DNA from: an archaeon GW2011_AR10
GTDB lineage: Archaea > Iainarchaeota > Iainarchaeia > Iainarchaeales > GW2011-AR10
Assembly: GCA_000830275.1 (NCBI GenBank)
Contig: CP010424.1
Coordinates: forward strand, 622,782-686,781
Direction of reading: 5' to 3'
Length of the DNA stretch: 64,000 nt
Positions 1-64,000 of the stretch are shown here, piece after piece; within the stretch, counting starts at the first letter, position 1; every line of letters begins with the position of its first letter. The notes under the pieces were generated by a model, which was not told where the DNA came from, ran no database searches, and saw only the letters and a list, made by a program, of their open reading frames with translations. The position numbers and the translations under genes were made by a program.

Positions 1-57
1 TCTTGGAAAGAAATTGCAAGGCAGTACCAAAAACTTATTGAGGGAAAGAGGTAGGCA

Positions 58-507
58 ATGGAAATGCTTGGACAAATTTTTTTTAGGGTTTATTCGTTTT
101 TTGCAACAATTGGTTTTGGTGGAAAAGGAAACAACGTGATTGTTTTTCCTGGGGCAAAACTTTTGAACAAAAAAAACCTGTTTGTTGGCAGCAACGTTGT
201 TCTGGCTGATGCCTTCATTGACTCAACTGCAAAGGTTGAAATCCAAAACAACGTTTTTTTCGGCCACCAAGCAATGGTTTTGACTGCATCACACGATTTT
301 AGAAAGAAGGGAACTGAAAGGCAGAAAGCAGTCAATGCAAAACCCATCCTAATTAAGGAAGGAGCATGGATTGCTTCACGTGCAATAATTCTTTCAGGAG
401 TTACCATCGGAGAAAACTCTGTTGTTGGAGCAGGGGCGGTTGTTGCAAAAGACGTTCCAGCAAACTCGGTTGTTGTAAGCGAAAGCAAATTCAAGATAAT
501 CAAATAA
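58..507 (+). CDS. Hexapeptide-repeat (left-handed beta-helix) sugar O-acetyltransferase
   Basis: 149-aa ORF with imperfect hexapeptide repeats (VGSNVVLADAFI, IASRAIILSGVTIGENSVVGAGAVVAKDV) typical of LbH acyltransferases. In-frame TAG at 52-54 puts the N-terminus inside the window. Confidence 0.6.
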   Translation: MEMLGQIFFRVYSFFATIGFGGKGNNVIVFPGAKLLNKKNLFVGSNVVLADAFIDSTAKVEIQNNVFFGHQAMVLTASHDFRKKGTERQKAVNAKPILIKEGAWIASRAIILSGVTIGENSVVGAGAVVAKDVPANSVVVSESKFKIIK

Positions 508-514
508 AATTTAT

Positions 515-1291
515 TTACCTGCTTTTCCTTTCCAGCTCCCAAAGCTTCACATTCACCTGAAAGCGGTAGAATGCAAAAGTTGTTGCAAGAATTAAACCTT
601 CCAAACCATCAAGTATGCCCTTCCACCAAATCAAGCGGTAAAAAAAGCTGCCTACAGGATGAAAAATCAGTTTCAGCAGGCTGAATTTTTCCCCTTTCAT
701 TTTCCTTGCTTTTGCTTCAAGCGAAGAGTAATGGTTGAGTTTCTGCAGCAAATCCGAGAGGTCAGGGTAAGAAAAATGGATTATCTTGTTTTTCATTTTG
801 CCTTCAGTGCCGGCAATTTTTGCTTCCTCGTGAACAATTTGGTCGTATTTTGCATTTTTTCTCCTGAACAGGCGCATGTGGTAGTAACTTTCCCCACCAT
901 ATTTTAGTTCTTTTTTTCCGTAATGGTTTTTGTAAGGAATCCAGTAACCGTCAGCAGAATTCTTTGAGTTCACTGTTTCAACTATTTCCTGCGCAAGCTC
1001 TTTGGGACATATTTCGTCCGGGTCTGGAAAAAAAATCCACTCGTTTTTTGCTTTGGTTAGAGCAAAATTTCTCTGCGCTGCAAAATCAGAGAATTTTTTC
1101 CTGAAAACTTTTGCACCAAGCTTTTTTGCTATCTGCACTGTTTTGTCGAAGCTATGGGAGTCAACGACAATTATTTCGTCTGCAAAGCCCTTAACTGCTT
1201 CAATGCATTGCCCTACAAATTTTTCTTCGTTGAATGTGATAATGCAGACAGAAATTTTTGCCATGAACTCACTTCTTTGCAGCAATAACAA
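515..1291 (-). CDS. Family 2 glycosyltransferase (GT-A fold)
   Basis: N-terminal ISVCIITFNEE...VVDSHSFDKT matches the GT2 nucleotide-binding signature. The more likely start is the internal ATG ending at 1264 (MAKISVCII...); the track start at 1291 adds 9 residues. Confidence 0.7.
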   Translation of the reverse strand: MLLLQRSEFMAKISVCIITFNEEKFVGQCIEAVKGFADEIIVVDSHSFDKTVQIAKKLGAKVFRKKFSDFAAQRNFALTKAKNEWIFFPDPDEICPKELAQEIVETVNSKNSADGYWIPYKNHYGKKELKYGGESYYHMRLFRRKNAKYDQIVHEEAKIAGTEGKMKNKIIHFSYPDLSDLLQKLNHYSSLEAKARKMKGEKFSLLKLIFHPVGSFFYRLIWWKGILDGLEGLILATTFAFYRFQVNVKLWELERKSR

Positions 1292-2054
1292 TTATTGTGT
1301 CCCCTTCACGCCAATTAAGGAGAAACTGATAAAATATTTTGTCAAACAAAATAAAAGGGTTTAATGAAATCGGAAAAAAAGGCTTGTTGATTTTAACCTT
1401 TAAAACCCTGAAGCCGTTCCTTGAAAGCAGTGCAGGAAGGATTTTATGGCCGAAATGCCAGACATGCTCTTCTGGGTTAAGGTAAACCCAGTTCTGCTTT
1501 TTAATTCCAGCAAGCCTGCTCTCAAAGTCTGGAACGCCAATTACTACAACGCCTTTTTTGCGCAGAATGCGCTTTGCTTCTTTAAGCGCTGCAGCAGGTT
1601 CCTGAAAGTGCTCAAAGACATGGTTGAAGACAACCAAATCAAAGTAGCGCGGAGGAAAACCGCTGTCTTCAAACAGGGCTTCTTTAACTGCTTTTTTTCC
1701 AAGCGCTTTTTTTGCCTCTGCTGCAGCTATTCTGCTTGGCTCAACCCCTTTAACACTGTAACCGCTGCGTTCAGCCAGCTCAAGCAGGATGCCAACGCTG
1801 CAGCCAACATCCAATAGTTTTCCGCTCGGCTTGAATTTTTTCACTTCCTCCAGGAGCTCTTCCATGAATCCTTCAACTTTTTTTCTTTCCAGCAAATAAT
1901 TAAGGTGCTTTTCTTTTTCCCCCGCATAGTTTGGTTTTGGGACAGGAAAGGTTCTTGATATTCCACAAGAACTGCATTTTTCAATCGAGTGAGGCCCTTT
2001 CCTGAACAAAAGATGGTATGATGCTGAGCCACACACGCATTTTTCTTTGCTCAT
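1269..2054 (-). CDS. Class I SAM-dependent methyltransferase with N-terminal Cys4 zinc ribbon
   Basis: LLDVGCSVGILLELA is a SAM-binding motif I; N-terminal CVCGS...CSSCG is a zinc-ribbon pattern. Start chosen at the ATG ending at 2054 (MSKEK...); the track ORF runs to 2237 through the flippase gene. Confidence 0.7.
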   Translation of the reverse strand: MSKEKCVCGSASYHLLFRKGPHSIEKCSSCGISRTFPVPKPNYAGEKEKHLNYLLERKKVEGFMEELLEEVKKFKPSGKLLDVGCSVGILLELAERSGYSVKGVEPSRIAAAEAKKALGKKAVKEALFEDSGFPPRYFDLVVFNHVFEHFQEPAAALKEAKRILRKKGVVVIGVPDFESRLAGIKKQNWVYLNPEEHVWHFGHKILPALLSRNGFRVLKVKINKPFFPISLNPFILFDKIFYQFLLNWREGDTIIVIAAKK

Positions 2055-3499
2055 TGTGAAACCTTTTGCATGGTTTTTGGCAGCACCTGCTTGATTAGGG
2101 CTACATCGGTTTTGTCTATTATTCCGAGCGGATAAAGCGGAACAGCGTAAAACGCCACTGAAAGCAAAAACAAAAGTATGATGGGAGTATCTAATAGGAG
2201 CATGCCCATAATCAGAAATGCTGTGAATGCATTCCATAAAGCCGGCTTAAAAAGCGTTTCAGTGAGGTTGACTCGGAAAATGTTCGTTGAAAAAAAGTGA
2301 AATGCCAGAATGAAAAGCAATGCTTCTGACGCCAAGAAGGAAACGCTTGCGCCAAGCAGGCCAAACAAGGGGACAAGGTAAAAGTTTAACAGCAGGCCAA
2401 GCAATGCAATTACGCAGAAGATGGCTGCAACAGCCCTTTGCTTGTTCACTGCAAAAAGCGAGTAAAACAGGAGGCCGTTAAGGAAGCTGAGCGGGACAAT
2501 CCAGGAGATTACTCTCAGCACGGCCACTGATTCAAGGAATTCCACGCCGTAAATGAATAGAACAATTTTTTCTGCTGCGATGAACAAAAAAACGGCTATT
2601 GGCAGGCCAACAACAACCAATAGCTTGAAGGATTTCTCAAACAGTCTGAAGAACCTAACCTTATCAGCGTGAAATGAAACCGAGAGGGCAGGATAAATTG
2701 CTATCAGGAAGTTTGTCTGAATAACAATAAGCGATTCAACCAGCCTTTGCGATGCAGTGTAAAGCCCCACAACCGCGCTGCCAAAAAAATGTTCCAGGAA
2801 GAGGACATTGATTTTAGTGTAAACAAGCAGAAAAATTGTTATCAGCGCAAAAATGAATCCATCCAAGAGAAGTGAACGCCAAAGCTTGAAATCGATGTTC
2901 CACGAAAAGCGGGAGATTTTTGTAAGCACGAGGAAAACGCTTAAAATAAATGAAACGATGTTGGCAAAAAGGTAAACTATAACGACTTCGAGGAGGCCGA
3001 AACCTTGCAGCAGAACAAGCATGCCAAAAAGGAAAAAGATTATGCTTTGAATTATCACCACCAGTGACTCAAATTCCATTACTTCAAAGGACTGGAAATG
3101 GTAGCGGAAAACCTGGCTTAAGGAATTGATGAAGGATGCAAGCGCAACAATGTAAACAATTGTCTTTAGGTGCGGCGAATAATTGGAGTTTTCAATGAAC
3201 AGCACTAATACAAGTAAAGCTGCAATTACAAGCAGGAAGCGCAGCACTAAAACATTGCTCAAGTACTTCTGCACCCGTGATTTCTCTTTTGCAACATCCC
3301 TTATGACCAGGTTGGAAAAGCCAAACTCTGCAACTATTATAAAGAAGGATACAAGAATCAGCGCGAAGTTGTAGTTCCCAAAAGGCTCTGAGCCAAGGTT
3401 TCTTGCAACGAAAACCAGCAGCAGGAAAGTCAGGAACATTGAAATGATTCTTGCAGCTGTTAACGCAAAAGTGTTCCTGAAAACTGTTTTTACAACCAT
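2051..3499 (-). CDS. Polysaccharide biosynthesis protein / oligosaccharide flippase (Wzx-like, MOP superfamily)
   Basis: 482 aa, hydrophobic throughout with about 12-14 predicted helices; N-terminal FRNTFALTAARIISMFLTFLLLVFVARNLGSEPFGNY is typical of Wzx/RfbX flippases. Its stop overlaps the methyltransferase start by 4 bp (ATGA), implying coupling. Confidence 0.65.
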   Translation of the reverse strand: MVVKTVFRNTFALTAARIISMFLTFLLLVFVARNLGSEPFGNYNFALILVSFFIIVAEFGFSNLVIRDVAKEKSRVQKYLSNVLVLRFLLVIAALLVLVLFIENSNYSPHLKTIVYIVALASFINSLSQVFRYHFQSFEVMEFESLVVIIQSIIFFLFGMLVLLQGFGLLEVVIVYLFANIVSFILSVFLVLTKISRFSWNIDFKLWRSLLLDGFIFALITIFLLVYTKINVLFLEHFFGSAVVGLYTASQRLVESLIVIQTNFLIAIYPALSVSFHADKVRFFRLFEKSFKLLVVVGLPIAVFLFIAAEKIVLFIYGVEFLESVAVLRVISWIVPLSFLNGLLFYSLFAVNKQRAVAAIFCVIALLGLLLNFYLVPLFGLLGASVSFLASEALLFILAFHFFSTNIFRVNLTETLFKPALWNAFTAFLIMGMLLLDTPIILLFLLSVAFYAVPLYPLGIIDKTDVALIKQVLPKTMQKVSQ

Positions 3500-3737
3500 T
3501 GCTTATCACGCGGCCTTTCCAGCACAGCCAAGACATAGAAAAAGGTTGTTTTCACTTGCCAGTTGCAAAAGCAGTGCATGCTTTCCTTTAAGGAATTCTT
3601 CCAGCATACAAGTAAAAGGAGGGATGCCTAATAAAAATTTAAAGGCAGGATTTTTCACTGAATTTTTAGCCATCTAACTCAAACGAAATATTTAAATAGA
3701 ATAATATCTATATTGATGTAGAATTTTTGCTTGCCTA

Positions 3738-5678
3738 TTGATTAAAGGGGTAAAATGCATGGCTGAACTTCAAGAAATGCAGAAGAAAGGCATTATTCTT
3801 GCAATGGTGGCAGTCATCGTTGGGATTGTAATAATTGGAGGCCCGGCATCTGCATTTTATGTTGTTGGCACGCCAGTGTTAACGCACACGCCAGGAACGA
3901 AGGATGCCAATGTAACTGTTACAATTTACAAAGAGAGATATGAGGCAATTGGAGACATCAACGCCCAAATGTTCGGAATGAGCACTGACGGTGATGTTAC
4001 AAATGCAAAGGGCTTTGGTGCTGTAGGCACTGACGTAAACTGCTTTGCAGTGCCGGATGAGTATTATGCTTACACTGAACCATTAAGCCAGACTCCTTCA
4101 GCAAACCCTTCAACGACAACTGTTAGGAGCTATGCACCGTGGCAGAAAAGCGATGGAACCTATGACTACAACATTTTGGCTTACGGCTATGTTGGAAACA
4201 CTGGAACTTTTACTGCAGGGGACCCGGGCAGCGCTGCAAGGTTTTTGACTGCTAACCCAGGTGGGCTGACAGAAGCATACTATGGTTATGGATACAATTA
4301 TGCCGGGAAGTTCAATTGCAAATGGCAGTTCACAAACCTTCCTGATGCGGTTTACTTTGGGGTGAAAGTGTGGATTAATGGGTTTTTAATGAACACTAGA
4401 GGTTTTACCACTCAAGCCGATACTGTTCAGGGAGCAACAATTGGAGATGTAAACGCAATCTTTGCAATTAAAACATTTGCAACAAGCGGTGCAACTGACA
4501 TAAACTTTGTTGACGGCTCATCAAACAAAAAAATGTATTTGTCAATTCCTGCAAACGCAGTTAACAGCGGCTCAGGAAGCACTGTAACGAAAGGCTCTGA
4601 TTTTATAACAGTAGACATTAATATTGCTAGTGCAAGAGCTAATAGTGCTGCTGACATTACAAACGTTCCAAGGTTCAGGCTTGATTCAAATGTTGCAAGC
4701 CTTACATTTGATGGAAGCAACCAAGCAACCCTTGATTTGTTCTACACGGGCTTTTTCACTGATGCTCAAATACTATCATTTGGTACAGCATTTAATATTT
4801 GGAAATTGGGAACTAATGGAGCCTGGACAAAGATTACCAATGGAAGAGACATTAATACAGATATTGACAGAGTCAGAGTAATCATTGGAAGCTTTTCTGA
4901 ATGGGGTTTTGGTCAGGACACTTCAGCAGGAAGTGGAACAGGCGGAACAACAACTACCACTGGAAGCACTGGTGGAGCCGGTGAAGGTGGCGGAGGAGGC
5001 GGTGGAGGCGGAGAGCCAAGTGCCCCATCCGGTGTTACAAGCGTTATTGTAGGGGAAAGCAGTGAAACTTACACTCCCACTCCAGAGGAGATAATAGATG
5101 TTTTAACCAAGGCAGGAGTAAGCCAGGAACAGATTGAAAAAGCGCTGGAGGCTGCGGACAGCACTTCCATTACGAAGAGCCTGCAAGTGTTCAAAGAAAC
5201 AAACAATGCAACAGGAGAGGTAACTTATAGGACAGAATTCACGATAGTTGTTAGGAACACTTCAACTGACACGATTTTGGCGAATGTAAGGGTTGTTGAA
5301 ACAATTCCGAAGAGCGTTGCACAGAGCGCAAGCGAAATAAGTAGTTCTTACACTTACAGTGTGCTGGTTGCTGACCCGGTGCTAGAGTTTGAAGCGCCAA
5401 ACGTCAGGCCAGGACAAGAAATCAAAATAACTTACTCTGTTAACAAAAAGCTGGATGAATCGGTTCTTGGAGAGTTCGAACCAACGGCTGTTATTGCTGA
5501 TGAGAAGCCAATTAGTGCAGGGGAAGAGGAAGTTACGCCGCCAACAGGGGAAGTAATTGCCCCAACTCCAGGAGAGGGAGTTGAAAAGCCAACTGACTTG
5601 CTTGGAACGCTGCTGGTAATAGTAATAGTTATTGTCGCAATTGCGGCAGCATACACTTACTTCATGAAAAAGAAGTAA
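3738..5678 (+). CDS. Cell-surface protein with Gly/Thr-rich linker and C-terminal transmembrane anchor plus KKK tail
   Basis: 646 aa; N-terminal hydrophobic signal (ILAMVAVIVGIVIIGGPASA); internal linker GSGTGGTTTTTGSTGGAGEGGGGGGGGGEPSAPSG; C-terminus LLGTLLVIVIVIVAIAAAYTYFMKKK. Possible S-layer-like or sortase-substrate protein. True start may be an internal M (MAELQ at 3759). Confidence 0.55.
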   Translation: MIKGVKCMAELQEMQKKGIILAMVAVIVGIVIIGGPASAFYVVGTPVLTHTPGTKDANVTVTIYKERYEAIGDINAQMFGMSTDGDVTNAKGFGAVGTDVNCFAVPDEYYAYTEPLSQTPSANPSTTTVRSYAPWQKSDGTYDYNILAYGYVGNTGTFTAGDPGSAARFLTANPGGLTEAYYGYGYNYAGKFNCKWQFTNLPDAVYFGVKVWINGFLMNTRGFTTQADTVQGATIGDVNAIFAIKTFATSGATDINFVDGSSNKKMYLSIPANAVNSGSGSTVTKGSDFITVDINIASARANSAADITNVPRFRLDSNVASLTFDGSNQATLDLFYTGFFTDAQILSFGTAFNIWKLGTNGAWTKITNGRDINTDIDRVRVIIGSFSEWGFGQDTSAGSGTGGTTTTTGSTGGAGEGGGGGGGGGEPSAPSGVTSVIVGESSETYTPTPEEIIDVLTKAGVSQEQIEKALEAADSTSITKSLQVFKETNNATGEVTYRTEFTIVVRNTSTDTILANVRVVETIPKSVAQSASEISSSYTYSVLVADPVLEFEAPNVRPGQEIKITYSVNKKLDESVLGEFEPTAVIADEKPISAGEEEVTPPTGEVIAPTPGEGVEKPTDLLGTLLVIVIVIVAIAAAYTYFMKKK

Positions 5679-5689
5679 AACAAACGCCA

Positions 5690-5710
5690 TAGCAAACAGC
5701 AAATTAAAAA
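5690..5710 (+). promoter_or_regulatory. Half-site of the recurrent TAGCAAACAGC element (site D)
   Basis: TAGCAAACAGCAAATTAAAAA lies about 45 nt upstream of the 5755 start; it shares 18 nt with site C but has no second arm. Confidence 0.35.
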
Positions 5711-5754
5711 TTCTTTTTTCTTTTTGTTTTCCTTAAAGCGGAATACTTAATTAC

Positions 5755-6423
5755 TTGGTTGAACTACTTTATTTCATGGGAAACAGGATTGACAAAATTT
5801 ATTTCATAACGCATCCAGCATATACTACCGCAATTAGAAGCAAGCAAACCAGGAACACTGCTAACGAGGCAAGGCACTTCATTGAAACAGAACTGCACCC
5901 GGTCATTGAAAGGGCTGCGAAAGAGCCAAATTCAATTGTCGTTCTTGTTAAGAGCCCTTTTTCGCTTCCAATAAAAGGCCTTAGCAGGGAAATACAGAGT
6001 GCAATGAGACGGTCACTCAAAATCAGTGGGTCATGGCACAGGAAAGGCAACGCAGTTGAAAAAAGGTTTGCTAAGTTTGTTGAAGGAAAACTTGGAGTGA
6101 AGGCCATAATTTCTTCTGGCCATGTAGGCCTTAAAGCGCTTTCAAAGGATCCAGCAGATTTGATTATAGAAAAAGTTAAAGCTGAAATCAAGCGCAGAAA
6201 ATTTGAGTTAAGCAGGAATGCCTCTGTTGAAGGCTATGGGAGTTACAGGGAAATATGCGCCCATGATTTTCCGAACAAGTTCAGGGAAGCGCTTGGAATT
6301 ACCGGCAGGTTTGAGGTGAAGCGAGCCGGCAGCATTTCTTTTGTTACAGGGTACAGGAAGCTCCCGAGGCCACCCCACAATCAGCCAAAAAAACCCAAGC
6401 AACACGGCATTAGAAGGCGCTAG
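5755..6423 (+). CDS. Hypothetical protein (basic C-terminus)
   Basis: 222-aa ORF with no recognised motif; C-terminal PRPPHNQPKKPKQHGIRRR is strongly basic. Confidence 0.4.
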   Translation: MVELLYFMGNRIDKIYFITHPAYTTAIRSKQTRNTANEARHFIETELHPVIERAAKEPNSIVVLVKSPFSLPIKGLSREIQSAMRRSLKISGSWHRKGNAVEKRFAKFVEGKLGVKAIISSGHVGLKALSKDPADLIIEKVKAEIKRRKFELSRNASVEGYGSYREICAHDFPNKFREALGITGRFEVKRAGSISFVTGYRKLPRPPHNQPKKPKQHGIRRR

Positions 6424-6480
6424 TTTTATCCTTGTTTTCAGGAGGAAAAAGAAAGCCTTAAAAAAAGCACCAGACATATT

Positions 6481-6496
6481 TACGTCAATTGACGTA
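6481..6496. promoter_or_regulatory. Perfect 16-bp palindrome TACGTCAATTGACGTA upstream of the Tad-like ATPase
   Basis: Read directly from the sequence; about 185 nt upstream of the annotated TTG start at 6682. Confidence 0.3.
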
Positions 6497-6681
6497 TAAC
6501 TATTGGCGGTGTTTTTCTGGAAAAGCTGGAAAATCCTTCGGAAGCGAAGCTTAAAAGCCACGAAATTCTTGGCTGGGGCCTTTACCACTTTGACGAACCG
6601 ATTTCAAAGACACTAAGGAAGGGGAAGGAAGCCGAAATAGTTGAACGCGCTGACGGCAGCAAGCATTACATTATCAGGGCT

Positions 6682-8019
6682 TTGCCTGAGCTTTCAGTGC
6701 AGGAAGCGTGGCTTGTCAAAAACTTTCTCAGCGAGTTTGCTGAAGGAGCCTATGGCAAAGGAAATTCTGAGCCGATTGAAGTTGCACTTAAAAAATTTTG
6801 CGAGAAAAACTGGGTTGAGCTGGATGATGGGCAGCGAGAGTACTTGGTTAAAACGCTTCAATTGCTTGCCTTTGAATTCGGGTTCCTTTCAATCATCTTG
6901 GAAGACGACAACATAGAGGAAGTTGCGGTAATCGGCTTGCATAAACCGGTTTATGTTTTTGACAGAGCATTCGGCTGGATGAAAACCAATGCCTTTTATT
7001 CAAGCGAAGCAGCCGTTAAAAATGCAGCCAACAAAATGGCAAGGCAGATTGGCAGGCACTTAAGCCTCCAAAACCCAAAACTGAATGCAGTGCTGCCGAA
7101 CGGAAGCAGGCTGAATGCATGCATTGAGCCGGCAGCAATGCAGCCTGCAATCACAATAAGGAAGTTCAGGGAAAAACCTTTTACTCCAACAGAGCTTGTT
7201 GCCAACAGAACGATTTCAAGTGAAGCCATTGCTTTCCTGTGGGCGGCAATGCAGACTGACTGCTCCATGCTAGTGTGTGGCAACACTGGCAGCGGGAAAA
7301 CAAGCACACTGAACGCGCTTTTCTGTTTTGTTCCAAAAGAGGAGAGAATTATTGTAACAGAGGAAACCCCTGAAATAAACCTGCCGCACGAACACATGGT
7401 AAAGCTCGTAACTGTTCAAAACATTGGCATTGGCATGAGTGAACTCATCGAGAATACTTTAAGGATGAGGCCTGACAGGGTTGTTGTTGGTGAAATACGG
7501 AACAGGGAAGAAGTGAATGCATTCATTGACACTCTCCTTGCAGGGCAGGGAAAGGGCTGCTATGCTACTTTTCACGCCAGATCCGCGAAAGAAGCTGCGC
7601 TGAGAATGAAGAAGTTAGGAGTGATGGAAATGGATCTTGGGGCAGTTGACATTATTCTTGTTCAGAAAAGGTGGAATTCTGTCAGAGAAAAAAAGGTTTC
7701 AGCCGAAGGCCCATTTTCGCAAACCTTTTCCCAAAAGGTTTCAGCCGAAGTCAGGCGCATCACTGAAATTGTTGAGGTCAGCCATTCAGCTGAAGGGCTT
7801 GAGTTGCGCACACTGTTTGAATTTGACCACGAAAAAGGCATGCTTGTCAGAAAGAACAGGAGCTCAAAGGTGATGGAGAAAATGAAAATCACTTTCGGTT
7901 TAAATGAAAAGCAGTTGGGGAAGCTGTTGAAGCAAAGGGAGAAAAGGCTTCGCCTGCTGCAGGCAAAAGAGCCATCATTGAAGGAATTCTTCGAGGAAAT
8001 CAGCAATGAACCAGACTGA
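6682..8019 (+). CDS. Type IV filament / secretion ATPase (TadA/CpaF/VirB11 superfamily)
   Basis: Walker A CGNTGSGKTSTLNAL, Asp box IIVTEETPEI, Walker B/His box DRVVVGEIRNREE...TFHARSAKEA. The annotated start is TTG; the reading frame is open upstream back to 6493 without a canonical start, so the N-terminus is uncertain. Confidence 0.8.
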   Translation: MPELSVQEAWLVKNFLSEFAEGAYGKGNSEPIEVALKKFCEKNWVELDDGQREYLVKTLQLLAFEFGFLSIILEDDNIEEVAVIGLHKPVYVFDRAFGWMKTNAFYSSEAAVKNAANKMARQIGRHLSLQNPKLNAVLPNGSRLNACIEPAAMQPAITIRKFREKPFTPTELVANRTISSEAIAFLWAAMQTDCSMLVCGNTGSGKTSTLNALFCFVPKEERIIVTEETPEINLPHEHMVKLVTVQNIGIGMSELIENTLRMRPDRVVVGEIRNREEVNAFIDTLLAGQGKGCYATFHARSAKEAALRMKKLGVMEMDLGAVDIILVQKRWNSVREKKVSAEGPFSQTFSQKVSAEVRRITEIVEVSHSAEGLELRTLFEFDHEKGMLVRKNRSSKVMEKMKITFGLNEKQLGKLLKQREKRLRLLQAKEPSLKEFFEEISNEPD

Positions 8020-8809
8020 ATGGATTGAGAGAAAGTTGTCAAAAGACTTAATGGAAGCCGGAATGAAGGTAAATGAAAAGGAATATCTTTCAAATGCATT
8101 CAAGTTTTCTTTGATTGCAGCAATTTTTTTCTGGCTGGCTTGGAATCTTCTGTTCAATGAACTTTTTTTTGGGATTGCTGCAACTGCATTGTTCTTTCTT
8201 GCGTCTGTCTTGGTGTGGATTTACCTGCCTGAAGCAAAAAAGAGAAAGCGCGCTGCACTGATTGAAAGGGATCTGCCGTTTGCTTTAATGCAGATGAGTG
8301 TTGAGCTGAACGTAAATGTTCCCTTCGAAAAAAGCCTGGAAAGGCTCTCCAAAGGAGGCTATGGCTTGGTTTCAGGGGAGCTGGGAAAAGCAATTGGTGA
8401 GGTGAAAGAAAAAGGGGCTTCGCTCCAGGAGGCGTTTATTCATGCAAGTGAAAGGAACCACTCTCACATGTTCCGAAGGGCACTGGCTCATCTAACGCAG
8501 GTGTACGAGCAGGGAAACAGAATCAAGGGCGAGGGGCTGAGGAGCCTGGCCAGAGAAGAGCTCGCACGGCAGAGGGCTAAAAGCAAGGAATTTTCAGGCA
8601 AGTTGGTAACGTATTCCTTGATGTTTATTGCCTTGTCGGCAATAATTCCTGCCTTGTTTCAGGCATTTATTGTTGTTGGCTCCACTTTCATGGAGCTGAC
8701 GCTTTCACCGCTACAGGTGCTGCTCATTCCGGCGCTTGTTTTTCCACTGATTGATTTGGCGGTTTTGCAGCTCATAAGAAGCAAAACTCCAGAGTTCTTG
8801 AAAGGATGA
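8006..8809 (+). CDS. Type II secretion system F-domain platform protein (TadB-like half-platform)
   Basis: 267 aa; cytoplasmic T2SSF-type region (RDLPFALMQMSVELNVNVPFEKSLERLSK) flanked by transmembrane helices. Overlaps the ATPase gene by 14 bp. Confidence 0.6.
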   Translation: MNQTEWIERKLSKDLMEAGMKVNEKEYLSNAFKFSLIAAIFFWLAWNLLFNELFFGIAATALFFLASVLVWIYLPEAKKRKRAALIERDLPFALMQMSVELNVNVPFEKSLERLSKGGYGLVSGELGKAIGEVKEKGASLQEAFIHASERNHSHMFRRALAHLTQVYEQGNRIKGEGLRSLAREELARQRAKSKEFSGKLVTYSLMFIALSAIIPALFQAFIVVGSTFMELTLSPLQVLLIPALVFPLIDLAVLQLIRSKTPEFLKG

Positions 8810-8821
8810 GAGTGAAAGGAA

Positions 8822-9736
8822 ATGCTTGAGTTCTTTGAAGGCAGAGAATGGATGAAAGAATTTGAATCTGTTCTAAGGCAGAACAACTATGAAAAAGGGG
8901 TTAAGGGGTTTGTTAGGAGTGCAACAGTGCAGGGGGCAGTGCTTTTTCTTTTCACATTCAGCGCGCTACTGCTCACAGGACAAAATGAAGTATACATAAT
9001 TGTTTTTTCTTTTGCAGCTTTTCTCGCTCCAGGAACTCTGAATTACTTATTCCAGCTCTTTGTTTTCGATTTGAGGAGGAAAAAAATTGAGGAATTGGTT
9101 CCTGATTTGCTGCTGCAGGCATCAATGCTTCCAGCAGGCACATCGCTTGAAAAAGCAATAGAGCGTTTTTCAAAGGCAGACTACGGCGAACTCAGCAGGG
9201 AATTCAGGAGAGCGCATGAAAGCATATTGAGTGGTGCTTCGCCGGAAGAAGCACTGGAAAAAATGAACAATAGCAACAGGTCAAAAACACTGGAGAGAGC
9301 AGTAAACCTGATAGTGCAGGGAATAAATTCAGGGAGCGAGGCAAGCCACGTGTTCAAGGAAACCGCTGAAGACATCCTTGAAACAAACAGCATTCTCCGA
9401 GAGCGCTCCTCTTCAATGGTAGTGGAAAAATACACTCTGCTCCTAGGCGGGGGAATAATTGTGCCGTTAATTCTCGGCCTGCTGGTTGGAATGGTGCATG
9501 AATTGAACTTTAATTCGTTGGCGGAACTAGGAATTGGTCTGCCGACGGAGCAGCGCGAGGCAGTAATGCAGGCAGCACTGCTTGCAAATCAACTTTACTT
9601 GGTTGAGTATGCAATTATTGCGTCGGTTTTTGTGGCTTTCCAGGAATCTGATTCCAAGAAGGCATTGCTGTATGCTGCCGTGCTTCTGCCATTGAGCTTT
9701 ATCGCTTATCATGCGGGGCAGATGTTTGGCATTTGA
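8822..9736 (+). CDS. Type II secretion system F-domain platform protein (TadC-like half-platform)
   Basis: 304 aa; T2SSF-type region (VPDLLLQASMLPAGTSLEKAIERFSKADYGELSREFRRAHESIL) with N- and C-terminal transmembrane helices. Confidence 0.6.
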   Translation: MLEFFEGREWMKEFESVLRQNNYEKGVKGFVRSATVQGAVLFLFTFSALLLTGQNEVYIIVFSFAAFLAPGTLNYLFQLFVFDLRRKKIEELVPDLLLQASMLPAGTSLEKAIERFSKADYGELSREFRRAHESILSGASPEEALEKMNNSNRSKTLERAVNLIVQGINSGSEASHVFKETAEDILETNSILRERSSSMVVEKYTLLLGGGIIVPLILGLLVGMVHELNFNSLAELGIGLPTEQREAVMQAALLANQLYLVEYAIIASVFVAFQESDSKKALLYAAVLLPLSFIAYHAGQMFGI

Positions 9737-9750
9737 AAGCAGGACAAAAA

Positions 9751-9873
9751 ATGACGTCCTCCCCTGCCTAAAGGCAGAGGGTATCCCAACATTTAATGGA
9801 CGTCATGAACCCGTCAACGCAACACTTTGTCAAAAAGAAAACAGGTGTTTTTATTTCACTTGACAAAGTGTTG
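9751..9873 (+). other. Two adjacent long hairpins; the second (9820-9873) is copy 1 of a 54-bp conserved hairpin element
   Basis: Hairpin 1: 9-bp arms ATGACGTCC / GGACGTCAT (9751-9759 and 9798-9806). Hairpin 2: 14-bp perfect arms CAACACTTTGTCAA / TTGACAAAGTGTTG around a 26-nt T-rich loop. Second copy at 51858-51911. Confidence 0.5.
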
Positions 9874-9905
9874 AAAAGATACCGAGACCAATAACCGCGA
9901 CTTAA

Positions 9906-10193
9906 AAGCCGAGGCGCACGCCTAACACTCACACATTATACCTAAAAAAGCCGGAGGAGCTTTCTGAGATATTATCCCCAAAAAGAATAGAACTGCTCAA
10001 GTACATAATCAGCAACCGCAAAAAAAACAGAACAATAAGTGAAATTTCCAAAAAGTTAAATAGAAAGCAGGAAGCAATAAGCAGGGACGCAAATTTATTG
10101 GTAAAGCACAATTTAATCAGGAAGATCCGACAAAAGCAGATGACCTGCTTGAAGGCCATTTACGGTTCCCTGCAAATAAGGTTGACCGCCTAA
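9906..10193 (+). other. Winged-helix (ArsR/Lrp-like) regulator-like ORF with no canonical start codon
   Basis: Open frame from after TAA at 9903-9905 to TAA at 10191-10193 encodes ...EELSEILSPKRIELLKYIISNRKKNRTISEISKKLNRKQEAISRDANLLVKHNLIRKIR.... No ATG, GTG or TTG lies in frame upstream of the helix-turn-helix part. Confidence 0.35.
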
Positions 10194-10302
10194 AGTAGTA
10201 CCCCCAATCAAAATTTTTTTTAGAACCCGCCATGTTCTACATCTGAAAGCGATATCAAGGCAAGAATTAATAAGCAGTTTGCACTTTTTTTTATTGGATT
10301 TT

Positions 10303-11049
10303 ATGCCTGGAGCCATAGCGGAGTTTGTGGAGTTCAGCCCGAAAAACCTTAAGGGCTACACTATTATTGAGGGCTTTCCAGGTATGGGTTTGGTTGGAAC
10401 AATTGCAGCCAAGTACATGGTTGAAAAAGTTAAGTTCAGGCTCTACGGTTACATTGATTCTGACATTTTCATGCCAATAATTAGGGTACACAAAGGCCTT
10501 CTAGTAAGGCCTGCAAGAATTTATGTTCATGAAGAAAAAAAACTCGTTGTTCTGATTTCAGAGCAGGCAATTCCAAAACTTTACACAAACAGGCTTGCAA
10601 AAGAGGTTGTAAAGTGGATTCAGAACAAGGGAATAACCGAGCTAATTTCCTTAAGCGGAATCCACGCATATAGTGAGGCGCCTGGCCAGCCAATAATTTA
10701 TGGAATTGCAGCAAATGAGGAATCAGTGGACATGCTGAAAAAATTTAACCTTGAACTAATCCAGGATGGCATTACCACTGGAATAACTGCGATGATTTTA
10801 ATGGAGCTCAAGAGAACAAACATTAAAGGAATTTCAATTCTCGGGAATGTGAAGATTGCGGCAGATTACCAGGCCGCTGCAGAAGTGCTTAAAAAACTCA
10901 ATGAACTGCTTTCACTTAAGATTGATGTCAAACCGCTGTTGAACGAGGCAAAAGAAGTTGAACGCGAGCTATTAAAGCAGTTGCAGACGACAAAGCAGAC
11001 CAAGGACTCGGCGGAAAAATTCGAGCCTAAGGCGCCGATGTATACTTAA
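10303..11049 (+). CDS. PAC2-family proteasome assembly chaperone
   Basis: GFPGMGLVGTIAAKYM near the N-terminus is the PAC2/COG1938 signature (family found in archaea and eukaryotes). Start chosen at ATG 10303 (MPGAIAEF); the track begins at TTG 10279. Confidence 0.7.
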   Translation: MPGAIAEFVEFSPKNLKGYTIIEGFPGMGLVGTIAAKYMVEKVKFRLYGYIDSDIFMPIIRVHKGLLVRPARIYVHEEKKLVVLISEQAIPKLYTNRLAKEVVKWIQNKGITELISLSGIHAYSEAPGQPIIYGIAANEESVDMLKKFNLELIQDGITTGITAMILMELKRTNIKGISILGNVKIAADYQAAAEVLKKLNELLSLKIDVKPLLNEAKEVERELLKQLQTTKQTKDSAEKFEPKAPMYT

Positions 11050-11059
11050 GCGGGAAAGC

Positions 11060-11935
11060 ATGCCTTCAAACGTGAAGATTGGAGTAATCGCAATTGTTGT
11101 TGTAATGGCTGCAGTGGTTGTTCTTCATTACCTTCAGCAGTCACAGGTGCCTGAATACATTGAAACCCCAAGTGGTGATGAGTACCTTCCACAGGATTAC
11201 GTTGACCCGGCAACCGCCGGAGGCCCTGAAATTGATTTGAGTGAAGGAAGCGCTCCAAGCAATTGCGCGCAGCTTGAAGGCTTTGAAAAGGAGAGCTGCA
11301 TTCATGCAAGTGCAGTCATTCAAGGAAACCCTGAAACATGCAATTCAATTGAAAGTGTTTACGCAAGGGACAACTGCATTTTGGAAGTTGCTATAACAAC
11401 TGGAAATGAGGAGGCATGCCCTCAAATTAGGTTTGGAAAAGAGGACTGCTTTTCGCAGATTGCACTGCAGGAAAACAGGCCTGAACTTTGCGAGAAAACA
11501 ACAATTGAAAAGGATGTTTGCAGGAATGCAGTGCAGCAAAATGACATTTCCATATGTGACTCGCTGGGGGAAGGAAAACGACACTGCATGAACGCTTTCA
11601 TTAAGCAGTGCCCTGATGATGCCCCATTGGCGCAGATATGCTATAGGAGCCCTCCCGATATGACGCAGTGCGACAGCATAATTGATTTGCGCGGAAGCTG
11701 CTATGCAGACATTGCTCTTGAAAAAAACAATCCTGCTTTATGCGCTGAAATCGGGGAGTTAAGCAACGTGTGCTATTTCACGATAGCAATTAACACCCTT
11801 GATGCAGGCGTTTGCGAGTTCATGAGCGAAAACAGGGACAACTGCGTTGCAACAATCGCTTTTGAGACAGGAAATCCTTCTCTCTGCGAAAAGGCAGGAA
11901 CTGAAAGGCAAAATTGTTTGGCTGACCTATCTTAA
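11060..11935 (+). CDS. Membrane-anchored cysteine-rich tandem-repeat protein
   Basis: N-terminal transmembrane helix (IGVIAIVVVMAAVVVL), then about four roughly 48-aa repeats each starting N-P-x-L-C with regularly spaced cysteines (GNPETCNS, ENRPELCEK, KNNPALCAE, GNPSLCEK). Confidence 0.5.
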   Translation: MPSNVKIGVIAIVVVMAAVVVLHYLQQSQVPEYIETPSGDEYLPQDYVDPATAGGPEIDLSEGSAPSNCAQLEGFEKESCIHASAVIQGNPETCNSIESVYARDNCILEVAITTGNEEACPQIRFGKEDCFSQIALQENRPELCEKTTIEKDVCRNAVQQNDISICDSLGEGKRHCMNAFIKQCPDDAPLAQICYRSPPDMTQCDSIIDLRGSCYADIALEKNNPALCAEIGELSNVCYFTIAINTLDAGVCEFMSENRDNCVATIAFETGNPSLCEKAGTERQNCLADLS

Positions 11936-11971
11936 AAAACCTTTATAAATAACTTGAATCCTAATTGTAGT

Positions 11972-12790
11972 ATGGCTTTATTCAGGCGAAGAGAAAGGGT
12001 TTCCCCCCTTACTGGCTTAAGGATGCACACCAGAAAAATAAAGCACCCTGGAGTTCAGGAGTATATGAGGCCACGCCGGATGCTGCCACTTTTTGAGCAC
12101 CCTGACATGGTGGAAGTTAAAAGGGCCGGGCCGTTCATTTTCAAGAAACCAAAAGACGAGCAGGCAGCAAAAAAGCTGTTGCTTAACCCTGATACAATGA
12201 TTGTGGGAGTGGACACAAGGTATGTTATTGACCCCCGGCAACTTGAGCTCGTGAGAAAAGAGTTTCAGAGAAGGCTGAGAATTACTTCTCCAGAAGAGCT
12301 GGAACGTTTGCCAAATGTTAAAATTTCTCCGGAAGAACTGAGCATGATTGAAGAAATGCAGGCAGACATTTTAAAAGTTCGTGGCTACTCTGGGGAAATT
12401 GAAAGAATGATGCAGGAACTGGTTTCTGGCTTGTACCATTCAGGCCAAGCGCCGGGCTTTAAGTGGGTTAGAATGGGCCCAGTAAGGGAAAGGACTGTAA
12501 AAGTGCCGGTTGCCGGAAAAATTCCTGGCGTAAACTTTTTTGCAACGAAAATTGCAAACTATTTAAGCAGAACCCCTTATCTTGGCTCAAAACATATAAT
12601 GCGCCCTCTCACTGAAGCAGAAAAGGAAAAAGTTGGAAGCAGGATTCAAGAGGTTGGAGCAGAGAGAGGGGAACTCATTGCCAAATGGGAGAGGGGAGGC
12701 ATTGGCACGGATTTAATCAGAAGATACAGGGAAGAAGAACAGCGTGCAATGGACACGCAAATTGAAAAAAAATTCAAGCTTGTAAAATAA
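11972..12790 (+). CDS. Hypothetical basic protein
   Basis: ATG at 11972 (track starts at TTG 11954); about 272 aa, rich in R/K, no recognised motif. Confidence 0.4.
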   Translation: MALFRRRERVSPLTGLRMHTRKIKHPGVQEYMRPRRMLPLFEHPDMVEVKRAGPFIFKKPKDEQAAKKLLLNPDTMIVGVDTRYVIDPRQLELVRKEFQRRLRITSPEELERLPNVKISPEELSMIEEMQADILKVRGYSGEIERMMQELVSGLYHSGQAPGFKWVRMGPVRERTVKVPVAGKIPGVNFFATKIANYLSRTPYLGSKHIMRPLTEAEKEKVGSRIQEVGAERGELIAKWERGGIGTDLIRRYREEEQRAMDTQIEKKFKLVK

Positions 12791-12831
12791 TGAAAACTAA
12801 AAGCAGGTTTTTCCTGAAAAAAACTGGAAAA

Positions 12832-15800
12832 CTAATTTTTTTCTCTTCGAATGTAAACAAAGACCGCAATTAATGAAACAATGAAAAGTGCTAAAACAAC
12901 AGGGTTTTCTGGAAGCGATGGAAGGTTAAGCAGGCTCTTGTCGGTTTCCCCTACCTGCAGGTTAAGCACGTTGCCTGAAGCAGTTGAAGTTACCTCGTTG
13001 TTGGGGCCAACTCTTGCAGAAATGCCTTCGCGGAAAGCCTCAATCAAAGGCAGCAGCTGGGCGTTTTCAGCATACCACAAGCCTTTCTCCGGGTCATAAT
13101 AGAATGCCCCGTTCCTTCCCTGCGCTGAAGTAAGAACCTCTGGCTTCTGCCCGTCGAAGGAAACTGTTGGAACACCGTTTTCTGCAGCAAAGTCAAGCGT
13201 GTGCTTTTTGCCGTTCTCGTCAATGAATTCAAGGCCATTTGGAGTGGCTCTTGCAGTTCCAGCAAAGTCTTGAATCTCGCCTGTTTCCTTATCTATTACC
13301 CTCAAATGGTCCTTGCATGCTCCTGTTTCATCTCTTTCCGAGCTCAGCACATACCTTTTGGTCGGGGTTTCAAATACTTGGAAGGGGCCGAATTTTTTTA
13401 AGGAAGTATTGAATGCAGCAACCTTTGCTTGGTTCGCGGGACTATTGGGGTCGCCTTCCACTTGGAAGTCAAGAGCTGGTTCCTCGCACTGGTTTTCAGG
13501 GTTAGTGGAGGAAGTCAGGTCAGTGTCAAGGCCCCTAACATCGTTTTGTTCAAGTATGCCCTGCTCGTGGTGCCTTAACCAAATAAGGTAACAGCCGTCA
13601 GGCCTTGCAACAATCATTCCATTCTTGAACTGGATTGACTTAAGCGAGCCAACTTCCGGAATCCCATCATTAGAGCTTGAGAGCGCAACATCATTGTTTG
13701 CAAGTACATTTATTGTTGAAATGTTTCCTACAGCAATTTTTCTTGGAACTCCTTCAGCGACAATCCTGTCACCTAATGGCCTGATGTTGGGGTGCGTAGT
13801 GGTTATAACGGAATTCACCAACCCAAATGTTGAGGTTAAATTGTTTCCCCCAACCAAAGGCAAACCAGTCTGCTGCATCACTCCATCCTGCAGGCACGCC
13901 CGCGCTTCAGGATGTGTTATGAATGCCTCGCCCCTTGCATTCACCTGAATTGCAACATCAGCTGTTGGAGGCAAGCAGACAGTTGTCAATGTTCTTGGAA
14001 CTTTTTTAGCTGGAATGCTTAGCTCAAGGTCATCTCCGGCCAACCTTGCTGCATCCTCGTTCTCTACAATAGGCTTTCCATCAAAGAGTATCTTGCCGTT
14101 CTCGAAATCAAAGTCAAGGCCTTTCCCTGTTGTTTTGTCTTTCACTGTTTCCTTTCCCTCTGTTTTGTATTCGCCGGAACTCATCTCGCAGCCCGGTCCA
14201 CACCAGAAATAGAACAGCTTTCTTCCCTTCAGCTGGCCTGAGCTCTGACCTTGAATGCTCAAGCGTGCCTGAACAATGTTTTTTTCCTCGGAATCATTCA
14301 CAAACTTTTTGATGTCATTTCCGATTCCTTCAACCTGCTCTTTGACCAATGAGTCTTCACTGCTGCCGCTGAATGCACCGGTTATCTGCTCGTTGAGGTT
14401 GCCAATAAAATTGGAAACTTTTTCAGTTGAAAGCTCCACGTTTCCTTCATCGTCCCTCTCCTCCATTGGAGGAACAAGGTAATGCACGAAGTAGCCTTCC
14501 TCAACATCAACGCAGTCCTGAAGCTTTGGAGCGTAAAGGGTTTGAATTGCAACAGTGCTGAATGCTCCAGGCCAGAAAAAGGTTGCGTAAGCCAAGGTTT
14601 CAATGCCGCCAAGCACTCCACCAATGCCGCCTTCTTCAGGCAGGAATGGAGCAATTTTTTTTGCTGTGGCATAACCAGGCAAAGAGAACACTGCCTGCTT
14701 GCAGGTTTTTGGTTCCCCTTCGGGCTGCACGAATTCCTGGCCCCTGTCCCTTGCCTCGAATTCTTCCTGCTCGTTGCTCCAGGCATCATGCAAATCAATT
14801 CGTTCCCCTTCAATGTCCCCAGTGCTTCCCTTCAAGTCCATGTGGTGCGCGAAAGCAATCAGGGTTTGGCCTTTCTGCAAGGCATCCTCCGAGCGCGTGT
14901 CCTCAAGAATGTAGGCATCGAAAGGCCTGCCGACAACAAAGAAGGGGTTAAAGTCCTCCAAGTTGGCTGAATTCAATGTGACAAAACAGTCAACGCATTC
15001 ATTGGGGCCAGTCAAGTAAAACGCAAGGCTTTCGGTTTCATTCCTCAGTTCCCTTCCTGAGAGCTTGTTGTAAAAGTCCGCAACAGGATTGAATTTATCG
15101 CTTACTTCATCAAGCACAAGCTTCCATGGAAGCTTGTTTGCAACCTGCACAAACAAATCGCCTTGATCAGAACCCTCATTTGCAAAGAAGTCAATGTATG
15201 CTTCAAAGTAAAGCGGCTTGTCTTGGAGCAGGAAGTCAACCTCGCTCCAAGTGTCTGGCAGCTGGTAAAGTGATAGGTCCTCAAAGCCTGCTCCTTTTTT
15301 GCTCCACCAGTAGCCAAACGGGTAAACAGTCCACTTTGCACCGCCCTTGAACGAAAAATAGCTCCTTATTATTTCGTCTTCTTCTGCCGCAAGCTTGTCA
15401 AGCCAGCTCCAGTAGCGCCTTGAAACCCAGTTTCGTTCACGGAGAGTATTAAGCATTAAGTCAGTATTCACTTTTGACCTCAAAACGTTTGAACCAACCC
15501 TTGCGTTTGTCAATGCAGATGAAAGCTCTTCCGGAGTAAGCACTTTAGAAGGCCCCCAGTTTCCTTGAACAATTGTAGGGTTGCCGCCAATCCTGTTCTG
15601 AATTAACGGAATGCTTGCATCAGTGTAATGGATGTATTCGCCCATGTCGGTTTTTACCCAAGTATTGGCATAGCCTTTGGCCGCCCTTTCAAGGTTGCTG
15701 TAACTTAAGGCCCTAAACTCTGTTGTTGTGGCAGGGTCAAAGCCATAAAGTATGAGGTTTCCAAACTCGTCAGTTTCATAGGCGCTGCGGTACTTGTTTA

Positions 15801-17661
15801 TCTCAGCCGTAAAGTTCCTCCAGTTGCCAGAGTCAACGAATTTATCCAGAATTACGCGGAAGTTCCTGTGCTCTGAGAACAAGTCAAGAACATCGCCTGT
15901 GTTCACCTGCTTTACTCCCTTGTCATACAGGCCCATATTGACATGCCTGACAATCCATTCAGGAAGGTCGGCTCCCATTTGGTCATCCGCAGTTGTGAGG
16001 AACTTTGCAAAAGAACGGCCATAATCAACAAGGGCTTTTTTCCCTTCAGGGTGCGTTAATGGGTCAATTCCTTGGTCCCTTAGTTTGTTAAAAATATTTG
16101 AGTATACTTTCTCTGACTGTTCCACTTCGTGGAGGCCGCCCCTCCATATTGTCCTCAGGTCTTTCATGACGCGGACAAACTCTGCTTTCTTTTCAAGAGT
16201 GTCAATTGATTCAAGGAATCCGCCTTTCGCCTGCTGTTTTCCCCACCAGTCAAAGAACTCCTGGGTTTTAATAATTGGGTAGCCTGTGCCATCAGAGCTG
16301 CCGATTGTCATGCTCTGCCAGAAGTCACGCCAGCCGTACTTGTCAATTTTTGACTGCATCCTTGAAACCTTAAGGTCTCCAAGGAAAGAGCCAGGAGTTT
16401 CAAATGTTGCCCTGAACCTGTCAGCGTAATCTGTGAGTTTTCCTTTCAGGCCAGGCAAGAGGCCTCTTCTCGCATTCCAGCCGAACATTTTTTTTGCTGC
16501 ATAGCCAAGGCTCGGCCCGAAATTTGTTACAACCATTTCAGCGCTCAGCCACTGGTTAAAGTATTTGTCAAACATCGAGTAAGTTGTTATAATGCAGTCG
16601 TTGCTGATGCAGTTGGTGCCGAATTCTGCGTCAAACTCCTGTGCAAGAATCGAGTTGGGAAGCAACTCTGTTTCCAGTCGAGTTGCGGTTTTAATGTGGT
16701 TGGGAAAAGAACATATGCTGTTATCCCACACCATTCCAGCTGAAGTGCATGAAGCTTCATCTCTTGGGGTTTCAATGCACTCTCCTGTTACCTTGCTGTA
16801 AAAGTTTTTTGCTCCATCAGTGCACTGCTCCTGGGAAACTTCTTTCCAGAGCTCTTCCTGTCCTTCCTCAGTGAAAACCGCTGCTGCCAGAACTTCCTGC
16901 TCTTCTGATGTGAACTCTGGCTTTTCTGTTGAGTTTTCATCAGTGAACCAGCTCTTTATTTTGTCGTATCCGCTGCCGAAAGCTTCCTTGATTGGTTTAA
17001 AATCTGCAGCAATTCCTGAACCGGAATTTCTGTAAGTGAGGTTTTTTCCTGTAAGCCAGCAGTTCTGGTCGTAGTCCTTGCATCTCCCTGTACGCAGAGA
17101 ATCATCAAGCACAAGACCGAAAGCGAAAGGCCCCTTTATGTGCCTGTTCAAGTAATTGCTTATCTCCCAAGGATTAAATTTTTTGTTTGGCAAGTCGGCT
17201 TTTGCCGTGACGTTTTCGTCCTGCTGCGATTTCAGAATGATGTTGTTTTCTTTCAGCTCATCCCTGTCATCAATCTCGTTTTCTGTTTGCTGTGGAAGAG
17301 CATCACCGCTTATCTCTTCTCCAACAAAGCCGTCTTTCAGGAGGTTTAGTATGTTGTTGCTTTCAGTTGGTGTAAGAGAACGGGACTCGCAGACATAACC
17401 CCTGTTTGGGAAAGGCGAAGGTATCGGCACTATAGGAGAAGTTGCAGGAGGAACTGCAGGTATTATTGGAGGGGGTTGTGGCACAGCATCAGGCGTCGGA
17501 TCAAGCACTGTTGCATCTGCACCCTGAAATGCGGCAGAATTTTCGTTTTCAGTTGGATTTAAAGGTTCTGGTGCCTGTTCAGCGTAATAGTCCTGCGCGT
17601 TGGCAGGATAAGTGCTAAGCAGAATTATTGCAATCAAGAAAAGGCTTGGAAGTTTCCTCAC
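12832..17661 (-). CDS. Large secreted surface protein (1,609 aa) with N-terminal signal peptide and C-terminal transmembrane anchor
   Basis: N-terminus MRKLPSLFLIAIILLSTYPANAQ; C-terminus PENPVVLALFIVSLIAVFVYIRREKN. Plus-strand ORFs inside it are treated as frame shadows. Confidence 0.6.
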   Translation of the reverse strand: MRKLPSLFLIAIILLSTYPANAQDYYAEQAPEPLNPTENENSAAFQGADATVLDPTPDAVPQPPPIIPAVPPATSPIVPIPSPFPNRGYVCESRSLTPTESNNILNLLKDGFVGEEISGDALPQQTENEIDDRDELKENNIILKSQQDENVTAKADLPNKKFNPWEISNYLNRHIKGPFAFGLVLDDSLRTGRCKDYDQNCWLTGKNLTYRNSGSGIAADFKPIKEAFGSGYDKIKSWFTDENSTEKPEFTSEEQEVLAAAVFTEEGQEELWKEVSQEQCTDGAKNFYSKVTGECIETPRDEASCTSAGMVWDNSICSFPNHIKTATRLETELLPNSILAQEFDAEFGTNCISNDCIITTYSMFDKYFNQWLSAEMVVTNFGPSLGYAAKKMFGWNARRGLLPGLKGKLTDYADRFRATFETPGSFLGDLKVSRMQSKIDKYGWRDFWQSMTIGSSDGTGYPIIKTQEFFDWWGKQQAKGGFLESIDTLEKKAEFVRVMKDLRTIWRGGLHEVEQSEKVYSNIFNKLRDQGIDPLTHPEGKKALVDYGRSFAKFLTTADDQMGADLPEWIVRHVNMGLYDKGVKQVNTGDVLDLFSEHRNFRVILDKFVDSGNWRNFTAEINKYRSAYETDEFGNLILYGFDPATTTEFRALSYSNLERAAKGYANTWVKTDMGEYIHYTDASIPLIQNRIGGNPTIVQGNWGPSKVLTPEELSSALTNARVGSNVLRSKVNTDLMLNTLRERNWVSRRYWSWLDKLAAEEDEIIRSYFSFKGGAKWTVYPFGYWWSKKGAGFEDLSLYQLPDTWSEVDFLLQDKPLYFEAYIDFFANEGSDQGDLFVQVANKLPWKLVLDEVSDKFNPVADFYNKLSGRELRNETESLAFYLTGPNECVDCFVTLNSANLEDFNPFFVVGRPFDAYILEDTRSEDALQKGQTLIAFAHHMDLKGSTGDIEGERIDLHDAWSNEQEEFEARDRGQEFVQPEGEPKTCKQAVFSLPGYATAKKIAPFLPEEGGIGGVLGGIETLAYATFFWPGAFSTVAIQTLYAPKLQDCVDVEEGYFVHYLVPPMEERDDEGNVELSTEKVSNFIGNLNEQITGAFSGSSEDSLVKEQVEGIGNDIKKFVNDSEEKNIVQARLSIQGQSSGQLKGRKLFYFWCGPGCEMSSGEYKTEGKETVKDKTTGKGLDFDFENGKILFDGKPIVENEDAARLAGDDLELSIPAKKVPRTLTTVCLPPTADVAIQVNARGEAFITHPEARACLQDGVMQQTGLPLVGGNNLTSTFGLVNSVITTTHPNIRPLGDRIVAEGVPRKIAVGNISTINVLANNDVALSSSNDGIPEVGSLKSIQFKNGMIVARPDGCYLIWLRHHEQGILEQNDVRGLDTDLTSSTNPENQCEEPALDFQVEGDPNSPANQAKVAAFNTSLKKFGPFQVFETPTKRYVLSSERDETGACKDHLRVIDKETGEIQDFAGTARATPNGLEFIDENGKKHTLDFAAENGVPTVSFDGQKPEVLTSAQGRNGAFYYDPEKGLWYAENAQLLPLIEAFREGISARVGPNNEVTSTASGNVLNLQVGETDKSLLNLPSLPENPVVLALFIVSLIAVFVYIRREKN

Positions 17662-17705
17662 GCTATCGCCTTAGTTTTTCCTTTAGGATAATGTGTTTTC
17701 CATTA

Positions 17706-17750
17706 TAGCAAACAGCTTTGATTTTTGAACATTTAATTTGCTGTTTGCTA
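17706..17750 (-). promoter_or_regulatory. Recurrent inverted-repeat element, site A
   Basis: TAGCAAACAGC-N23-GCTGTTTGCTA, 45 nt upstream of the minus-strand start at 17661; its reverse complement matches site C with a near-identical spacer. Confidence 0.5.
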
Positions 17751-17842
17751 GTTGCAAAACGCAGTTTTTGTTCATATTCAAATACATAAGCATTTTGCTA
17801 TATATATAACTTATTATTATTCGAAATTAGGCAAGGCTTTGC

Positions 17843-18385
17843 TTAAATTTCCGGCCAATAGTAAATGAATGCCAGAGTGCCGCTGATTATCCATTGAGCG
17901 AAAAAGAGCACGAATATGGAGGCAAGCAGTGTTACAATGAAAACCGTTAAGTAGAGCTTCAGTGCCCAGTGGAACTTGAACGACTTCTTGATTTTTTCGT
18001 GCAAGAACAGGCCTATGAACTCAAGCGGCAAAACAATGAAGGAAAGCACTAATGCAACAACAAGCAGCCTTACAAGCTGAATTAGCGCAATTAAGAGCAG
18101 CTCCAGAACAGGAGTCTGGAATTCAACTGGAGTTTCACCAAATGGATCGCTTTGAAGCAAGGGCAAAGCAGGCTGAAGATACAAAACTAATATTAATGAG
18201 AATATTAGTAAATATGTGGTTATGAATCCTGACTTGAACCAACTCCACTTGTACTTTCCGGCAATGGCCCTGCGCACTTTTGAAGCAAAAAAAACGAAAA
18301 TGAAAACAGGAACGGAGCTTATGAAGGAGCCTTTCAGCAAATCAATCAGGGAAAAAACGGTAACCGAAACAAGGTCCTGCACCAT
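17843..18385 (-). CDS. Hypothetical polytopic membrane protein
   Basis: 180 aa with four to five hydrophobic helices. Confidence 0.45.
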   Translation of the reverse strand: MVQDLVSVTVFSLIDLLKGSFISSVPVFIFVFFASKVRRAIAGKYKWSWFKSGFITTYLLIFSLILVLYLQPALPLLQSDPFGETPVEFQTPVLELLLIALIQLVRLLVVALVLSFIVLPLEFIGLFLHEKIKKSFKFHWALKLYLTVFIVTLLASIFVLFFAQWIISGTLAFIYYWPEI

Positions 18386-18418
18386 GGAAAAAATATCGAT
18401 AAACTAGTATAAAAAGCT

Positions 18419-19681
18419 ATGGAAGATGTCTTGATGGGGTTTATTGATTTGCTGCTTGATGGCTTCATTGCATTTTATCTTGTTCTTGGCTCAACTAGCC
18501 TTGGCTACATGTTCTTGCGTTTGGGGTGGCCGAGGATAAGGATTCTTGACAAGCAGTACCGCGCGGGGTGGAGCTTGATTCTTGGAGTGATTTTTACTTC
18601 CATTATTGTGGTGAGCTCGCTTATTTTCAGCATTACTCCTTTCCTTTCATTCAATTTCAAGGAGTTTTTGTTCCTTAACCTGAGCGTTACTTTTTTCATT
18701 GCAGTTGTAGTTCTTACAATTAAGAGAAAAATCCTTGTGCCGCGAAAGGCAACTGTGACTGTGCCAAGCGAACTGCTTAGAGCAAAAGTTGCGGCTGCAA
18801 AGGCAATGACGCATATTGAGTTAAGCGAAAGCCTTAAGGAAGGCGTAATCAGCGTTAAGCCATTGGAAGAGCAAAAGATTGCCGCGCTGAGAAAAAAACT
18901 TGAGGAAGGAAAAGAACTGGGTGCCATGAAAGCATCTGTTCAGGTTGAGTCAAGGCTTCCTCCGCTTGAAAAAATGTCAGAACAAAAGCATGAACAAAAA
19001 GAGGAAAAAATAGAAAGAGGGGAAGCAACGCACCCACTGGTGGCAAAACTTTTCGGAAAAAAACAGCTGGAAAAAACAGAAGAGAAGCTAATGGCCGAAA
19101 CTGGAAGGGCAAAGCCTTCCATTGAAGAGAAAATAGGGCAGGCAAAACAGAGGGAAGGAGAAGCAAAAGAGAAAAGGCTTGCTGAACTCCAAAACCTGCT
19201 AGAGCAGCAGAGAGATAAAGCAAGGGAAGAGGAGGGAAAGCCATCCAAGCCTTCTTGGAGTTTCACCAGCAGACCGAAGCAGGGCGGGTTTGAAGCAAGG
19301 AAAACAGAAGCAGGAAAGAAAGCATTAGGAGAACAGTTGAAAAAAACAGAAGCACTAAAGAAACCCGCAGCACAGAAACCGTTAAAGGAAACAATACAGT
19401 TCACTCCCCTGCCTCCAGAGGAAAGAAAGATAGAGGCTGTGAGAGCTCCTCCAAAACTGCAGCAAGAGCAGGTGCCTTCTGTGCCAAAAACTGCAATACC
19501 TGAAAAGCAGGGAAAAAAAGTTGAAGGGAAGCTGAGAGAACTGGACAAAACCGGGAAAAAACAAATTCAGCAGCGGCCTGAAGACAGCGGAGAAGATGTT
19601 CTGGACAGGTTCCTGAGAGAAAAAGGGGCCCAACTAAGAGTGCTAAAAAAGAAAAAAACAAAAGGCGAAGAAAGTGGGTGA
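18419..19681 (+). CDS. Membrane protein with long Lys/Glu-rich low-complexity tail
   Basis: N-terminal third has about three transmembrane helices; the rest is K/E/Q-rich and likely coiled or disordered. Confidence 0.45.
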   Translation: MEDVLMGFIDLLLDGFIAFYLVLGSTSLGYMFLRLGWPRIRILDKQYRAGWSLILGVIFTSIIVVSSLIFSITPFLSFNFKEFLFLNLSVTFFIAVVVLTIKRKILVPRKATVTVPSELLRAKVAAAKAMTHIELSESLKEGVISVKPLEEQKIAALRKKLEEGKELGAMKASVQVESRLPPLEKMSEQKHEQKEEKIERGEATHPLVAKLFGKKQLEKTEEKLMAETGRAKPSIEEKIGQAKQREGEAKEKRLAELQNLLEQQRDKAREEEGKPSKPSWSFTSRPKQGGFEARKTEAGKKALGEQLKKTEALKKPAAQKPLKETIQFTPLPPEERKIEAVRAPPKLQQEQVPSVPKTAIPEKQGKKVEGKLRELDKTGKKQIQQRPEDSGEDVLDRFLREKGAQLRVLKKKKTKGEESG

Positions 19682-20582
19682 GGGAAACCTGCCGAGAAGG
19701 CTTCGGCATAGAAAGCAGGCAGCTGATGCCAAGGCAGTTGAGAAGAAGTCCAGCGGCTTCTGGGATAATCTTTTTGGGAAAAAAAAAGCAGAAGAAAAAA
19801 AAAGCGAAGCAGTAGAACCAGAGCCTGACAGGCTGAGAAAAAAGCTGAAAGAAGAGAGCGATTACTTGGCTTCAGCAGAGGTCGGCAAATTCAAAGAAAA
19901 ACATAACAGGATTCCTACAAGAAAAGAACTGGATGAAATTTCTGAAACAATTTACAGCCAGCTTAAGAAAGAGACAAGAAAAGAAAGGGAACGCGAGGAA
20001 AAGCCAAGCAGGAGAAGGGAAAAGCACGGGAAAGAAAGAACACTGCTGGAGAAACGAAGGGCTGAGAGGAAAAGGCACAGGAGAAGAGAAGAAGTTGGCC
20101 GCCGAGAAAAGCTGGAAGAAGACGAAACAGAAGAAGAAAATGAGGAAGAAGCACTCCAGCTTGGAAGAGCTGAACCAGAAATCGGGAAAGGGGAAGAACC
20201 ACTTATTTCAGAGGAAGAGGAAAAAGAAATAAGCGTGAAGGACTTGCTGAAAGAAGAAGCAGGCGGAAAAGAAGAGGAAAGAGAAGAAACTACTGATGAA
20301 GATTATGACAAGCTTTCACTTGAAGAGCTGACGGAAACGGAAGAGTTTGGCAAAATAGGCAGCGAGCTTGAACGCAGCGGAACTGAATCAATCACAAAAG
20401 AGATTGAAACAGAGAAGAAGTGCCCTCACTGCGGCACAAAATCATCCGATATTGTTTTCTGCTCTGGCTGCGGAGCAGGATTCTGTTCCCACTGCGCGAA
20501 AAAGGTTGAAGTGCAGGAAGAGCACATAAAGTATGTCTGCCCTTCATGCGGCAGCGAGTTCAGGGTAAAAAGGCACAAGTGA
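19674..20582 (+). CDS. Highly charged protein with C-terminal double zinc ribbon
   Basis: C-terminus CPHCG-x10-CSGCG...CSHC-x14-CPSCG; K/E/R-rich remainder. GTG start overlaps the previous ORF by 8 bp in a different frame; two A9 tracts at 19779-19787 and 19795-19803. Confidence 0.4.
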   Translation: MGEGNLPRRLRHRKQAADAKAVEKKSSGFWDNLFGKKKAEEKKSEAVEPEPDRLRKKLKEESDYLASAEVGKFKEKHNRIPTRKELDEISETIYSQLKKETRKEREREEKPSRRREKHGKERTLLEKRRAERKRHRRREEVGRREKLEEDETEEENEEEALQLGRAEPEIGKGEEPLISEEEEKEISVKDLLKEEAGGKEEEREETTDEDYDKLSLEELTETEEFGKIGSELERSGTESITKEIETEKKCPHCGTKSSDIVFCSGCGAGFCSHCAKKVEVQEEHIKYVCPSCGSEFRVKRHK

Positions 20583-20588
20583 AAAATT

Positions 20589-21374
20589 TTACCTGCACGC
20601 TGAAGAATCAAAGTGCTCAATGCCTGCTTCAATGCAGCACCACTCAGAACTCTTAAAGTAGGGAACAGAACCTACTTCTGTCGCATCCCACAAAACCAAA
20701 TCTGCCTGCGTTTCAAATGGCCTGAAAGTTATCTCGTCCTCTGCAACCATTGTTATTTTGGCTGAAGCCTGCGCTGTGTCGCCAACCCGGATAATAAGGT
20801 CTTTCAGGCTGTTGTTGATTGTGCCAAAGTCAGCATTTTCCCCAATGCTGCACAGCAAATCAGTTCTTGGAGGGTCATCAGCAACAAAGTTTGGAAACCT
20901 CCCTGTTCCAATGTTCTCAAAGTTTGTTTTGTGGAAAAAAATGAAGATGAATTTCTGCCTCACATCCTCTTGGTCTCTTGGAACAGAAAGATAGAAAATG
21001 TAATCAAAGTTGTCTCCAAGAGGAGCCATTATTGAATTGATGTCCTGCGCTAAAATCAGCATTGTTTTCTCTGTGAGGTAGCGCTTGTCGGCATAATCTT
21101 CCTTCACATAAGCAAGCAGCTGGTCAATTTCAACTTCACTACTTAAGCCGTAAATTGAGCTGTCTGGGTTTCTTGGAGTGCTGCTGTAAAGAATTGTTTT
21201 AAGGGCATCCGTTGCAAAATCAGAATTGTAGTTCTGCACTATCTGCGCTGAAACAGTGTTGCCGTATCCATTGGAGAAAGAGAAAAGGAAAACGCTGATT
21301 GAGGTAACTATCAGGAGAAAGTAAAGAGCATCTGTTACTGCTGCTTGGCCTCTGTTTTCCTTTAAGGCATCCAT
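20589..21374 (-). CDS. Pilin-like protein with archaeal class III signal peptide
   Basis: N-terminus MDALKENRGQAAVTDALYFLLIVTSISVFLF: charged residues, Gly, then a hydrophobic helix. Confidence 0.5.
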   Translation of the reverse strand: MDALKENRGQAAVTDALYFLLIVTSISVFLFSFSNGYGNTVSAQIVQNYNSDFATDALKTILYSSTPRNPDSSIYGLSSEVEIDQLLAYVKEDYADKRYLTEKTMLILAQDINSIMAPLGDNFDYIFYLSVPRDQEDVRQKFIFIFFHKTNFENIGTGRFPNFVADDPPRTDLLCSIGENADFGTINNSLKDLIIRVGDTAQASAKITMVAEDEITFRPFETQADLVLWDATEVGSVPYFKSSEWCCIEAGIEHFDSSACR

Positions 21375-21901
21375 GTAACCACCACCAAGTGCATTGGCTT
21401 AATAACCCTGTTGTCTTCAACTGCAATCGGGTAAATCCTTGCAACAATTTCTTTGTCGGCAAAAAAACGGTAAGCAAAGCTAGGGGAAGAAGAAATGTCG
21501 CTGTTAATTGCAGGGTCAATGTTGTGGCATGAGAACTCGTTGCCTGCTTCATCCAAGAAAAAGCCCACGTTGTATAGCCTTGCATCCTGGGCATTGTATT
21601 GCAGGCTGTATTGGTCTGTGGCAGTATAATAGTTTGTTATTCCCGCGCGGAATTTAAGGTTTGGAATGCTGAGTGTACTGCACAGCGCTTTGAAGTTCTC
21701 GTAGCCACTTATATAGCTTGTGCCTTTAAGGACTTTGGCAATTTTTATCACTTTGATGTCAGAATCGAACTTGGAGTTTTTATTGTCAAAGACACCGAAA
21801 GCGAAAGTAAAGGTTGAAAAAAACATTATCAGCGCGAAGAGCAGTGGAATCAGGGAAGGCAGGTCATCTCCAATCGGCCCCAAAAAACCTTTATTCAGCA
21901 A
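21362..21901 (-). CDS. Pilus-associated protein with N-terminal transmembrane helix
   Basis: N-terminus MLNKGFLGPIGDDLPSLIPLLFALIMFF; overlaps the downstream gene by 13 bp, so it belongs to the operon. Confidence 0.4.
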   Translation of the reverse strand: MLNKGFLGPIGDDLPSLIPLLFALIMFFSTFTFAFGVFDNKNSKFDSDIKVIKIAKVLKGTSYISGYENFKALCSTLSIPNLKFRAGITNYYTATDQYSLQYNAQDARLYNVGFFLDEAGNEFSCHNIDPAINSDISSSPSFAYRFFADKEIVARIYPIAVEDNRVIKPMHLVVVTWMP

Positions 21902-22587
21902 GTGAAACCAACCCCTGGGTAAACGCTTTCACCCACGCTTGATTTTATGGCATTGCATGTCGGGCCAACGCTGCATGGAAAAATGTAGAGGGAGCTTTGC
22001 CCCCTCTTGATTTCCTTAACTAACTGAATTGAATCCATTGGAACTCTGGCCTGAGGGTCAATGTAAACAGATTCCCCTGTGTCAGTGGCCAGTTCGCGGA
22101 GTGTTCCAATTCCCCCGTACTCGTCACCCAAATAGTCTTGGCTGAAAAGGGTTACTTCTGCTTTTGTTTCAAAGGATTTTGCTGCAATTGCTTTTGGAAT
22201 GTAGGAAGGGTCATTAATTGATTTCACGAGGTCGCGCCTCGGGAAAACCGAGAAAATAACTTTCGAGATTGTTTCAGGGCCTGAGGGAAGCTCTTTCTCA
22301 AACTGCGTTACACTTATTTTCATCACATAGTAGAATTCTTGGCCGCTTACATCAAGGGAGCGCGGGAATGTATGTGAATCAGAAAAACAGTAAGCGGGGG
22401 AAGAAGCAACACTGCTTGCTTTGGTGAGAACCCTGTCAAGCAACAGCTGTGCTTCCTTCACCTTGACTATGTCGATTAAGCCGAAAGTGAAGAAGGCAAC
22501 GATTGCAAAAATTGATACCACAAGTATCAAGAGATTCATTTTGCTTAAAATGAAGCCAAGCATTGTCAAACCCTCTTGTAAACGCAA
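21895..22587 (-). CDS. Pilus-associated protein with N-terminal transmembrane helix
   Basis: N-terminus ...MNLLILVVSIFAIVAFFTFGL; overlaps neighbours on both sides. Confidence 0.4.
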   Translation of the reverse strand: MRLQEGLTMLGFILSKMNLLILVVSIFAIVAFFTFGLIDIVKVKEAQLLLDRVLTKASSVASSPAYCFSDSHTFPRSLDVSGQEFYYVMKISVTQFEKELPSGPETISKVIFSVFPRRDLVKSINDPSYIPKAIAAKSFETKAEVTLFSQDYLGDEYGGIGTLRELATDTGESVYIDPQARVPMDSIQLVKEIKRGQSSLYIFPCSVGPTCNAIKSSVGESVYPGVGFTC

Positions 22588-23111
22588 ATCCTTGGCTGCG
22601 GGGAGAACAAGTGGAACTGCTTGATTAAAGTGTACTGGCCGGGCTCAATTGCTTCGTCTTTCTTCCATTCCTTTACTTTAAATTCTGTTGGCTGGTCGTC
22701 AAAGTCGTGGCAGACTGTTGCGGAAGGAAAATCCGTTGCAGAAGAAATGTTAAGACACTTTATTGAACTGAAGTCAGGCGAGGAAAACAAAAGCAGAGTG
22801 CATTCATAGCGCAACCCGCCACAATGAAAAGAGCAAGTGGCCCGGTCATCCCTGCTGACAATCCTCAGCGAGCTATCATTCTGGTTAAAGCAGGACGGCA
22901 TATCGTATGCAACAGTTTTTTTGCCTTCGCCTTTTGCAACTGTTTCAAGCGCAGTCTTCAATTCCTCCATGTTCTGGTCAATTTTGCCTTCACACTGCGC
23001 TCTCAGCAAAGTGCTCATTGCATTGAGCCCTACAACTATCACAAAAGTCATTGTTATTACTGCAATCAGCAGCTCGAAAGGGGCTGCTTCCTGGCCTTTC
23101 TGGCTGAGCAT
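22566..23111 (-). CDS. Pilin-like protein with archaeal class III signal peptide
   Basis: MLSQKGQEAAPFELLIAVITMTFVIVVGL; start chosen at the internal M because K-G-Q sits right before the hydrophobic helix. The track ORF extends to 23162. Confidence 0.55.
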   Translation of the reverse strand: MLSQKGQEAAPFELLIAVITMTFVIVVGLNAMSTLLRAQCEGKIDQNMEELKTALETVAKGEGKKTVAYDMPSCFNQNDSSLRIVSRDDRATCSFHCGGLRYECTLLLFSSPDFSSIKCLNISSATDFPSATVCHDFDDQPTEFKVKEWKKDEAIEPGQYTLIKQFHLFSPQPRICVYKRV

Positions 23112-23220
23112 GGTAACAAGAATACTGTAAAGAGATATATAAAGATTCTCAGAATCAATCAACAGGTATTGAGGGCAAGCATTATGAGCTGTTTGTGTTA
23201 CTGTAAAAAAACGCAGTGTT

Positions 23221-23388
23221 TTACTTATTGAAATACTTGGCCTGCTGCCTGCTCCAAACCTTATTCGGAGTTTTTTTCAGCCATTCAGCGTACATGTCGA
23301 TAAATTCCATGCGCTGCTGCCTGTTTCTCCTCATTTCCTCTTTAAGCTCTTTCAAATCTTTTTTTGTAAGCTTTAGCCCTTTTCCCAT
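23221..23388 (-). CDS. Small charged protein (55 aa) inside the pilus operon, not in the ORF track
   Basis: Hand translation: MGKGLKLTKKDLKELKEEMRRNRQQRMEFIDMYAEWLKKTPNKVWSRQQAKYFNK; ATG ends at 23388, TAA at 23221-23223. Confidence 0.3.
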   Translation of the reverse strand: MGKGLKLTKKDLKELKEEMRRNRQQRMEFIDMYAEWLKKTPNKVWSRQQAKYFNK

Positions 23389-23547
23389 AAAATTTTCTCC
23401 GCCTGCTTTTCAACCCTGAAATTTTGAAAGCTCTCTTTCAAAAACAATCCTGTTTCCCTTGAATTCCAGTTCCATAAATTAATCTGCCAACAAACTTAAT
23501 TTAACCATTCTCAAGCAAAAAAAGTATCCAAGTATTTGAAGTAGTAG

Positions 23548-23706
23548 TCAGTTTATGAGCGGCTGCCTTTTAACTATTTCCTGGCTCTTCTTGAACATTG
23601 GCTTAATCAAAGCAATCAGCAAAAGCGCTGCAATAATAAAAATAATGATTAGGTAAATTGAGCTCCATTCACCCTGCGCCCTTTCACCTAATTCAGGAAA
23701 TCCCAT
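23548..23706 (-). CDS. Small hydrophobic pilin-like protein (52 aa), not in the ORF track
   Basis: Hand translation: MGFPELGERAQGEWSSIYLIIIFIIAALLLIALIKPMFKKSQEIVKRQPLIN; short charged N-terminus, Gly, then one helix, like short Flp-type pilins. Confidence 0.4.
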   Translation of the reverse strand: MGFPELGERAQGEWSSIYLIIIFIIAALLLIALIKPMFKKSQEIVKRQPLIN

Positions 23707-23752
23707 ATAGAAAAAGAATGGAAAAAGAAGTATTTAATGATTGGTGTTAGGT

Positions 23753-24301
23753 TTAACTTGCCGGAATAATGCTTACAAGGCAAATCCTTTCAGTGTTTGA
23801 GGGGTCAAATATTGCTGTTCCACCGCCACAAAAGCTGTTGTAGCCGGAAAACACTGTGTCAAGCCTTGCTTCTAGGACGGTTTCCTCAACCCTGTTCGCG
23901 TTATCGCAGAGCACGTATAGCTTCTGCTGCTGGTCAGAGTTGCCGTTGTAGCGAATCCAAGAGCCTTGAGCAACTTCCTCATAGTTAGGGTTGCTTCCTG
24001 AAACAGTGTCAGAAATTAAAACGCAAAGCTGGTGCTCTCCAAGCGAACCAGTTTTTTCTGCAATTGTCCTTGACCTCAGGCTTGTGCCGTTCTTGAATGT
24101 TACTAATCCTGTTCTTTCAGGCGTGCCCAAATTGTTGATGAGTGTCTTAATTTTTGAGGACGCTTCCTCTGTGGGGTCGCCTTGGCTTGGGGGCGCAATC
24201 TGCGTTAAAATCTGCAGCAGAATTGTGAGAATGAATACTGCAACAATTGCTGCAATCAACAGCTTGAAAACGCTGAAAGCCTGCCCTCTCTCATTCAACA
24301 T
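23753..24301 (-). CDS. Pilin-like protein with archaeal class III signal peptide
   Basis: MLNERGQAFSVFKLLIAAIVAVFILTILLQIL. Confidence 0.6.
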   Translation of the reverse strand: MLNERGQAFSVFKLLIAAIVAVFILTILLQILTQIAPPSQGDPTEEASSKIKTLINNLGTPERTGLVTFKNGTSLRSRTIAEKTGSLGEHQLCVLISDTVSGSNPNYEEVAQGSWIRYNGNSDQQQKLYVLCDNANRVEETVLEARLDTVFSGYNSFCGGGTAIFDPSNTERICLVSIIPAS

Positions 24302-24366
24302 AGCAATCGTAAATAGAAACTCTTAACCCATATTTAAAGGTTTTGCTTTAATTCGGCTATAAACAG

Positions 24367-24813
24367 CTAAGGCGTAATTGGTTTAGAGAAAGAGAACTTG
24401 CAGCAGATTTCGCAGGTTGAATCGCAAAAGGAGGCAGGGTCAAGGTTTGTTGTGCACTGCGCGTAAAAGTTTGTTTCAATGCGGTAATTTACCAGTATTC
24501 TTTGCGAGTCAACAGTGAAAGAGGAACTGCTTGGAGCAAGAATTTCAACGCATTGCCCCTCTAATCCTGTTCTTCTTGCAAGAAAATCTTTAGTATAAAC
24601 TGTGCCTTTGTCGAAGAGGAGGTTTTCAACAACAAGAATGTCATTGTTTGGCTGCTGCACCGCGTTCTCTAATCCTTCAAGAAAACGCTCTTTGCTCACG
24701 TTTATTTTGAACTCCTCAAAGGAACGGATTGCACCGAGAATTATTAATAAAATCAGCAGCGCAACTATTGCGCCAATCATCATCTTGAACGGCTCAAACT
24801 GCCCTTTCTCCAT
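24367..24813 (-). CDS. Pilin-like protein with archaeal class III signal peptide
   Basis: MEKGQFEPFKMMIGAIVALLILLIILGAI; start chosen at the internal M (track start 24831). Confidence 0.6.
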   Translation of the reverse strand: MEKGQFEPFKMMIGAIVALLILLIILGAIRSFEEFKINVSKERFLEGLENAVQQPNNDILVVENLLFDKGTVYTKDFLARRTGLEGQCVEILAPSSSSFTVDSQRILVNYRIETNFYAQCTTNLDPASFCDSTCEICCKFSFSKPITP

Positions 24814-24852
24814 ACTAAAAACATCTCCCAATTTTTTTTAGTGTAAAAAACA

Positions 24853-27210
24853 TTAAGCCAAAAATCCGCCGACGAGAATGTTGGAAATAATTATGCTTAA
24901 AACGAAAATTATAACTGAAATTGGGAAAAAGCGCGCAATGTTTATTCTCACCAGCAAATCGTTGTCCTCCTCTATTTTGGTGGTGAAGTAAGTCATTATG
25001 AGGAGAAGCTCCACAACGTAGATTGCAACGATGATTACGAACTGCGTTGGAGTAGCCATTCCAGCAACTGCTGCCGGGTCAATGAAGCTTCCAACGTTTA
25101 TGCCAGAAAACGTGTTTGGAATGCCTGCTCCTCCTGGAACATCAAGGTTGCTCAGATCAAGTTCCGTTGCAATATTGGAAGAAGCGATGGAGGAAAGGGT
25201 TATTATTACGATTTTCTGCAGGCTTGTTGTAATGCCCAAAACCATCGGCGCAATGAATAGGCTCATTGTCTTCATCATTCCTGTTACATCAGAAACCAAA
25301 ATCTTCAAATTGTTTGCAACCTTTTCCGCGTTGTCGAGCTGGATGCTTAACGCAATCATTGTCCTGGCAGCAACGTTCACCCCCAATTGCACTGAATCAA
25401 CAAGCAGCCTCACTGAACCGCTAATCAACGAGCTTGGAATGTTTTTCAATGAACCATAGTTTGGGTCAAAGAATGCCTGCTCTAATGGCATTGCAAGCAA
25501 GGCAATGTTGTCAAGCGTTTTCGAGAAAATCCTTTTCGATATTTTGAACTGTGGCAAAAAATCCATTGTGTGCTTTAATGCTTCCTCCACCGGCTTGTTT
25601 TCACCCATGCGGGAAGCAAGAATGTAGATTGAGTCCTTGAACTCTGACTCCATTTCAACAATTTCAAGCTGGGCTTTCCGCTTGTAAATGTTGTTGTAGT
25701 AGAGGTAAACAAACACTGAAAGTGAAACGGTTATGAGCAGGCCGAAAATGAAATTGTAGGGAGTAATATCGTTGGCCGGCTTCGTGAAAAATGCCTGTTC
25801 CTCGCTTTTCACGCGTTTCTCTGCTTCCTCAACAGGAAAACCCTGCGCAATCAGCTCATTGTAAAGCACTCCTGTGGGAATGTCAAAGTATTTCAATTGG
25901 TAGCCTGCTTTTGAAAGAACTTCAGTCCTTTGCTTGTCTAATGCAAGCAGCTGCGGCGTGCCTTCCTCAAGGCCCAAAGCATCGTAAAGAATTTTTGGCG
26001 GAACTCCTTGCTGTGAAACAAAAAAGGAAATTGAGCTTCCTGCAATCAACACAACAACAACCACGAAGAAAATGCTCACAAAGCCGTTGCCTAACCTCAT
26101 TGTGCCCTTCGGCGGCAAACCCGGAAAGTTGTCCTTTATTTCAGGCGCAACATACGTTGGTGGGCGCTTGCTTATAACGGAGAAAGCAAACCAAAGCGTA
26201 ACCAAAGGAATTATTATGTTGTAAATGGCAAACAAAACAATTGGGTTTGCAAGCGGTGCGCCGCTGAAAGAGCTCCCTACAGGAAGAATGATTATCAGAA
26301 TCAATGGAAGCAGCACCCCAACATAGAAGAGAATCATTGTTGGCTGGTTGAGGTCGCGAGCATACTGCTCCATTTTGTTTTTTATTGACTCAAGTATTTC
26401 ATCCATTGTTTGGTCAAGCAAAGCAAAACGCTTTGCTTCAGTTGTTTCAATCACTGAAGCGCGGATTCGCATCAACGCTTTCTTGAATTCATCGCTGAAT
26501 GCACCCCAGCGGTAAGCCAGTGCATCGCTTGCTTCTGCAACAGACGAGTAAACTCCCAACTGGACATCCCACAAAAGTTTTTTGAAGTCTTCAGCAATTT
26601 TGCCCCTGCCGTGCTCTGCTGCAAACTCAATGCTTTTCTCCAGGTTCGGGCTTAACTTCATTGACATAACCATGTAGCCGAGGATTTCAGGAACATAAGT
26701 CAAAGCACGCACCTGCTCTGCTCTTGCCTCCTCCAAGGGATAGTTTTGAACATAATATGTTGCAAAAACCACCATGCCAAGCAATGGGAGGAGAATGTAG
26801 ATTGGCGTAAGAAAGGTTGCCCCGCCAACGAATAGGTTTACAACCACTATTGCAGGGGACAGGAAAATAATTCCTGCAATTACTATTGCAGCAAGAAAGC
26901 TCACAATCAGCACGAACTTGTACGCTGCACCAAGCTCTTCCCCATTTAGCTCCCAACCCAGAAACTCCACTGCCTTCTTGTTCTGCTCTGAAAGCGCTTC
27001 ACCTTTTCCTAGTGAAGGAGCCATTGCGTGAATGCGCTTGCAGAACCTAACAAAAGGGTGCTGTTTTCTCCTTACAAGCGTTCTTTCCTCATTCTTGAAC
27101 TCGTCCTTGACCACGGCTATTTCCCTGTAAAGCTCTCCAATAGAGCTTGGCCCATCAAACAGCTTCTCTTCTTCTTCCTGCTCTCTTTCTTCCCTGTCTT
27201 TTCTCGCCAT
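24853..27210 (-). CDS. Type IV pilus platform membrane protein (FlaJ/TadC-like, two-domain, 785 aa)
   Basis: Polytopic; helical bundles alternate with two soluble regions, as in two-domain T2SSF platforms; sits directly downstream of the ATPase. Confidence 0.55.
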   Translation of the reverse strand: MARKDREEREQEEEEKLFDGPSSIGELYREIAVVKDEFKNEERTLVRRKQHPFVRFCKRIHAMAPSLGKGEALSEQNKKAVEFLGWELNGEELGAAYKFVLIVSFLAAIVIAGIIFLSPAIVVVNLFVGGATFLTPIYILLPLLGMVVFATYYVQNYPLEEARAEQVRALTYVPEILGYMVMSMKLSPNLEKSIEFAAEHGRGKIAEDFKKLLWDVQLGVYSSVAEASDALAYRWGAFSDEFKKALMRIRASVIETTEAKRFALLDQTMDEILESIKNKMEQYARDLNQPTMILFYVGVLLPLILIIILPVGSSFSGAPLANPIVLFAIYNIIIPLVTLWFAFSVISKRPPTYVAPEIKDNFPGLPPKGTMRLGNGFVSIFFVVVVVLIAGSSISFFVSQQGVPPKILYDALGLEEGTPQLLALDKQRTEVLSKAGYQLKYFDIPTGVLYNELIAQGFPVEEAEKRVKSEEQAFFTKPANDITPYNFIFGLLITVSLSVFVYLYYNNIYKRKAQLEIVEMESEFKDSIYILASRMGENKPVEEALKHTMDFLPQFKISKRIFSKTLDNIALLAMPLEQAFFDPNYGSLKNIPSSLISGSVRLLVDSVQLGVNVAARTMIALSIQLDNAEKVANNLKILVSDVTGMMKTMSLFIAPMVLGITTSLQKIVIITLSSIASSNIATELDLSNLDVPGGAGIPNTFSGINVGSFIDPAAVAGMATPTQFVIIVAIYVVELLLIMTYFTTKIEEDNDLLVRINIARFFPISVIIFVLSIIISNILVGGFLA

Positions 27211-27224
27211 AAAATGGTTTCACT

Positions 27225-29504
27225 TCAAGACTTTGTTTTGGCAATTATTCCCTTAATTAAGTGGTTTTTTACCCAGTTCTTCCACTCGCCCAGAACCTCT
27301 TCGTAGTCAACGGAACCGTGTTCTTCAAGCTGGTCCTCCTTCAATAGCATGAGCTTGTTGTTTGCAAGAACCGCGTTTTCTGCTTCAAGCAGAGAAGGAA
27401 TTGAATTCTTGTTCTTCATTTCCACCAAAAACTCTTTTGCCGAGCCATTCATTCTTATGCTCCTCCAGATTTCTTCAAGGTTGAGGCCGCTCATCTTGCT
27501 TATCTTTGAGAACATCTCGCTTTCCTTAAGGTTGTCTTCAAGCAGTTCAAGCTCGTCTTTTTTTGCGTCATAACTCATTAGGTCCAGCAAACCGCCCTCT
27601 CTTTCAGGATCCTCAATCCAGTGCTTTTTCACCTCTGTTATCTGGACAATTCTCCTGTTCCTCTGCAGTGACCCGGAAAACCTTATCGGCCTTGCAACCA
27701 CGACAACATCAGTTGCCTTAAACGAAGTGTTTGGAACATCCAAGTCATTCACTACCCTATCCCACACAGAGTAAGCGCTTTCACCGTGGATTGTTCCCAT
27801 CACAATGTTTCCCGCAGCACCAATTCTCATTGCCTCGTACAGAACCCTTGCTTCCTTGCTCCTCACTTCACCTATGATTAGGGCAGAATCTCCCAAACGA
27901 AGCGCTGTCCTCAAAGCTTCCTCTGGCGCAACCTCAGAGGAAGTGCCGCCAGCAGCAATAGGTGAACGCGTTTTAAGCCTCTGGATGTTGAAGCCTATGT
28001 TCTTCATGTAAGGAACTGGAAGTTCCAAGGTGTCTTCCTGCACAATTATTCTCGTGCTCTGGATAATTTCAAGGATTAGTGCCTGCATCAAAGAAGTTTT
28101 TCCGCTGCCCCTTGAACCAGTAACCAGCATTGTTGCCTGTGCGTCAACGAAAAAAGAAAGCAGGCCTGCTGAAAGAGGAGTTAAAAATTTCACGTCAACA
28201 AACTGGGGCAGCGTCCAAGGAGTAACCTTATGCAGCCTGAAAGCAAACGCGATTCCGCTCGGCGCAAGCGGCGGGCCAATGACTGCAACCCTTGTCTCCA
28301 TGTCAGGCAAATCAAAGTCCAGGACTGGATGAGCTTCATCAAATGGCCTGCCTGACATTGCACGCATTTTTGATACAAGCGAACTTGCCTCTCCTTCAGT
28401 GTAAAGAATGTTGGTTTCGCACTGGCCAAAGTCAGAGTGAATAACGTAAAGCGGCTTCTGCCCGATGGGAGAATCAATGAAAATGTCTGTGAGGTTCCTG
28501 TCAGAGAGCAGCAGTTCAAGGATTCCGTAGCCGACAGTGTACCTTGCAACAATCTGGCTTAACTCAATTATTTCATCGTTGCCAAGAGAAATATTGTTCT
28601 CTTTCGCGATGTCCTTGATTGTTGACTGGTAAACGCGCTCAAAGTACTTCCTGCTTTTCGCAAGCTCGCTTAAAGAGGTTTTTCCAGGCCTGTACGATGC
28701 AACGATTTCCCTTGTCTTGCTCAAAATGAAGTACTTGTCCGGGGGCAGGGAATACTCTGGGGGATTGACAATGTAAAGCTTCTGCGGCTTGTTCGGGTGC
28801 TTGAATATCTGCACTGTTGTATCCTTCACTTGGTATTCGTCCAGAAGCTCCAGCTTTTCCTCTTCTTCAAACAGCAGCCTTGAACCGATAAAGGAGGGTT
28901 TTACCTGCGCTTCAAAGAACGGCTTGTACATTTCTTTTGTGTCAGGAACTGTTTTCAGCTTCAAAAGAATCTGTTTGGCTTTCTGGACAAGCATTGTGCT
29001 GTCAAGGTTCTTCTTTATGTAAAGCAGGGTGCGAAGGTAAACATCAGAGTAATGCTCTTTGTCCTCAGAGCTAAAGCGCTCCCTTTCCTTGCTGATGGCG
29101 CGGAGCAGTTCAAGGTAAGAATAAATCGGGTCAAACAACAGGGTATCGTGAGTGATTTTAACAATAGTGTTGTGCCTTTCACCGAAGTCTTTTTCGCCCT
29201 CAATTTTTGCATCCCCTAAAAACTTGTAGCTCCACACGCTTTCAATCTCTAATTTTTGCGCAACCCTCGAAATTTCCTCCAGAAGCTTTTTCTGCTCCTC
29301 GCTGTAAACCCTTTCGTACACTTCAGCCAAAACAATGTCGTCAACTTCCACTTCTTGAAGCAGGCTGAAGACATGGTACCTGCATGCAGGGTCATCAGCG
29401 ATTGAGGAACTATAAACGCAGTCGCGACAGTCAAAAATCAGGTGCCTCTTGTTGCCTTCCTCTTTAACCGCCCAAGGGCCTACTTCAAAACCGCCGATTT
29501 TCAA
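27225..29504 (-). CDS. Type IV pilus assembly ATPase (FlaI/ArlI/PilB-like) with extended N-terminal domain
   Basis: Walker A TGSRGSGKTSLMQAL, Asp box IIVQEDTLEL, Walker B/His box ALIIGEVRSKEA...GTIHGESA; 759 aa, about 200 aa longer than typical FlaI. Confidence 0.8.
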   Translation of the reverse strand: MKIGGFEVGPWAVKEEGNKRHLIFDCRDCVYSSSIADDPACRYHVFSLLQEVEVDDIVLAEVYERVYSEEQKKLLEEISRVAQKLEIESVWSYKFLGDAKIEGEKDFGERHNTIVKITHDTLLFDPIYSYLELLRAISKERERFSSEDKEHYSDVYLRTLLYIKKNLDSTMLVQKAKQILLKLKTVPDTKEMYKPFFEAQVKPSFIGSRLLFEEEEKLELLDEYQVKDTTVQIFKHPNKPQKLYIVNPPEYSLPPDKYFILSKTREIVASYRPGKTSLSELAKSRKYFERVYQSTIKDIAKENNISLGNDEIIELSQIVARYTVGYGILELLLSDRNLTDIFIDSPIGQKPLYVIHSDFGQCETNILYTEGEASSLVSKMRAMSGRPFDEAHPVLDFDLPDMETRVAVIGPPLAPSGIAFAFRLHKVTPWTLPQFVDVKFLTPLSAGLLSFFVDAQATMLVTGSRGSGKTSLMQALILEIIQSTRIIVQEDTLELPVPYMKNIGFNIQRLKTRSPIAAGGTSSEVAPEEALRTALRLGDSALIIGEVRSKEARVLYEAMRIGAAGNIVMGTIHGESAYSVWDRVVNDLDVPNTSFKATDVVVVARPIRFSGSLQRNRRIVQITEVKKHWIEDPEREGGLLDLMSYDAKKDELELLEDNLKESEMFSKISKMSGLNLEEIWRSIRMNGSAKEFLVEMKNKNSIPSLLEAENAVLANNKLMLLKEDQLEEHGSVDYEEVLGEWKNWVKNHLIKGIIAKTKS

Positions 29505-29524
29505 CGCAATTCACCTTTAAAATT

Positions 29525-29612
29525 GCGAATTCCCTTTATTAATAGGTGGTTCAGTGGAATTCGCGTAACTCAAAAACCACCCATAATCCACCGACTTAGG
29601 CCGGTGGTTTTT
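29525..29612 (+). other. Conserved structured intergenic element, copy 1, followed by hairpin plus T-run
   Basis: 9-bp inverted repeat GCGAATTCC / GGAATTCGC encloses GGTGGTT, which can pair with the downstream AACCACC; then CCACCG-N8-CGGTGG followed by TTTTT. Core GGTGGTTYAGTGGAATT...AACTC...AAAAACCACC recurs reverse-complemented at 51926-51999. Confidence 0.45.
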
Positions 29613-29759
29613 GAAAGCTGCAGCGAATAAAAAAGGCCTAATCTTATTATTATACTTTATCTTCAATGAAAGAAACTAATAATAATAACAAAATACATTG
29701 TTTTTCTGCGGAAAGTGAAGCACTAAGAGCATGGCTGACTTGAAGCAAAAGGTGAACTG

Positions 29760-30995
29760 ATGCGGTTCGGCGAAGTGTTAAAGAATTCATTCACCCTGTG
29801 GCTGAAGGACAAAAAGAGCCTTATATATGTTCTTGCATTAATTGGATTGTTTGCGGTTCTCGCAGCTGGATTGATTGCTTTTCTTGCAATTGGTTCTTTG
29901 ACTAACTCGATTAGATTTATTGAAGGTTCGGACTTAACCCAAGTGGCCCTTTCAGATGACGGAAACATCATCTTCCTGGCAATTGCGGCAATTGTTTTGC
30001 TCTGCGCTTTTATAGTGTTTTTTGTAGGCACATTCTATGTGTCAGCCTTGCTGGAGGTTCGAGCGCTGCAGCTGCTGGGCTTTAACACCGCGCGGTTCGG
30101 GCTAATTAAATTCGTCAAGCTTGTTCTATTCCAGATTTGGGTTTCAATCATGGCCTACACTTCATGGTACAACAAGGTGTTCTTCTACTATCTAATCGGG
30201 CTGATTCTCTTCTGGGTTACATCAATCGGCGTGTTTTTGCTGATTGAGCGCATCGGAAACATTTTGCTTTTATTGGCAACACTGCTTTCAGCTGTCTACC
30301 TTTTACCTGTTATATACAACACAATTAGGCTGAGCATTGCTTCCGCCATTTATCTCCATGAGGACTTTGGGATTATGAAGGCAGGAAGGGCCGCATGGGA
30401 GCTAGCGCACAAGAAAGTGCTTGGAATATTCATTGCATTCCTGCTGGTGCAGATTGCAATTCAAATATTACTAATCATACCTTGGTTTGTCTTAATTATT
30501 GCGGCAAACGTTGCCCTGCTTTTGACAGGCATAGAACTCTTAGCAATTGCAATTGCTTTCACAGGAATGGCCTTGATAATTATTTTTGCTATTGTTGTTT
30601 CATCTTTTGCAGTGCCAAGCATTTACTCGGAAGTGAAAAACAGCCCGAGCGAGCAGCCACCTGCCCCAAGTGGTTTGCCGAAAAATACAACTGCCCTTAC
30701 AACAATGCAAACCAATGAGCCGATTGAAAGAATGCGCGCATCAATCCAAAGGCAGGAGCCAGTTTACTCTCAGCCACAAAGGCAACAGAGCTATGCAAGG
30801 CGCAGCCCTGCAGCTGCTGGGCTTTCAGCGGTTGAAAAAGCGCATGTGAACAAGCTTGCTGCAGTGCTGAAAGACGTTTCCCACCGCTACAAGGAATCGG
30901 AAATAAGGCAAGTAATAAAGGAAAAGAATTACTCTGACAGAATAGCGGATGAAACAATCAAGCTGCTCCAGAAAGACCTTAAAAACAGCAAATGA
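29760..30995 (+). CDS. Hypothetical polytopic membrane protein
   Basis: 411 aa with about eight hydrophobic helices and a hydrophilic C-terminal tail. Confidence 0.45.
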   Translation: MRFGEVLKNSFTLWLKDKKSLIYVLALIGLFAVLAAGLIAFLAIGSLTNSIRFIEGSDLTQVALSDDGNIIFLAIAAIVLLCAFIVFFVGTFYVSALLEVRALQLLGFNTARFGLIKFVKLVLFQIWVSIMAYTSWYNKVFFYYLIGLILFWVTSIGVFLLIERIGNILLLLATLLSAVYLLPVIYNTIRLSIASAIYLHEDFGIMKAGRAAWELAHKKVLGIFIAFLLVQIAIQILLIIPWFVLIIAANVALLLTGIELLAIAIAFTGMALIIIFAIVVSSFAVPSIYSEVKNSPSEQPPAPSGLPKNTTALTTMQTNEPIERMRASIQRQEPVYSQPQRQQSYARRSPAAAGLSAVEKAHVNKLAAVLKDVSHRYKESEIRQVIKEKNYSDRIADETIKLLQKDLKNSK

Positions 30996-31028
30996 TTTAA
31001 AAACAAGGGAACTGCATGATTTTAGTTA

Positions 31029-31586
31029 ATGCACAAAAAATTTGAATTTCTGAGTAAAACTTTTTCAGAGAAAGAAATACTTAAAGCAGGAAAGTTTCTT
31101 TTGGGCTTAGCTGCATACTTCATTGCGCTGAGCTTTCTTGTTTCACTGGTGCCGCTGGAATTGGTTGAATTCTTTTTTGCATCAGTTTCACTTTTCTTTC
31201 TTGGGTTTTTTGGCTTTTCGGGAGAACTGGTTTTCACGGAACCAGTTATCATGCAATTGCAGGGCTTGGAGCAAGGAATTGCAATAACCTATCTTTGCAC
31301 TGGCCTGCTGGAACTGGTGCTGCTTGTTTCAGCTGTTGCCTCCTCGTTCGGCATTGAATGGAAAAAAAGAATTATTGGAGTTATTGCTGGCGCAATTGCA
31401 TTGGTTGCGTTCAACGTTTTCAGGATAGTTTCAAGCATTCTGATTATTCTTTGGTTTGGTTTGGAGGCAGGTGGCTTTTCGCATGACCTGTTGTTCAGGG
31501 TTTTTTTGTTTGCAACCGTTGCCGGCTACTATTTTGTGTGGTTTAACTGGGCCACAAGACTAAAAAAACTGAATTCCACCTTATAG
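31029..31586 (+). CDS. Small polytopic membrane protein, possible exosortase/archaeosortase-family
   Basis: Five to six helices; a helix-embedded Cys (ITYLCTGLLEL) and a downstream N-x-x-R (AFNVFRIV) resemble the conserved Cys and Arg of that family. Weak, motif-level only. Confidence 0.3.
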   Translation: MHKKFEFLSKTFSEKEILKAGKFLLGLAAYFIALSFLVSLVPLELVEFFFASVSLFFLGFFGFSGELVFTEPVIMQLQGLEQGIAITYLCTGLLELVLLVSAVASSFGIEWKKRIIGVIAGAIALVAFNVFRIVSSILIILWFGLEAGGFSHDLLFRVFLFATVAGYYFVWFNWATRLKKLNSTL

Positions 31587-31949
31587 CATTATAGTGTTTT
31601 CTCCTTCAAAGTGTTTGTCCCCAGTAACAATCGGCAGATTGTACTGCTTTGCTGTTGCAAGAATGATTGCATCAATTAAACCAAAATCCTTGAAGTTTTT
31701 TCTTTTTTCTATTTTTAATATACCTGATGTTTCCAATTGTTCTTGGTTGACTTCGATAATTGTAGACAGGTTTTTAACAATGTGAAAAATTTTTTGCCGG
31801 TTAAGTTTGCTTTTTTCAACCCACTCGCTCAGCTCTGCAATAGAAATAGCACTTGTGAAACACTGGTTATTAGCAATAACTTCTTTTACTTTTAGGCCCC
31901 TGCTAGTACCATTAAATAATTCAATCCAAGCATATGTATCCAAAAGCAC
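31581..31949 (-). CDS. vapC: PIN-domain toxin VapC
   Basis: N-terminal MLLDTYAWIE (first acidic residue) and C-terminal PIVTGDKHFEG are the PIN-domain signatures. Confidence 0.8.
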   Translation of the reverse strand: MLLDTYAWIELFNGTSRGLKVKEVIANNQCFTSAISIAELSEWVEKSKLNRQKIFHIVKNLSTIIEVNQEQLETSGILKIEKRKNFKDFGLIDAIILATAKQYNLPIVTGDKHFEGENTIML

Positions 31950-32168
31950 TTAAAACACTCTGTCTTTGTGGTCTCGCCTAAAGGGTTTTGCATTTTTTAC
32001 AGAACCAAATGCTTTTTCAAGTAAAGAGATGTCTTTTTTAATAACAGCCAACTGTATTTTCTCCCCCTCGCCGATTTTTTCCTGTTTTACTACCTCCTTT
32101 GGAATCAGAGCACCCCAAGAACTCCCAACCTTTCTAAGCTTGGTTTCAAAAACCTGCACAAAAATCAC
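31950..32168 (-). CDS. vapB: AbrB/SpoVT-type antitoxin VapB
   Basis: 72 aa; KVGSSWGALIPKEVV matches the swapped-hairpin DNA-binding fold; its stop abuts the vapC start. Confidence 0.7.
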   Translation of the reverse strand: MIFVQVFETKLRKVGSSWGALIPKEVVKQEKIGEGEKIQLAVIKKDISLLEKAFGSVKNAKPFRRDHKDRVF

Positions 32169-32350
32169 TATTATAATATATTATAACAAAATATTTAAAC
32201 TTATTCTTGGCCGGAACTGCATTGTTTCTGCCAAAAAAAACATTCATCTGGGCGACAAGAATCTGAAGCCGTTTTGCATAAGAAGCACCTTAAAACCTGA
32301 AAGCAGTAAATATATATTGCTGAAGATAATTAATACAAAGAGAGAAGCAG

Positions 32351-32935
32351 GTGAATTTGTTGGAGAAGCGCTATAGAAACCTCGCCCTGTTAGTGGTTGC
32401 AGTAATAGTTTTAGCTTTGGCTTGGCTTCTTTTTTCCTCTGTTTCCTTTGAGTCAAAGCTCTCGGAAATTGATGCAGTGTGGAAAGAAAACGGCCTTAGC
32501 GTGGCTGGTTTTCCTTACCGAAATTCACAGGAATTTGACGCGCTCAGCCTGCAGGAAATTGAGTCACTGAAGGAAAGGCTTGGCAGGGTTGAGCCGGCAA
32601 GAATTGAATCAGTTGAACAGTTTGTGGCATTAAACAAAAAGCTGTTGGCTCTTGCAACCGCTAGGAAACTTTTGGAGGAAAAAGTTCTTGCAATCGAATC
32701 AACAGCAGGCATATGCAGTGAACTCAGCCTTCTTGATGAACTGCTAGAAGCCCAAAGGGAAGTGAACGAAAAATCAAAATCGTTTGTTGGAAGCTACAAT
32801 TTGTTCGTTGAGTCTTTTCCTAGGGAAGCCGAGACAGCATCGCTTCCACAAATTGAGGACAACGGCCTTGAACTGGAGTTCCTGCTCGCGCAACAGGAGG
32901 AAAATGCTGCAGCAGTCAGGGGTGAGTGCGCTTGA
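32351..32935 (+). CDS. Hypothetical membrane-anchored protein
   Basis: N-terminal transmembrane helix (LALLVVAVIVLALAWLLF) then a helical, Leu/Glu-rich region. Confidence 0.4.
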   Translation: MNLLEKRYRNLALLVVAVIVLALAWLLFSSVSFESKLSEIDAVWKENGLSVAGFPYRNSQEFDALSLQEIESLKERLGRVEPARIESVEQFVALNKKLLALATARKLLEEKVLAIESTAGICSELSLLDELLEAQREVNEKSKSFVGSYNLFVESFPREAETASLPQIEDNGLELEFLLAQQEENAAAVRGECA

Positions 32936-35900
32936 AGAAAAAACCTTTATTCTTGCTTTTGCTGCTTGCACTGCTTTTAACTGCCGCTAACGCAGAAGCA
33001 CAAATTGCTGCCTCTGAGTGGAATGAAGGCGTTATTGCAACCAGCTTCAGCTGCAGGAAAAGCAACTGCGTTGCATTGCCCTCTCGTTTGGCTTTAGGCA
33101 AGAGAGTTGAGGTGTGCTCTTCCAAAGGATGCGTGACCGCGGTTGTAGCAGATGTTGGGCCTTGGTGCAGGCAGGATGACCCCTACGTGCTTGGCAACAG
33201 CAGGCCTTTTGCTGAGCAGCGTGCAGGAGAAAACCTTGATGATGCATTAAAATTTCCTGAAGCAGGAGAGGACACCTTGGACTGCAGAACTAACCCGAAA
33301 GTTGGAGGGCCTATTCCAAGGAAAAGCAACGGCGCAGGCATTGACTTATCGGTTGATGTTGACAGGGAACTAGGCAACAACGGAAAAGGAATTGTGAGCT
33401 GGAGGTTCATTGATGATCCAACCAATTCGCTGTTGAAATTGATTGACACTGCAAGAAAATCCCAGCAGGAGTCAATTCCAAATATTTTTTCGGCTTCAAT
33501 TAGTTCAGGCGCTCCGCTTGACTTCTTCAGGGGCAAAACAGTTCTTATTGATGTAGGGCACGGTGGAAGGGATCCCGGCGCAGTTTTCACCACCAAAAAC
33601 GGGCAGACAGTGAACGAGAAGGACATGGCACTCTCGTATTCAAATAAACTCAAAGAAGTGCTTGAATCAAACGGGGCGAGGGTTTTGATGACAAGGGAAA
33701 CCGATGTTTACCTTTCCTTGAGCGAAAGGGTTGACATCATTAACAGGGAAAAACCTGATGTTGCAATTTCAATGCACATTAACTCTGCAAGGCTGCCTGT
33801 TTTCAGGGGCACACCACTGGTTTTCGTGGCATGCCTTTTCAGGGAGGAGGGCAAAAACGGCAACGGCTTGGTTGACATAGCAGAATTTGCCTCATTTAAC
33901 CAGTTGTGCCAGCCTAACCCTGCTGAAAGCCACCAAGGCAGCGTAATAGTGGCATCGAACGTTACAAACAAGTTAAGCGGGTTTCTTACCGGAATGCGCG
34001 TAGCTGATGCAACTGTTCTGGTTAGGTCAAATTCTCCTGTTGTGTTGTTTGAGGTTGGCTTTGGCTCGAACAAGGATGAACTTGAAAGAATGCTGACTCC
34101 ATTGCACCAGACAACCATAACTCTTGGCTTGGCAGCAGCAATACAGGATTACCTTGGAAAAACGAAAAAGGCAGCAGTAACTGGAACCGAGCTGAAGGAA
34201 ATTGAGCTGGAGGAAGAACTGGATTATGTTGTGCTGAACTTTGGTGACCTAAGCGAACTCGAAAGGAGGGGGGTGCCAAACCCAATCACTTCAATTGCAA
34301 GCGGCACAAAATTCTACAAGAACGGGAACGAAGTGGATGCGTTCGCAACTTCGATTGTTCCTGATTCGGCTGGCAGCGAAAACAAGCTGGCAGTGTACAG
34401 GCTGCAACAGTACTCATCATACAATTTTGAGGTGAAGCTCACAGGCTACTTTGACAACAAGGTGATTGGCACAGGAAGCTTTGGGCCTATTCCTGGAAAG
34501 GCAAAGCCGGAGCTAAACGCAAATGTAAAGTGGAATTTTGCAGGGGAAGCAGCAGGCAATGTTGCTCCAACCGCTGTTGCAAATGACATAAATGCAGTGA
34601 AAGGAAAAGCGGTTTTGCTTGACGCTTCAAGGTCTTTTGACTCCGATGGAACAATTGAAGGTTACTTGTGGCTTGATTCAAGTCACCCGGATGAAAGCCC
34701 TGCAAATGGGAAAAGAGTTGCAGAGGCAACTGTTTCAGCTGTGTTTAACACTTTGGGAGAGCACCTTGTAATTCTTTACGTAACAGATGACAAGGGGGCA
34801 ACCGGCTCGGAAACTTTTTACGTGAATGTAGCCAAGGAACAAGAAGGCATAGTGGAAGAAGGAGCTCCGAGGATTGAGAGACTTGTGCTGAATTATGAGT
34901 ATTCTTTACGAATCAGATACAACGAGGACGGCACTATCAGGGAAACAGATGTTATTTCCCTGCAGCTCGGAAAAAACCAATTAATCTCTGCCGCGTTTTA
35001 TTCCCCTGTTGAGTTTTATCGCGCGCAACTTGAGCTCTGGGCATTCCAGGAGGGAATTACTCCAAGCGCGGCAAGCATTGAGAGGAGAATGATAATTGCG
35101 GCTGATGAACGAGGCACTAATGCTCATGAGGCAGGCACTGACATATTGGTGCCAATTGATGAGGGAAAAATTGTCAGCCTAGACGAAATAGATTACGGAA
35201 AAATTGGGACAGGGCAGTGGAACAGTTCAGTGAAAGAGTTCGTGCAAAAATTCAAGGACAACCAGTATTATTTTAGGGTTGAAACAAGGATTGAAAAGGA
35301 AAGCAATGGTAAAAAGGTTGGCTCACAATTCGTGCCGGTAAGCATATCCTTGTTTGAGGAGCTTCCGCGCATTGAGAGCTGCAGTTCCATTAGGGAGTGC
35401 CTTGCCCGCGGCAGCCAGATTGTTTCCAACAGTCTTTTGAGGGCAGGCGAACAGGCAGAAGATTTTGAGGGCTTGAAGTGCGTGCAATTAGAGGAAGGAA
35501 AGCAGCTGGATGTTGTCAGTGCTCCATGCATTTCAGCTGAAAGGATTGATGAAATCCTTGCAGCAAACGATTCTCCGGCAGCTGGAACAGGAAAGGCATT
35601 CTATGATTACGGTTTAAAGTACGGCATTGACCCAACAGTTGCCTTGGCTTTCTTTAGGGAAGAGTCAACTTTCGGAAAGTTTGGGGCAGCAAACAGGACA
35701 AAATCAATCGGCAACATCAGGTATTACGATACTGCTGACCCAAATGATGCTGCTTACTGCCCAACGCAGAGAAATGACAATGGATTCTGCTCTTATGACA
35801 GCTGGGAGCAAGGCATCGAGCACTTCTACAAGTACATTAATGGCCCGCTTTACGTTGCAGCAGGCAACAATACTCTGGAGGAAATAGTGCCAATTTACAT

Positions 35901-35976
35901 TTCCGCTTCTTCAACTGAAACAAGCAGCATCATCAGCAAAATGAGAAGCTGGTTGGCTGAGTGGAGGGAACAGTAG
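32926..35976 (+). CDS. Secreted multi-domain peptidoglycan hydrolase (amidase-3 plus lysozyme/glucosaminidase-like)
   Basis: Signal peptide; RlpA/3D-like segment (GVIATSFSCRKSNCVALPSRLALGKRVEVCSSKGCVTAVVADVGPW); amidase-3 motifs (VLIDVGHGGRDPGAV...ARVLMTRETDVYLSLSERVDIINREKPDVAISMHINSA); PKD-like segment (LLDASRSFDSDGTIEGYLW); C-terminal lysozyme-like region (GIDPTVALAFFREESTFGKFGAANRTKSIGNIRYYD). Confidence 0.65.
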   Translation: MRLKKKPLFLLLLLALLLTAANAEAQIAASEWNEGVIATSFSCRKSNCVALPSRLALGKRVEVCSSKGCVTAVVADVGPWCRQDDPYVLGNSRPFAEQRAGENLDDALKFPEAGEDTLDCRTNPKVGGPIPRKSNGAGIDLSVDVDRELGNNGKGIVSWRFIDDPTNSLLKLIDTARKSQQESIPNIFSASISSGAPLDFFRGKTVLIDVGHGGRDPGAVFTTKNGQTVNEKDMALSYSNKLKEVLESNGARVLMTRETDVYLSLSERVDIINREKPDVAISMHINSARLPVFRGTPLVFVACLFREEGKNGNGLVDIAEFASFNQLCQPNPAESHQGSVIVASNVTNKLSGFLTGMRVADATVLVRSNSPVVLFEVGFGSNKDELERMLTPLHQTTITLGLAAAIQDYLGKTKKAAVTGTELKEIELEEELDYVVLNFGDLSELERRGVPNPITSIASGTKFYKNGNEVDAFATSIVPDSAGSENKLAVYRLQQYSSYNFEVKLTGYFDNKVIGTGSFGPIPGKAKPELNANVKWNFAGEAAGNVAPTAVANDINAVKGKAVLLDASRSFDSDGTIEGYLWLDSSHPDESPANGKRVAEATVSAVFNTLGEHLVILYVTDDKGATGSETFYVNVAKEQEGIVEEGAPRIERLVLNYEYSLRIRYNEDGTIRETDVISLQLGKNQLISAAFYSPVEFYRAQLELWAFQEGITPSAASIERRMIIAADERGTNAHEAGTDILVPIDEGKIVSLDEIDYGKIGTGQWNSSVKEFVQKFKDNQYYFRVETRIEKESNGKKVGSQFVPVSISLFEELPRIESCSSIRECLARGSQIVSNSLLRAGEQAEDFEGLKCVQLEEGKQLDVVSAPCISAERIDEILAANDSPAAGTGKAFYDYGLKYGIDPTVALAFFREESTFGKFGAANRTKSIGNIRYYDTADPNDAAYCPTQRNDNGFCSYDSWEQGIEHFYKYINGPLYVAAGNNTLEEIVPIYISASSTETSSIISKMRSWLAEWREQ

Positions 35977-36036
35977 GCCAAAAAATTTGGAAAATAGGAT
36001 ATATTTTAGTTAAAGTCGGAGTATAAGTGTATTGTA

Positions 36037-36918
36037 ATGGCAGCAAAGAGGAAAACAGGGAAAGAGAGCTTAGCCAGAATATTGGTTAAAGGAACTGGGA
36101 ACAGCATTTGGTTCACAGCAAAGGCTCCGTTCACGGCAGGCTGGTGGGTTTCAAAGAAAGGCGTAAAGGCAACAGGGTGGCTTGCCAAGAAGGGCACAAA
36201 AGCAGGAAGTTGGTTGGGAAAAAAAGGAGTTAAGGCTAGCGCAGTTGCAGGGGCTTGGGCGGGAAAGAAGACAGCGTCGGCTATGAAGAGGCTCATAAAA
36301 AGCCCTTACGTTAGGTCTGCTGGCGCCGGGGTTATTGTTTACCAGTTTCCCAGCACAACCATTAAGCTGATTTTAACTGGAGTAAAATGGAGCGCAATTG
36401 GGGCTTACACTTTTCCAGGCGTGGTGATTCCAGCTGCCCTCGGTGCCGGAACATACCACTACTTTAAGGACGCCAGGAGAAGAAAGGTTATCTGGCAGTT
36501 GGTTTCAGCAGGGAAAGACCTTGCATGGGAAAGGATTGGCGGCAAGCTGTTCATTAAGGGTGGTGACGGAAAAAATCGTTTCAGGTGGAGCCCAACGGAA
36601 CTCATAGTGTTGGCTACTGAAAGGGCAAGGAAAGGGATAGCAGGGAGAAGAGAGACCAGGGAGGCCAGGCAAAGGCTTTTGAAGGCATTGGATGAACCAA
36701 GCATGAAAAAATTTGTTTCTGGAATCAGAAAGGAAATTGAAGCGATTCATAGTAGGGCTGCAAGGAAGGCAAAAGCAGTTAGTGGCCAATCAATAGTTGA
36801 TGGCGCGGAAGTGCTCAATGAAACCAGAAAAATCAAAGCCATCTTTACTGGAAAGTTCGAAAGGAAAACTGGAATAAAGCTGAGTGAAAGGCAGGTTGAT
36901 GAAATTTTGAGCGGGTGA
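36037..36918 (+). CDS. Hypothetical basic protein with N-terminal KKG-[VT]-KA-x2-WL tandem repeats
   Basis: GWWVSKKGVKATGWLAKKGTKAGSWLGKKGVKASAVAGAWAGKK; no recognised domain. Confidence 0.4.
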   Translation: MAAKRKTGKESLARILVKGTGNSIWFTAKAPFTAGWWVSKKGVKATGWLAKKGTKAGSWLGKKGVKASAVAGAWAGKKTASAMKRLIKSPYVRSAGAGVIVYQFPSTTIKLILTGVKWSAIGAYTFPGVVIPAALGAGTYHYFKDARRRKVIWQLVSAGKDLAWERIGGKLFIKGGDGKNRFRWSPTELIVLATERARKGIAGRRETREARQRLLKALDEPSMKKFVSGIRKEIEAIHSRAARKAKAVSGQSIVDGAEVLNETRKIKAIFTGKFERKTGIKLSERQVDEILSG

Positions 36919-36932
36919 ACAATTAAATATAG

Positions 36933-36986
36933 CAAAACGCTTAAGTAATTGAACATTGAAACAAAACGCTTAAGTAATTGAACATT
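36933..36986. repeat. Tandem direct repeat, two copies of CAAAACGCTTAAGTAATTGAACATT, 29-bp period
   Basis: Units at 36933-36957 and 36962-36986, immediately upstream of site B. Confidence 0.6.
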
Positions 36987-37004
36987 TAAATTGCATTTTG
37001 CATC

Positions 37005-37048
37005 TAGCAAACAGCAATAAAAAGTTCAAAAATATAAGCTGTTTGCTA
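37005..37048 (+). promoter_or_regulatory. Recurrent inverted-repeat element, site B
   Basis: TAGCAAACAGC-N22-GCTGTTTGCTA, about 55 nt upstream of the 37103 start; spacer differs from sites A and C but keeps GTTCAAAAAT. Confidence 0.5.
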
Positions 37049-37102
37049 TACAATAAACTTAGTAATGTTAAGTAATGGAATGCTGTGGGTTAAGGTGGTT
37101 GG

Positions 37103-37696
37103 TTGGATAAGAGATGGAAAAACCTGTTGCTCTTGGGGGTTTTAATTCTGGTTGTTGCAGCTGCGGCATTTATTATTCTTCAGCCAGGACCTGGAAGGGC
37201 AAAGACGTTTGGAGAGGGGTTTGAGGAAATGAAAGCATTTTTTGCAGGAAAAGGAATTGATGCCGGGGCGTTAGACATTGAGGACTTGGCTGCTCTGTCT
37301 TCGGCTGAACTTGCAGAGCTAAAAGTTGAGTTGCAGTCTTTTGCAAGTTCGTTTAATGGGCCTGGCTCTGCAAAAGAGCTTGCGGGAGTTTATGTTTCAG
37401 CAATTGATTTGGGGGCCAAGTCAAAAGCGCAGGGCAAAAAAACCAACCAAATTGATGCCCTCAGCCTGCAGGACTACTGTTCAAACATTGTGCTGTTCAA
37501 GGAAAGGGATTCACTGGAGGAGGAAAAAATTGGTTTGCTGGAGCAATTGAAAACAAATATTAATTCTTTTGTTGGAAAGTACTCAAATGAGGCACAGCAG
37601 ATAGGGCTTAAACCGCTTGAAGTGGACATTGAAGCGCTGCGCTCTGCAAATGGTGAGAGAGCAACGGTAACAGCGCAGCTAGAGGGAGCATGCTGA
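37103..37696 (+). CDS. Hypothetical membrane-anchored protein
   Basis: 197 aa with N-terminal signal anchor (LLLLGVLILVVAAAAFIIL); TTG start in track. Confidence 0.4.
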   Translation: MDKRWKNLLLLGVLILVVAAAAFIILQPGPGRAKTFGEGFEEMKAFFAGKGIDAGALDIEDLAALSSAELAELKVELQSFASSFNGPGSAKELAGVYVSAIDLGAKSKAQGKKTNQIDALSLQDYCSNIVLFKERDSLEEEKIGLLEQLKTNINSFVGKYSNEAQQIGLKPLEVDIEALRSANGERATVTAQLEGAC

Positions 37697-37706
37697 GTGA
37701 TTTGAA

Positions 37707-39152
37707 ATGAACAGAAAAGTTTTTGCGCTTGCAGCGTTCTTGTTTTTTGCTGTTCTGGTTTTACCAAGTGCATTCGCGCTTCAGAGCTGCGCTTTTGCTT
37801 ATGACTTGGGCGTTAACGGGCAGTTTAATCTGCCGAATTACTGCGGAATGAACCTCAATCAGAAAATTGAGTTCAAATACCCTGTTCCGGAAAGGAACTA
37901 TTCGGTTACTGTCTTCTCGTTGAGGTTGATTAGATTCAATCAGAATAAGGCAGGAACATATTTACCATTTAACGATGACAGCTGGTCGTTCCTTATTGAA
38001 AATGATTTGTTTGGAACAAGAGGCGAATTTGTTATCAATGAAGACACTACTGATTCCCGAGGAATAGGCAGGGGGATTGGAACAATTTCAATATATGTTG
38101 ACTCACAGTCAGCTGATTTTGCTTCACAGATTGAGAGGTTGACCATTAACTTTGACAGCAGGCAAATATACGAGCAGTTGAACAAACGCGTGGCAGAAGG
38201 AGAGTCTTCTCTTGGAGAGTTGGTTGGCTTTGGGGAAAATTTCACCCCTAATTTGCCTGCAACTCAAGGCGGCCAGTGCCAGCCGGCTTACACTGTTCCG
38301 AGCAGCGGAAAATTCAGGCTGCCACAGCCTTGCACAGCGGTTCCCGGCCAGCAAATTTCTTTCATGTTCAGGCAGACAGAGTTAAGTTCTCCTGTTGAAT
38401 TGTTTGTTTTAAGGTATGAAAACATAAGGCCAGATTCTTTGGATTATTGGTATGACAATGATTTGCTTGAGTTCTCTGTGATTGACAGGCTCACAGGCCA
38501 AAGAAATGTTTTGAACGCGGAGGAAAATCAGGGTGGCTCTTCTAAAGTGGGAAATTATGCTGGGGTTTTCCTTAATGCAGACACCATTACTGAGGCAGGC
38601 TCGATTAAGGTGAAGAACCTTAACATTGAAATTTACCCACAAGAACTCAGCGGACTGACATCAGAGTTTCCTGGTTTGCTTGAACAGGTTAGCTCCAATA
38701 AAGTTGATGAAAAAACCAAAGCAGCAATTAATGCAAAGTTTGCAAACGATGAGGCAGCAGATGATTCAGAGGGAATTGCCGTTGCCGTGAAGGATTCAAC
38801 ATCAAAAACCTCAGGAGATGCCTGGGCTTCATCTCCTCCAAAAAAAGGAACTTATGTTTGGGCTTGGCAGCTTGAAGGCGCGACAATTCAGCAGCTTAAT
38901 GATAACAAGGAAAAAGTTACAATAAAGCAGGAAGTCGGCAGCGAGTTTGTTGAAACCAGTGTTCCAATAAATGTTTCATCCTCGTTCAAAGACACAGAAG
39001 GAAACGATGTCGTGGGGGCATTTTACCTGGTGGAATTCAGGGACGCGGGAAAATACAGGGTTTTGGTTGAAGGGCAGGTTGTGAAAAACTTGCTGGTGTT
39101 CGTGAAAAGCGGCAATACGGGGTATGAGATAATAAAGCTCACGGGGCAGTGA
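37707..39152 (+). CDS. Secreted protein with signal peptide
   Basis: MNRKVFALAAFLFFAVLVLPSAFA then a Cys-containing mature region; no recognised domain. Confidence 0.45.
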   Translation: MNRKVFALAAFLFFAVLVLPSAFALQSCAFAYDLGVNGQFNLPNYCGMNLNQKIEFKYPVPERNYSVTVFSLRLIRFNQNKAGTYLPFNDDSWSFLIENDLFGTRGEFVINEDTTDSRGIGRGIGTISIYVDSQSADFASQIERLTINFDSRQIYEQLNKRVAEGESSLGELVGFGENFTPNLPATQGGQCQPAYTVPSSGKFRLPQPCTAVPGQQISFMFRQTELSSPVELFVLRYENIRPDSLDYWYDNDLLEFSVIDRLTGQRNVLNAEENQGGSSKVGNYAGVFLNADTITEAGSIKVKNLNIEIYPQELSGLTSEFPGLLEQVSSNKVDEKTKAAINAKFANDEAADDSEGIAVAVKDSTSKTSGDAWASSPPKKGTYVWAWQLEGATIQQLNDNKEKVTIKQEVGSEFVETSVPINVSSSFKDTEGNDVVGAFYLVEFRDAGKYRVLVEGQVVKNLLVFVKSGNTGYEIIKLTGQ

Positions 39153-39156
39153 AAAA

Positions 39157-40662
39157 ATGAAAAACAAAATCTTTGTTGCAGTTGCAGTTGTTTTGCTTGC
39201 AGTACTGGTTTTCGCAGCTGAAGCAGGCATTGAAGGCATTACAACAACAGAGGACGGCCAAGGAGCTGATGTTGACAACTTTTCAACAATTTTTGGAGCA
39301 CAACAGCCAACAGAATTGGTTGAAATAACCGGAAAGCCGGTTATTCTTTCCGTTTCGGTTGATGGAAAAACTTTCAGGTGCGCGACAGAAGAGCAGCCGG
39401 GAAAGTTCAGGCTTACTTCTGAATGCAAGGACATTCCGGTTAACTTGGCTGAAAATTCAGCGTTGGCGGTTGAATTCAAGTCATTGGAGAATGCGAAGTG
39501 GACAACCCTTGACATCTGGGCGATGCAAAGCGATTTGGTTCCTTTGTTTGAAAACATGGACAAGGACTTTGAGGAAACAAGGCTGAGGCAGTTCATTTTC
39601 AAGCAGCCGTACAGTTCAAATACAGCGTTGAACCTGCAAAGTGAAACCGACACGAAAAGCGGTTACGCTGAAAAGAAAACACAGGAATGGAAGGGCCTGA
39701 AACCGGAAAACTTTTTCCAGTACATTGAAGGAAAAAATGATGATTCAGGATATTACGTCCTTGTGGAGCAGTCAACTGTTGGGGCTGATGGCCCTTACAC
39801 TGATTCTGAACTTGTTTCAATCCAGCTTAGCAATGTTAAGGCGCCAGCGCCTTCATTCAATTTGAGGTTCACTGAGGTGAGGGCAAAGGACAACTCGGTT
39901 TTGAAACAGAACAGCTCTGGCTTAACCTCTTACAGTTTTTCTGAACCACGGGAATTCAAGCTGAAAATTGAGGGAATTGACATAGCAAAAAACCTTTACC
40001 TTTCAAGCGGTGAAAACTCATGCAGCAAAGTGATTGAGGCAGTGAAAACAACTGCATCTGCTGGGACTCAAGGAGAAACAAGAGTTATGGGAATGGTTTT
40101 GCTCGCAGAGGATTCAACTGCAAAGGATTGGGGTGAAGCAGCAGGCACTAACACAAGGACTGCTGTTAGAACAGCTGGAACTTGGACTGGCAGGATTGTC
40201 AATGGAGCATGGATTATCGTTAGCGAATTTGGTTCAGGGTTCTGGGAAGGCGTAACTGCTTCAAGCCCGGAAGCCGCAACAACAGAAGAAATTAATGATA
40301 TTCAGGTTCAGGAAACGCAGCCAGAACCAGGAAGCACTCCGCAGCCTGCTGCTGAACCTGTTGAGGAGGAAGCCGAAATAACCCTTAACGAAAAAGACAA
40401 TGTTGTTGAGGGAAAGTTTTACCCTGTTCCAACCGGCACAATAAAAAAAGATTCAGCGCTCTGGAAGATTGCTCAGATTGACGGAGTGAACGTTTCAGCA
40501 ATAAAGGGGGAGAGTTACACTTTTTTCGCGTGCCAGGAAAGCGGAAGCAGCTACAAGGAAGCAAAAATAACCGTGAGCTTTCCAAGCGAGCCGGGAGAAT
40601 GCTCAACAATTAGGCAGTGCCTTGCAATAACCGACAAAAAGTTTGTTGAAAGGCTTGGGTAA
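39157..40662 (+). CDS. Secreted protein with signal peptide
   Basis: MKNKIFVAVAVVLLAVLVFAAEA; no recognised domain; sits 4 bp after the previous gene. Confidence 0.45.
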   Translation: MKNKIFVAVAVVLLAVLVFAAEAGIEGITTTEDGQGADVDNFSTIFGAQQPTELVEITGKPVILSVSVDGKTFRCATEEQPGKFRLTSECKDIPVNLAENSALAVEFKSLENAKWTTLDIWAMQSDLVPLFENMDKDFEETRLRQFIFKQPYSSNTALNLQSETDTKSGYAEKKTQEWKGLKPENFFQYIEGKNDDSGYYVLVEQSTVGADGPYTDSELVSIQLSNVKAPAPSFNLRFTEVRAKDNSVLKQNSSGLTSYSFSEPREFKLKIEGIDIAKNLYLSSGENSCSKVIEAVKTTASAGTQGETRVMGMVLLAEDSTAKDWGEAAGTNTRTAVRTAGTWTGRIVNGAWIIVSEFGSGFWEGVTASSPEAATTEEINDIQVQETQPEPGSTPQPAAEPVEEEAEITLNEKDNVVEGKFYPVPTGTIKKDSALWKIAQIDGVNVSAIKGESYTFFACQESGSSYKEAKITVSFPSEPGECSTIRQCLAITDKKFVERLG

Positions 40663-40743
40663 ATTTTTGGCGAAATATTTTTGAGTTTGAACAACCAAAA
40701 CAAATAAATTCTTTGGATTGATACTATTTATAGGTGTTGGAGA

Positions 40744-40956
40744 ATGGCTAATGGGAAAACCGTTGTTTTGAAGAAGGAAGCTATTAATGAATTAAGGAAA
40801 GAAGCTAACCGGCTTAGAAGTGATTTTAAGGGGTATCTTGAGGATTTGGAGCTGATGAGCAATCCTGCTTTTTGGAAATCTGTTGAGGAGTTGCAGTCCG
40901 GAAAATTGAAGAAATATGATTCGCTGGAAGAATTTTTCAAAGAGCTTGAAAGCTGA
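40744..40956 (+). CDS. Putative antitoxin partner of the RelE-family toxin
   Basis: 70 aa, charged; its TGA overlaps the toxin ATG (ATGA at 40953-40958). Assigned by position, not motif. Confidence 0.5.
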   Translation: MANGKTVVLKKEAINELRKEANRLRSDFKGYLEDLELMSNPAFWKSVEELQSGKLKKYDSLEEFFKELES

Positions 40957-41204
40957 TGCCTTATAGTTATTCTTTTTCCAGCGAATTCAAAAAGTCATTC
41001 AAGAAACTTGACCGCAGAATGAAAATTCTTGTTAAAAAGAAGATTGCCAAGATTGCAGAGAACCCTGAACTTGGAAAACCGTTGCATAAGCCTTTGCAGA
41101 ACTTCAAAAGTGAAAGAGTTGAGAAAATGCGGATAGTCTATGCTTTTGACGGCAAATCAATCGAGTTTGCATTGCTTGACGACAGAGGACATGTTTACGG
41201 TTAA
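40956..41204 (+). CDS. relE: RelE/ParE-family toxin
   Basis: 82 aa; pattern FKKSFKKLDRRMKILVKKKIAKIAENPELGKPL...RVEKMRIVYAFDGKSIEFALLDDRGHVY matches RelE-type mRNA interferases. Confidence 0.65.
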   Translation: MPYSYSFSSEFKKSFKKLDRRMKILVKKKIAKIAENPELGKPLHKPLQNFKSERVEKMRIVYAFDGKSIEFALLDDRGHVYG

Positions 41205-41248
41205 AAATGGCATGAAGAACTTCGATTTACGGCAAACAGTTTGGCAAT

Positions 41249-41581
41249 TCAGCTTTTCAGTTTGTCAATTTTTGCTGCAAGAATGAAATCATTATCGTGA
41301 AGCCCCTGAATTTTGTGAGTGTAGTTTGTTAAGGTAACCTTGTTGTAAGAAATTAGTATGTCTGAATGGTGGCGCTCTAGTTCCATTATGGCTGCAGCCT
41401 TATTGACGAAAGCCATTGCTTCAATGAAATTCTTGAACTTGAACTGCTTGCGGATTTTTTTCGAGTTCGCTGTCAGGCTCCAACCTGAAACCTGCCGCAG
41501 AAACTTTTTTGCTTTTTTTTCTTCCATTGGAGGAATTCCTCCCCTGCAAGGAATGCAGTCCTTTGATTCAAGTTTGCTCAT
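41249..41581 (-). CDS. Pterin-4a-carbinolamine dehydratase (PCD/DCoH)-like protein
   Basis: 110 aa; WSL...KQFKFKNFIEAMAFVNKAAAIMELERHHSDILISYNKVTLTNYTH...GLHDNDFILAAKID follows the PCD pattern. Confidence 0.6.
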   Translation of the reverse strand: MSKLESKDCIPCRGGIPPMEEKKAKKFLRQVSGWSLTANSKKIRKQFKFKNFIEAMAFVNKAAAIMELERHHSDILISYNKVTLTNYTHKIQGLHDNDFILAAKIDKLKS

Positions 41582-41671
41582 TAAACCACCCCCATATTTA
41601 GTGAAAAAATACTAATTTAAGGGCCTGCTTTAATGGTTAAAATTTGGTTTTCTGCGAAGCTGCGTTTTGAT

Positions 41672-41691
41672 AAACCTTTTTTAAAAGGTTT
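41672..41691. promoter_or_regulatory. Inverted repeat AAACCTTTT-TT-AAAAGGTTT upstream of giant gene 1
   Basis: 9-bp perfect arms with a 2-nt spacer, about 95 nt upstream of ATG 41784; a TATA-like TACTATATAA lies at 41742-41751. Confidence 0.3.
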
Positions 41692-41783
41692 TTGGCTGGA
41701 GAAGGGAGCATCCTTAATATATTAGTTTTCACTTTTAATACTACTATATAATGCGTTGAATGCTTTGCGCGCGAGGCCTTTTC

Positions 41784-44700
41784 ATGGGGATTTCCGAGAC
41801 ATTGAGCGGATTTTACGCCAAACTGGAGGACAAGTTCTATGGCATTGCGGACTTCTTTGACAGCAAAGGCATTCCGGTTAACAGCGCGATTGACTGGGTT
41901 GAGGACAAGGGCATTCCTGCTTTTCCTCTGACAATTGCGGCAATTGTTGTTGTTGTAGCGCTGCTTTACGGTTTCGTGTTTGCTGCAACACAGCAAGTAA
42001 CTGTTGTTTTTGACCTGAAGGACAACAATGGAAACGCGTTAAGCCAGGTTAGGGTTAGCGCGGTTAATTCGGCAGGCAACAATGTTCCCTTAGGCAAAAC
42101 TTCCTTTAAGGACGGGGAAGACGTAACACTTGCTGGAGTGCCTGTTGGCGGCACAATAAAGTTTTCCTCTCAAAAGGAAGGTTACATTGATGGAAAGTTT
42201 TCACTGCAGGTTTCAGGCACTGAAAACCTTGCATTGCTGCGCATGAAAAAGGATGTGCAGACAATCGTGGGGCAAATAAGCCTTGTTGACACTGAAACAG
42301 GGGACCCTGTTGGAGAGGCACAAGTTATTGCAACCTTAAGCGACAAATCAACTGTTGAATGCAATGCCGGGGAGAGCATTGGGGCTTATGAGTGCGTTGG
42401 AGTGCTCGAGGGTGACAGCGCAAAAGTTGATGTTAGGACAAGCAACTTTGAGGACAGCTCCTTCACTGTTTCTTTCTTCGAGGGAAGCGTCAGCGAGTTT
42501 GAACTGCAGCCAAAGGCTTCCGCTGCAGAAGGAAAAAGCAGCCTAATTATCAGGGTTGTGGATTCTGCAACAGAGCAGAGAGTGCAGGGCGCTACAATCA
42601 GAATATTTGACGCTGATGATGAGGGCTTAATCAGTGAGGTAACTGACGAGGATGGGGAGTACATTGAAAGGGTTGACAAGGGGTTATCCTTAAGAGTGGT
42701 TGTTTCAAGGGACGGTTACATAAAGTATGATTCCGGCGCTGAAGGAATCGAGAGGACAATGCGGGATGACGAGGAGCTGTGGCTTGTCAGCATGGTGGAA
42801 GGCGGGGCAACTGTTACTGTTAGGGTAAGGGATGCTGGCGGAGCGCCACTAACAGGGGTTGTTGTTTCATTGTTCAACAGCGAGGCGGAACTGCTGGATG
42901 AAGAGAAAACATTGTTTGCCGGGGAAGTTGATTTTTCTGACTTGAATGCGGAAGCAACTTATTTTGTTACGGCTTTCCTTGACAGGTATGTTCCTGCAAG
43001 AGAAATCGTGAGGCCGCTGCAAAGCAAGGAACTTGACATAGAGCTGGAGCGATTAACGCAGTCAAATTCCTCCAATCTCAGGGTTTTTGTTGTTGATGAA
43101 CGTAACAGTGCGGTAAACAATGCGTTCCTTAACTTCTTTGAATTAGAGGACGGGAAGAAAACCCCTTCAGGAATACCGCAGCAGAAAAGTGATGTAACTG
43201 GAAAAGCAACTGTGCCTGTGTCAGTAAACATTTCAATGCTTGTTGAAGCGGTTAAGGGAGCGCAGCGCGGCGAAGCCGAGGTTGAAATCAAGCAGCAGGG
43301 CCTCAATGAGGCGCTTGTAACTGTTCGCAAGGAGCTTGGCCTAGTGACCTTTGCTCTGCTGGATGAAGACAAGGAACCAGTTCAGGGAGGGCATTTAACA
43401 ATTAAAAGCGGTGCAGGGGAAGAGCTGTTCAGGGCAACTCTTTCAGGGCAGAATGAAGTAACAGTTGATGTCGGGGAAAACGATTACGTGAAGATTGACT
43501 TCCTCGGCACTGACGGCAAAACACACGCGGAAGAAATTTATGTTAAGGAACAATCAAGGGTTGAAGTAATAATTGGCGGAAAGGGTTCTGCTAGTCTTTC
43601 CCCCACGCTGGAGTTTTTGGGGGTTTTCAGTGCAAGCGGTGCAGAGGTTGAGGGAATAAAGCGCGGGCAAGATTATTTCCTAAAGTTTCAGGTTGTTTTT
43701 CCTGAGGGCAAAGGAAATTATGGCATGCACGTGAGGGTTGGGGATGACTCGGTTAAGTTTGCTGACTCGCAGGATGTCGGCATAATTGGTTTGAGTGCAA
43801 CTGGTGCACAGGCTTTTTATGGAAGAACTTTCTCTCCTTTCCCGGAACCGGGCTTTGAGGGGGTTGACATGCAGAACGAGGGAAACCCGGGAGGATACAA
43901 CAAGTTTGTTGAGCTTTCCTTCACTGAAGGTGGAACAAAAATCGTCAAAGTGAGGGTTAAGGCAAAGGAAACAGCAACTGATTCAAGCTTTGATGTTAAG
44001 TTCAGGGCATGGAGTGAAGCAGGCAGAAGCTTTTATCGCGCACCAGTTGATTCAGTGCTTGAAACAGCAGCGTTTTCAAGCGAAAAAGGAACCTTGTACG
44101 CTGAAACATTGAAGGAAAGCGTGAGGATTTTCCAGACTGATTCGAGCTGCGAAGACGACTTGTGTGCTGGCTTCAAGTTCATCAGGAGCAATGACTCTGA
44201 GTTCGCGCCTGAAGACTTCAAGGCAGTGGTTGGAGAGGTTTACGCGCTTGAAGTGGAGCTTAACCCGAGCAAGGAAATTGACGCAACAATCAGGGCGGTC
44301 ACTTCGCGAAGCAACCCGAAAATTTTCTGGCAAGGATATGGAATTGACAACTTCATTGACTTTCCTGACAACAACAAGCAGGAAACCTCCATTGAAGTGA
44401 AAGGAATTACTGCAATGCCGGGGCAGGCAGTCAAGACAAGGCTTTTCTTTAAGACGGTTGAGCTGGAAACCGCTTCAATCACGCTGCAGGTTGTAACAGC
44501 AGATGATGTTTTGAACGAGTCCTTCTTTTTCGATATTTTCCTTGAAAGGGACATGGAGTTCTCAATCCAGCCTGATGAGGTAACTTTGGGAAAGGACTTC
44601 AGCATCCTGTTAAAGGAGGATACTGGAAAAGGGATTGAGAACGCAACGATTAAGCTGAAGGACAAGGACGGAAAGCACATTGAAACAATTATCGGGGATG

Positions 44701-47700
44701 GTTCCCTTGGAAAAGGGCTTGATGGAAAATACGATGTAAAAAACTCTTTTGATCCTGGAGTGATAAAATACGAAATCGCTGCTGAGGGATTCAAGCCTGT
44801 TGAGGGAGAACTTCAGGTGCTTAAAACCGGGGTGCTGAGGCTGCCGGAGGAAGTGCAGGTAAGCATTCCTGCTGGGCAGGAACAGGCAAGCGTTTCAGTA
44901 AACCTCGAAAATATTTCAGAGGAGTTAGTGCAGGACATACAGTTTGAGGTGAAGAGGCGCGGCAATTTCCCTGTTGGAATGGAGCTGAAGGCAGGCGGGG
45001 TTTCATCCATTCAGGCTAACTCAACTTACAGGGTGCCGTTTACTGCAGCTTACCATGGAATTGCCGAAAGAGAGCACGGCGAGGTTGATGTTATTGCAAG
45101 GGGCAGGGTGCTTGGCAAGTACTCTGTCAGCGCTGAAACAAGAGTGAAAATTGACTTTAACCCCGAGGTTGACCCGGCAGACATTGAGTTCAGCAAGTCA
45201 AAGTTAGTGGCTTACCTTGCAAGCGGCTACGACAACAGGCAGTTCTATGACAACAGCTATAATCAGCGTTACCCTTCAGGCTATGACAGTTCCCTGTACG
45301 GCACTGGTGGCAGCTCTCCGTATGGCACTTCCCAGTACGGCACTGGTGGCACTTCCCAGTACGGCACTGATTACTCCGGCGCAGGCTACTATGACAGCAC
45401 TTCATATCCTTACAGTTACTCCAACAACGTTTACGCGCAAAGGTACTATCCTTCTTATTTGACTGGCTATGGTTCAACTGATTACTCCAACTATAATGAC
45501 ACTCTCCCATACCGTTACCTTAATTACTCAAGCGCGCAGCAGGTTGAGTTCACTATCAGGAACAACTCTGACCTTGACTTGGTGCTGGTGCCGGATGTTG
45601 TAGCAGAGGACAAAATTGATGCTGAGGGAATACAGGTTGATGTGCCGCAGGTTACGCTGAAAAAAAAGGGCACAGCTGTCGGCGGGAGAAGAGAGGACGA
45701 GAAAGCAGTGAAGGTTTCCATAACAAACAAGCTGCTTAGGAATTATCCAAACAAGCAGTCATTCAAGTTTGACCTTGTGTTCAAATCAGATGCAGTCACT
45801 AAGTCCATTCCGCTGGAGATTTTCATTTGGAGCCCAAAGTTTGCGCTGGAAATGCAGCGCAATGTTGAGCTGTGGCTTTCACAGGAAACTCCAACGTCGA
45901 GGGCAATTGCTCAGGTTCCATTGTTTGTGAGGAACGTTGGTTTGGCGCCTGTTGAAAACATTGTGTTCAGGGCTTCGAGCGCGAGCCTTCGCGGCAATGT
46001 CAATGTCAGAGTAATTCCTGCTGTGCCTGTTCCATTCCTTGACAAGGGGCAGGCAATAACTCCGCCGCCAGCGCTTGTGGCTGAAGCAATTAGAACAGAG
46101 AAGACAACCCTGCTGGATGTGAAGCAGATTGACGTGTTTGGAACCATTGACGGAAGGCAGTACGAGTTCGGGCCAATTTTTGTGACAACCCACATTTCTA
46201 GGCCGGAGTGCTTGGTTGTTGTGCCTAACTCGCTTGAATTCCTAAGCGAAAAGGAAACAGGGGCAATAACAAAGGAATTGAAGGTTAAAAACACTTGCGC
46301 TGAAGAGGTAAGGGTTAGGCTCATTGAGCCAAGAGAGTTTGGCTCAAACAGTCTTGACTTGGCGTTTCCTGATGAAGTTGTTCCGCCGGGAAGTGATAGG
46401 CCAATTCAAATAATTTTAACCAAGAACGAGGCGTGGAATGCGCAAACACAGGTTTTTTTGCGCGGCTTCCTTGTGAGAAGCGGCAGGTTCACTTCCTCTA
46501 ACCCAATAAACGTTAACCTCAACATAGGCAAGCAGGGAGTGCAGGACAAAGTAGCTGTTGAAGAAATTTCTGTGCCGGTGTGTGGTGAGGAAGGAAAGGC
46601 AGCTGAAGAAAAGCTCGTTGCGTTTCCGAAGATTGCAACAGGCAATGACTGCAGCAACGCTTACTGTGATGCAAAACAGCTTTCAGAGTTCTTGGCTGAA
46701 AAAATCAGAAGCAGAATTGATGAAACAAAGAGGCAGGTAACCAACTACAAATCTGACTTGCTGAATGTGCCTACTTGCGAAACGCATTCATCAGGCTACT
46801 GTTCTTTTGCTGACTTGGGGCTTTCAGGGGAGAGCTTCAGCGTTTACTTCCAGAACGACATTCTTTCACCGCAGCTACTGAAGGAAGCCCTAAGCGGGAA
46901 AGGCGCGGACCTTGCTTCTTACAGAACAGACTATGCTTCAGGCTCTGATCCGGGCAGGTTTTTGGGGCAGATTGGAAAACAGGTTTTAATCAACGGAAGG
47001 ATTGAGGGGTGCGGGCGCTATAGAATGTCTGTTAACGGAGCAGTGAAAGTGCAGGGCTCGCAGCTGCAGCCTGACCTAATGGTGATACTAATTGATGTGA
47101 ACCCGGAGGGAGAAGCACTGGACAATGCAGAGGGAGCAGCAGGGGGAGCAATGACAGGAAAAGAAGTAACGGAGCAGTGCCTGCCGAAGATACAAAACAT
47201 TGCGAACTTTTTGCCGCTGGATGAAGGGTTCACTCCAGCCAACAGAAAGGACACTTTGCTTGGACTGGTTGATGTCGGCGGTGAAACACCTGAGGAAAAG
47301 CAAAAGCTTGAGGGTTTGGGAAAAGAGGTTGCAACTGGAATGTTTGGGAACGAGGCAAGGTTTGTGCAGAACGCAACCACTTCCAACAGATTGAACCTGC
47401 AGATTGGCGAAACAACTGGTTACTTGGTTAAGGTTGACATTGAGAAAACAGGGGAGGGGGCAAAGAAGACAGTGAAAGCATTCATTCAGGATGCTGGAAC
47501 TAATGCAGAAAAGCAGGGCAAGGTTGCGAAGGAGGCAGCACAAGCAATAATCGGCTTGAGGAACAACGCGATTGACGGATGCATTTCAGCAAACGATGAT
47601 TATGCTTTGCTGAAGTCAGCTGCAGAAGTTGGGGAACTTGAGATAATGGCGTGCAAGGACAGCAAGTTAAGGATTTCAGTTGGAGAGAGCTGCTGTGATA

Positions 47701-50288
47701 TAAGCGTGCTTGGCGACTTGCAGCAGGAAGTAGAAGCCGGGGCAAGCATTGACAAGGTAACCGGAATAAACCCGCCGCAGGTAAAGAAAGGCAATGCAGC
47801 GGTAACTGAAACAAAGCTTGATGCAAAAGACGAGAAAACAAACAAGTACAAATCCGAATTGCAGCTTTGCGTTACAGGATTAACTGATTTGCATAATGCT
47901 AATGGAAAGAAGGTGAAGCTTGACGCGCAGTACAAGGTTACGAAAGCAAAGGCTGCAGCAAAAGAGGTTGAATTGCAAGTATGCGGCCTGCACCCAAGCA
48001 CTCTGCTTGACGAAGTGCAAAAGCAGCCTGCCGGCACTTATTACTTTAATCCCTCGTGGAAGGGCACCCCTGAAACAATCCAGTTGAAGGAACTCATTGA
48101 AGGAGAGGTTGCTGAAGCAAACCTTGCTGAAGCAGAGAAATCCGTTGCAAGCAACAAACCAGGCGGGCAGACAAAAATTGAGGACGCGAAGAAAACCCAG
48201 AGGCTGCGGGGGCTTGGAATATATGTTGGAACATGCAGTGCGGTTGCTGCTTTGGCAGGATGGTGGACTGGATTCGGGATATTTTTGAACCCCTTAATTG
48301 ACTGCATTATTCCTGCTGCTTGGTCAGGAGCAGACGACATCGGGTTAGGCGGAGTGAAGGAATGGATTTCAGATATTTCAGGAAAGGTGTTTGGTTTCCT
48401 TGGCGGAATCACTGACAGCCTTTTCGGAAAGTTTGATGATGTTACTGAAGCATTGACAGGGCCAACAGACAACATTGAAAACTTTGACGAGTTAAAGAAC
48501 AGTGCTTTCACGACCGTAAGCACTTACTCGATTTACCGTGGTATCACAAACCCAAGCGATATCGCAACTGCATCCAATGTTAGGTCAGCTGCAAAAACAG
48601 TTTCAGAAAACCTTGCAGACCAGATAATGAAAGACAATTTCCCGCATTATCCACTCATTAGGAGCGCGAGGAGCACTGCGCTTTGGAAAAACCTTTCAGA
48701 CAAGTATTACAACGAAATTGTTAAGGGGGCTGAATCATCTTACGGAAAATCAACGCTTGATAATGCGGTGAGAAGTGCAACTGGAGCATCACATGCAGCT
48801 GTTGCAGCCGACAGTAAAGTGGTTGAAGAGTTTGTTAAGCTTAAGGGAAACCTGAAGCCTGAAGCACAAAACCTTTTGAAGGGAAATAAGGCAACTGTGC
48901 TGAATGAAGCGTTTGATTTGCAGAAATACACAGGAGCCGCTGAAGGCTCAGGAACAGTTAAGAAGTGGGATATTGGAGTTGATAGAACCACCACTCCTCC
49001 TAAATATTCTGAAAAAAGCTTTAAGAGCACCGCAGCAGGAATTGCTGACCAGCTGACTAATGACACGTGGCCGCAAATCAGGAGTGACATGGCTGAAAAG
49101 CTTGGAGCAGAGTTTGTAGGAGAAAATGAAAAAGAATTGAGGTCACTTTACAGGAGAGGCGTTGGAGCAGCAGTGAGAAACCAGCTCTCAACCCCAGTTG
49201 ACGCTGGCACAGGAAGGCTTCTGTCTTTTTCCACTGAGTTCACGCCAGCAAACGCAAGAAGCTCCGTTACCGCTGGAGTTGAAAACATTAACAAGAATTT
49301 GGCCGGCAAGGCGCTTGAATTCGTGGAAAAGAAGGCCGGCCCGAAAGTGATGCAGGAGCTTGCACAAAAAGCAGATGAAGCAATTACAAGCACTAAAGGC
49401 ACTTACAGTTTGAAATGGACTAATTTCAAGTCATATGCGAAAGGTTTCCTCAAAAATTTCGGCAAAGGAATTGCTGGAGGACTGATAGCGAATGCTGCCG
49501 GCTTGGCCGCTTACAAGGCTTACATGAACAGCGCTGGAAAAGCGGTTGAAGCTGATGAAACTTTCCAAGCGATGCAAGGAAATGCAAGTGATGATGACGG
49601 TGATGGCTTAATTGATGAAGAGGTTGCTGACGGCATTGACAATGATGGAGACGGAAAAGTGGATGAGGATGTAATAGAAATCAAGTCAGACATTACGCTG
49701 AAAAAGTACAAGCCGTACAAGGTAACAATCAGGGAGGAGTTCGGCAGGAAAACTTATACAATTGATGAAGCCGGTGAAGGCGCGGAAATTCCTGCTGACG
49801 CAAAGTTCATTGAAAAGTGCGATGCAACCCTGCAGGAAGATTTCGAGGTTGTTGGGAGCCTGCTGCCACAAGCAAACGAATTCAGTGGACAGGCCCCACA
49901 GGTTGCCAGCTACTACAAGCATTACTCTCCAATTACAAGGCATTTCTCTGATGCGTTTAATGTGCCGGAAGCGCTGCTTGTAACTGTTGCTTCATGGAAG
50001 ACAGGCATGGGAACTCAAGGAAGCGTTGAGTGGATTACGAGCTGCAATTACGGCAGCGAGGAAACAAAGTCAGTTGAAAAGAGCTTTGAGTGCGCTGCAA
50101 GAGAACTAAGCACTGCACTGAATTCTTGCAGCGGGGAAGAAAACAGCAAGGAAAAGGTAACTTGCGCTTTGCAGAAATATGATTCCGCAGGGAACAAGAG
50201 GCCAAATGAAAAAGCAGCAAACTTTGATGAACTGTTTGAACAATTCGAGCTGTGGAACAAGAGGAAATTCACAATTGAGGCAAGCTGA
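41784..50288 (+). CDS. Giant surface protein 1 (2,834 aa) with N-terminal anchor and tandem carboxypeptidase-regulatory-like domains
   Basis: Start at ATG 41784 by paralogue alignment (track ATG 41760 adds 8 aa). Conserved N-terminal motif, transmembrane helix, then beta-sandwich repeats (SLIIRVVDSATEQRVQGATIRIFDADDEGLISEVTDEDGEYIERVDKGLSLRVVVSRDGY). Y/G/S-rich region at about 45230-45520; acidic DDDGDG...DNDGDGKVDED at about 49570-49680. Confidence 0.7.
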   Translation: MGISETLSGFYAKLEDKFYGIADFFDSKGIPVNSAIDWVEDKGIPAFPLTIAAIVVVVALLYGFVFAATQQVTVVFDLKDNNGNALSQVRVSAVNSAGNNVPLGKTSFKDGEDVTLAGVPVGGTIKFSSQKEGYIDGKFSLQVSGTENLALLRMKKDVQTIVGQISLVDTETGDPVGEAQVIATLSDKSTVECNAGESIGAYECVGVLEGDSAKVDVRTSNFEDSSFTVSFFEGSVSEFELQPKASAAEGKSSLIIRVVDSATEQRVQGATIRIFDADDEGLISEVTDEDGEYIERVDKGLSLRVVVSRDGYIKYDSGAEGIERTMRDDEELWLVSMVEGGATVTVRVRDAGGAPLTGVVVSLFNSEAELLDEEKTLFAGEVDFSDLNAEATYFVTAFLDRYVPAREIVRPLQSKELDIELERLTQSNSSNLRVFVVDERNSAVNNAFLNFFELEDGKKTPSGIPQQKSDVTGKATVPVSVNISMLVEAVKGAQRGEAEVEIKQQGLNEALVTVRKELGLVTFALLDEDKEPVQGGHLTIKSGAGEELFRATLSGQNEVTVDVGENDYVKIDFLGTDGKTHAEEIYVKEQSRVEVIIGGKGSASLSPTLEFLGVFSASGAEVEGIKRGQDYFLKFQVVFPEGKGNYGMHVRVGDDSVKFADSQDVGIIGLSATGAQAFYGRTFSPFPEPGFEGVDMQNEGNPGGYNKFVELSFTEGGTKIVKVRVKAKETATDSSFDVKFRAWSEAGRSFYRAPVDSVLETAAFSSEKGTLYAETLKESVRIFQTDSSCEDDLCAGFKFIRSNDSEFAPEDFKAVVGEVYALEVELNPSKEIDATIRAVTSRSNPKIFWQGYGIDNFIDFPDNNKQETSIEVKGITAMPGQAVKTRLFFKTVELETASITLQVVTADDVLNESFFFDIFLERDMEFSIQPDEVTLGKDFSILLKEDTGKGIENATIKLKDKDGKHIETIIGDGSLGKGLDGKYDVKNSFDPGVIKYEIAAEGFKPVEGELQVLKTGVLRLPEEVQVSIPAGQEQASVSVNLENISEELVQDIQFEVKRRGNFPVGMELKAGGVSSIQANSTYRVPFTAAYHGIAEREHGEVDVIARGRVLGKYSVSAETRVKIDFNPEVDPADIEFSKSKLVAYLASGYDNRQFYDNSYNQRYPSGYDSSLYGTGGSSPYGTSQYGTGGTSQYGTDYSGAGYYDSTSYPYSYSNNVYAQRYYPSYLTGYGSTDYSNYNDTLPYRYLNYSSAQQVEFTIRNNSDLDLVLVPDVVAEDKIDAEGIQVDVPQVTLKKKGTAVGGRREDEKAVKVSITNKLLRNYPNKQSFKFDLVFKSDAVTKSIPLEIFIWSPKFALEMQRNVELWLSQETPTSRAIAQVPLFVRNVGLAPVENIVFRASSASLRGNVNVRVIPAVPVPFLDKGQAITPPPALVAEAIRTEKTTLLDVKQIDVFGTIDGRQYEFGPIFVTTHISRPECLVVVPNSLEFLSEKETGAITKELKVKNTCAEEVRVRLIEPREFGSNSLDLAFPDEVVPPGSDRPIQIILTKNEAWNAQTQVFLRGFLVRSGRFTSSNPINVNLNIGKQGVQDKVAVEEISVPVCGEEGKAAEEKLVAFPKIATGNDCSNAYCDAKQLSEFLAEKIRSRIDETKRQVTNYKSDLLNVPTCETHSSGYCSFADLGLSGESFSVYFQNDILSPQLLKEALSGKGADLASYRTDYASGSDPGRFLGQIGKQVLINGRIEGCGRYRMSVNGAVKVQGSQLQPDLMVILIDVNPEGEALDNAEGAAGGAMTGKEVTEQCLPKIQNIANFLPLDEGFTPANRKDTLLGLVDVGGETPEEKQKLEGLGKEVATGMFGNEARFVQNATTSNRLNLQIGETTGYLVKVDIEKTGEGAKKTVKAFIQDAGTNAEKQGKVAKEAAQAIIGLRNNAIDGCISANDDYALLKSAAEVGELEIMACKDSKLRISVGESCCDISVLGDLQQEVEAGASIDKVTGINPPQVKKGNAAVTETKLDAKDEKTNKYKSELQLCVTGLTDLHNANGKKVKLDAQYKVTKAKAAAKEVELQVCGLHPSTLLDEVQKQPAGTYYFNPSWKGTPETIQLKELIEGEVAEANLAEAEKSVASNKPGGQTKIEDAKKTQRLRGLGIYVGTCSAVAALAGWWTGFGIFLNPLIDCIIPAAWSGADDIGLGGVKEWISDISGKVFGFLGGITDSLFGKFDDVTEALTGPTDNIENFDELKNSAFTTVSTYSIYRGITNPSDIATASNVRSAAKTVSENLADQIMKDNFPHYPLIRSARSTALWKNLSDKYYNEIVKGAESSYGKSTLDNAVRSATGASHAAVAADSKVVEEFVKLKGNLKPEAQNLLKGNKATVLNEAFDLQKYTGAAEGSGTVKKWDIGVDRTTTPPKYSEKSFKSTAAGIADQLTNDTWPQIRSDMAEKLGAEFVGENEKELRSLYRRGVGAAVRNQLSTPVDAGTGRLLSFSTEFTPANARSSVTAGVENINKNLAGKALEFVEKKAGPKVMQELAQKADEAITSTKGTYSLKWTNFKSYAKGFLKNFGKGIAGGLIANAAGLAAYKAYMNSAGKAVEADETFQAMQGNASDDDGDGLIDEEVADGIDNDGDGKVDEDVIEIKSDITLKKYKPYKVTIREEFGRKTYTIDEAGEGAEIPADAKFIEKCDATLQEDFEVVGSLLPQANEFSGQAPQVASYYKHYSPITRHFSDAFNVPEALLVTVASWKTGMGTQGSVEWITSCNYGSEETKSVEKSFECAARELSTALNSCSGEENSKEKVTCALQKYDSAGNKRPNEKAANFDELFEQFELWNKRKFTIEAS

Positions 50289-50334
50289 ATAGAGAGTTAA
50301 ATATATTAATGAAATAAACGATAATTTTCCTCTG

Positions 50335-51807
50335 ATGACTGGAATAAAGGGGTTCACGCTTTTCACTGCACTTGTTGCATTCATACTGATTGTTTTATCG
50401 GTGCTGCTGGTTCAGACAATGATTCGCACCGAGAGGAATACAACTGACATCATTTCAGACATTCAGGAGGAACAGGAAATGCAGGCAATAGCTGATTTGG
50501 CGAGAGCAGAGGCACTGCAAACATTCAATTACGGCATCAGGTTTTCGATTGAGGACTGGCTCACAAAAGACGGGGATGGAGACGGCATTCCTGATAATGC
50601 TTACCTTTTGACGCCAAGCGAGTTGGCTGGAACTGATGCAGAGTCATGGGAGAACACAAAGAAAAAGTTCGCTGAATCCAATTTTGGTGTTGGAGGCGAA
50701 GGAACCCAGTTTGCCAACAGGGCAGCAAACCATCTTTCAACGCTGCTTGCAAGCACGCCTGATGTAAGGGGCTTCCAAGTAAATCTTGACAACAACAGCC
50801 AGGCGGTGATTGTTAGTGTGCTGGAACCATTGTTTGAGGACAGCAGTGCAAGGCAGGACTTTTTTGAAGTGATTCGGTGTGATGGCACTTGGGATGGTTG
50901 CCCGATAGGAACTTTTTATGTTAACCTTGACATTGCAAGACTGACTGATGAGCAGTACGAGAAGCTGCCGCAGATTGTCGTGAAAAAAATCACAACAAAA
51001 GGAGAGGTGGAGAGGACTTTGAGGGAGCCGATTCTTCCAAGGGGAAATTTGCAGATTTATGTGCCGATAAGAATCTTCAAGGCAATTGCTGGGGCAAGAG
51101 ATGTTGCAAGGACAGGCAGCGGGTTTTACTCTGGAGCAATTGATGCAACTTTGTTGGAGGTAAAGTTGGGGGTTTGTGGAGAGAACACTTGCGTGCCGGA
51201 ATACCATTCTGCTTCCGGCCCTGACATTGAAGGTTTTGCCTGCGTCGGCGACACTTACGCTGACCATCCAAAAATTTCAAGCATTCCAGTTTTGATTGAC
51301 GGAACATCTTTCAACTATGATCCAAACAATGAGGAGGAAATGAGGAGCAGGCTGATTAACGAAGTTGGCAGGCCAAGGCTCCTCAACTTCTTTGCAAATG
51401 AGCTGACGCAAAACCTGCCTAATGACTTGAGTGTCCCGGCGGTTGACTTTCGGCTTGTAACAATTCCTGCGGGAAGCGGCTATGACACAATCCAGAGAAC
51501 TTCTGTTATTGTTGTAACTCCTAAGACAAGGCAGGTTGATTTCATTGGTGCGCCATCTGGAGAAGCTGTTTGCGCGAGAATTGACAGGGTTGGCGGCTTC
51601 CTTGTGTTTGAGGACACCAAGCCGGATTACATGGTGAGCGAGTTGCCAAAATATGGTTCTCTTATCCCTACTAACAGGTATGCTGTGAGGCTTTCAACTG
51701 ACTCTTTTTCTGGAGAAGTTCCTGCTGTTAAAACCTGTGAAACCATTGCAACCCCAACTGGAATAGACCTGGCAGATTTTACTTACAGATGCGAGTTCAG
51801 GGGCTGA
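50335..51807 (+). CDS. Large pilin-like protein (490 aa) with class III signal peptide
   Basis: MTGIKGFTLFTALVAFILIVLSVLLVQ: K-G then a hydrophobic helix; contains DGDGDGIPDN. Confidence 0.5.
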   Translation: MTGIKGFTLFTALVAFILIVLSVLLVQTMIRTERNTTDIISDIQEEQEMQAIADLARAEALQTFNYGIRFSIEDWLTKDGDGDGIPDNAYLLTPSELAGTDAESWENTKKKFAESNFGVGGEGTQFANRAANHLSTLLASTPDVRGFQVNLDNNSQAVIVSVLEPLFEDSSARQDFFEVIRCDGTWDGCPIGTFYVNLDIARLTDEQYEKLPQIVVKKITTKGEVERTLREPILPRGNLQIYVPIRIFKAIAGARDVARTGSGFYSGAIDATLLEVKLGVCGENTCVPEYHSASGPDIEGFACVGDTYADHPKISSIPVLIDGTSFNYDPNNEEEMRSRLINEVGRPRLLNFFANELTQNLPNDLSVPAVDFRLVTIPAGSGYDTIQRTSVIVVTPKTRQVDFIGAPSGEAVCARIDRVGGFLVFEDTKPDYMVSELPKYGSLIPTNRYAVRLSTDSFSGEVPAVKTCETIATPTGIDLADFTYRCEFRG

Positions 51808-51857
51808 ATTGCGACAAAAAAGGTGATGGTTGAAACAGCAGTGGAATGAATCTCAAA

Positions 51858-51911
51858 CAACACTTTGTCAAAAAGAAAATAGGTGTTTTTATTTCACTTG
51901 ACAAAGTGTTG
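51858..51911 (+). repeat. 54-bp conserved hairpin element, copy 2
   Basis: One mismatch (loop C to T) relative to 9820-9873; arms identical. Confidence 0.6.
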
Positions 51912-51925
51912 AACCACTATATGCA

Positions 51926-51999
51926 GTCCACCAAAATTATTTGGTGGTTTTTGAGAGTTACAAATTCCACTAAAACCACCCATTAAAATAGGTGGAATT
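51926..51999 (-). other. Conserved structured intergenic element, copy 2 (reverse orientation)
   Basis: Reverse complement reads AAATTCCAC...GGGTGGTTTTAGTGGAATTTGTAACTCTCAAAAACCACC. Outer stem pairs are AAA:TTT here versus GCG:CGC in copy 1, i.e. covarying. Confidence 0.45.
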
Positions 52000-52111
52000 T
52001 GTTTGATTTTAATACTTGGCATGCAACACAGAATTGGTTTAAATAATATAGTAACTTTAATATAGATAAAACGCATTAGTTATTGGTAAAACAAAGGTTT
52101 TCCGTGGTTTC

Positions 52112-55100
52112 ATGCCTGAGGGGAAAAAGGGGCTTTACGCTTCACTTGAGGGAAAGTATTACGATTTGCTTGACTGGCTTGACACGAAGGGAATCCCTGT
52201 TTACAGTGTAGTTGACTGGATTGAGGACAAGAATATTCCTTCCTTTCCTGTTGCAGTGCTTTTCTCCTTTCTTGTGCTGATTTTGGTTGGCTGGCTTGTT
52301 TTGGGCTTGGTTGCGCCGGGCAAGGCAACGCTTTCTGTTTCGGTTTTTGATGAAAGCCTTTCTCCAGTTAGTAATGTTGAAGTGAGCGCTTCGACTGCTT
52401 CTGGGGGAACAATTGGCCCGGAGCTTACTGATGCAAGCGGTGTTGCAAGCATAACTGTGCCAATGAATGAGGAAATTCTTGTTGAAGCAAAAAAGGAGCC
52501 TGATTTCAGGACAAAAACTGAAACTTTCACTGCAATTAAGCAGGAGGAAAGCCTTGAGTTGGAGTTGCAGCGCACGGTTTCAACTTTGAGGAAAACAATT
52601 GAAATTTTGAGGCCTGGAACAAACGAGCTTGTGGACGAGCTTGTGGAGCTTGAGCTTCGATGCAGTGAAAAGCCAGAGTTCAGCGAGCGCGTAACAACCA
52701 CTACAGGCATAATTACTGTTGAAGTACAGAGCGATTGCGGAACACTTCACGTTACTCCTGCCAATGGGTTCACTGCTTCCGGCACAACAAGTTTTGATGT
52801 GAGGGTTGAGGGAACAATTGAACTGTTTTTGAGGGAAGAGGAAACAGGGAAAGGCACAATAATTGTTTCAGTTACTGACAGCTCTGGAACCCCACTGCAA
52901 GGAATTGATGTTTCGGTTGTAGTGCGGAGTGATGAATCAGAAATTGGCTCGGTTGTTGAAACAAAGCAGACTCTTGCTTCAGGCACTGTTACTTTCCTTG
53001 AGGTTCCGGAAGGAACATACTCTGTAACGGCTTTTGACAGAACAGGAACGTTCAGCGAATTTGATTCATCAGAAATTGGCTTGGTGCAGGAAGTTGCGGA
53101 TGGGGCAACCAAAACTTTTTCAATTGCATTGGAGAAAACAGTAGTGGGCTCAATAAGGGTTTTAGTGAAGGACGCTGTTTCGCTTAAGGCAATTGAGAAC
53201 GCAACTGTTTCAGTGAGCAAAGAATCAGTGAATCTCCCTCAAAAGAAAACCGATGCGGAGGGAAGAGCCGAGTTTGGTGTAGGGGAACAGGTAAAGTACA
53301 CTGTTGTTGTGGACAAGGAAGGCTACCTCATTGAAGAACTTGAACTGGAGCCTGCCAATGAGTTCAGGGAAGTTCTTTTAAGGGAGGCAACAGCTGAGAA
53401 CAGCCAGAGCCTTACAGTAATAGTGAGAGACGAGGTAGGCGACCCGATTGAAAATGTAAGAATAACTTTGAGGAACGCGGAAACTGATGCGCAGGTTGGA
53501 AGGGAGCTTGTTACTGGCATTGCAGGAATTGCGTTGTTTGAAAGAGTTGAGGCGGGAACATATTACGTGTTTGCCTTGAAGCCTGGCTTCGGGGAAAAAA
53601 CAAGCCAGACATTCACTTTGAACAGGAGGCAGGAAAACAGGGTGGAGCTAACCATTTCAATCGGTTCTGGAGCAGTTGAATTGATGGTGTTTGATGAAGC
53701 AAAGCAGCCAATGGCTGGGACAAGCGTTAAACTGCTTGACTTTTACTCGAAAGAAGTTTTAAGCGAGGGCATCACAGGCTCTGATGGAATTGCTTCTCTT
53801 GCTGCGAGAGCAGACAAAACAGTTTATGCGGTGGTAACCTTGAGCGGTTACCTGCCGTACATTACTAGAACTGTTAGGATGGGAAAGGATGTAACGCAGC
53901 AACTTGAGGCAGGCATGAGGAAGGAAATAAGTGCTCTTTCACTTGAACTGGTGAGCCTGCAGCTCGGCGAAGAAACTGTGAGAGACGTTGAGGTGCCAAG
54001 CCTTGAGCCGGGGCAAAGGTATAAGGCAAAGTTTTTGCTGCTGGTGCCTAAGGGCTCTGCTTTGGAGGAGGCTGGAGTGCATTTGAGGGTTGGCGCATCA
54101 GAGGAAGGCAAAACAAATGTGCTGGAGAAAGATGACCTGTATATTCTGGGTGTGAGTTCTGCTTTCAGTGAAATTCTGCGCGGCACTTCTTTCACTCCGC
54201 CTATTGGCTATGGCGCTGACGCGCAACATTTTACTTCAGCTGAAGCGAAGTGGGTTAATGTTTTCTTTTCACAGCCAGCAAACGGCGTGATTGAAGTTGA
54301 AGCAGAAATTCAGGTTAGGGAAAATGCAAGGCGCGGCTCAGCGCTTGACTTGTGGTATAGGGCTTGGGGGAAGACAGGAAGTTACCTTAGGTTTCCAAGC
54401 GATGCAGCTCTTGGAAGCTCTGAGAACAGTGCATCAAAGCAGGCACTGTATGCTCAGGCCAAGAACAAGAAGTTTTCTGTTGGCCCAACCAACCTTTGCT
54501 TGAACGAGTTCTGCTCAACTGTTTCAATTGAGGACTTGAGGGAAGAGCTTGAAACAAGCGTTGTGGACGAATATGTTGCGGAAATAGGCAACAATTACAG
54601 GTTAAAGTTTTCCATAAACAGTGTTTCATCAGAGCTATTCGAGCAAGCAGAGCTACAGGTGGTTGACTCAACAGGCAGCCTTGCATTTGGCAATTACGAC
54701 ATTTCAACTGTTGCCGGGGAGCGGAGAAGCGGAACTGCAACAGGCTCAGAGTTAAGGGTTGGAATAGGGAGCCTGGCAAAAGATGACTTCTTTAATGGAA
54801 CGCTTGAGTTCAGTTCAAGAAAGGAGGGAACAGCCTTAGTGCAATTAAGCGTCATTTCATCCAACCAGCGGGTTTTCGAGAAAGAGGTTAGGATCCTTGT
54901 TTTGCCGGCAGAAGAGATGAGCGTTGACATTTTGCCGAAAATAATTGTGCCATTCATTAACAACAACATTTTGGTGCAGGCTTCAACTGAGGCAGAGGAT
55001 GGGTTGCTGTTGCCTGTTCCAAATGCATCAGTTTCATTGAAGAAAGACGGCGAGGTTGTTGCCTCTGGTTTCACTGATTCAGCCGGAATTTTTCCTTACA

Positions 55101-58100
55101 CGCTGTTGAACCCGAACGCAGGCATAACTGTTGGGGTTAAGGTTGAGAAGCCTGGCTTCAGGCCGGTTGAAAAAGAAATAATCGTTACTGAGGACATTTT
55201 GGTTGCAACTCCTGCAACACTGAGGGAAACCCTTAAGGTTGGCTTGGCTCCAAGCAAAGAGCTTGCATTCGGTTTAAGCAATTTAACCCAAGTGCCCCTC
55301 ACTATTTCCAGTGTTGAGGAAAGCGCTGACTTCACTAACTTGGTGAAATTTTCATTTGATGAAACCCTTGAGGGAAGAGTAATTGGGGTTAGGGAGGACA
55401 GCAACTTAACTGTTAGGGTGAGCCTTGCTCCTGCTGGAACTATTGTTGATGAGCCTACTGCTGTGAATGGAGGGGTAAGCGTTTACGTAACGAACCCTGC
55501 ATTTAACCGCACTTGGCGCAGCGTTATTCCTGCAGAGATAAGGATTGGCTTTGGTGAGGAAATAGATGATGCAGACTGCTTCAGCATTTTTCCCAGCGAC
55601 TGGAGGATTTTCACTTCAACTGAGGCCAAATCGTTGAACGTTGATGTGAAGAACTCATGCAAGATTGGCGGAATTCCTGTTAATCTCAGGAACCTGCAGG
55701 CAAGGCTCGTAACCGGCAACCAAAACCAGGCTGGAGAATTCAGGGTTAAGAGCAACTTGGAGGGAAGCAACTCAGTAAATTTAACCGGCAGTTTCCAAAC
55801 CATTTCATTGGTTGTGCCGGAAAACTCGGAGTCAACTTTGACCTTTGATTTTAACCCTGCAAACGTCAAGAGCGCCAGCTCAGAGCTAAAGGTGGAGGTG
55901 AGGGCAATTAACCTTACGGTTAACGGGGCAGAAGAAGTGAAGCGGGCAATAAATGTGAAGGTTAGTGTGAATGACTTAGTGCAGTGCTTGGATATCCCGC
56001 AAAGGGAAGGCCTAAAGCTTTTGAGCTGCCCGTTCAATGTAGGTTATGGAAATTACCCCAACAATTTCGGCGGGGCATACGGTTATGGTGGGTATCCTTC
56101 TGGTTACTCTTACGGCCAAGGTTATGGTGGAACAAGCTATTATGGGAATCAGGCTTCAGGCTACAACCTTTATGGTGGAACAGGCTATTATGGGAACCAG
56201 GCTTCAGGCAACAACCTTTATGACCCTTCCAATACAGGCCTTGGTTATGGTAGCGGCTACAACAACTACAATCCTTACGGTTCCGGTTATGGACTTGGCG
56301 CTGGTTATGGTGGAACAACAAGCTCTTACGGTTACAGTTCCTATGACCCTTACCAAACTCAATCCGGCTACGGAAGCGGATTGCCTCCATACATTGGCAC
56401 GCTTTCACAGCTTGGCTCAACTTACCCTAACCCATCTTATTACTCCCCATCCTATGGCGGCGACTACTATGATAGAAGCGCTAACAACAGGTTTGGGTGC
56501 GGCCCTGGATTAGGCCAGGGAAAAGCAGAAATAGTGCTCAACAATTCCTGCACTGACTCGGTTGAAGTGCAGGCAAGGGATGCTGATGGTTTGATAATTA
56601 ATGAGTCAACTGTTAAGATTGAGAAAGGAAAGCAGGGAAAAATCAGTGTGCAGCCAGCCTACTTTGTTGGAAGGTATCCTGTAGAGATTTCAGCAAGGCT
56701 TGAAGGAAGCGAAGAGTCATTCACTCCGATTGATTCCGTAAACGTAATCGTGGAGAACCCTTTAACTCTTTCATACAGGGACTGCATCAGTGTTTCTCCT
56801 TCAAGGAAGCTTTCATTCAACAACTTTTTCGGAAGGCCTGTAACATTGAAAGTTATAAACAGCTGCGTGAATGAAGGAGTGCGGCTGCTTTTCAGCAACG
56901 ACACGATTTTCTTTTCAAGTGGCGCATTGAGGCAGCCAACCGACGTTAGGAGCGGATTCCACGAAATGATTGAGAACTGGGCAATACTTGATGAAAAGTT
57001 TGAGTCAGCACCAGACGGCAAAACCACTCAAATACTTGAGTTTGAAATAGTGAAAGCGCTGAAGCAGTACTGCAATCAAGCACCGCCTTTCCCAAAAGAG
57101 GGAAGCATTTTCCAGCAGGTGGGAAACTTGCGCTACTTTGCTTCTTCAGCGTACTACTCTGTTCTGGGAAGAGCAAGTTTGACTGTTAAGTTTTTCACTC
57201 CTTTTGGCAGTGAGAGCAGGATTGCTTTCCCGATGGAAATAGAGGACTTCTGGGAGGGGCTGCCTTACGGTGAAAGGCTCATAAGCTACGGTGACCCGAA
57301 TTACACTCCAGACCAATGCGTGAAGCCTGATGCATTGAATTTCAACAACACTTACAATGGGTGCATTCCTATTGGAGAGCTTGACAGGCTTGCAACGCAG
57401 CCTTTTTCAACAAAGAATAATGGAGGCTTAATGGTTGTTGCAGCGCCACAGCCAGTCAGCCAGACTTGCCAGAGCTTCCAGGCACTAGTGCAGGCCGGCG
57501 CGCCAGAGAAAGGCGGCTGCGGAACTGTTGACACAATTTCAGGGCTTTCAAGCAACAGGATTGAAAAGAACGGAATGGTGTTTTACTTTAATGCCCTCAA
57601 TAACCGCGACATTGAAATGCGCGTTGACAAGTCAGCCTGGAACGGAAAAAAGGTTGAGGTTGAGGAAACATTGTTTGTTACAGTTAACAGGGTGGTGCCT
57701 TCAAGCAGCAAGCGGGTTGCTGTGCCGGTCAAGCTGTGCGTTGAAGGCGGAGCTAATATTGGGCAGGAAGAGCAGAGCATAATTGACAAACTTGATGACA
57801 AGTACGGCGAAAACAGGTGGAAGGAACTCGGCGAGTCCGACTTGAATAAGGCAATAAAGGAGGCCAAACCCAATGCAACCAATGAAGAAATCAAAAAAAT
57901 AACGGATTTGGCTAATGAAACCCCAACAACAGGAGAGGCTTTTGTGTGCGAGGCGGGAAAGAGTGGCAGCGCTGTTTACAAGGAGCTTGGCTTTGACAAG
58001 CTGTTGTTTGATTGGCGCTATGACAGCATTGGCATGCAGGCGTGCGATGCAGGTAATGCAGTAGCCTATTACTGTGATGCAACACAGCTGTCAGTGGAGT

Positions 58101-60121
58101 TGAACAAGAAGGCAGAGCAGGTAAGGACAGCGGTAAGCAAGCTGCCGAGAGAAAACTGCGGGGTTGAAGGCATAACTGATTGCAATAAGTTTGAGAACTC
58201 GAAGGAGTTGCTGCGTTTCTTCCGCAGCACAGCTGATGTTACAGATCATGCAAGGAGTGATAAGCCTGTGCTGCGCTTCTTCAAGGACTCAAATGGCAAA
58301 ATACTTGAAAATACTTCTGCAACAGAGGAAACAAAGAAGACATTGAAGGAATTGATGGATTCAATCAAAGGCACTTCAACGGATTCGATTGCTTCACAGC
58401 AGAAAACAATTGATGACACAACAGAGCTGTTGTTGAAGCTTGCTGCCAACAAGGAAGTTGACAATGGCAAAGACATTGTTGGCTTGCTGAAGAAAGAGCC
58501 TACGGGCCTGCAGGACAAGCACAAGGAAACACTGAAAGAGTTGGGCATTACTGAAGGGGAAGTGCTTGCTGTTGGCAATGAGGAATTTTATCTCATTACT
58601 TTCGAGGAATTCAAGCTGTTCCACCTAAACACTGACAAAGCAAAGAATGAAGCGCAGTGCGGCGGCTCTCCTGAGAACAAGAACTGCTGGGTTGAAAAGA
58701 ATGAAACCGGAGAGGTAATCAAAGTCAGAATCAAGGAAACCAATGAAGGGAATTTAGACGGAACCCTTATTGACACAACTTTCATGCCAGACTTCTATAA
58801 CAGCTTTGCGGGCTTTGTTGTCGGAGTACGGAATAAGCCGGAATTGAATGACTCGCAAAGAAAGGTTTTGATGAAGGACATTAAGGGAAGCGAGTTTGGC
58901 TTGGCAGAATTCAGCAACTTTGAGGAATTCTATAACCAAGATATTAACTTTAATGCAAACCTTATAAAGGACGGCTACAGCACTGATTTCAGGAAAGACT
59001 TTGCGAAGGCATCAGAGTACAAGGAACATATTGTAGGGACATTCTATTCTGAAGACAGTGCTGCGCCAAGATGGGGTTTCACGGTTAAGCAGTCTGCAAG
59101 CGACAGTGGCGCAAGCAATGCAGCGCTGCCTGACACTGGCACTTACAATGTTGGCTTGGCTTATGATTGGAGCAAGGGAACTTTAAACAACCAAATAAAA
59201 GTGCAGGTTGACTTAACGCTGAAAGAAAGGCTTAAAGGCAATTACGCAAAGAACGCGCTGTTTTACCTGCCAGTGGATGGCAGGATTGGCTTTGAGTCAA
59301 GCAGCCTTGAATTCAGCAGGGAAGACTATGGCTCTGGTTTCAGCGGCAACACCGGCCTGCTTAGGTTTGCAAACTATTCTCAGGTTGAAGGGGCTGTGCT
59401 TGACCCGATTGCTGAAAAGGGTTCAGGCAAGGAACAGTTCAAGGTTAACTACACCTCTGCCTTTGATGTTGGAAAGACAGCTTCCAAAGTGCTTTCAATT
59501 GATTCAACTGCCAAAGAAATTGTTTTCTCTCCGAGAGACCCTGTTGCAGTTGAAGTTGGAGTTGAGAAGAGAACAAACCCGCAGATTCCTGCAGGGTTTT
59601 TGTACAGCGTTTTTGGCGGAACAACCCAGGCTGGAAGCGTTGCATCACTGCTTGAGTGGCAGGTAACAGAAGACACGGTAACGGATGATGGAAATAGAAC
59701 AGCAAAGGATTCAGCGCATGCAAGCGATGAATTATGCAAAACAGGAAGCGAATCATTTTATGGCTTTGTTTTTAGCAGCGGGAAAGTAGGCCAAACAAAG
59801 ATGAAGACAATAATTTATGCTCCCACTAACACTGCATCGGTTGCAGTTTCGCGGCTCAACATTGTGTGCTGGAAGGACTCTGGCAGCGGAAGGGCAAGGG
59901 ACATTCTTGCAGATAAAAGCTTCACGCTTTCCATTGGGTCGAACCAGCTGAATCACTCTGAGAAGGACAGGATCAGAAGTGATTACACTGTTAAGAATTT
60001 GATTGAAATGGTTAAGAGCGGTGGCGAGAAAGGAAGGGTTTGCGTTGAGTCAGGAACTGAAACAGAGAAGAAACTAAACTTTTACTGGAACCCAGACAAG
60101 ATATTCGATGAATTCGGTTAG
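52112..60121 (+). CDS. Giant surface protein 2 (2,669 aa), paralogue of giant 1
   Basis: Same N-terminal motif, transmembrane helix (VAVLFSFLVLILVGWLVLGLV) and repeated beta-sandwich modules (GTIIVSVTDSSGTPLQGIDVSVVV..., GSIRVLVKDAVSLKAIENATVSVSKE...); Y/G/S-rich region at about 56040-56475; no C-terminal hydrophobic segment. Confidence 0.7.
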   Translation: MPEGKKGLYASLEGKYYDLLDWLDTKGIPVYSVVDWIEDKNIPSFPVAVLFSFLVLILVGWLVLGLVAPGKATLSVSVFDESLSPVSNVEVSASTASGGTIGPELTDASGVASITVPMNEEILVEAKKEPDFRTKTETFTAIKQEESLELELQRTVSTLRKTIEILRPGTNELVDELVELELRCSEKPEFSERVTTTTGIITVEVQSDCGTLHVTPANGFTASGTTSFDVRVEGTIELFLREEETGKGTIIVSVTDSSGTPLQGIDVSVVVRSDESEIGSVVETKQTLASGTVTFLEVPEGTYSVTAFDRTGTFSEFDSSEIGLVQEVADGATKTFSIALEKTVVGSIRVLVKDAVSLKAIENATVSVSKESVNLPQKKTDAEGRAEFGVGEQVKYTVVVDKEGYLIEELELEPANEFREVLLREATAENSQSLTVIVRDEVGDPIENVRITLRNAETDAQVGRELVTGIAGIALFERVEAGTYYVFALKPGFGEKTSQTFTLNRRQENRVELTISIGSGAVELMVFDEAKQPMAGTSVKLLDFYSKEVLSEGITGSDGIASLAARADKTVYAVVTLSGYLPYITRTVRMGKDVTQQLEAGMRKEISALSLELVSLQLGEETVRDVEVPSLEPGQRYKAKFLLLVPKGSALEEAGVHLRVGASEEGKTNVLEKDDLYILGVSSAFSEILRGTSFTPPIGYGADAQHFTSAEAKWVNVFFSQPANGVIEVEAEIQVRENARRGSALDLWYRAWGKTGSYLRFPSDAALGSSENSASKQALYAQAKNKKFSVGPTNLCLNEFCSTVSIEDLREELETSVVDEYVAEIGNNYRLKFSINSVSSELFEQAELQVVDSTGSLAFGNYDISTVAGERRSGTATGSELRVGIGSLAKDDFFNGTLEFSSRKEGTALVQLSVISSNQRVFEKEVRILVLPAEEMSVDILPKIIVPFINNNILVQASTEAEDGLLLPVPNASVSLKKDGEVVASGFTDSAGIFPYTLLNPNAGITVGVKVEKPGFRPVEKEIIVTEDILVATPATLRETLKVGLAPSKELAFGLSNLTQVPLTISSVEESADFTNLVKFSFDETLEGRVIGVREDSNLTVRVSLAPAGTIVDEPTAVNGGVSVYVTNPAFNRTWRSVIPAEIRIGFGEEIDDADCFSIFPSDWRIFTSTEAKSLNVDVKNSCKIGGIPVNLRNLQARLVTGNQNQAGEFRVKSNLEGSNSVNLTGSFQTISLVVPENSESTLTFDFNPANVKSASSELKVEVRAINLTVNGAEEVKRAINVKVSVNDLVQCLDIPQREGLKLLSCPFNVGYGNYPNNFGGAYGYGGYPSGYSYGQGYGGTSYYGNQASGYNLYGGTGYYGNQASGNNLYDPSNTGLGYGSGYNNYNPYGSGYGLGAGYGGTTSSYGYSSYDPYQTQSGYGSGLPPYIGTLSQLGSTYPNPSYYSPSYGGDYYDRSANNRFGCGPGLGQGKAEIVLNNSCTDSVEVQARDADGLIINESTVKIEKGKQGKISVQPAYFVGRYPVEISARLEGSEESFTPIDSVNVIVENPLTLSYRDCISVSPSRKLSFNNFFGRPVTLKVINSCVNEGVRLLFSNDTIFFSSGALRQPTDVRSGFHEMIENWAILDEKFESAPDGKTTQILEFEIVKALKQYCNQAPPFPKEGSIFQQVGNLRYFASSAYYSVLGRASLTVKFFTPFGSESRIAFPMEIEDFWEGLPYGERLISYGDPNYTPDQCVKPDALNFNNTYNGCIPIGELDRLATQPFSTKNNGGLMVVAAPQPVSQTCQSFQALVQAGAPEKGGCGTVDTISGLSSNRIEKNGMVFYFNALNNRDIEMRVDKSAWNGKKVEVEETLFVTVNRVVPSSSKRVAVPVKLCVEGGANIGQEEQSIIDKLDDKYGENRWKELGESDLNKAIKEAKPNATNEEIKKITDLANETPTTGEAFVCEAGKSGSAVYKELGFDKLLFDWRYDSIGMQACDAGNAVAYYCDATQLSVELNKKAEQVRTAVSKLPRENCGVEGITDCNKFENSKELLRFFRSTADVTDHARSDKPVLRFFKDSNGKILENTSATEETKKTLKELMDSIKGTSTDSIASQQKTIDDTTELLLKLAANKEVDNGKDIVGLLKKEPTGLQDKHKETLKELGITEGEVLAVGNEEFYLITFEEFKLFHLNTDKAKNEAQCGGSPENKNCWVEKNETGEVIKVRIKETNEGNLDGTLIDTTFMPDFYNSFAGFVVGVRNKPELNDSQRKVLMKDIKGSEFGLAEFSNFEEFYNQDINFNANLIKDGYSTDFRKDFAKASEYKEHIVGTFYSEDSAAPRWGFTVKQSASDSGASNAALPDTGTYNVGLAYDWSKGTLNNQIKVQVDLTLKERLKGNYAKNALFYLPVDGRIGFESSSLEFSREDYGSGFSGNTGLLRFANYSQVEGAVLDPIAEKGSGKEQFKVNYTSAFDVGKTASKVLSIDSTAKEIVFSPRDPVAVEVGVEKRTNPQIPAGFLYSVFGGTTQAGSVASLLEWQVTEDTVTDDGNRTAKDSAHASDELCKTGSESFYGFVFSSGKVGQTKMKTIIYAPTNTASVAVSRLNIVCWKDSGSGRARDILADKSFTLSIGSNQLNHSEKDRIRSDYTVKNLIEMVKSGGEKGRVCVESGTETEKKLNFYWNPDKIFDEFG
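56126..56221 (+). repeat. In-frame 48-bp tandem duplication inside the Y/G-rich region of giant gene 2
   Basis: Unit 1 (56126-56173) encodes GGTSYYGNQASGYNLY and unit 2 (56174-56221) GGTGYYGNQASGNNLY; the two units differ at a handful of positions. Confidence 0.6.
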
Positions 60122-60181
60122 TGAAAGAAAAAATGCAAGCAAAGCAAGCACGTGACATACAAGTGAAAAGAGCATAGCAGA

Positions 60182-60667
60182 TTGAGGCTTCAGTTTATGA
60201 ATGAGAACCAATTGATTTATGTGCCGTTGAATTTTATCATGTTTCTTGTGGGCCTCGCGGTTGGCTTCTTTCTGGAATTGAACATCGCGCCTTTCACTTT
60301 TGGCATTCACCCCGCTGTTGACGCAGTTGTTTTAACTTTCGGGGTTTTCGTGCTCTCAATTGTTTTCTATGGTTACCTTAACCCTGTTATTTTCCTTTAT
60401 ATTGGCCTGCTTCACTCAGGCCTGGTTTCAGGGAACCCTATTGGAGTGGTAATGCTCTTGCTTCCATTGCTTGTTGCATCTTATGGGGGTGGAATGACTG
60501 CAGGCTATTTGGCGGTTGACCTGCACGAGGAAGGCAACCTGTTCGAGCACAAAATCCAGATAGCGGCTTTTTTCTTTGGGGCGCTGTTTTTGGCGCTTGT
60601 AATAGGGCTGCTTTACGGTTTTCTCCCCAACCTGGAGGAACTTGACAGCCTGATTTTTTATGATTAA
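60182..60667 (+). CDS. Hypothetical polytopic membrane protein
   Basis: 161 aa with about four to five helices. Confidence 0.45.
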   Translation: MRLQFMNENQLIYVPLNFIMFLVGLAVGFFLELNIAPFTFGIHPAVDAVVLTFGVFVLSIVFYGYLNPVIFLYIGLLHSGLVSGNPIGVVMLLLPLLVASYGGGMTAGYLAVDLHEEGNLFEHKIQIAAFFFGALFLALVIGLLYGFLPNLEELDSLIFYD

Positions 60668-60717
60668 CCTATGGCAAAATGCTTATGTGTTTGAACAAAA
60701 AATTGCATTTTTGAAAC

Positions 60718-60761
60718 CAGCAAACAGCAAATTAAATGTTAAAAAATCAAGCTGTTTGCTG
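60718..60761 (+). promoter_or_regulatory. Recurrent inverted-repeat element, site C
   Basis: CAGCAAACAGC-N22-GCTGTTTGCTG, 115 nt upstream of ATG 60876; spacer and about 40 nt of upstream flank match the reverse complement of site A. Confidence 0.5.
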
Positions 60762-60875
60762 TACGCTTAAACATAACAAAAAGTTATGATTAAAACCATA
60801 ACCAAAAAGTATATTAATATTAGATTAATTAGATTACTTATATTAATTTGGAAATTACCTGCGCACGGTGAATAA

Positions 60876-63800
60876 ATGGGTGTCCTAGATTCATTGAAAA
60901 ACATTTATTTTGGCCTCGAGGAAAAGTACTATTCTCTGCTGGACAAAATCGATGAAAGGATCCCAATTTACAAGATAATCGACCCAATTGACAAGATTGT
61001 GCCGAGTTTTGCACTGGTTTTAATCATCGGTTTCTTGCTCCTTGTTTTGGCACTATGGTGGCTTGCAGGAATACTGCTGCCGCCGACAACCTCAACCCTG
61101 ACAATTGTTGTGGTGGAAGAGGATAAAACTCCAATAGAAAATGCTGCCGTAACTTTTTCGGTTGGCGGTGAGGAAGAAAGCAGGGAGCGCACAAACGAAA
61201 ACGGTGAAGCAAAGCTTGAGGGCATTGAAAAGGGAACAGAGGTGTTCGTTGAAGCCGAGAAAGAAGGCTATCAGACAAGGACAAGGAGCGTGTTCGTTTC
61301 AGAGGTTCCAAGCCAGGTTGAAGAAATCGTTTTGGAGCTGGAGGAAGCTGCATTTGAAACAAAAACAATCAGGCTTGTTGATTCTCTTGGGCAAGGCGTT
61401 CCGGCTGAGTTCACGCTTACTTTCAGCTGCAGTGACCCTTTTGCAACTCCGCCTTCACCGGTAAACCTGCTTAGAAGCGATTTTGGGGTTGCAAGGGTTC
61501 AGGTGCCAAGCAACTGCGGAACACTGCGCGTTTCAGTAATTGATGATGCAGGCTATGAAAACATAACAAGCATTGAGGTCATTGGGAATGACTTCAGGAT
61601 TGAGTTAAGTGAAGCAGTAAAGCCTGAAGGCACAATCGCGGTAAACCTGCTGGATGAAGACGGAAATCCAATTGAGGACTCAGTTGAAGTGCAGTTGTAC
61701 CGCTACGATGACCTGGTTCAGAACCCGGAAATAGGGCCAATTGATTTTGGTTACAGTTCCGGCGGGCAAGCAACATTTGTTGCAACTGTGGGACAGTACG
61801 TGGTGAAGACGTTTGACTCTTCCGGAGTTTATGGGGATGAAACTTCCGCCAGGATAACGCTTTCAGCTGATGAAACCAAGACAGTTAACATCACTTTAAC
61901 TGCGAATGTCATTGGGAGCATTAAGATTCAGGTAATTGATTCTGCTTCAAGGCAGCCGGTTGACAATGCAAAGGTAACATTAAAGTATCAGAGCGATGAA
62001 AGGCAGGTGGCGCAGCTCACAACTGACTCGGATGATGACGCAATAGTTGAGTTCTCCATTTCCAGGGACGTGGAATACAGGGTTTTGGTTGAAGCAGAAG
62101 CCTACCAGCTTGGAAAAAGGGAGAGCCTTGAAATAAGCAGTGCTGTTGTAGTGGTTGAGCTCAACAAGTGCACTCCAACAACTTGCGGAAAGCTTTTAGT
62201 GAAGGTGCTAGACCAAGACGGGGAACCAGTGGAAAATGCTGCTGTTTCATTGTACAATGCTTCAACCAATTACCTGGCTGGCTACAGCAACAAGGTGTCT
62301 GATCTCAATGGAGTTGCAGAGTTTACTGGAGTCAGCTCCGGAAACTACTTTGCGTTTGCGTTCAAGGAAACAATTTCAGGGAGAAGCGACACAACATATT
62401 TCAGCAGTACAAGCAATGACGATGAAGACGTTGACTTGACTGTTTCAATGGAGATTCCAAACGGGATTGTGAGGGCGCTTATTGTTGACAAGGAAGGAAG
62501 AGGAATTGCTTTTCCAATTGTTACTGTGTTTGATGCGCGCACAAACGAGGTCATTGGCTCAAGGCAGGGGGAAGCGGATGGCACCTTCGAGCTTGAAACA
62601 AAGGCTGACAAAAGGGTTTACCTGCGCGTTAGGCAGAAGGACTCAAAGCCAAGGATGGCAGACTACTTCACTGTAGCGAGGCCTGTTGTGCCGTCAACCA
62701 TTCAGGAGTTCACAATAGTAATGGAGCCGGAAATAATTGACAAGGACATCGAGGCAGAGTTTTTGGGTTTGTTCCAAGCAGGGGAAAGGGCAAAGACTCT
62801 TTCAAAAGGAGAACAGTACACGGCAAGATTCAGGTTGCGCGTGCCAGAGGAAAAGGATTACTCTGAAACAGGAATGCACATCAGGGTTGGAAAAGAACTC
62901 ATAATGGAAAAAGACCCCATTGTGTTGAAGGAAATAAACGCTCCAGCAGCATCAATCATCAAGGCAACAAAGTTTGACCCTGACTCAGGATTAAGCGAAC
63001 AGCAATATGCTTTGACGAATGATGACGCAAAATGGTCCAACATTGTTTGGAGCAATGAGCCGGCTGCAGGAATATATGAGGTTGAATCGGTTGTGGAAAT
63101 AAAGGAAACCGCCTCAATTCGCGATGAGCTGGAAGTGCATTGGCGGGGCTGGGCTGAAAACGGAATCAGGGAAAGAAATCCTGAGGATGACTCTGTTTCA
63201 ATTGAGCTTTACTCTAATACCCACACGCAGGTGTTTGAGGTTGGCGTAACCACTTTGTGCAGTGAGGACTTCTGTTTCAGCGCAAGGATAAGGGACCAGG
63301 AAGCAGGCCTAACCGAATCTGTTTCTGATGCGTACACTGCAAGGATTGGGAACACTTACGAATTTAGGTTCATTATTACAAACAACAACCCTTCAAGGAT
63401 TCACGACAACGCGGATCTTAGAATCAACAACGTTGACCAGGCAGTCAGGTTTTTGGAGTACAGCATGGTGAACGCGCAAACAGGAGAACTGCAAGGCGTA
63501 GTCAATGGTTCAGAATTTCCAAGGCTGAACGTTGGCAATTTGAGCCCAAACCAGGACATTGTTCTGACAACAGAGTTCGTAACATTGAAGCCAATCACAG
63601 GCATCATAAGCATCAGGCTTGTATCTGATGAGGCAATTGTTTTCGAGAAAAACCTTACAATCCAGATTTCTGCGCCGAAGGAAATGACTGTAACTGTTCT
63701 ACCGCAGCGCTATGCTTCCGGCATAGAAACAGACATTAATGTGCTGGTCAAGGACAAGGAAACAAGGCTTGAGCTGGAGGAAGCTGTTGTAAGGCTCAAA

Positions 63801-64000
63801 GACAGAAGGGATAACACCATTGAAGCAACTCAAACAGGCAAAGACGGCTTTGCTTTCCTCATTGTTCCAGCGCAGATGCCGGGAGAGGTTCTAACGCTTG
63901 AAGTAAGAAAGCCTGGCTACAACACGAAGGAAGTTGAGCTGAAAATTGAGTCAGGGGTGCTTGAGTTAAGCCCTGACCAGCTAGGCGTGCAGTTGAATGT
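60876..64000 (+). CDS. Giant surface protein 3 (5' partial, >1,040 aa), third paralogue
   Basis: Hand translation from ATG 60876 stays open to the window end (absent from the ORF track, presumably because no stop is reached). N-terminus MGVLDSLKNIYFGLEEKYYSLLDKIDERIPIYKIIDPIDKIVPSFALVLIIGFLLLVLALWWLAG aligns with giants 1 and 2, followed by similar beta-sandwich modules. Confidence 0.6.
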   Translation, partial: MGVLDSLKNIYFGLEEKYYSLLDKIDERIPIYKIIDPIDKIVPSFALVLIIGFLLLVLALWWLAGILLPPTTSTLTIVVVEEDKTPIENAAVTFSVGGEEESRERTNENGEAKLEGIEKGTEVFVEAEKEGYQTRTRSVFVSEVPSQVEEIVLELEEAAFETKTIRLVDSLGQGVPAEFTLTFSCSDPFATPPSPVNLLRSDFGVARVQVPSNCGTLRVSVIDDAGYENITSIEVIGNDFRIELSEAVKPEGTIAVNLLDEDGNPIEDSVEVQLYRYDDLVQNPEIGPIDFGYSSGGQATFVATVGQYVVKTFDSSGVYGDETSARITLSADETKTVNITLTANVIGSIKIQVIDSASRQPVDNAKVTLKYQSDERQVAQLTTDSDDDAIVEFSISRDVEYRVLVEAEAYQLGKRESLEISSAVVVVELNKCTPTTCGKLLVKVLDQDGEPVENAAVSLYNASTNYLAGYSNKVSDLNGVAEFTGVSSGNYFAFAFKETISGRSDTTYFSSTSNDDEDVDLTVSMEIPNGIVRALIVDKEGRGIAFPIVTVFDARTNEVIGSRQGEADGTFELETKADKRVYLRVRQKDSKPRMADYFTVARPVVPSTIQEFTIVMEPEIIDKDIEAEFLGLFQAGERAKTLSKGEQYTARFRLRVPEEKDYSETGMHIRVGKELIMEKDPIVLKEINAPAASIIKATKFDPDSGLSEQQYALTNDDAKWSNIVWSNEPAAGIYEVESVVEIKETASIRDELEVHWRGWAENGIRERNPEDDSVSIELYSNTHTQVFEVGVTTLCSEDFCFSARIRDQEAGLTESVSDAYTARIGNTYEFRFIITNNNPSRIHDNADLRINNVDQAVRFLEYSMVNAQTGELQGVVNGSEFPRLNVGNLSPNQDIVLTTEFVTLKPITGIISIRLVSDEAIVFEKNLTIQISAPKEMTVTVLPQRYASGIETDINVLVKDKETRLELEEAVVRLKDRRDNTIEATQTGKDGFAFLIVPAQMPGEVLTLEVRKPGYNTKEVELKIESGVLELSPDQLGVQLN

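Follow-up and report, generated by a model that had tools for sequence, protein, structure and literature searches.

Tyrosine-rich, predicted disordered loops at a homologous site in two paralogous giant proteins of the DPANN archaeon GW2011_AR10

Introduction

Little is known about the means by which DPANN archaea attach to other cells; among the foremost candidates for this role are their giant surface proteins, which are themselves uncharacterised. The 64,000-nucleotide stretch of DNA analysed here (the window), from the DPANN archaeon GW2011_AR10 (Diapherotrites/Iainarchaeota), encodes two such giants, each of which contains a Tyr/Gly/Ser-rich segment with tandem repeats at the DNA level. 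The question raised by this locus is what these segments are, how they change and what they might do. Literature searches returned no account of these giants, nor any of Tyr-rich loops in surface proteins of archaea.

Results

The gene for giant 1 (AJF60237.1, 2834 aa) is on the + strand at 41784..50288, in a frame open from 41760. Its product begins with a conserved cytoplasmic N-terminus and a TM helix, continues with CarboxypepD_reg-type Ig repeats and ends in a long C-terminal region. Giant 2 (AJF60239.1, 2669 aa; 52112..60121, +) shares this N-terminal anchor arrangement, with Ig-type repeats after a TM helix, and the two proteins are paralogues with 22% identity across approximately 1190 aa. 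Between them, at 50335..51807 (+), is a gene for a 490-aa protein with a type IV pilin-like N-terminus (MTGIKG/FTLFTALVAF...), which was a weak match in Pfam scans at a relaxed threshold and in NCBIfam scans; related loci also retain a gene in the equivalent place. The cluster includes a third giant gene, of which the start (60876..64000, +) is present and which continues past the end of the window. This third giant is 2444 aa long in related contigs, and one of its relatives (P0010) carries no Tyr-rich insert. The cluster also encodes an ATPase and a platform protein of type IV pilus type.

Pfam matches in the giants (CarboxypepD_reg, Big_1 and related domains) were confined to the N-terminal part, and scans of the C-terminal halves and of neighbouring genes with Pfam at a relaxed threshold and with NCBIfam gave nothing informative. 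No serine protease, laminin-G or restriction-endonuclease domain was found in either giant by Pfam and NCBIfam scans. The giant family comprises at least 235 cluster representatives. Most matches listed in a scan with a degenerate N-terminal motif were unrelated Vibrio and Streptomyces genes, and at least four true family loci (L014, L038, L049 and L118) were among the matches listed; a query of genome contigs with a single protein found no relatives.

As the original prediction had it, Tyr/Gly/Ser-rich segments are present in frame within both long + strand ORFs at the places it gave. The segment of giant 2 is a Tyr/Gly/Ser/Asn-rich loop of approximately 157 aa (aa 1310-1466; 56039..56509, +; G 25%, Y 20%). 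The frequencies of G, Y, S and N in aa 1310-1468 (159 aa) are 0.26, 0.21, 0.13 and 0.09, respectively, with neither K nor E, as opposed to a Y frequency of 0.024 and a K+E frequency of 0.155 outside the loop. It holds 12 [GS]Y[GS] motifs and no N-X-S/T sequon (0 to 4 in orthologues), and its conserved islands, YDPYQTQSGYGSGLPPYIG and YYSPSYGGD (as patterns, DPY...GYG.G.PPY.G and NYS.P.Y.GD), which can be seen in alignment A1, are separated by variable stretches. The corresponding loop of giant 1 is Tyr/Ser/Gly-rich and 104 aa long (aa 1156-1259; 45225..45536, +), and frequencies of Y, S and G in a 141-aa window around it are 0.18, 0.16 and 0.10. No other ORF in the window contained a long Tyr-rich low-complexity stretch, and phmmer matched the loop to no PDB sequence at E values up to 10. 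Two ORFs that overlap the giant 2 segment, at 56046-56513 (+) and 56034-56420 (-), were rejected as genes, being read-throughs of stop-poor low-complexity DNA within giant 2.

In the AF2 models, each loop is preceded by a short strand and followed by the first strand of a confidently predicted beta-sandwich. The predicted host domain in giant 2 (aa 1288-1549; 55973..56758, +) is a PapD-like/ASH/MSP-type Ig domain, as indicated by Foldseek matches of the AF2 model (pLDDT 73-93 in the folded part) to FaeE, Caf1M, the HYDIN PapD-like domain, MSP and the CEP192 ASH domain in the PDB (E 1e-5 to 3e-4, probability 1.00, TM-score on target 0.3-0.55). By the same comparison, the modelled domain is a seven-stranded beta-sandwich with PapD/MSP topology, and aa 1288-1549 gave no Pfam match, models of the PapD clan included. 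The giant 1 loop lies within an Ig-like domain, after strand A (KLVAYL) and before strand B (QQVEFTIRNN), and the insertion site is homologous in the two giants despite their 22% identity. On these models, the Tyr-rich segments are A-B loop insertions in one PapD-like Ig domain, i.e., predicted side appendages rather than linkers in series. Insert length at this site ranges from 0 to 104 aa in relatives of giant 1 (0 to about 95 aa in its homologues) and from 9 to 204 aa in relatives of giant 2.

Four cysteines lie at the base of the giant 2 loop (all +). C1 (aa 1292, 55985..55987, on the strand A side) and C4 (aa 1480, 56549..56551, in NNSC of strand B) are invariant in 91/91 family representatives, while C2 (aa 1306, 56027..56029, in SCPFN at the loop start) and C3 (aa 1463, 56498..56500, in FGCGPG at the loop end) co-vary with each other: both are present in 37 of the 91 representatives, neither in 53, and one is ambiguous. 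On a neighbour-joining (NJ) tree built from approximately 160 columns, about nine joint gains or losses of this pair were noted, and such covariation suggests that C2 and C3 probably form a disulfide in giant 2. The equivalents of C1 and C4 have both been lost from AR10 giant 1.

A separate observation is that the insertion of both segments as loops at a homologous site, pinned at the base, was a feature that the original prediction had missed.

Both loops are without secondary structure in the AF2 models, with pLDDT values of 21-35 for aa 1308-1468 of giant 2 and aa 1155-1256 of giant 1, as compared with 73-93 in the strands after the giant 2 loop and 62-86 in those flanking the giant 1 loop. 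With shallow alignments of 9 and 3 sequences behind the AF2 models, low pLDDT alone is weak evidence for disorder. Composition and aromatic spacing point in the same direction. A Tyr-rich loop, with a length given as 25-220 aa or as at least 50 aa, is present in 88 of 91 family representatives (50% identity level), which are mutually only 25-40% identical, and relative to the rest of these proteins the 88 loops are enriched in Y (4.2x) and G (2.3x) and depleted of K (0.09x), E (0.16x) and V (0.2x), with I also nearly absent. The spacing of aromatic residues is more regular than in shuffled sequences: the spacing CV was 0.57 in giant 2 (shuffles 0.84+-0.13, of which 0.4% were equally low) and 0.47 in giant 1 (shuffles 0.81+-0.15, of which 0.1% were equally low), and it fell under expectation in 89% of the 88 loops (Wilcoxon 8e-14). 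Spacings of 3-5 residues were enriched 1.4-2.0x and spacings of 1-2 depleted, with i+2 at 0.65x. Evenly spaced aromatics are a reported signature of prion-like domains (PMC8638251).

Low pLDDT and lack of secondary structure beside confident flanking strands are moderate evidence that both loops are intrinsically disordered, and together with composition and spacing they bear out, to this extent, the claim of the original prediction that the segments are not a folded domain. An amphipathic beta-hairpin or pore-forming stem was also considered and rejected, given the near absence of aliphatics and the depletion of i+2 aromatic spacing. The most likely reading of the sequence comparisons is that selection maintains loop composition and a few short motifs.

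The highest-scoring repeat of the window in Tandem Repeats Finder (score 181) is a tandem duplication in giant 2 of a 48-bp unit (x2.1, 94% matches; 56122..56222, +). In codon register, copy 1 spans 56123-56170 and copy 2 spans 56171-56218; the copies differ at 3 of 48 positions (14, 27 and 41 of the unit), encode YGGTSYYGNQASGYNL and YGGTGYYGNQASGNNL, and have a longest exact run of 13 nt in common. The giant 1 loop contains a perfect 24-bp duplication (x2.0, 100%; GTSQYGTG units; 45323..45369, +), overlapped by a 39-bp unit (x2.0, 85%; 45290..45368, +). None of 2000 codon shuffles per segment attained the observed repeat identity, the best shuffle identities being 0.62 for period 48, 0.79 for period 24 and 0.69 for period 39. 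These results uphold the prediction of near-identical, in-frame DNA repeats in both segments.

The further claim that the repeats are substrates for length change was supported for the 48-bp repeat of giant 2 and was not supported for the giant 1 repeat. Two 48-bp units were present in five of six assemblies of near-identical strains (the repeat being identical in L125 and L126), while the sixth, an approximately 99.9% identical strain (P0016, MBS3059409.1), is exactly 16 aa shorter. Repeat-mediated length change does occur, since this strain has exactly one hybrid 16-aa unit in place of two. The one-copy allele is from a metagenome assembly and is known here from its protein sequence. Metagenome assemblers normally use k-mers longer than 13 nt; assembly collapse was rejected as the source of this allele because the exact run shared by the two copies (at most 13 nt) is below that length. 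In contrast, the giant 1 repeat was identical in all seven assemblies that cover it, and no within-species length change was found in three other species (7 sequences), so that length change, noted in 1 of 20 strain-level sequences, appears to reflect occasional indel evolution rather than a hypermutable locus.

Over longer distances the loops are rich in indels, with gaps in 9-41% of loop alignment columns as opposed to 0-5% in the flanks. Lineage-specific tandem repeats were found within 15 of the 88 loops and in none after shuffling (P0007, for example, has a 30-bp x2.5 repeat of its own), and in another species three of seven amino-acid differences between strains are located in the loop. 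A scan of metagenome DNA with a 20-mer from just upstream of the loop returned only an unrelated chance match (L001).

Discussion

The explanation that we favour, and to which we would give an even chance, is that each segment is a disordered sticker-spacer loop that evolves by repeat indels and acts in multivalent Tyr-mediated cohesion or adhesion. The loops would be almost uncharged Tyr/Gly/Ser/Asn-rich "sticker-and-spacer" (prion-like low-complexity) segments, carried by a predicted PapD-like Ig domain near the midpoint of a giant surface protein with an N-terminal membrane anchor. The loop ends would be joined by the beta-sheet and the invariant C1/C4 pair and, in giant 2, by C2/C3 as well; with its ends so held together, the loop would form a lateral lariat shown off the stalk and not a spacer in series. 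Its sequence would change mainly by in-frame tandem duplication and deletion, through slippage or unequal recombination between short repeats, while selection would preserve a few short motifs together with a Tyr every 3-5 residues and the exclusion of K, E, V and I. We infer that the loops are exposed outside the cell and that an adhesive or cohesive role is the most likely one, i.e., multivalent, low-specificity, Tyr-mediated cohesion directed either at neighbouring giants on one cell, giving clusters or a cohesive coat, or at the surface of a partner or host cell. The conserved islands could instead pack against the host domain or serve as a motif for specific binding, and not act as generic stickers.

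It is unlikely, in our judgement, that the A-B loop is simply permissive and gathers slippage-prone low-complexity DNA, with a composition that is no more than what is harmless in an exposed loop. Consistent with such an origin, evolution of the loop is dominated by indels, its sequence matches nothing in Pfam or the PDB, and its length varies widely (9-220 aa, and 0-104 aa in giant 1 relatives); because three members are insert-free and giant 1 relatives go down to 0 aa, the fold does not require the loop, and function may not require it either. However, a loop is kept in nearly all representatives at 25-40% identity, the loops strongly and consistently exclude K, E, V and I, their aromatic residues are non-randomly spaced throughout the family (p ~1e-13), short loop motifs are conserved and the Cys pair at the base co-varies, and a like insert occupies the same site of a 22%-identical paralogue. 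If the loop were merely tolerated filler, it would still be a clean natural case of indel-driven evolution at a permissive site.

Ordered assembly of the loops, through cross-beta (amyloid/LARKS-like) zippers or a Gly/Tyr-rich fold unseen by AlphaFold that would build a rigid lattice of giants in the manner of a functional amyloid or a true prion-like domain, appears to us quite improbable. The composition does resemble that of archaeal candidate prion domains (bioRxiv 10.1101/2020.07.20.212902), but a regular distribution of aromatics has been reported to promote liquid-like behaviour and to work against aggregation (PMC8638251). The 12 [GS]Y[GS] motifs of giant 2, the conserved islands and the shallow AF2 alignments would accommodate order, whereas the i+2 spacing of aromatics typical of beta-strands is depleted, aliphatics are almost absent, length and register are unconserved, and a 16-aa unit has been lost between strains.

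We also think it highly doubtful that the loop is chiefly a scaffold for post-translational modification, with Y, S, T and N serving O- or N-glycosylation or Tyr-Tyr cross-links and so forming a covalently reinforced or heavily glycosylated collar. These residues are very abundant in a loop that is probably extracellular and whose composition resembles that of Gly/Tyr-rich structural proteins, but the giant 2 loop lacks sequons, orthologues have few, and scans of the neighbouring genes identified no peroxidase, tyrosinase or glycosyltransferase beside the giants. Oxidative cross-linking is less likely because the organism comes, as we assume, from anoxic groundwater; O-glycosylation of loop residues may occur. 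Finally, that the repeats serve frequent, reversible length variants for surface change and evasion of viruses or host defences seems to us barely credible: in-frame repeats, one strain-level difference in copy number, the lineage-specific repeats of other loops and the concentration of strain differences in the loop of another species speak for it, but long tracts of short units, the hallmark of contingency loci, are absent, there being just two in-frame copies of each long unit (48 or 24 bp), with a longest exact shared run of 13 nt (48-bp unit), changes never shift the frame and therefore give no on/off switching, giant 1 is fixed (7/7), giant 2 has two copies in 5/6 assemblies and three other species are without change.

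A bolder form of the cohesion reading, which we regard as a long shot, is that the loops are the first prokaryotic extracellular sticker-spacer modules, disulfide-closed Tyr/Gly lariats that form a reversible meshwork like that of FG-nucleoporins, its strength tuned by loop length. Carried at one set height by the stalks of several giants, such a meshwork would surround the DPANN cell or lie at its contact with a partner, and phase-separation-type physics would then take part in archaeal cell-cell attachment. Independently of this, a recognisable conserved module can be defined, a Tyr-rich, predicted disordered lariat at a fixed PapD-like site in a family of the size noted above, with measurable constraints, i.e., number and spacing of stickers, charge exclusion and a co-varying Cys pair. 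Sticker-spacer grammar, studied mostly in eukaryotic intracellular proteins, would thereby be extended to an archaeal, putatively extracellular setting.

Among known systems, PapD-like/ASH/MSP domains resemble the predicted host domain in fold, and to our knowledge none of their known members has been reported with a low-complexity A-B loop longer than 100 aa. Resilin, plant glycine-rich wall proteins and insect cuticle and chorion proteins are likewise G/Y/S/P/N-rich, extracellular and without a stable fold; they are built of repeats throughout and are often oxidatively cross-linked, Tyr-Tyr cross-linking also being exemplified by spore coats, whereas the AR10 loop is a stretch of 100-160 aa within a protein of approximately 2700 aa from a presumed anaerobe. 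In Flo/Als fungal adhesins, in-frame repeats alter their copy number by recombination or slippage and so change surface properties, and sticky, aggregation-prone stretches cluster the adhesins, with many Ser/Thr-rich units placed serially in the stalk. By comparison, the AR10 units are two-copy, lie in a lateral loop, rarely vary within a species and have no homology to these adhesins.

The SPEARE proteins of Nanohaloarchaeota are giant DPANN surface proteins proposed to mediate cell contact (PMC6642349). Like the AR10 giants as predicted from sequence, they are very long, mostly extracytoplasmic, membrane-anchored and multi-domain and belong to small-genome DPANN archaea (PMC6642349). The AR10 giants differ in showing no protease, laminin-G or restriction-endonuclease domains in the domain scans, in their N-terminal anchor, in the clustering of several paralogues with a pilin-like gene, and in the Tyr-rich loop, which is no described SPEARE feature.

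Prion-like compositional domains are known from archaeal proteins, including those of DPANN; among archaeal candidates, cell-wall and adhesion functions are over-represented, and those positive for amyloid were set apart from the negative ones by a high Tyr/Phe content (Zajkowski et al., bioRxiv 10.1101/2020.07.20.212902). The text of that survey mentions DPANN and Diapherotrites once each, in a taxon list, and contains neither "AR10" nor the giant family and its loop-insertion architecture (bioRxiv 10.1101/2020.07.20.212902). Compared with classical prion domains, loops of the AR10 family have more G and Y and less Q and N. The closest likeness in kind is to prion-like low-complexity domains of the FUS family, which are G/S/N/Q/Y-rich, with few charged or aliphatic residues, regular Tyr stickers and [GS]Y[GS] motifs (PMC8638251), and whose composition, predicted disorder and even aromatic stickers were all found in the AR10-family loops. 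FUS-family domains are free terminal domains of nucleic-acid-binding proteins and share no sequence homology with the AR10 loop, which is archaeal, probably extracellular and closed within a predicted Ig-type domain of a membrane-anchored giant.

Tyr-rich segments and gene cluster of the giants

The giant 2 product (52112-60121, + strand; 2669 aa) matches AJF60239.1 ("archaeon GW2011_AR10") exactly, and giant 1, when read from 41784, is AJF60237.1. The original prediction of Tyr/Gly/Ser-rich segments with near-identical, in-frame DNA repeats inside both proteins was borne out in coordinates, composition and frame. The giant 2 segment (aa 1310-1466, nt 56039-56509) had residue fractions of approximately 0.25 for Gly, approximately 0.20 for Tyr, 0.13 for Ser and 0.09 for Asn and contained no Lys or Glu; outside it, Tyr made up 0.024 and Lys plus Glu 0.155 of giant 2. 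The giant 1 segment (aa 1156-1259, nt 45225-45536) was likewise rich in Tyr, Ser and Gly. Tandem Repeats Finder identified a 48-bp unit repeated 2.1 times at 56122-56222 (94%, the top score of the window) and, in giant 1, a perfect 24-bp unit repeated 2.0 times at 45323-45369 and a 39-bp periodicity at 45290-45368. The repeats were in frame, and none of 2000 codon shuffles of each segment reached the observed identity. No such Tyr-rich stretches were found in the window's other genes. Two ORFs in other frames over the low-complexity DNA (56046-56513, + strand, 155 aa; 56034-56420, - strand, 128 aa) are most likely not genes but artefacts of repetitive DNA with few stop codons.

AR10 is a DPANN archaeon with a genome of approximately 1.24 Mb, and close relatives carry the labels Candidatus Diapherotrites or Iainarchaeum. 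Giants 1 and 2 are paralogues (22% identity over the first ~1190 aa). At the N-terminus of each, ~45 conserved cytoplasmic residues (…KGIPVY..VD.IE..NIPSFP) precede a single hydrophobic helix, after which come CarboxypepD_reg and Big_1-type Ig repeats. The ~45-aa motif (…YY..LD.L…GIPVY..VD.IE..NIPSFP), just before the single TM helix, was common to all three giants (52112-52320, 41784-42000 and 60876-61080, + strand) and conserved family-wide; it could mark the giants for export or be recognised by a partner in the cytoplasm. The third giant, of the same family (60876-64000, + strand), runs past the window edge and is 2444 aa long in the near-identical contigs L125 and L126; in related loci, at least four giants occurred in a row. 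Related contigs kept the gene order of a giant-1-like gene, a gene of ~350-490 aa, a giant-2-like gene, small genes and 1-2 further giants. The 490-aa gene between giants 1 and 2 (50335-51807, + strand) encodes a type IV pilin-like N-terminus (MTGIKG/FTLFTALVAFILIV) and gave a weak NCBIfam ComGF match (E 5e-4, far below the curated cutoff); a 344-415 aa gene fills its position in the related loci L002 and L004.

The type IV pilus-type ATPase and platform protein encoded upstream of the giants (24853-29504, - strand) are of T2SSE type (759 aa) and a T2SSF-like membrane protein (785 aa), respectively. A weak exosortase/archaeosortase-like match, scoring under the curated cutoff, was obtained for a 185-aa protein (31029-31586, + strand). 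Also upstream and close to the giants is the gene for a 1016-aa protein (32926-35976, + strand) in which an N-acetylmuramoyl-L-alanine amidase domain is joined to PKD domains and to a region with a weaker glucosaminidase match; this is a murein hydrolase of bacterial type encoded by an archaeon. A short ORF (82 aa; 40956-41204, + strand) that lies directly ahead of giant 1 is, by eye, a candidate RelE/ParE-type toxin-like protein (…RIVYAFDGKSIEFALLDDRGHV). Two features of the C-terminal part of giant 1 (~48500-49700, + strand) are absent from giant 2: a hydrophobic internal stretch (GLGIYVGTCSAVAALAGWWTGFGIFLNPLIDCIIPAAW) and a D/G-rich acidic one (DDDGDGLIDEEVADGIDNDGDGKVDEDV) that resembles a calcium-binding motif.

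Structural setting of the loop

AlphaFold models and alignment placed each segment inside one domain and not, as a linker, between domains. In the model of giant 2 aa 1241-1645 (9-sequence alignment), a short strand, LKLL, preceded the loop; residues 68-228 (aa 1308-1468) had pLDDT values of 24-35 and no secondary structure, and the beta-sandwich after the loop had values of 73-93 and resembled PapD-like/ASH/MSP domains by Foldseek (FaeE, Caf1M, HYDIN, MSP and CEP192, E 1e-5 to 3e-4). The giant 1 model, weaker because of a 3-sequence alignment, showed the same pattern (strand at 64-69, residues 71-172 with pLDDT 21-35, strand at 175-184). The expectation that neither segment is a folded domain thus agreed with pLDDT values of 21-35 and the lack of secondary structure in both, as modelled from shallow alignments. 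On alignment with relatives, the giant 1 insert was flanked by strand A, C[LV]EFSK..L, and strand B, V.FT..N.C, its length being 0 aa in the homologue P0012 and the L002 orthologue, ~30 aa in locus L004, ~55 aa in P0183, ~95 aa in P0184 and 104 aa in AR10. This position and the giant 2 model therefore indicate that the A-B loop is the common insertion site of both paralogous families. Since the loop ends lie on neighbouring strands of one sheet, the segment would form a lateral lariat that adds nothing to stalk length, whatever the Cys chemistry.

Conservation of the loop across the family

A phmmer search of 1.84 billion cluster representatives with the region downstream of the loop matched 235 proteins (48 at E<=1e-30), most of them 2300-2700 aa long, and HMMs of the two flanks located the loop site in 91 representatives. 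Loop length in these ranged from 25 to 220 aa (median 97); 88 had loops of at least 50 aa and three had essentially no insert. Compared with the rest of the proteins, pooled loops were enriched in Tyr (4.2x) and Gly (2.3x) and depleted of Lys (0.09x), Glu (0.16x), Val (0.20x) and Ile (0.26x), with a median aromatic fraction of 0.20 and a median net charge of -1. On a less likely reading, the loop would be a scaffold for glycosylation or Tyr cross-linking, of which O-glycosylation may still apply; against this, sequons numbered 0 in the giant 2 loop and 0-4 in orthologues, and domain scans identified no suitable enzyme near the giants.

Closer orthologues shared conserved islands, [YF]DPY.....GYG.G.PP[YF][ILV]G and NYS.P[FY]Y.GD, with variable-length stretches between them, and the window's 48-bp repeat fell in the first of these. 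At the homologous site, a family member from a MAG labelled Candidatus Micrarchaeota archaeon (L014, JAZDJR010000014.1, minus strand from ~4750) carries a GYG-rich loop at least 160 aa long; this protein also has a cupredoxin-like insert (…GHGHGITIDAFG…) upstream of the loop. Many members (P0009, aa 1716-1829; P0095, 1536-1694; P0113, 1457-1566; and others) contain another Tyr-rich low-complexity segment, 150-350 aa C-terminal to the first one; in AR10 giant 2, this position is occupied by no more than a short stretch flanked by Cys.

The loop of giant 2 is framed by four cysteines. The outer two, C1 (aa 1292) and C4 (aa 1480), were invariant in all 91 representatives. C2 (aa 1306, SCPFN) and C3 (aa 1463, FGCGPG) occurred together in 37 representatives and were jointly missing from 53, the single mixed case being a truncated alignment. 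Both C2 and C3 switched state at least 9 times on a neighbour-joining tree built from the flanks, with no clearly mixed taxa. From this pattern we infer nested disulfides, C1-C4 and C2-C3. In AR10 giant 1 (45177-45572, + strand), the C1 and C4 equivalents were replaced together (ADIEFSK, RNNSD), while five relatives keep both (C..EFSK, N.C), a second case of paired Cys loss.

Gaps between aromatic residues had a CV of 0.57 in the giant 2 loop and 0.47 in the giant 1 loop, as opposed to 0.84+-0.13 and 0.81+-0.15 in residue shuffles, of which 0.4% and 0.1%, respectively, were as low. Spacing was more even than expected in 89% of the 88 loops (Wilcoxon p 8e-14); gaps of 3-5 residues were enriched 1.4-2.0x, and gaps of 1 and 2 were depleted (0.45x and 0.65x), which argues against alternating beta-strand patterns. 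Aromatic stickers evenly distributed among polar spacers are the described hallmark of prion-like low-complexity domains, and even spacing is reported to promote dynamic assembly rather than aggregation (PMC8638251). Candidate prion domains have been described in archaea, the amyloid-competent ones being set apart by Tyr/Phe content (bioRxiv 10.1101/2020.07.20.212902). That the loop is tolerated filler is argued against by this patterning together with loop retention, charge exclusion, the conserved islands and the co-varying Cys pair. Even aromatic spacing, the near-absence of aliphatic residues and a register that is not conserved argue likewise against an ordered amyloid-like element.

Length change

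The original prediction also held that the repeats are substrates for length change by slippage or recombination. Comparison of copy number across strains agreed with this for giant 2 in one of six assemblies, while the giant 1 repeat was unchanged in 7 of 7 assemblies covering it. Both 16-aa units of giant 2 were present in five near-identical strain assemblies (1 and 8 nucleotide differences per 8010 nt in two such strains), whereas P0016 (MBS3059409.1, MAG J4224) contained a single unit, YGGTSYYGNQASGNNL, and was exactly 16 aa shorter. At the protein level this unit is a hybrid with the Ser of copy 1 and the Asn of copy 2. A single event, unequal crossing-over or slippage somewhere from position 14 to position 41 of the unit, would account for it. 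Duplication followed by three substitutions within 96 nt is a poor fit for strains that otherwise differ by 0.01-0.1%. The longest exact stretch common to both 48-bp copies was 13 nt, making assembly collapse an unlikely source of the one-unit allele.

No length change was noted among seven sequences from three other species. In one of these species, the strains P0004 and P0187 (same 90% cluster) differed at seven amino-acid positions, three of which (S to F twice, D to G once) lay in the 174-aa loop, a hint that substitution may be faster there as well. Between species, gaps occupied 9-41% of loop columns versus 0-5% of flanks, and 15 of 88 loops contained tandem repeats of their own, with differing units (0 of 88 after shuffling). 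At the DNA level, P0007 has a 30-bp repeat (x2.5). Repeat-mediated length change is therefore recurrent over evolutionary time and infrequent within populations. A contingency locus is argued against by too few repeat copies and too little within-species variation.

Interpretation and comparison with known systems

The best-supported account of the segments is a disordered, laterally displayed Tyr-sticker loop under compositional selection. Displayed at mid-stalk of giant surface proteins, the loop would be retained through selection acting on its composition and patterning, and in-frame indels would reshape it. Judged from sequence grammar and context, its most plausible job would be multivalent cohesion or adhesion of low specificity, joining giants to one another or to a partner surface.

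No description of this giant family or of such loops was found in the literature. AR10-family loops are like prion-like domains in composition and patterning and like repeat-bearing fungal adhesins in mode of evolution. In context, the AR10 giants are like DPANN giant surface proteins such as SPEARE (PMC6642349), although Pfam and NCBIfam scans showed no domains in common between the two.
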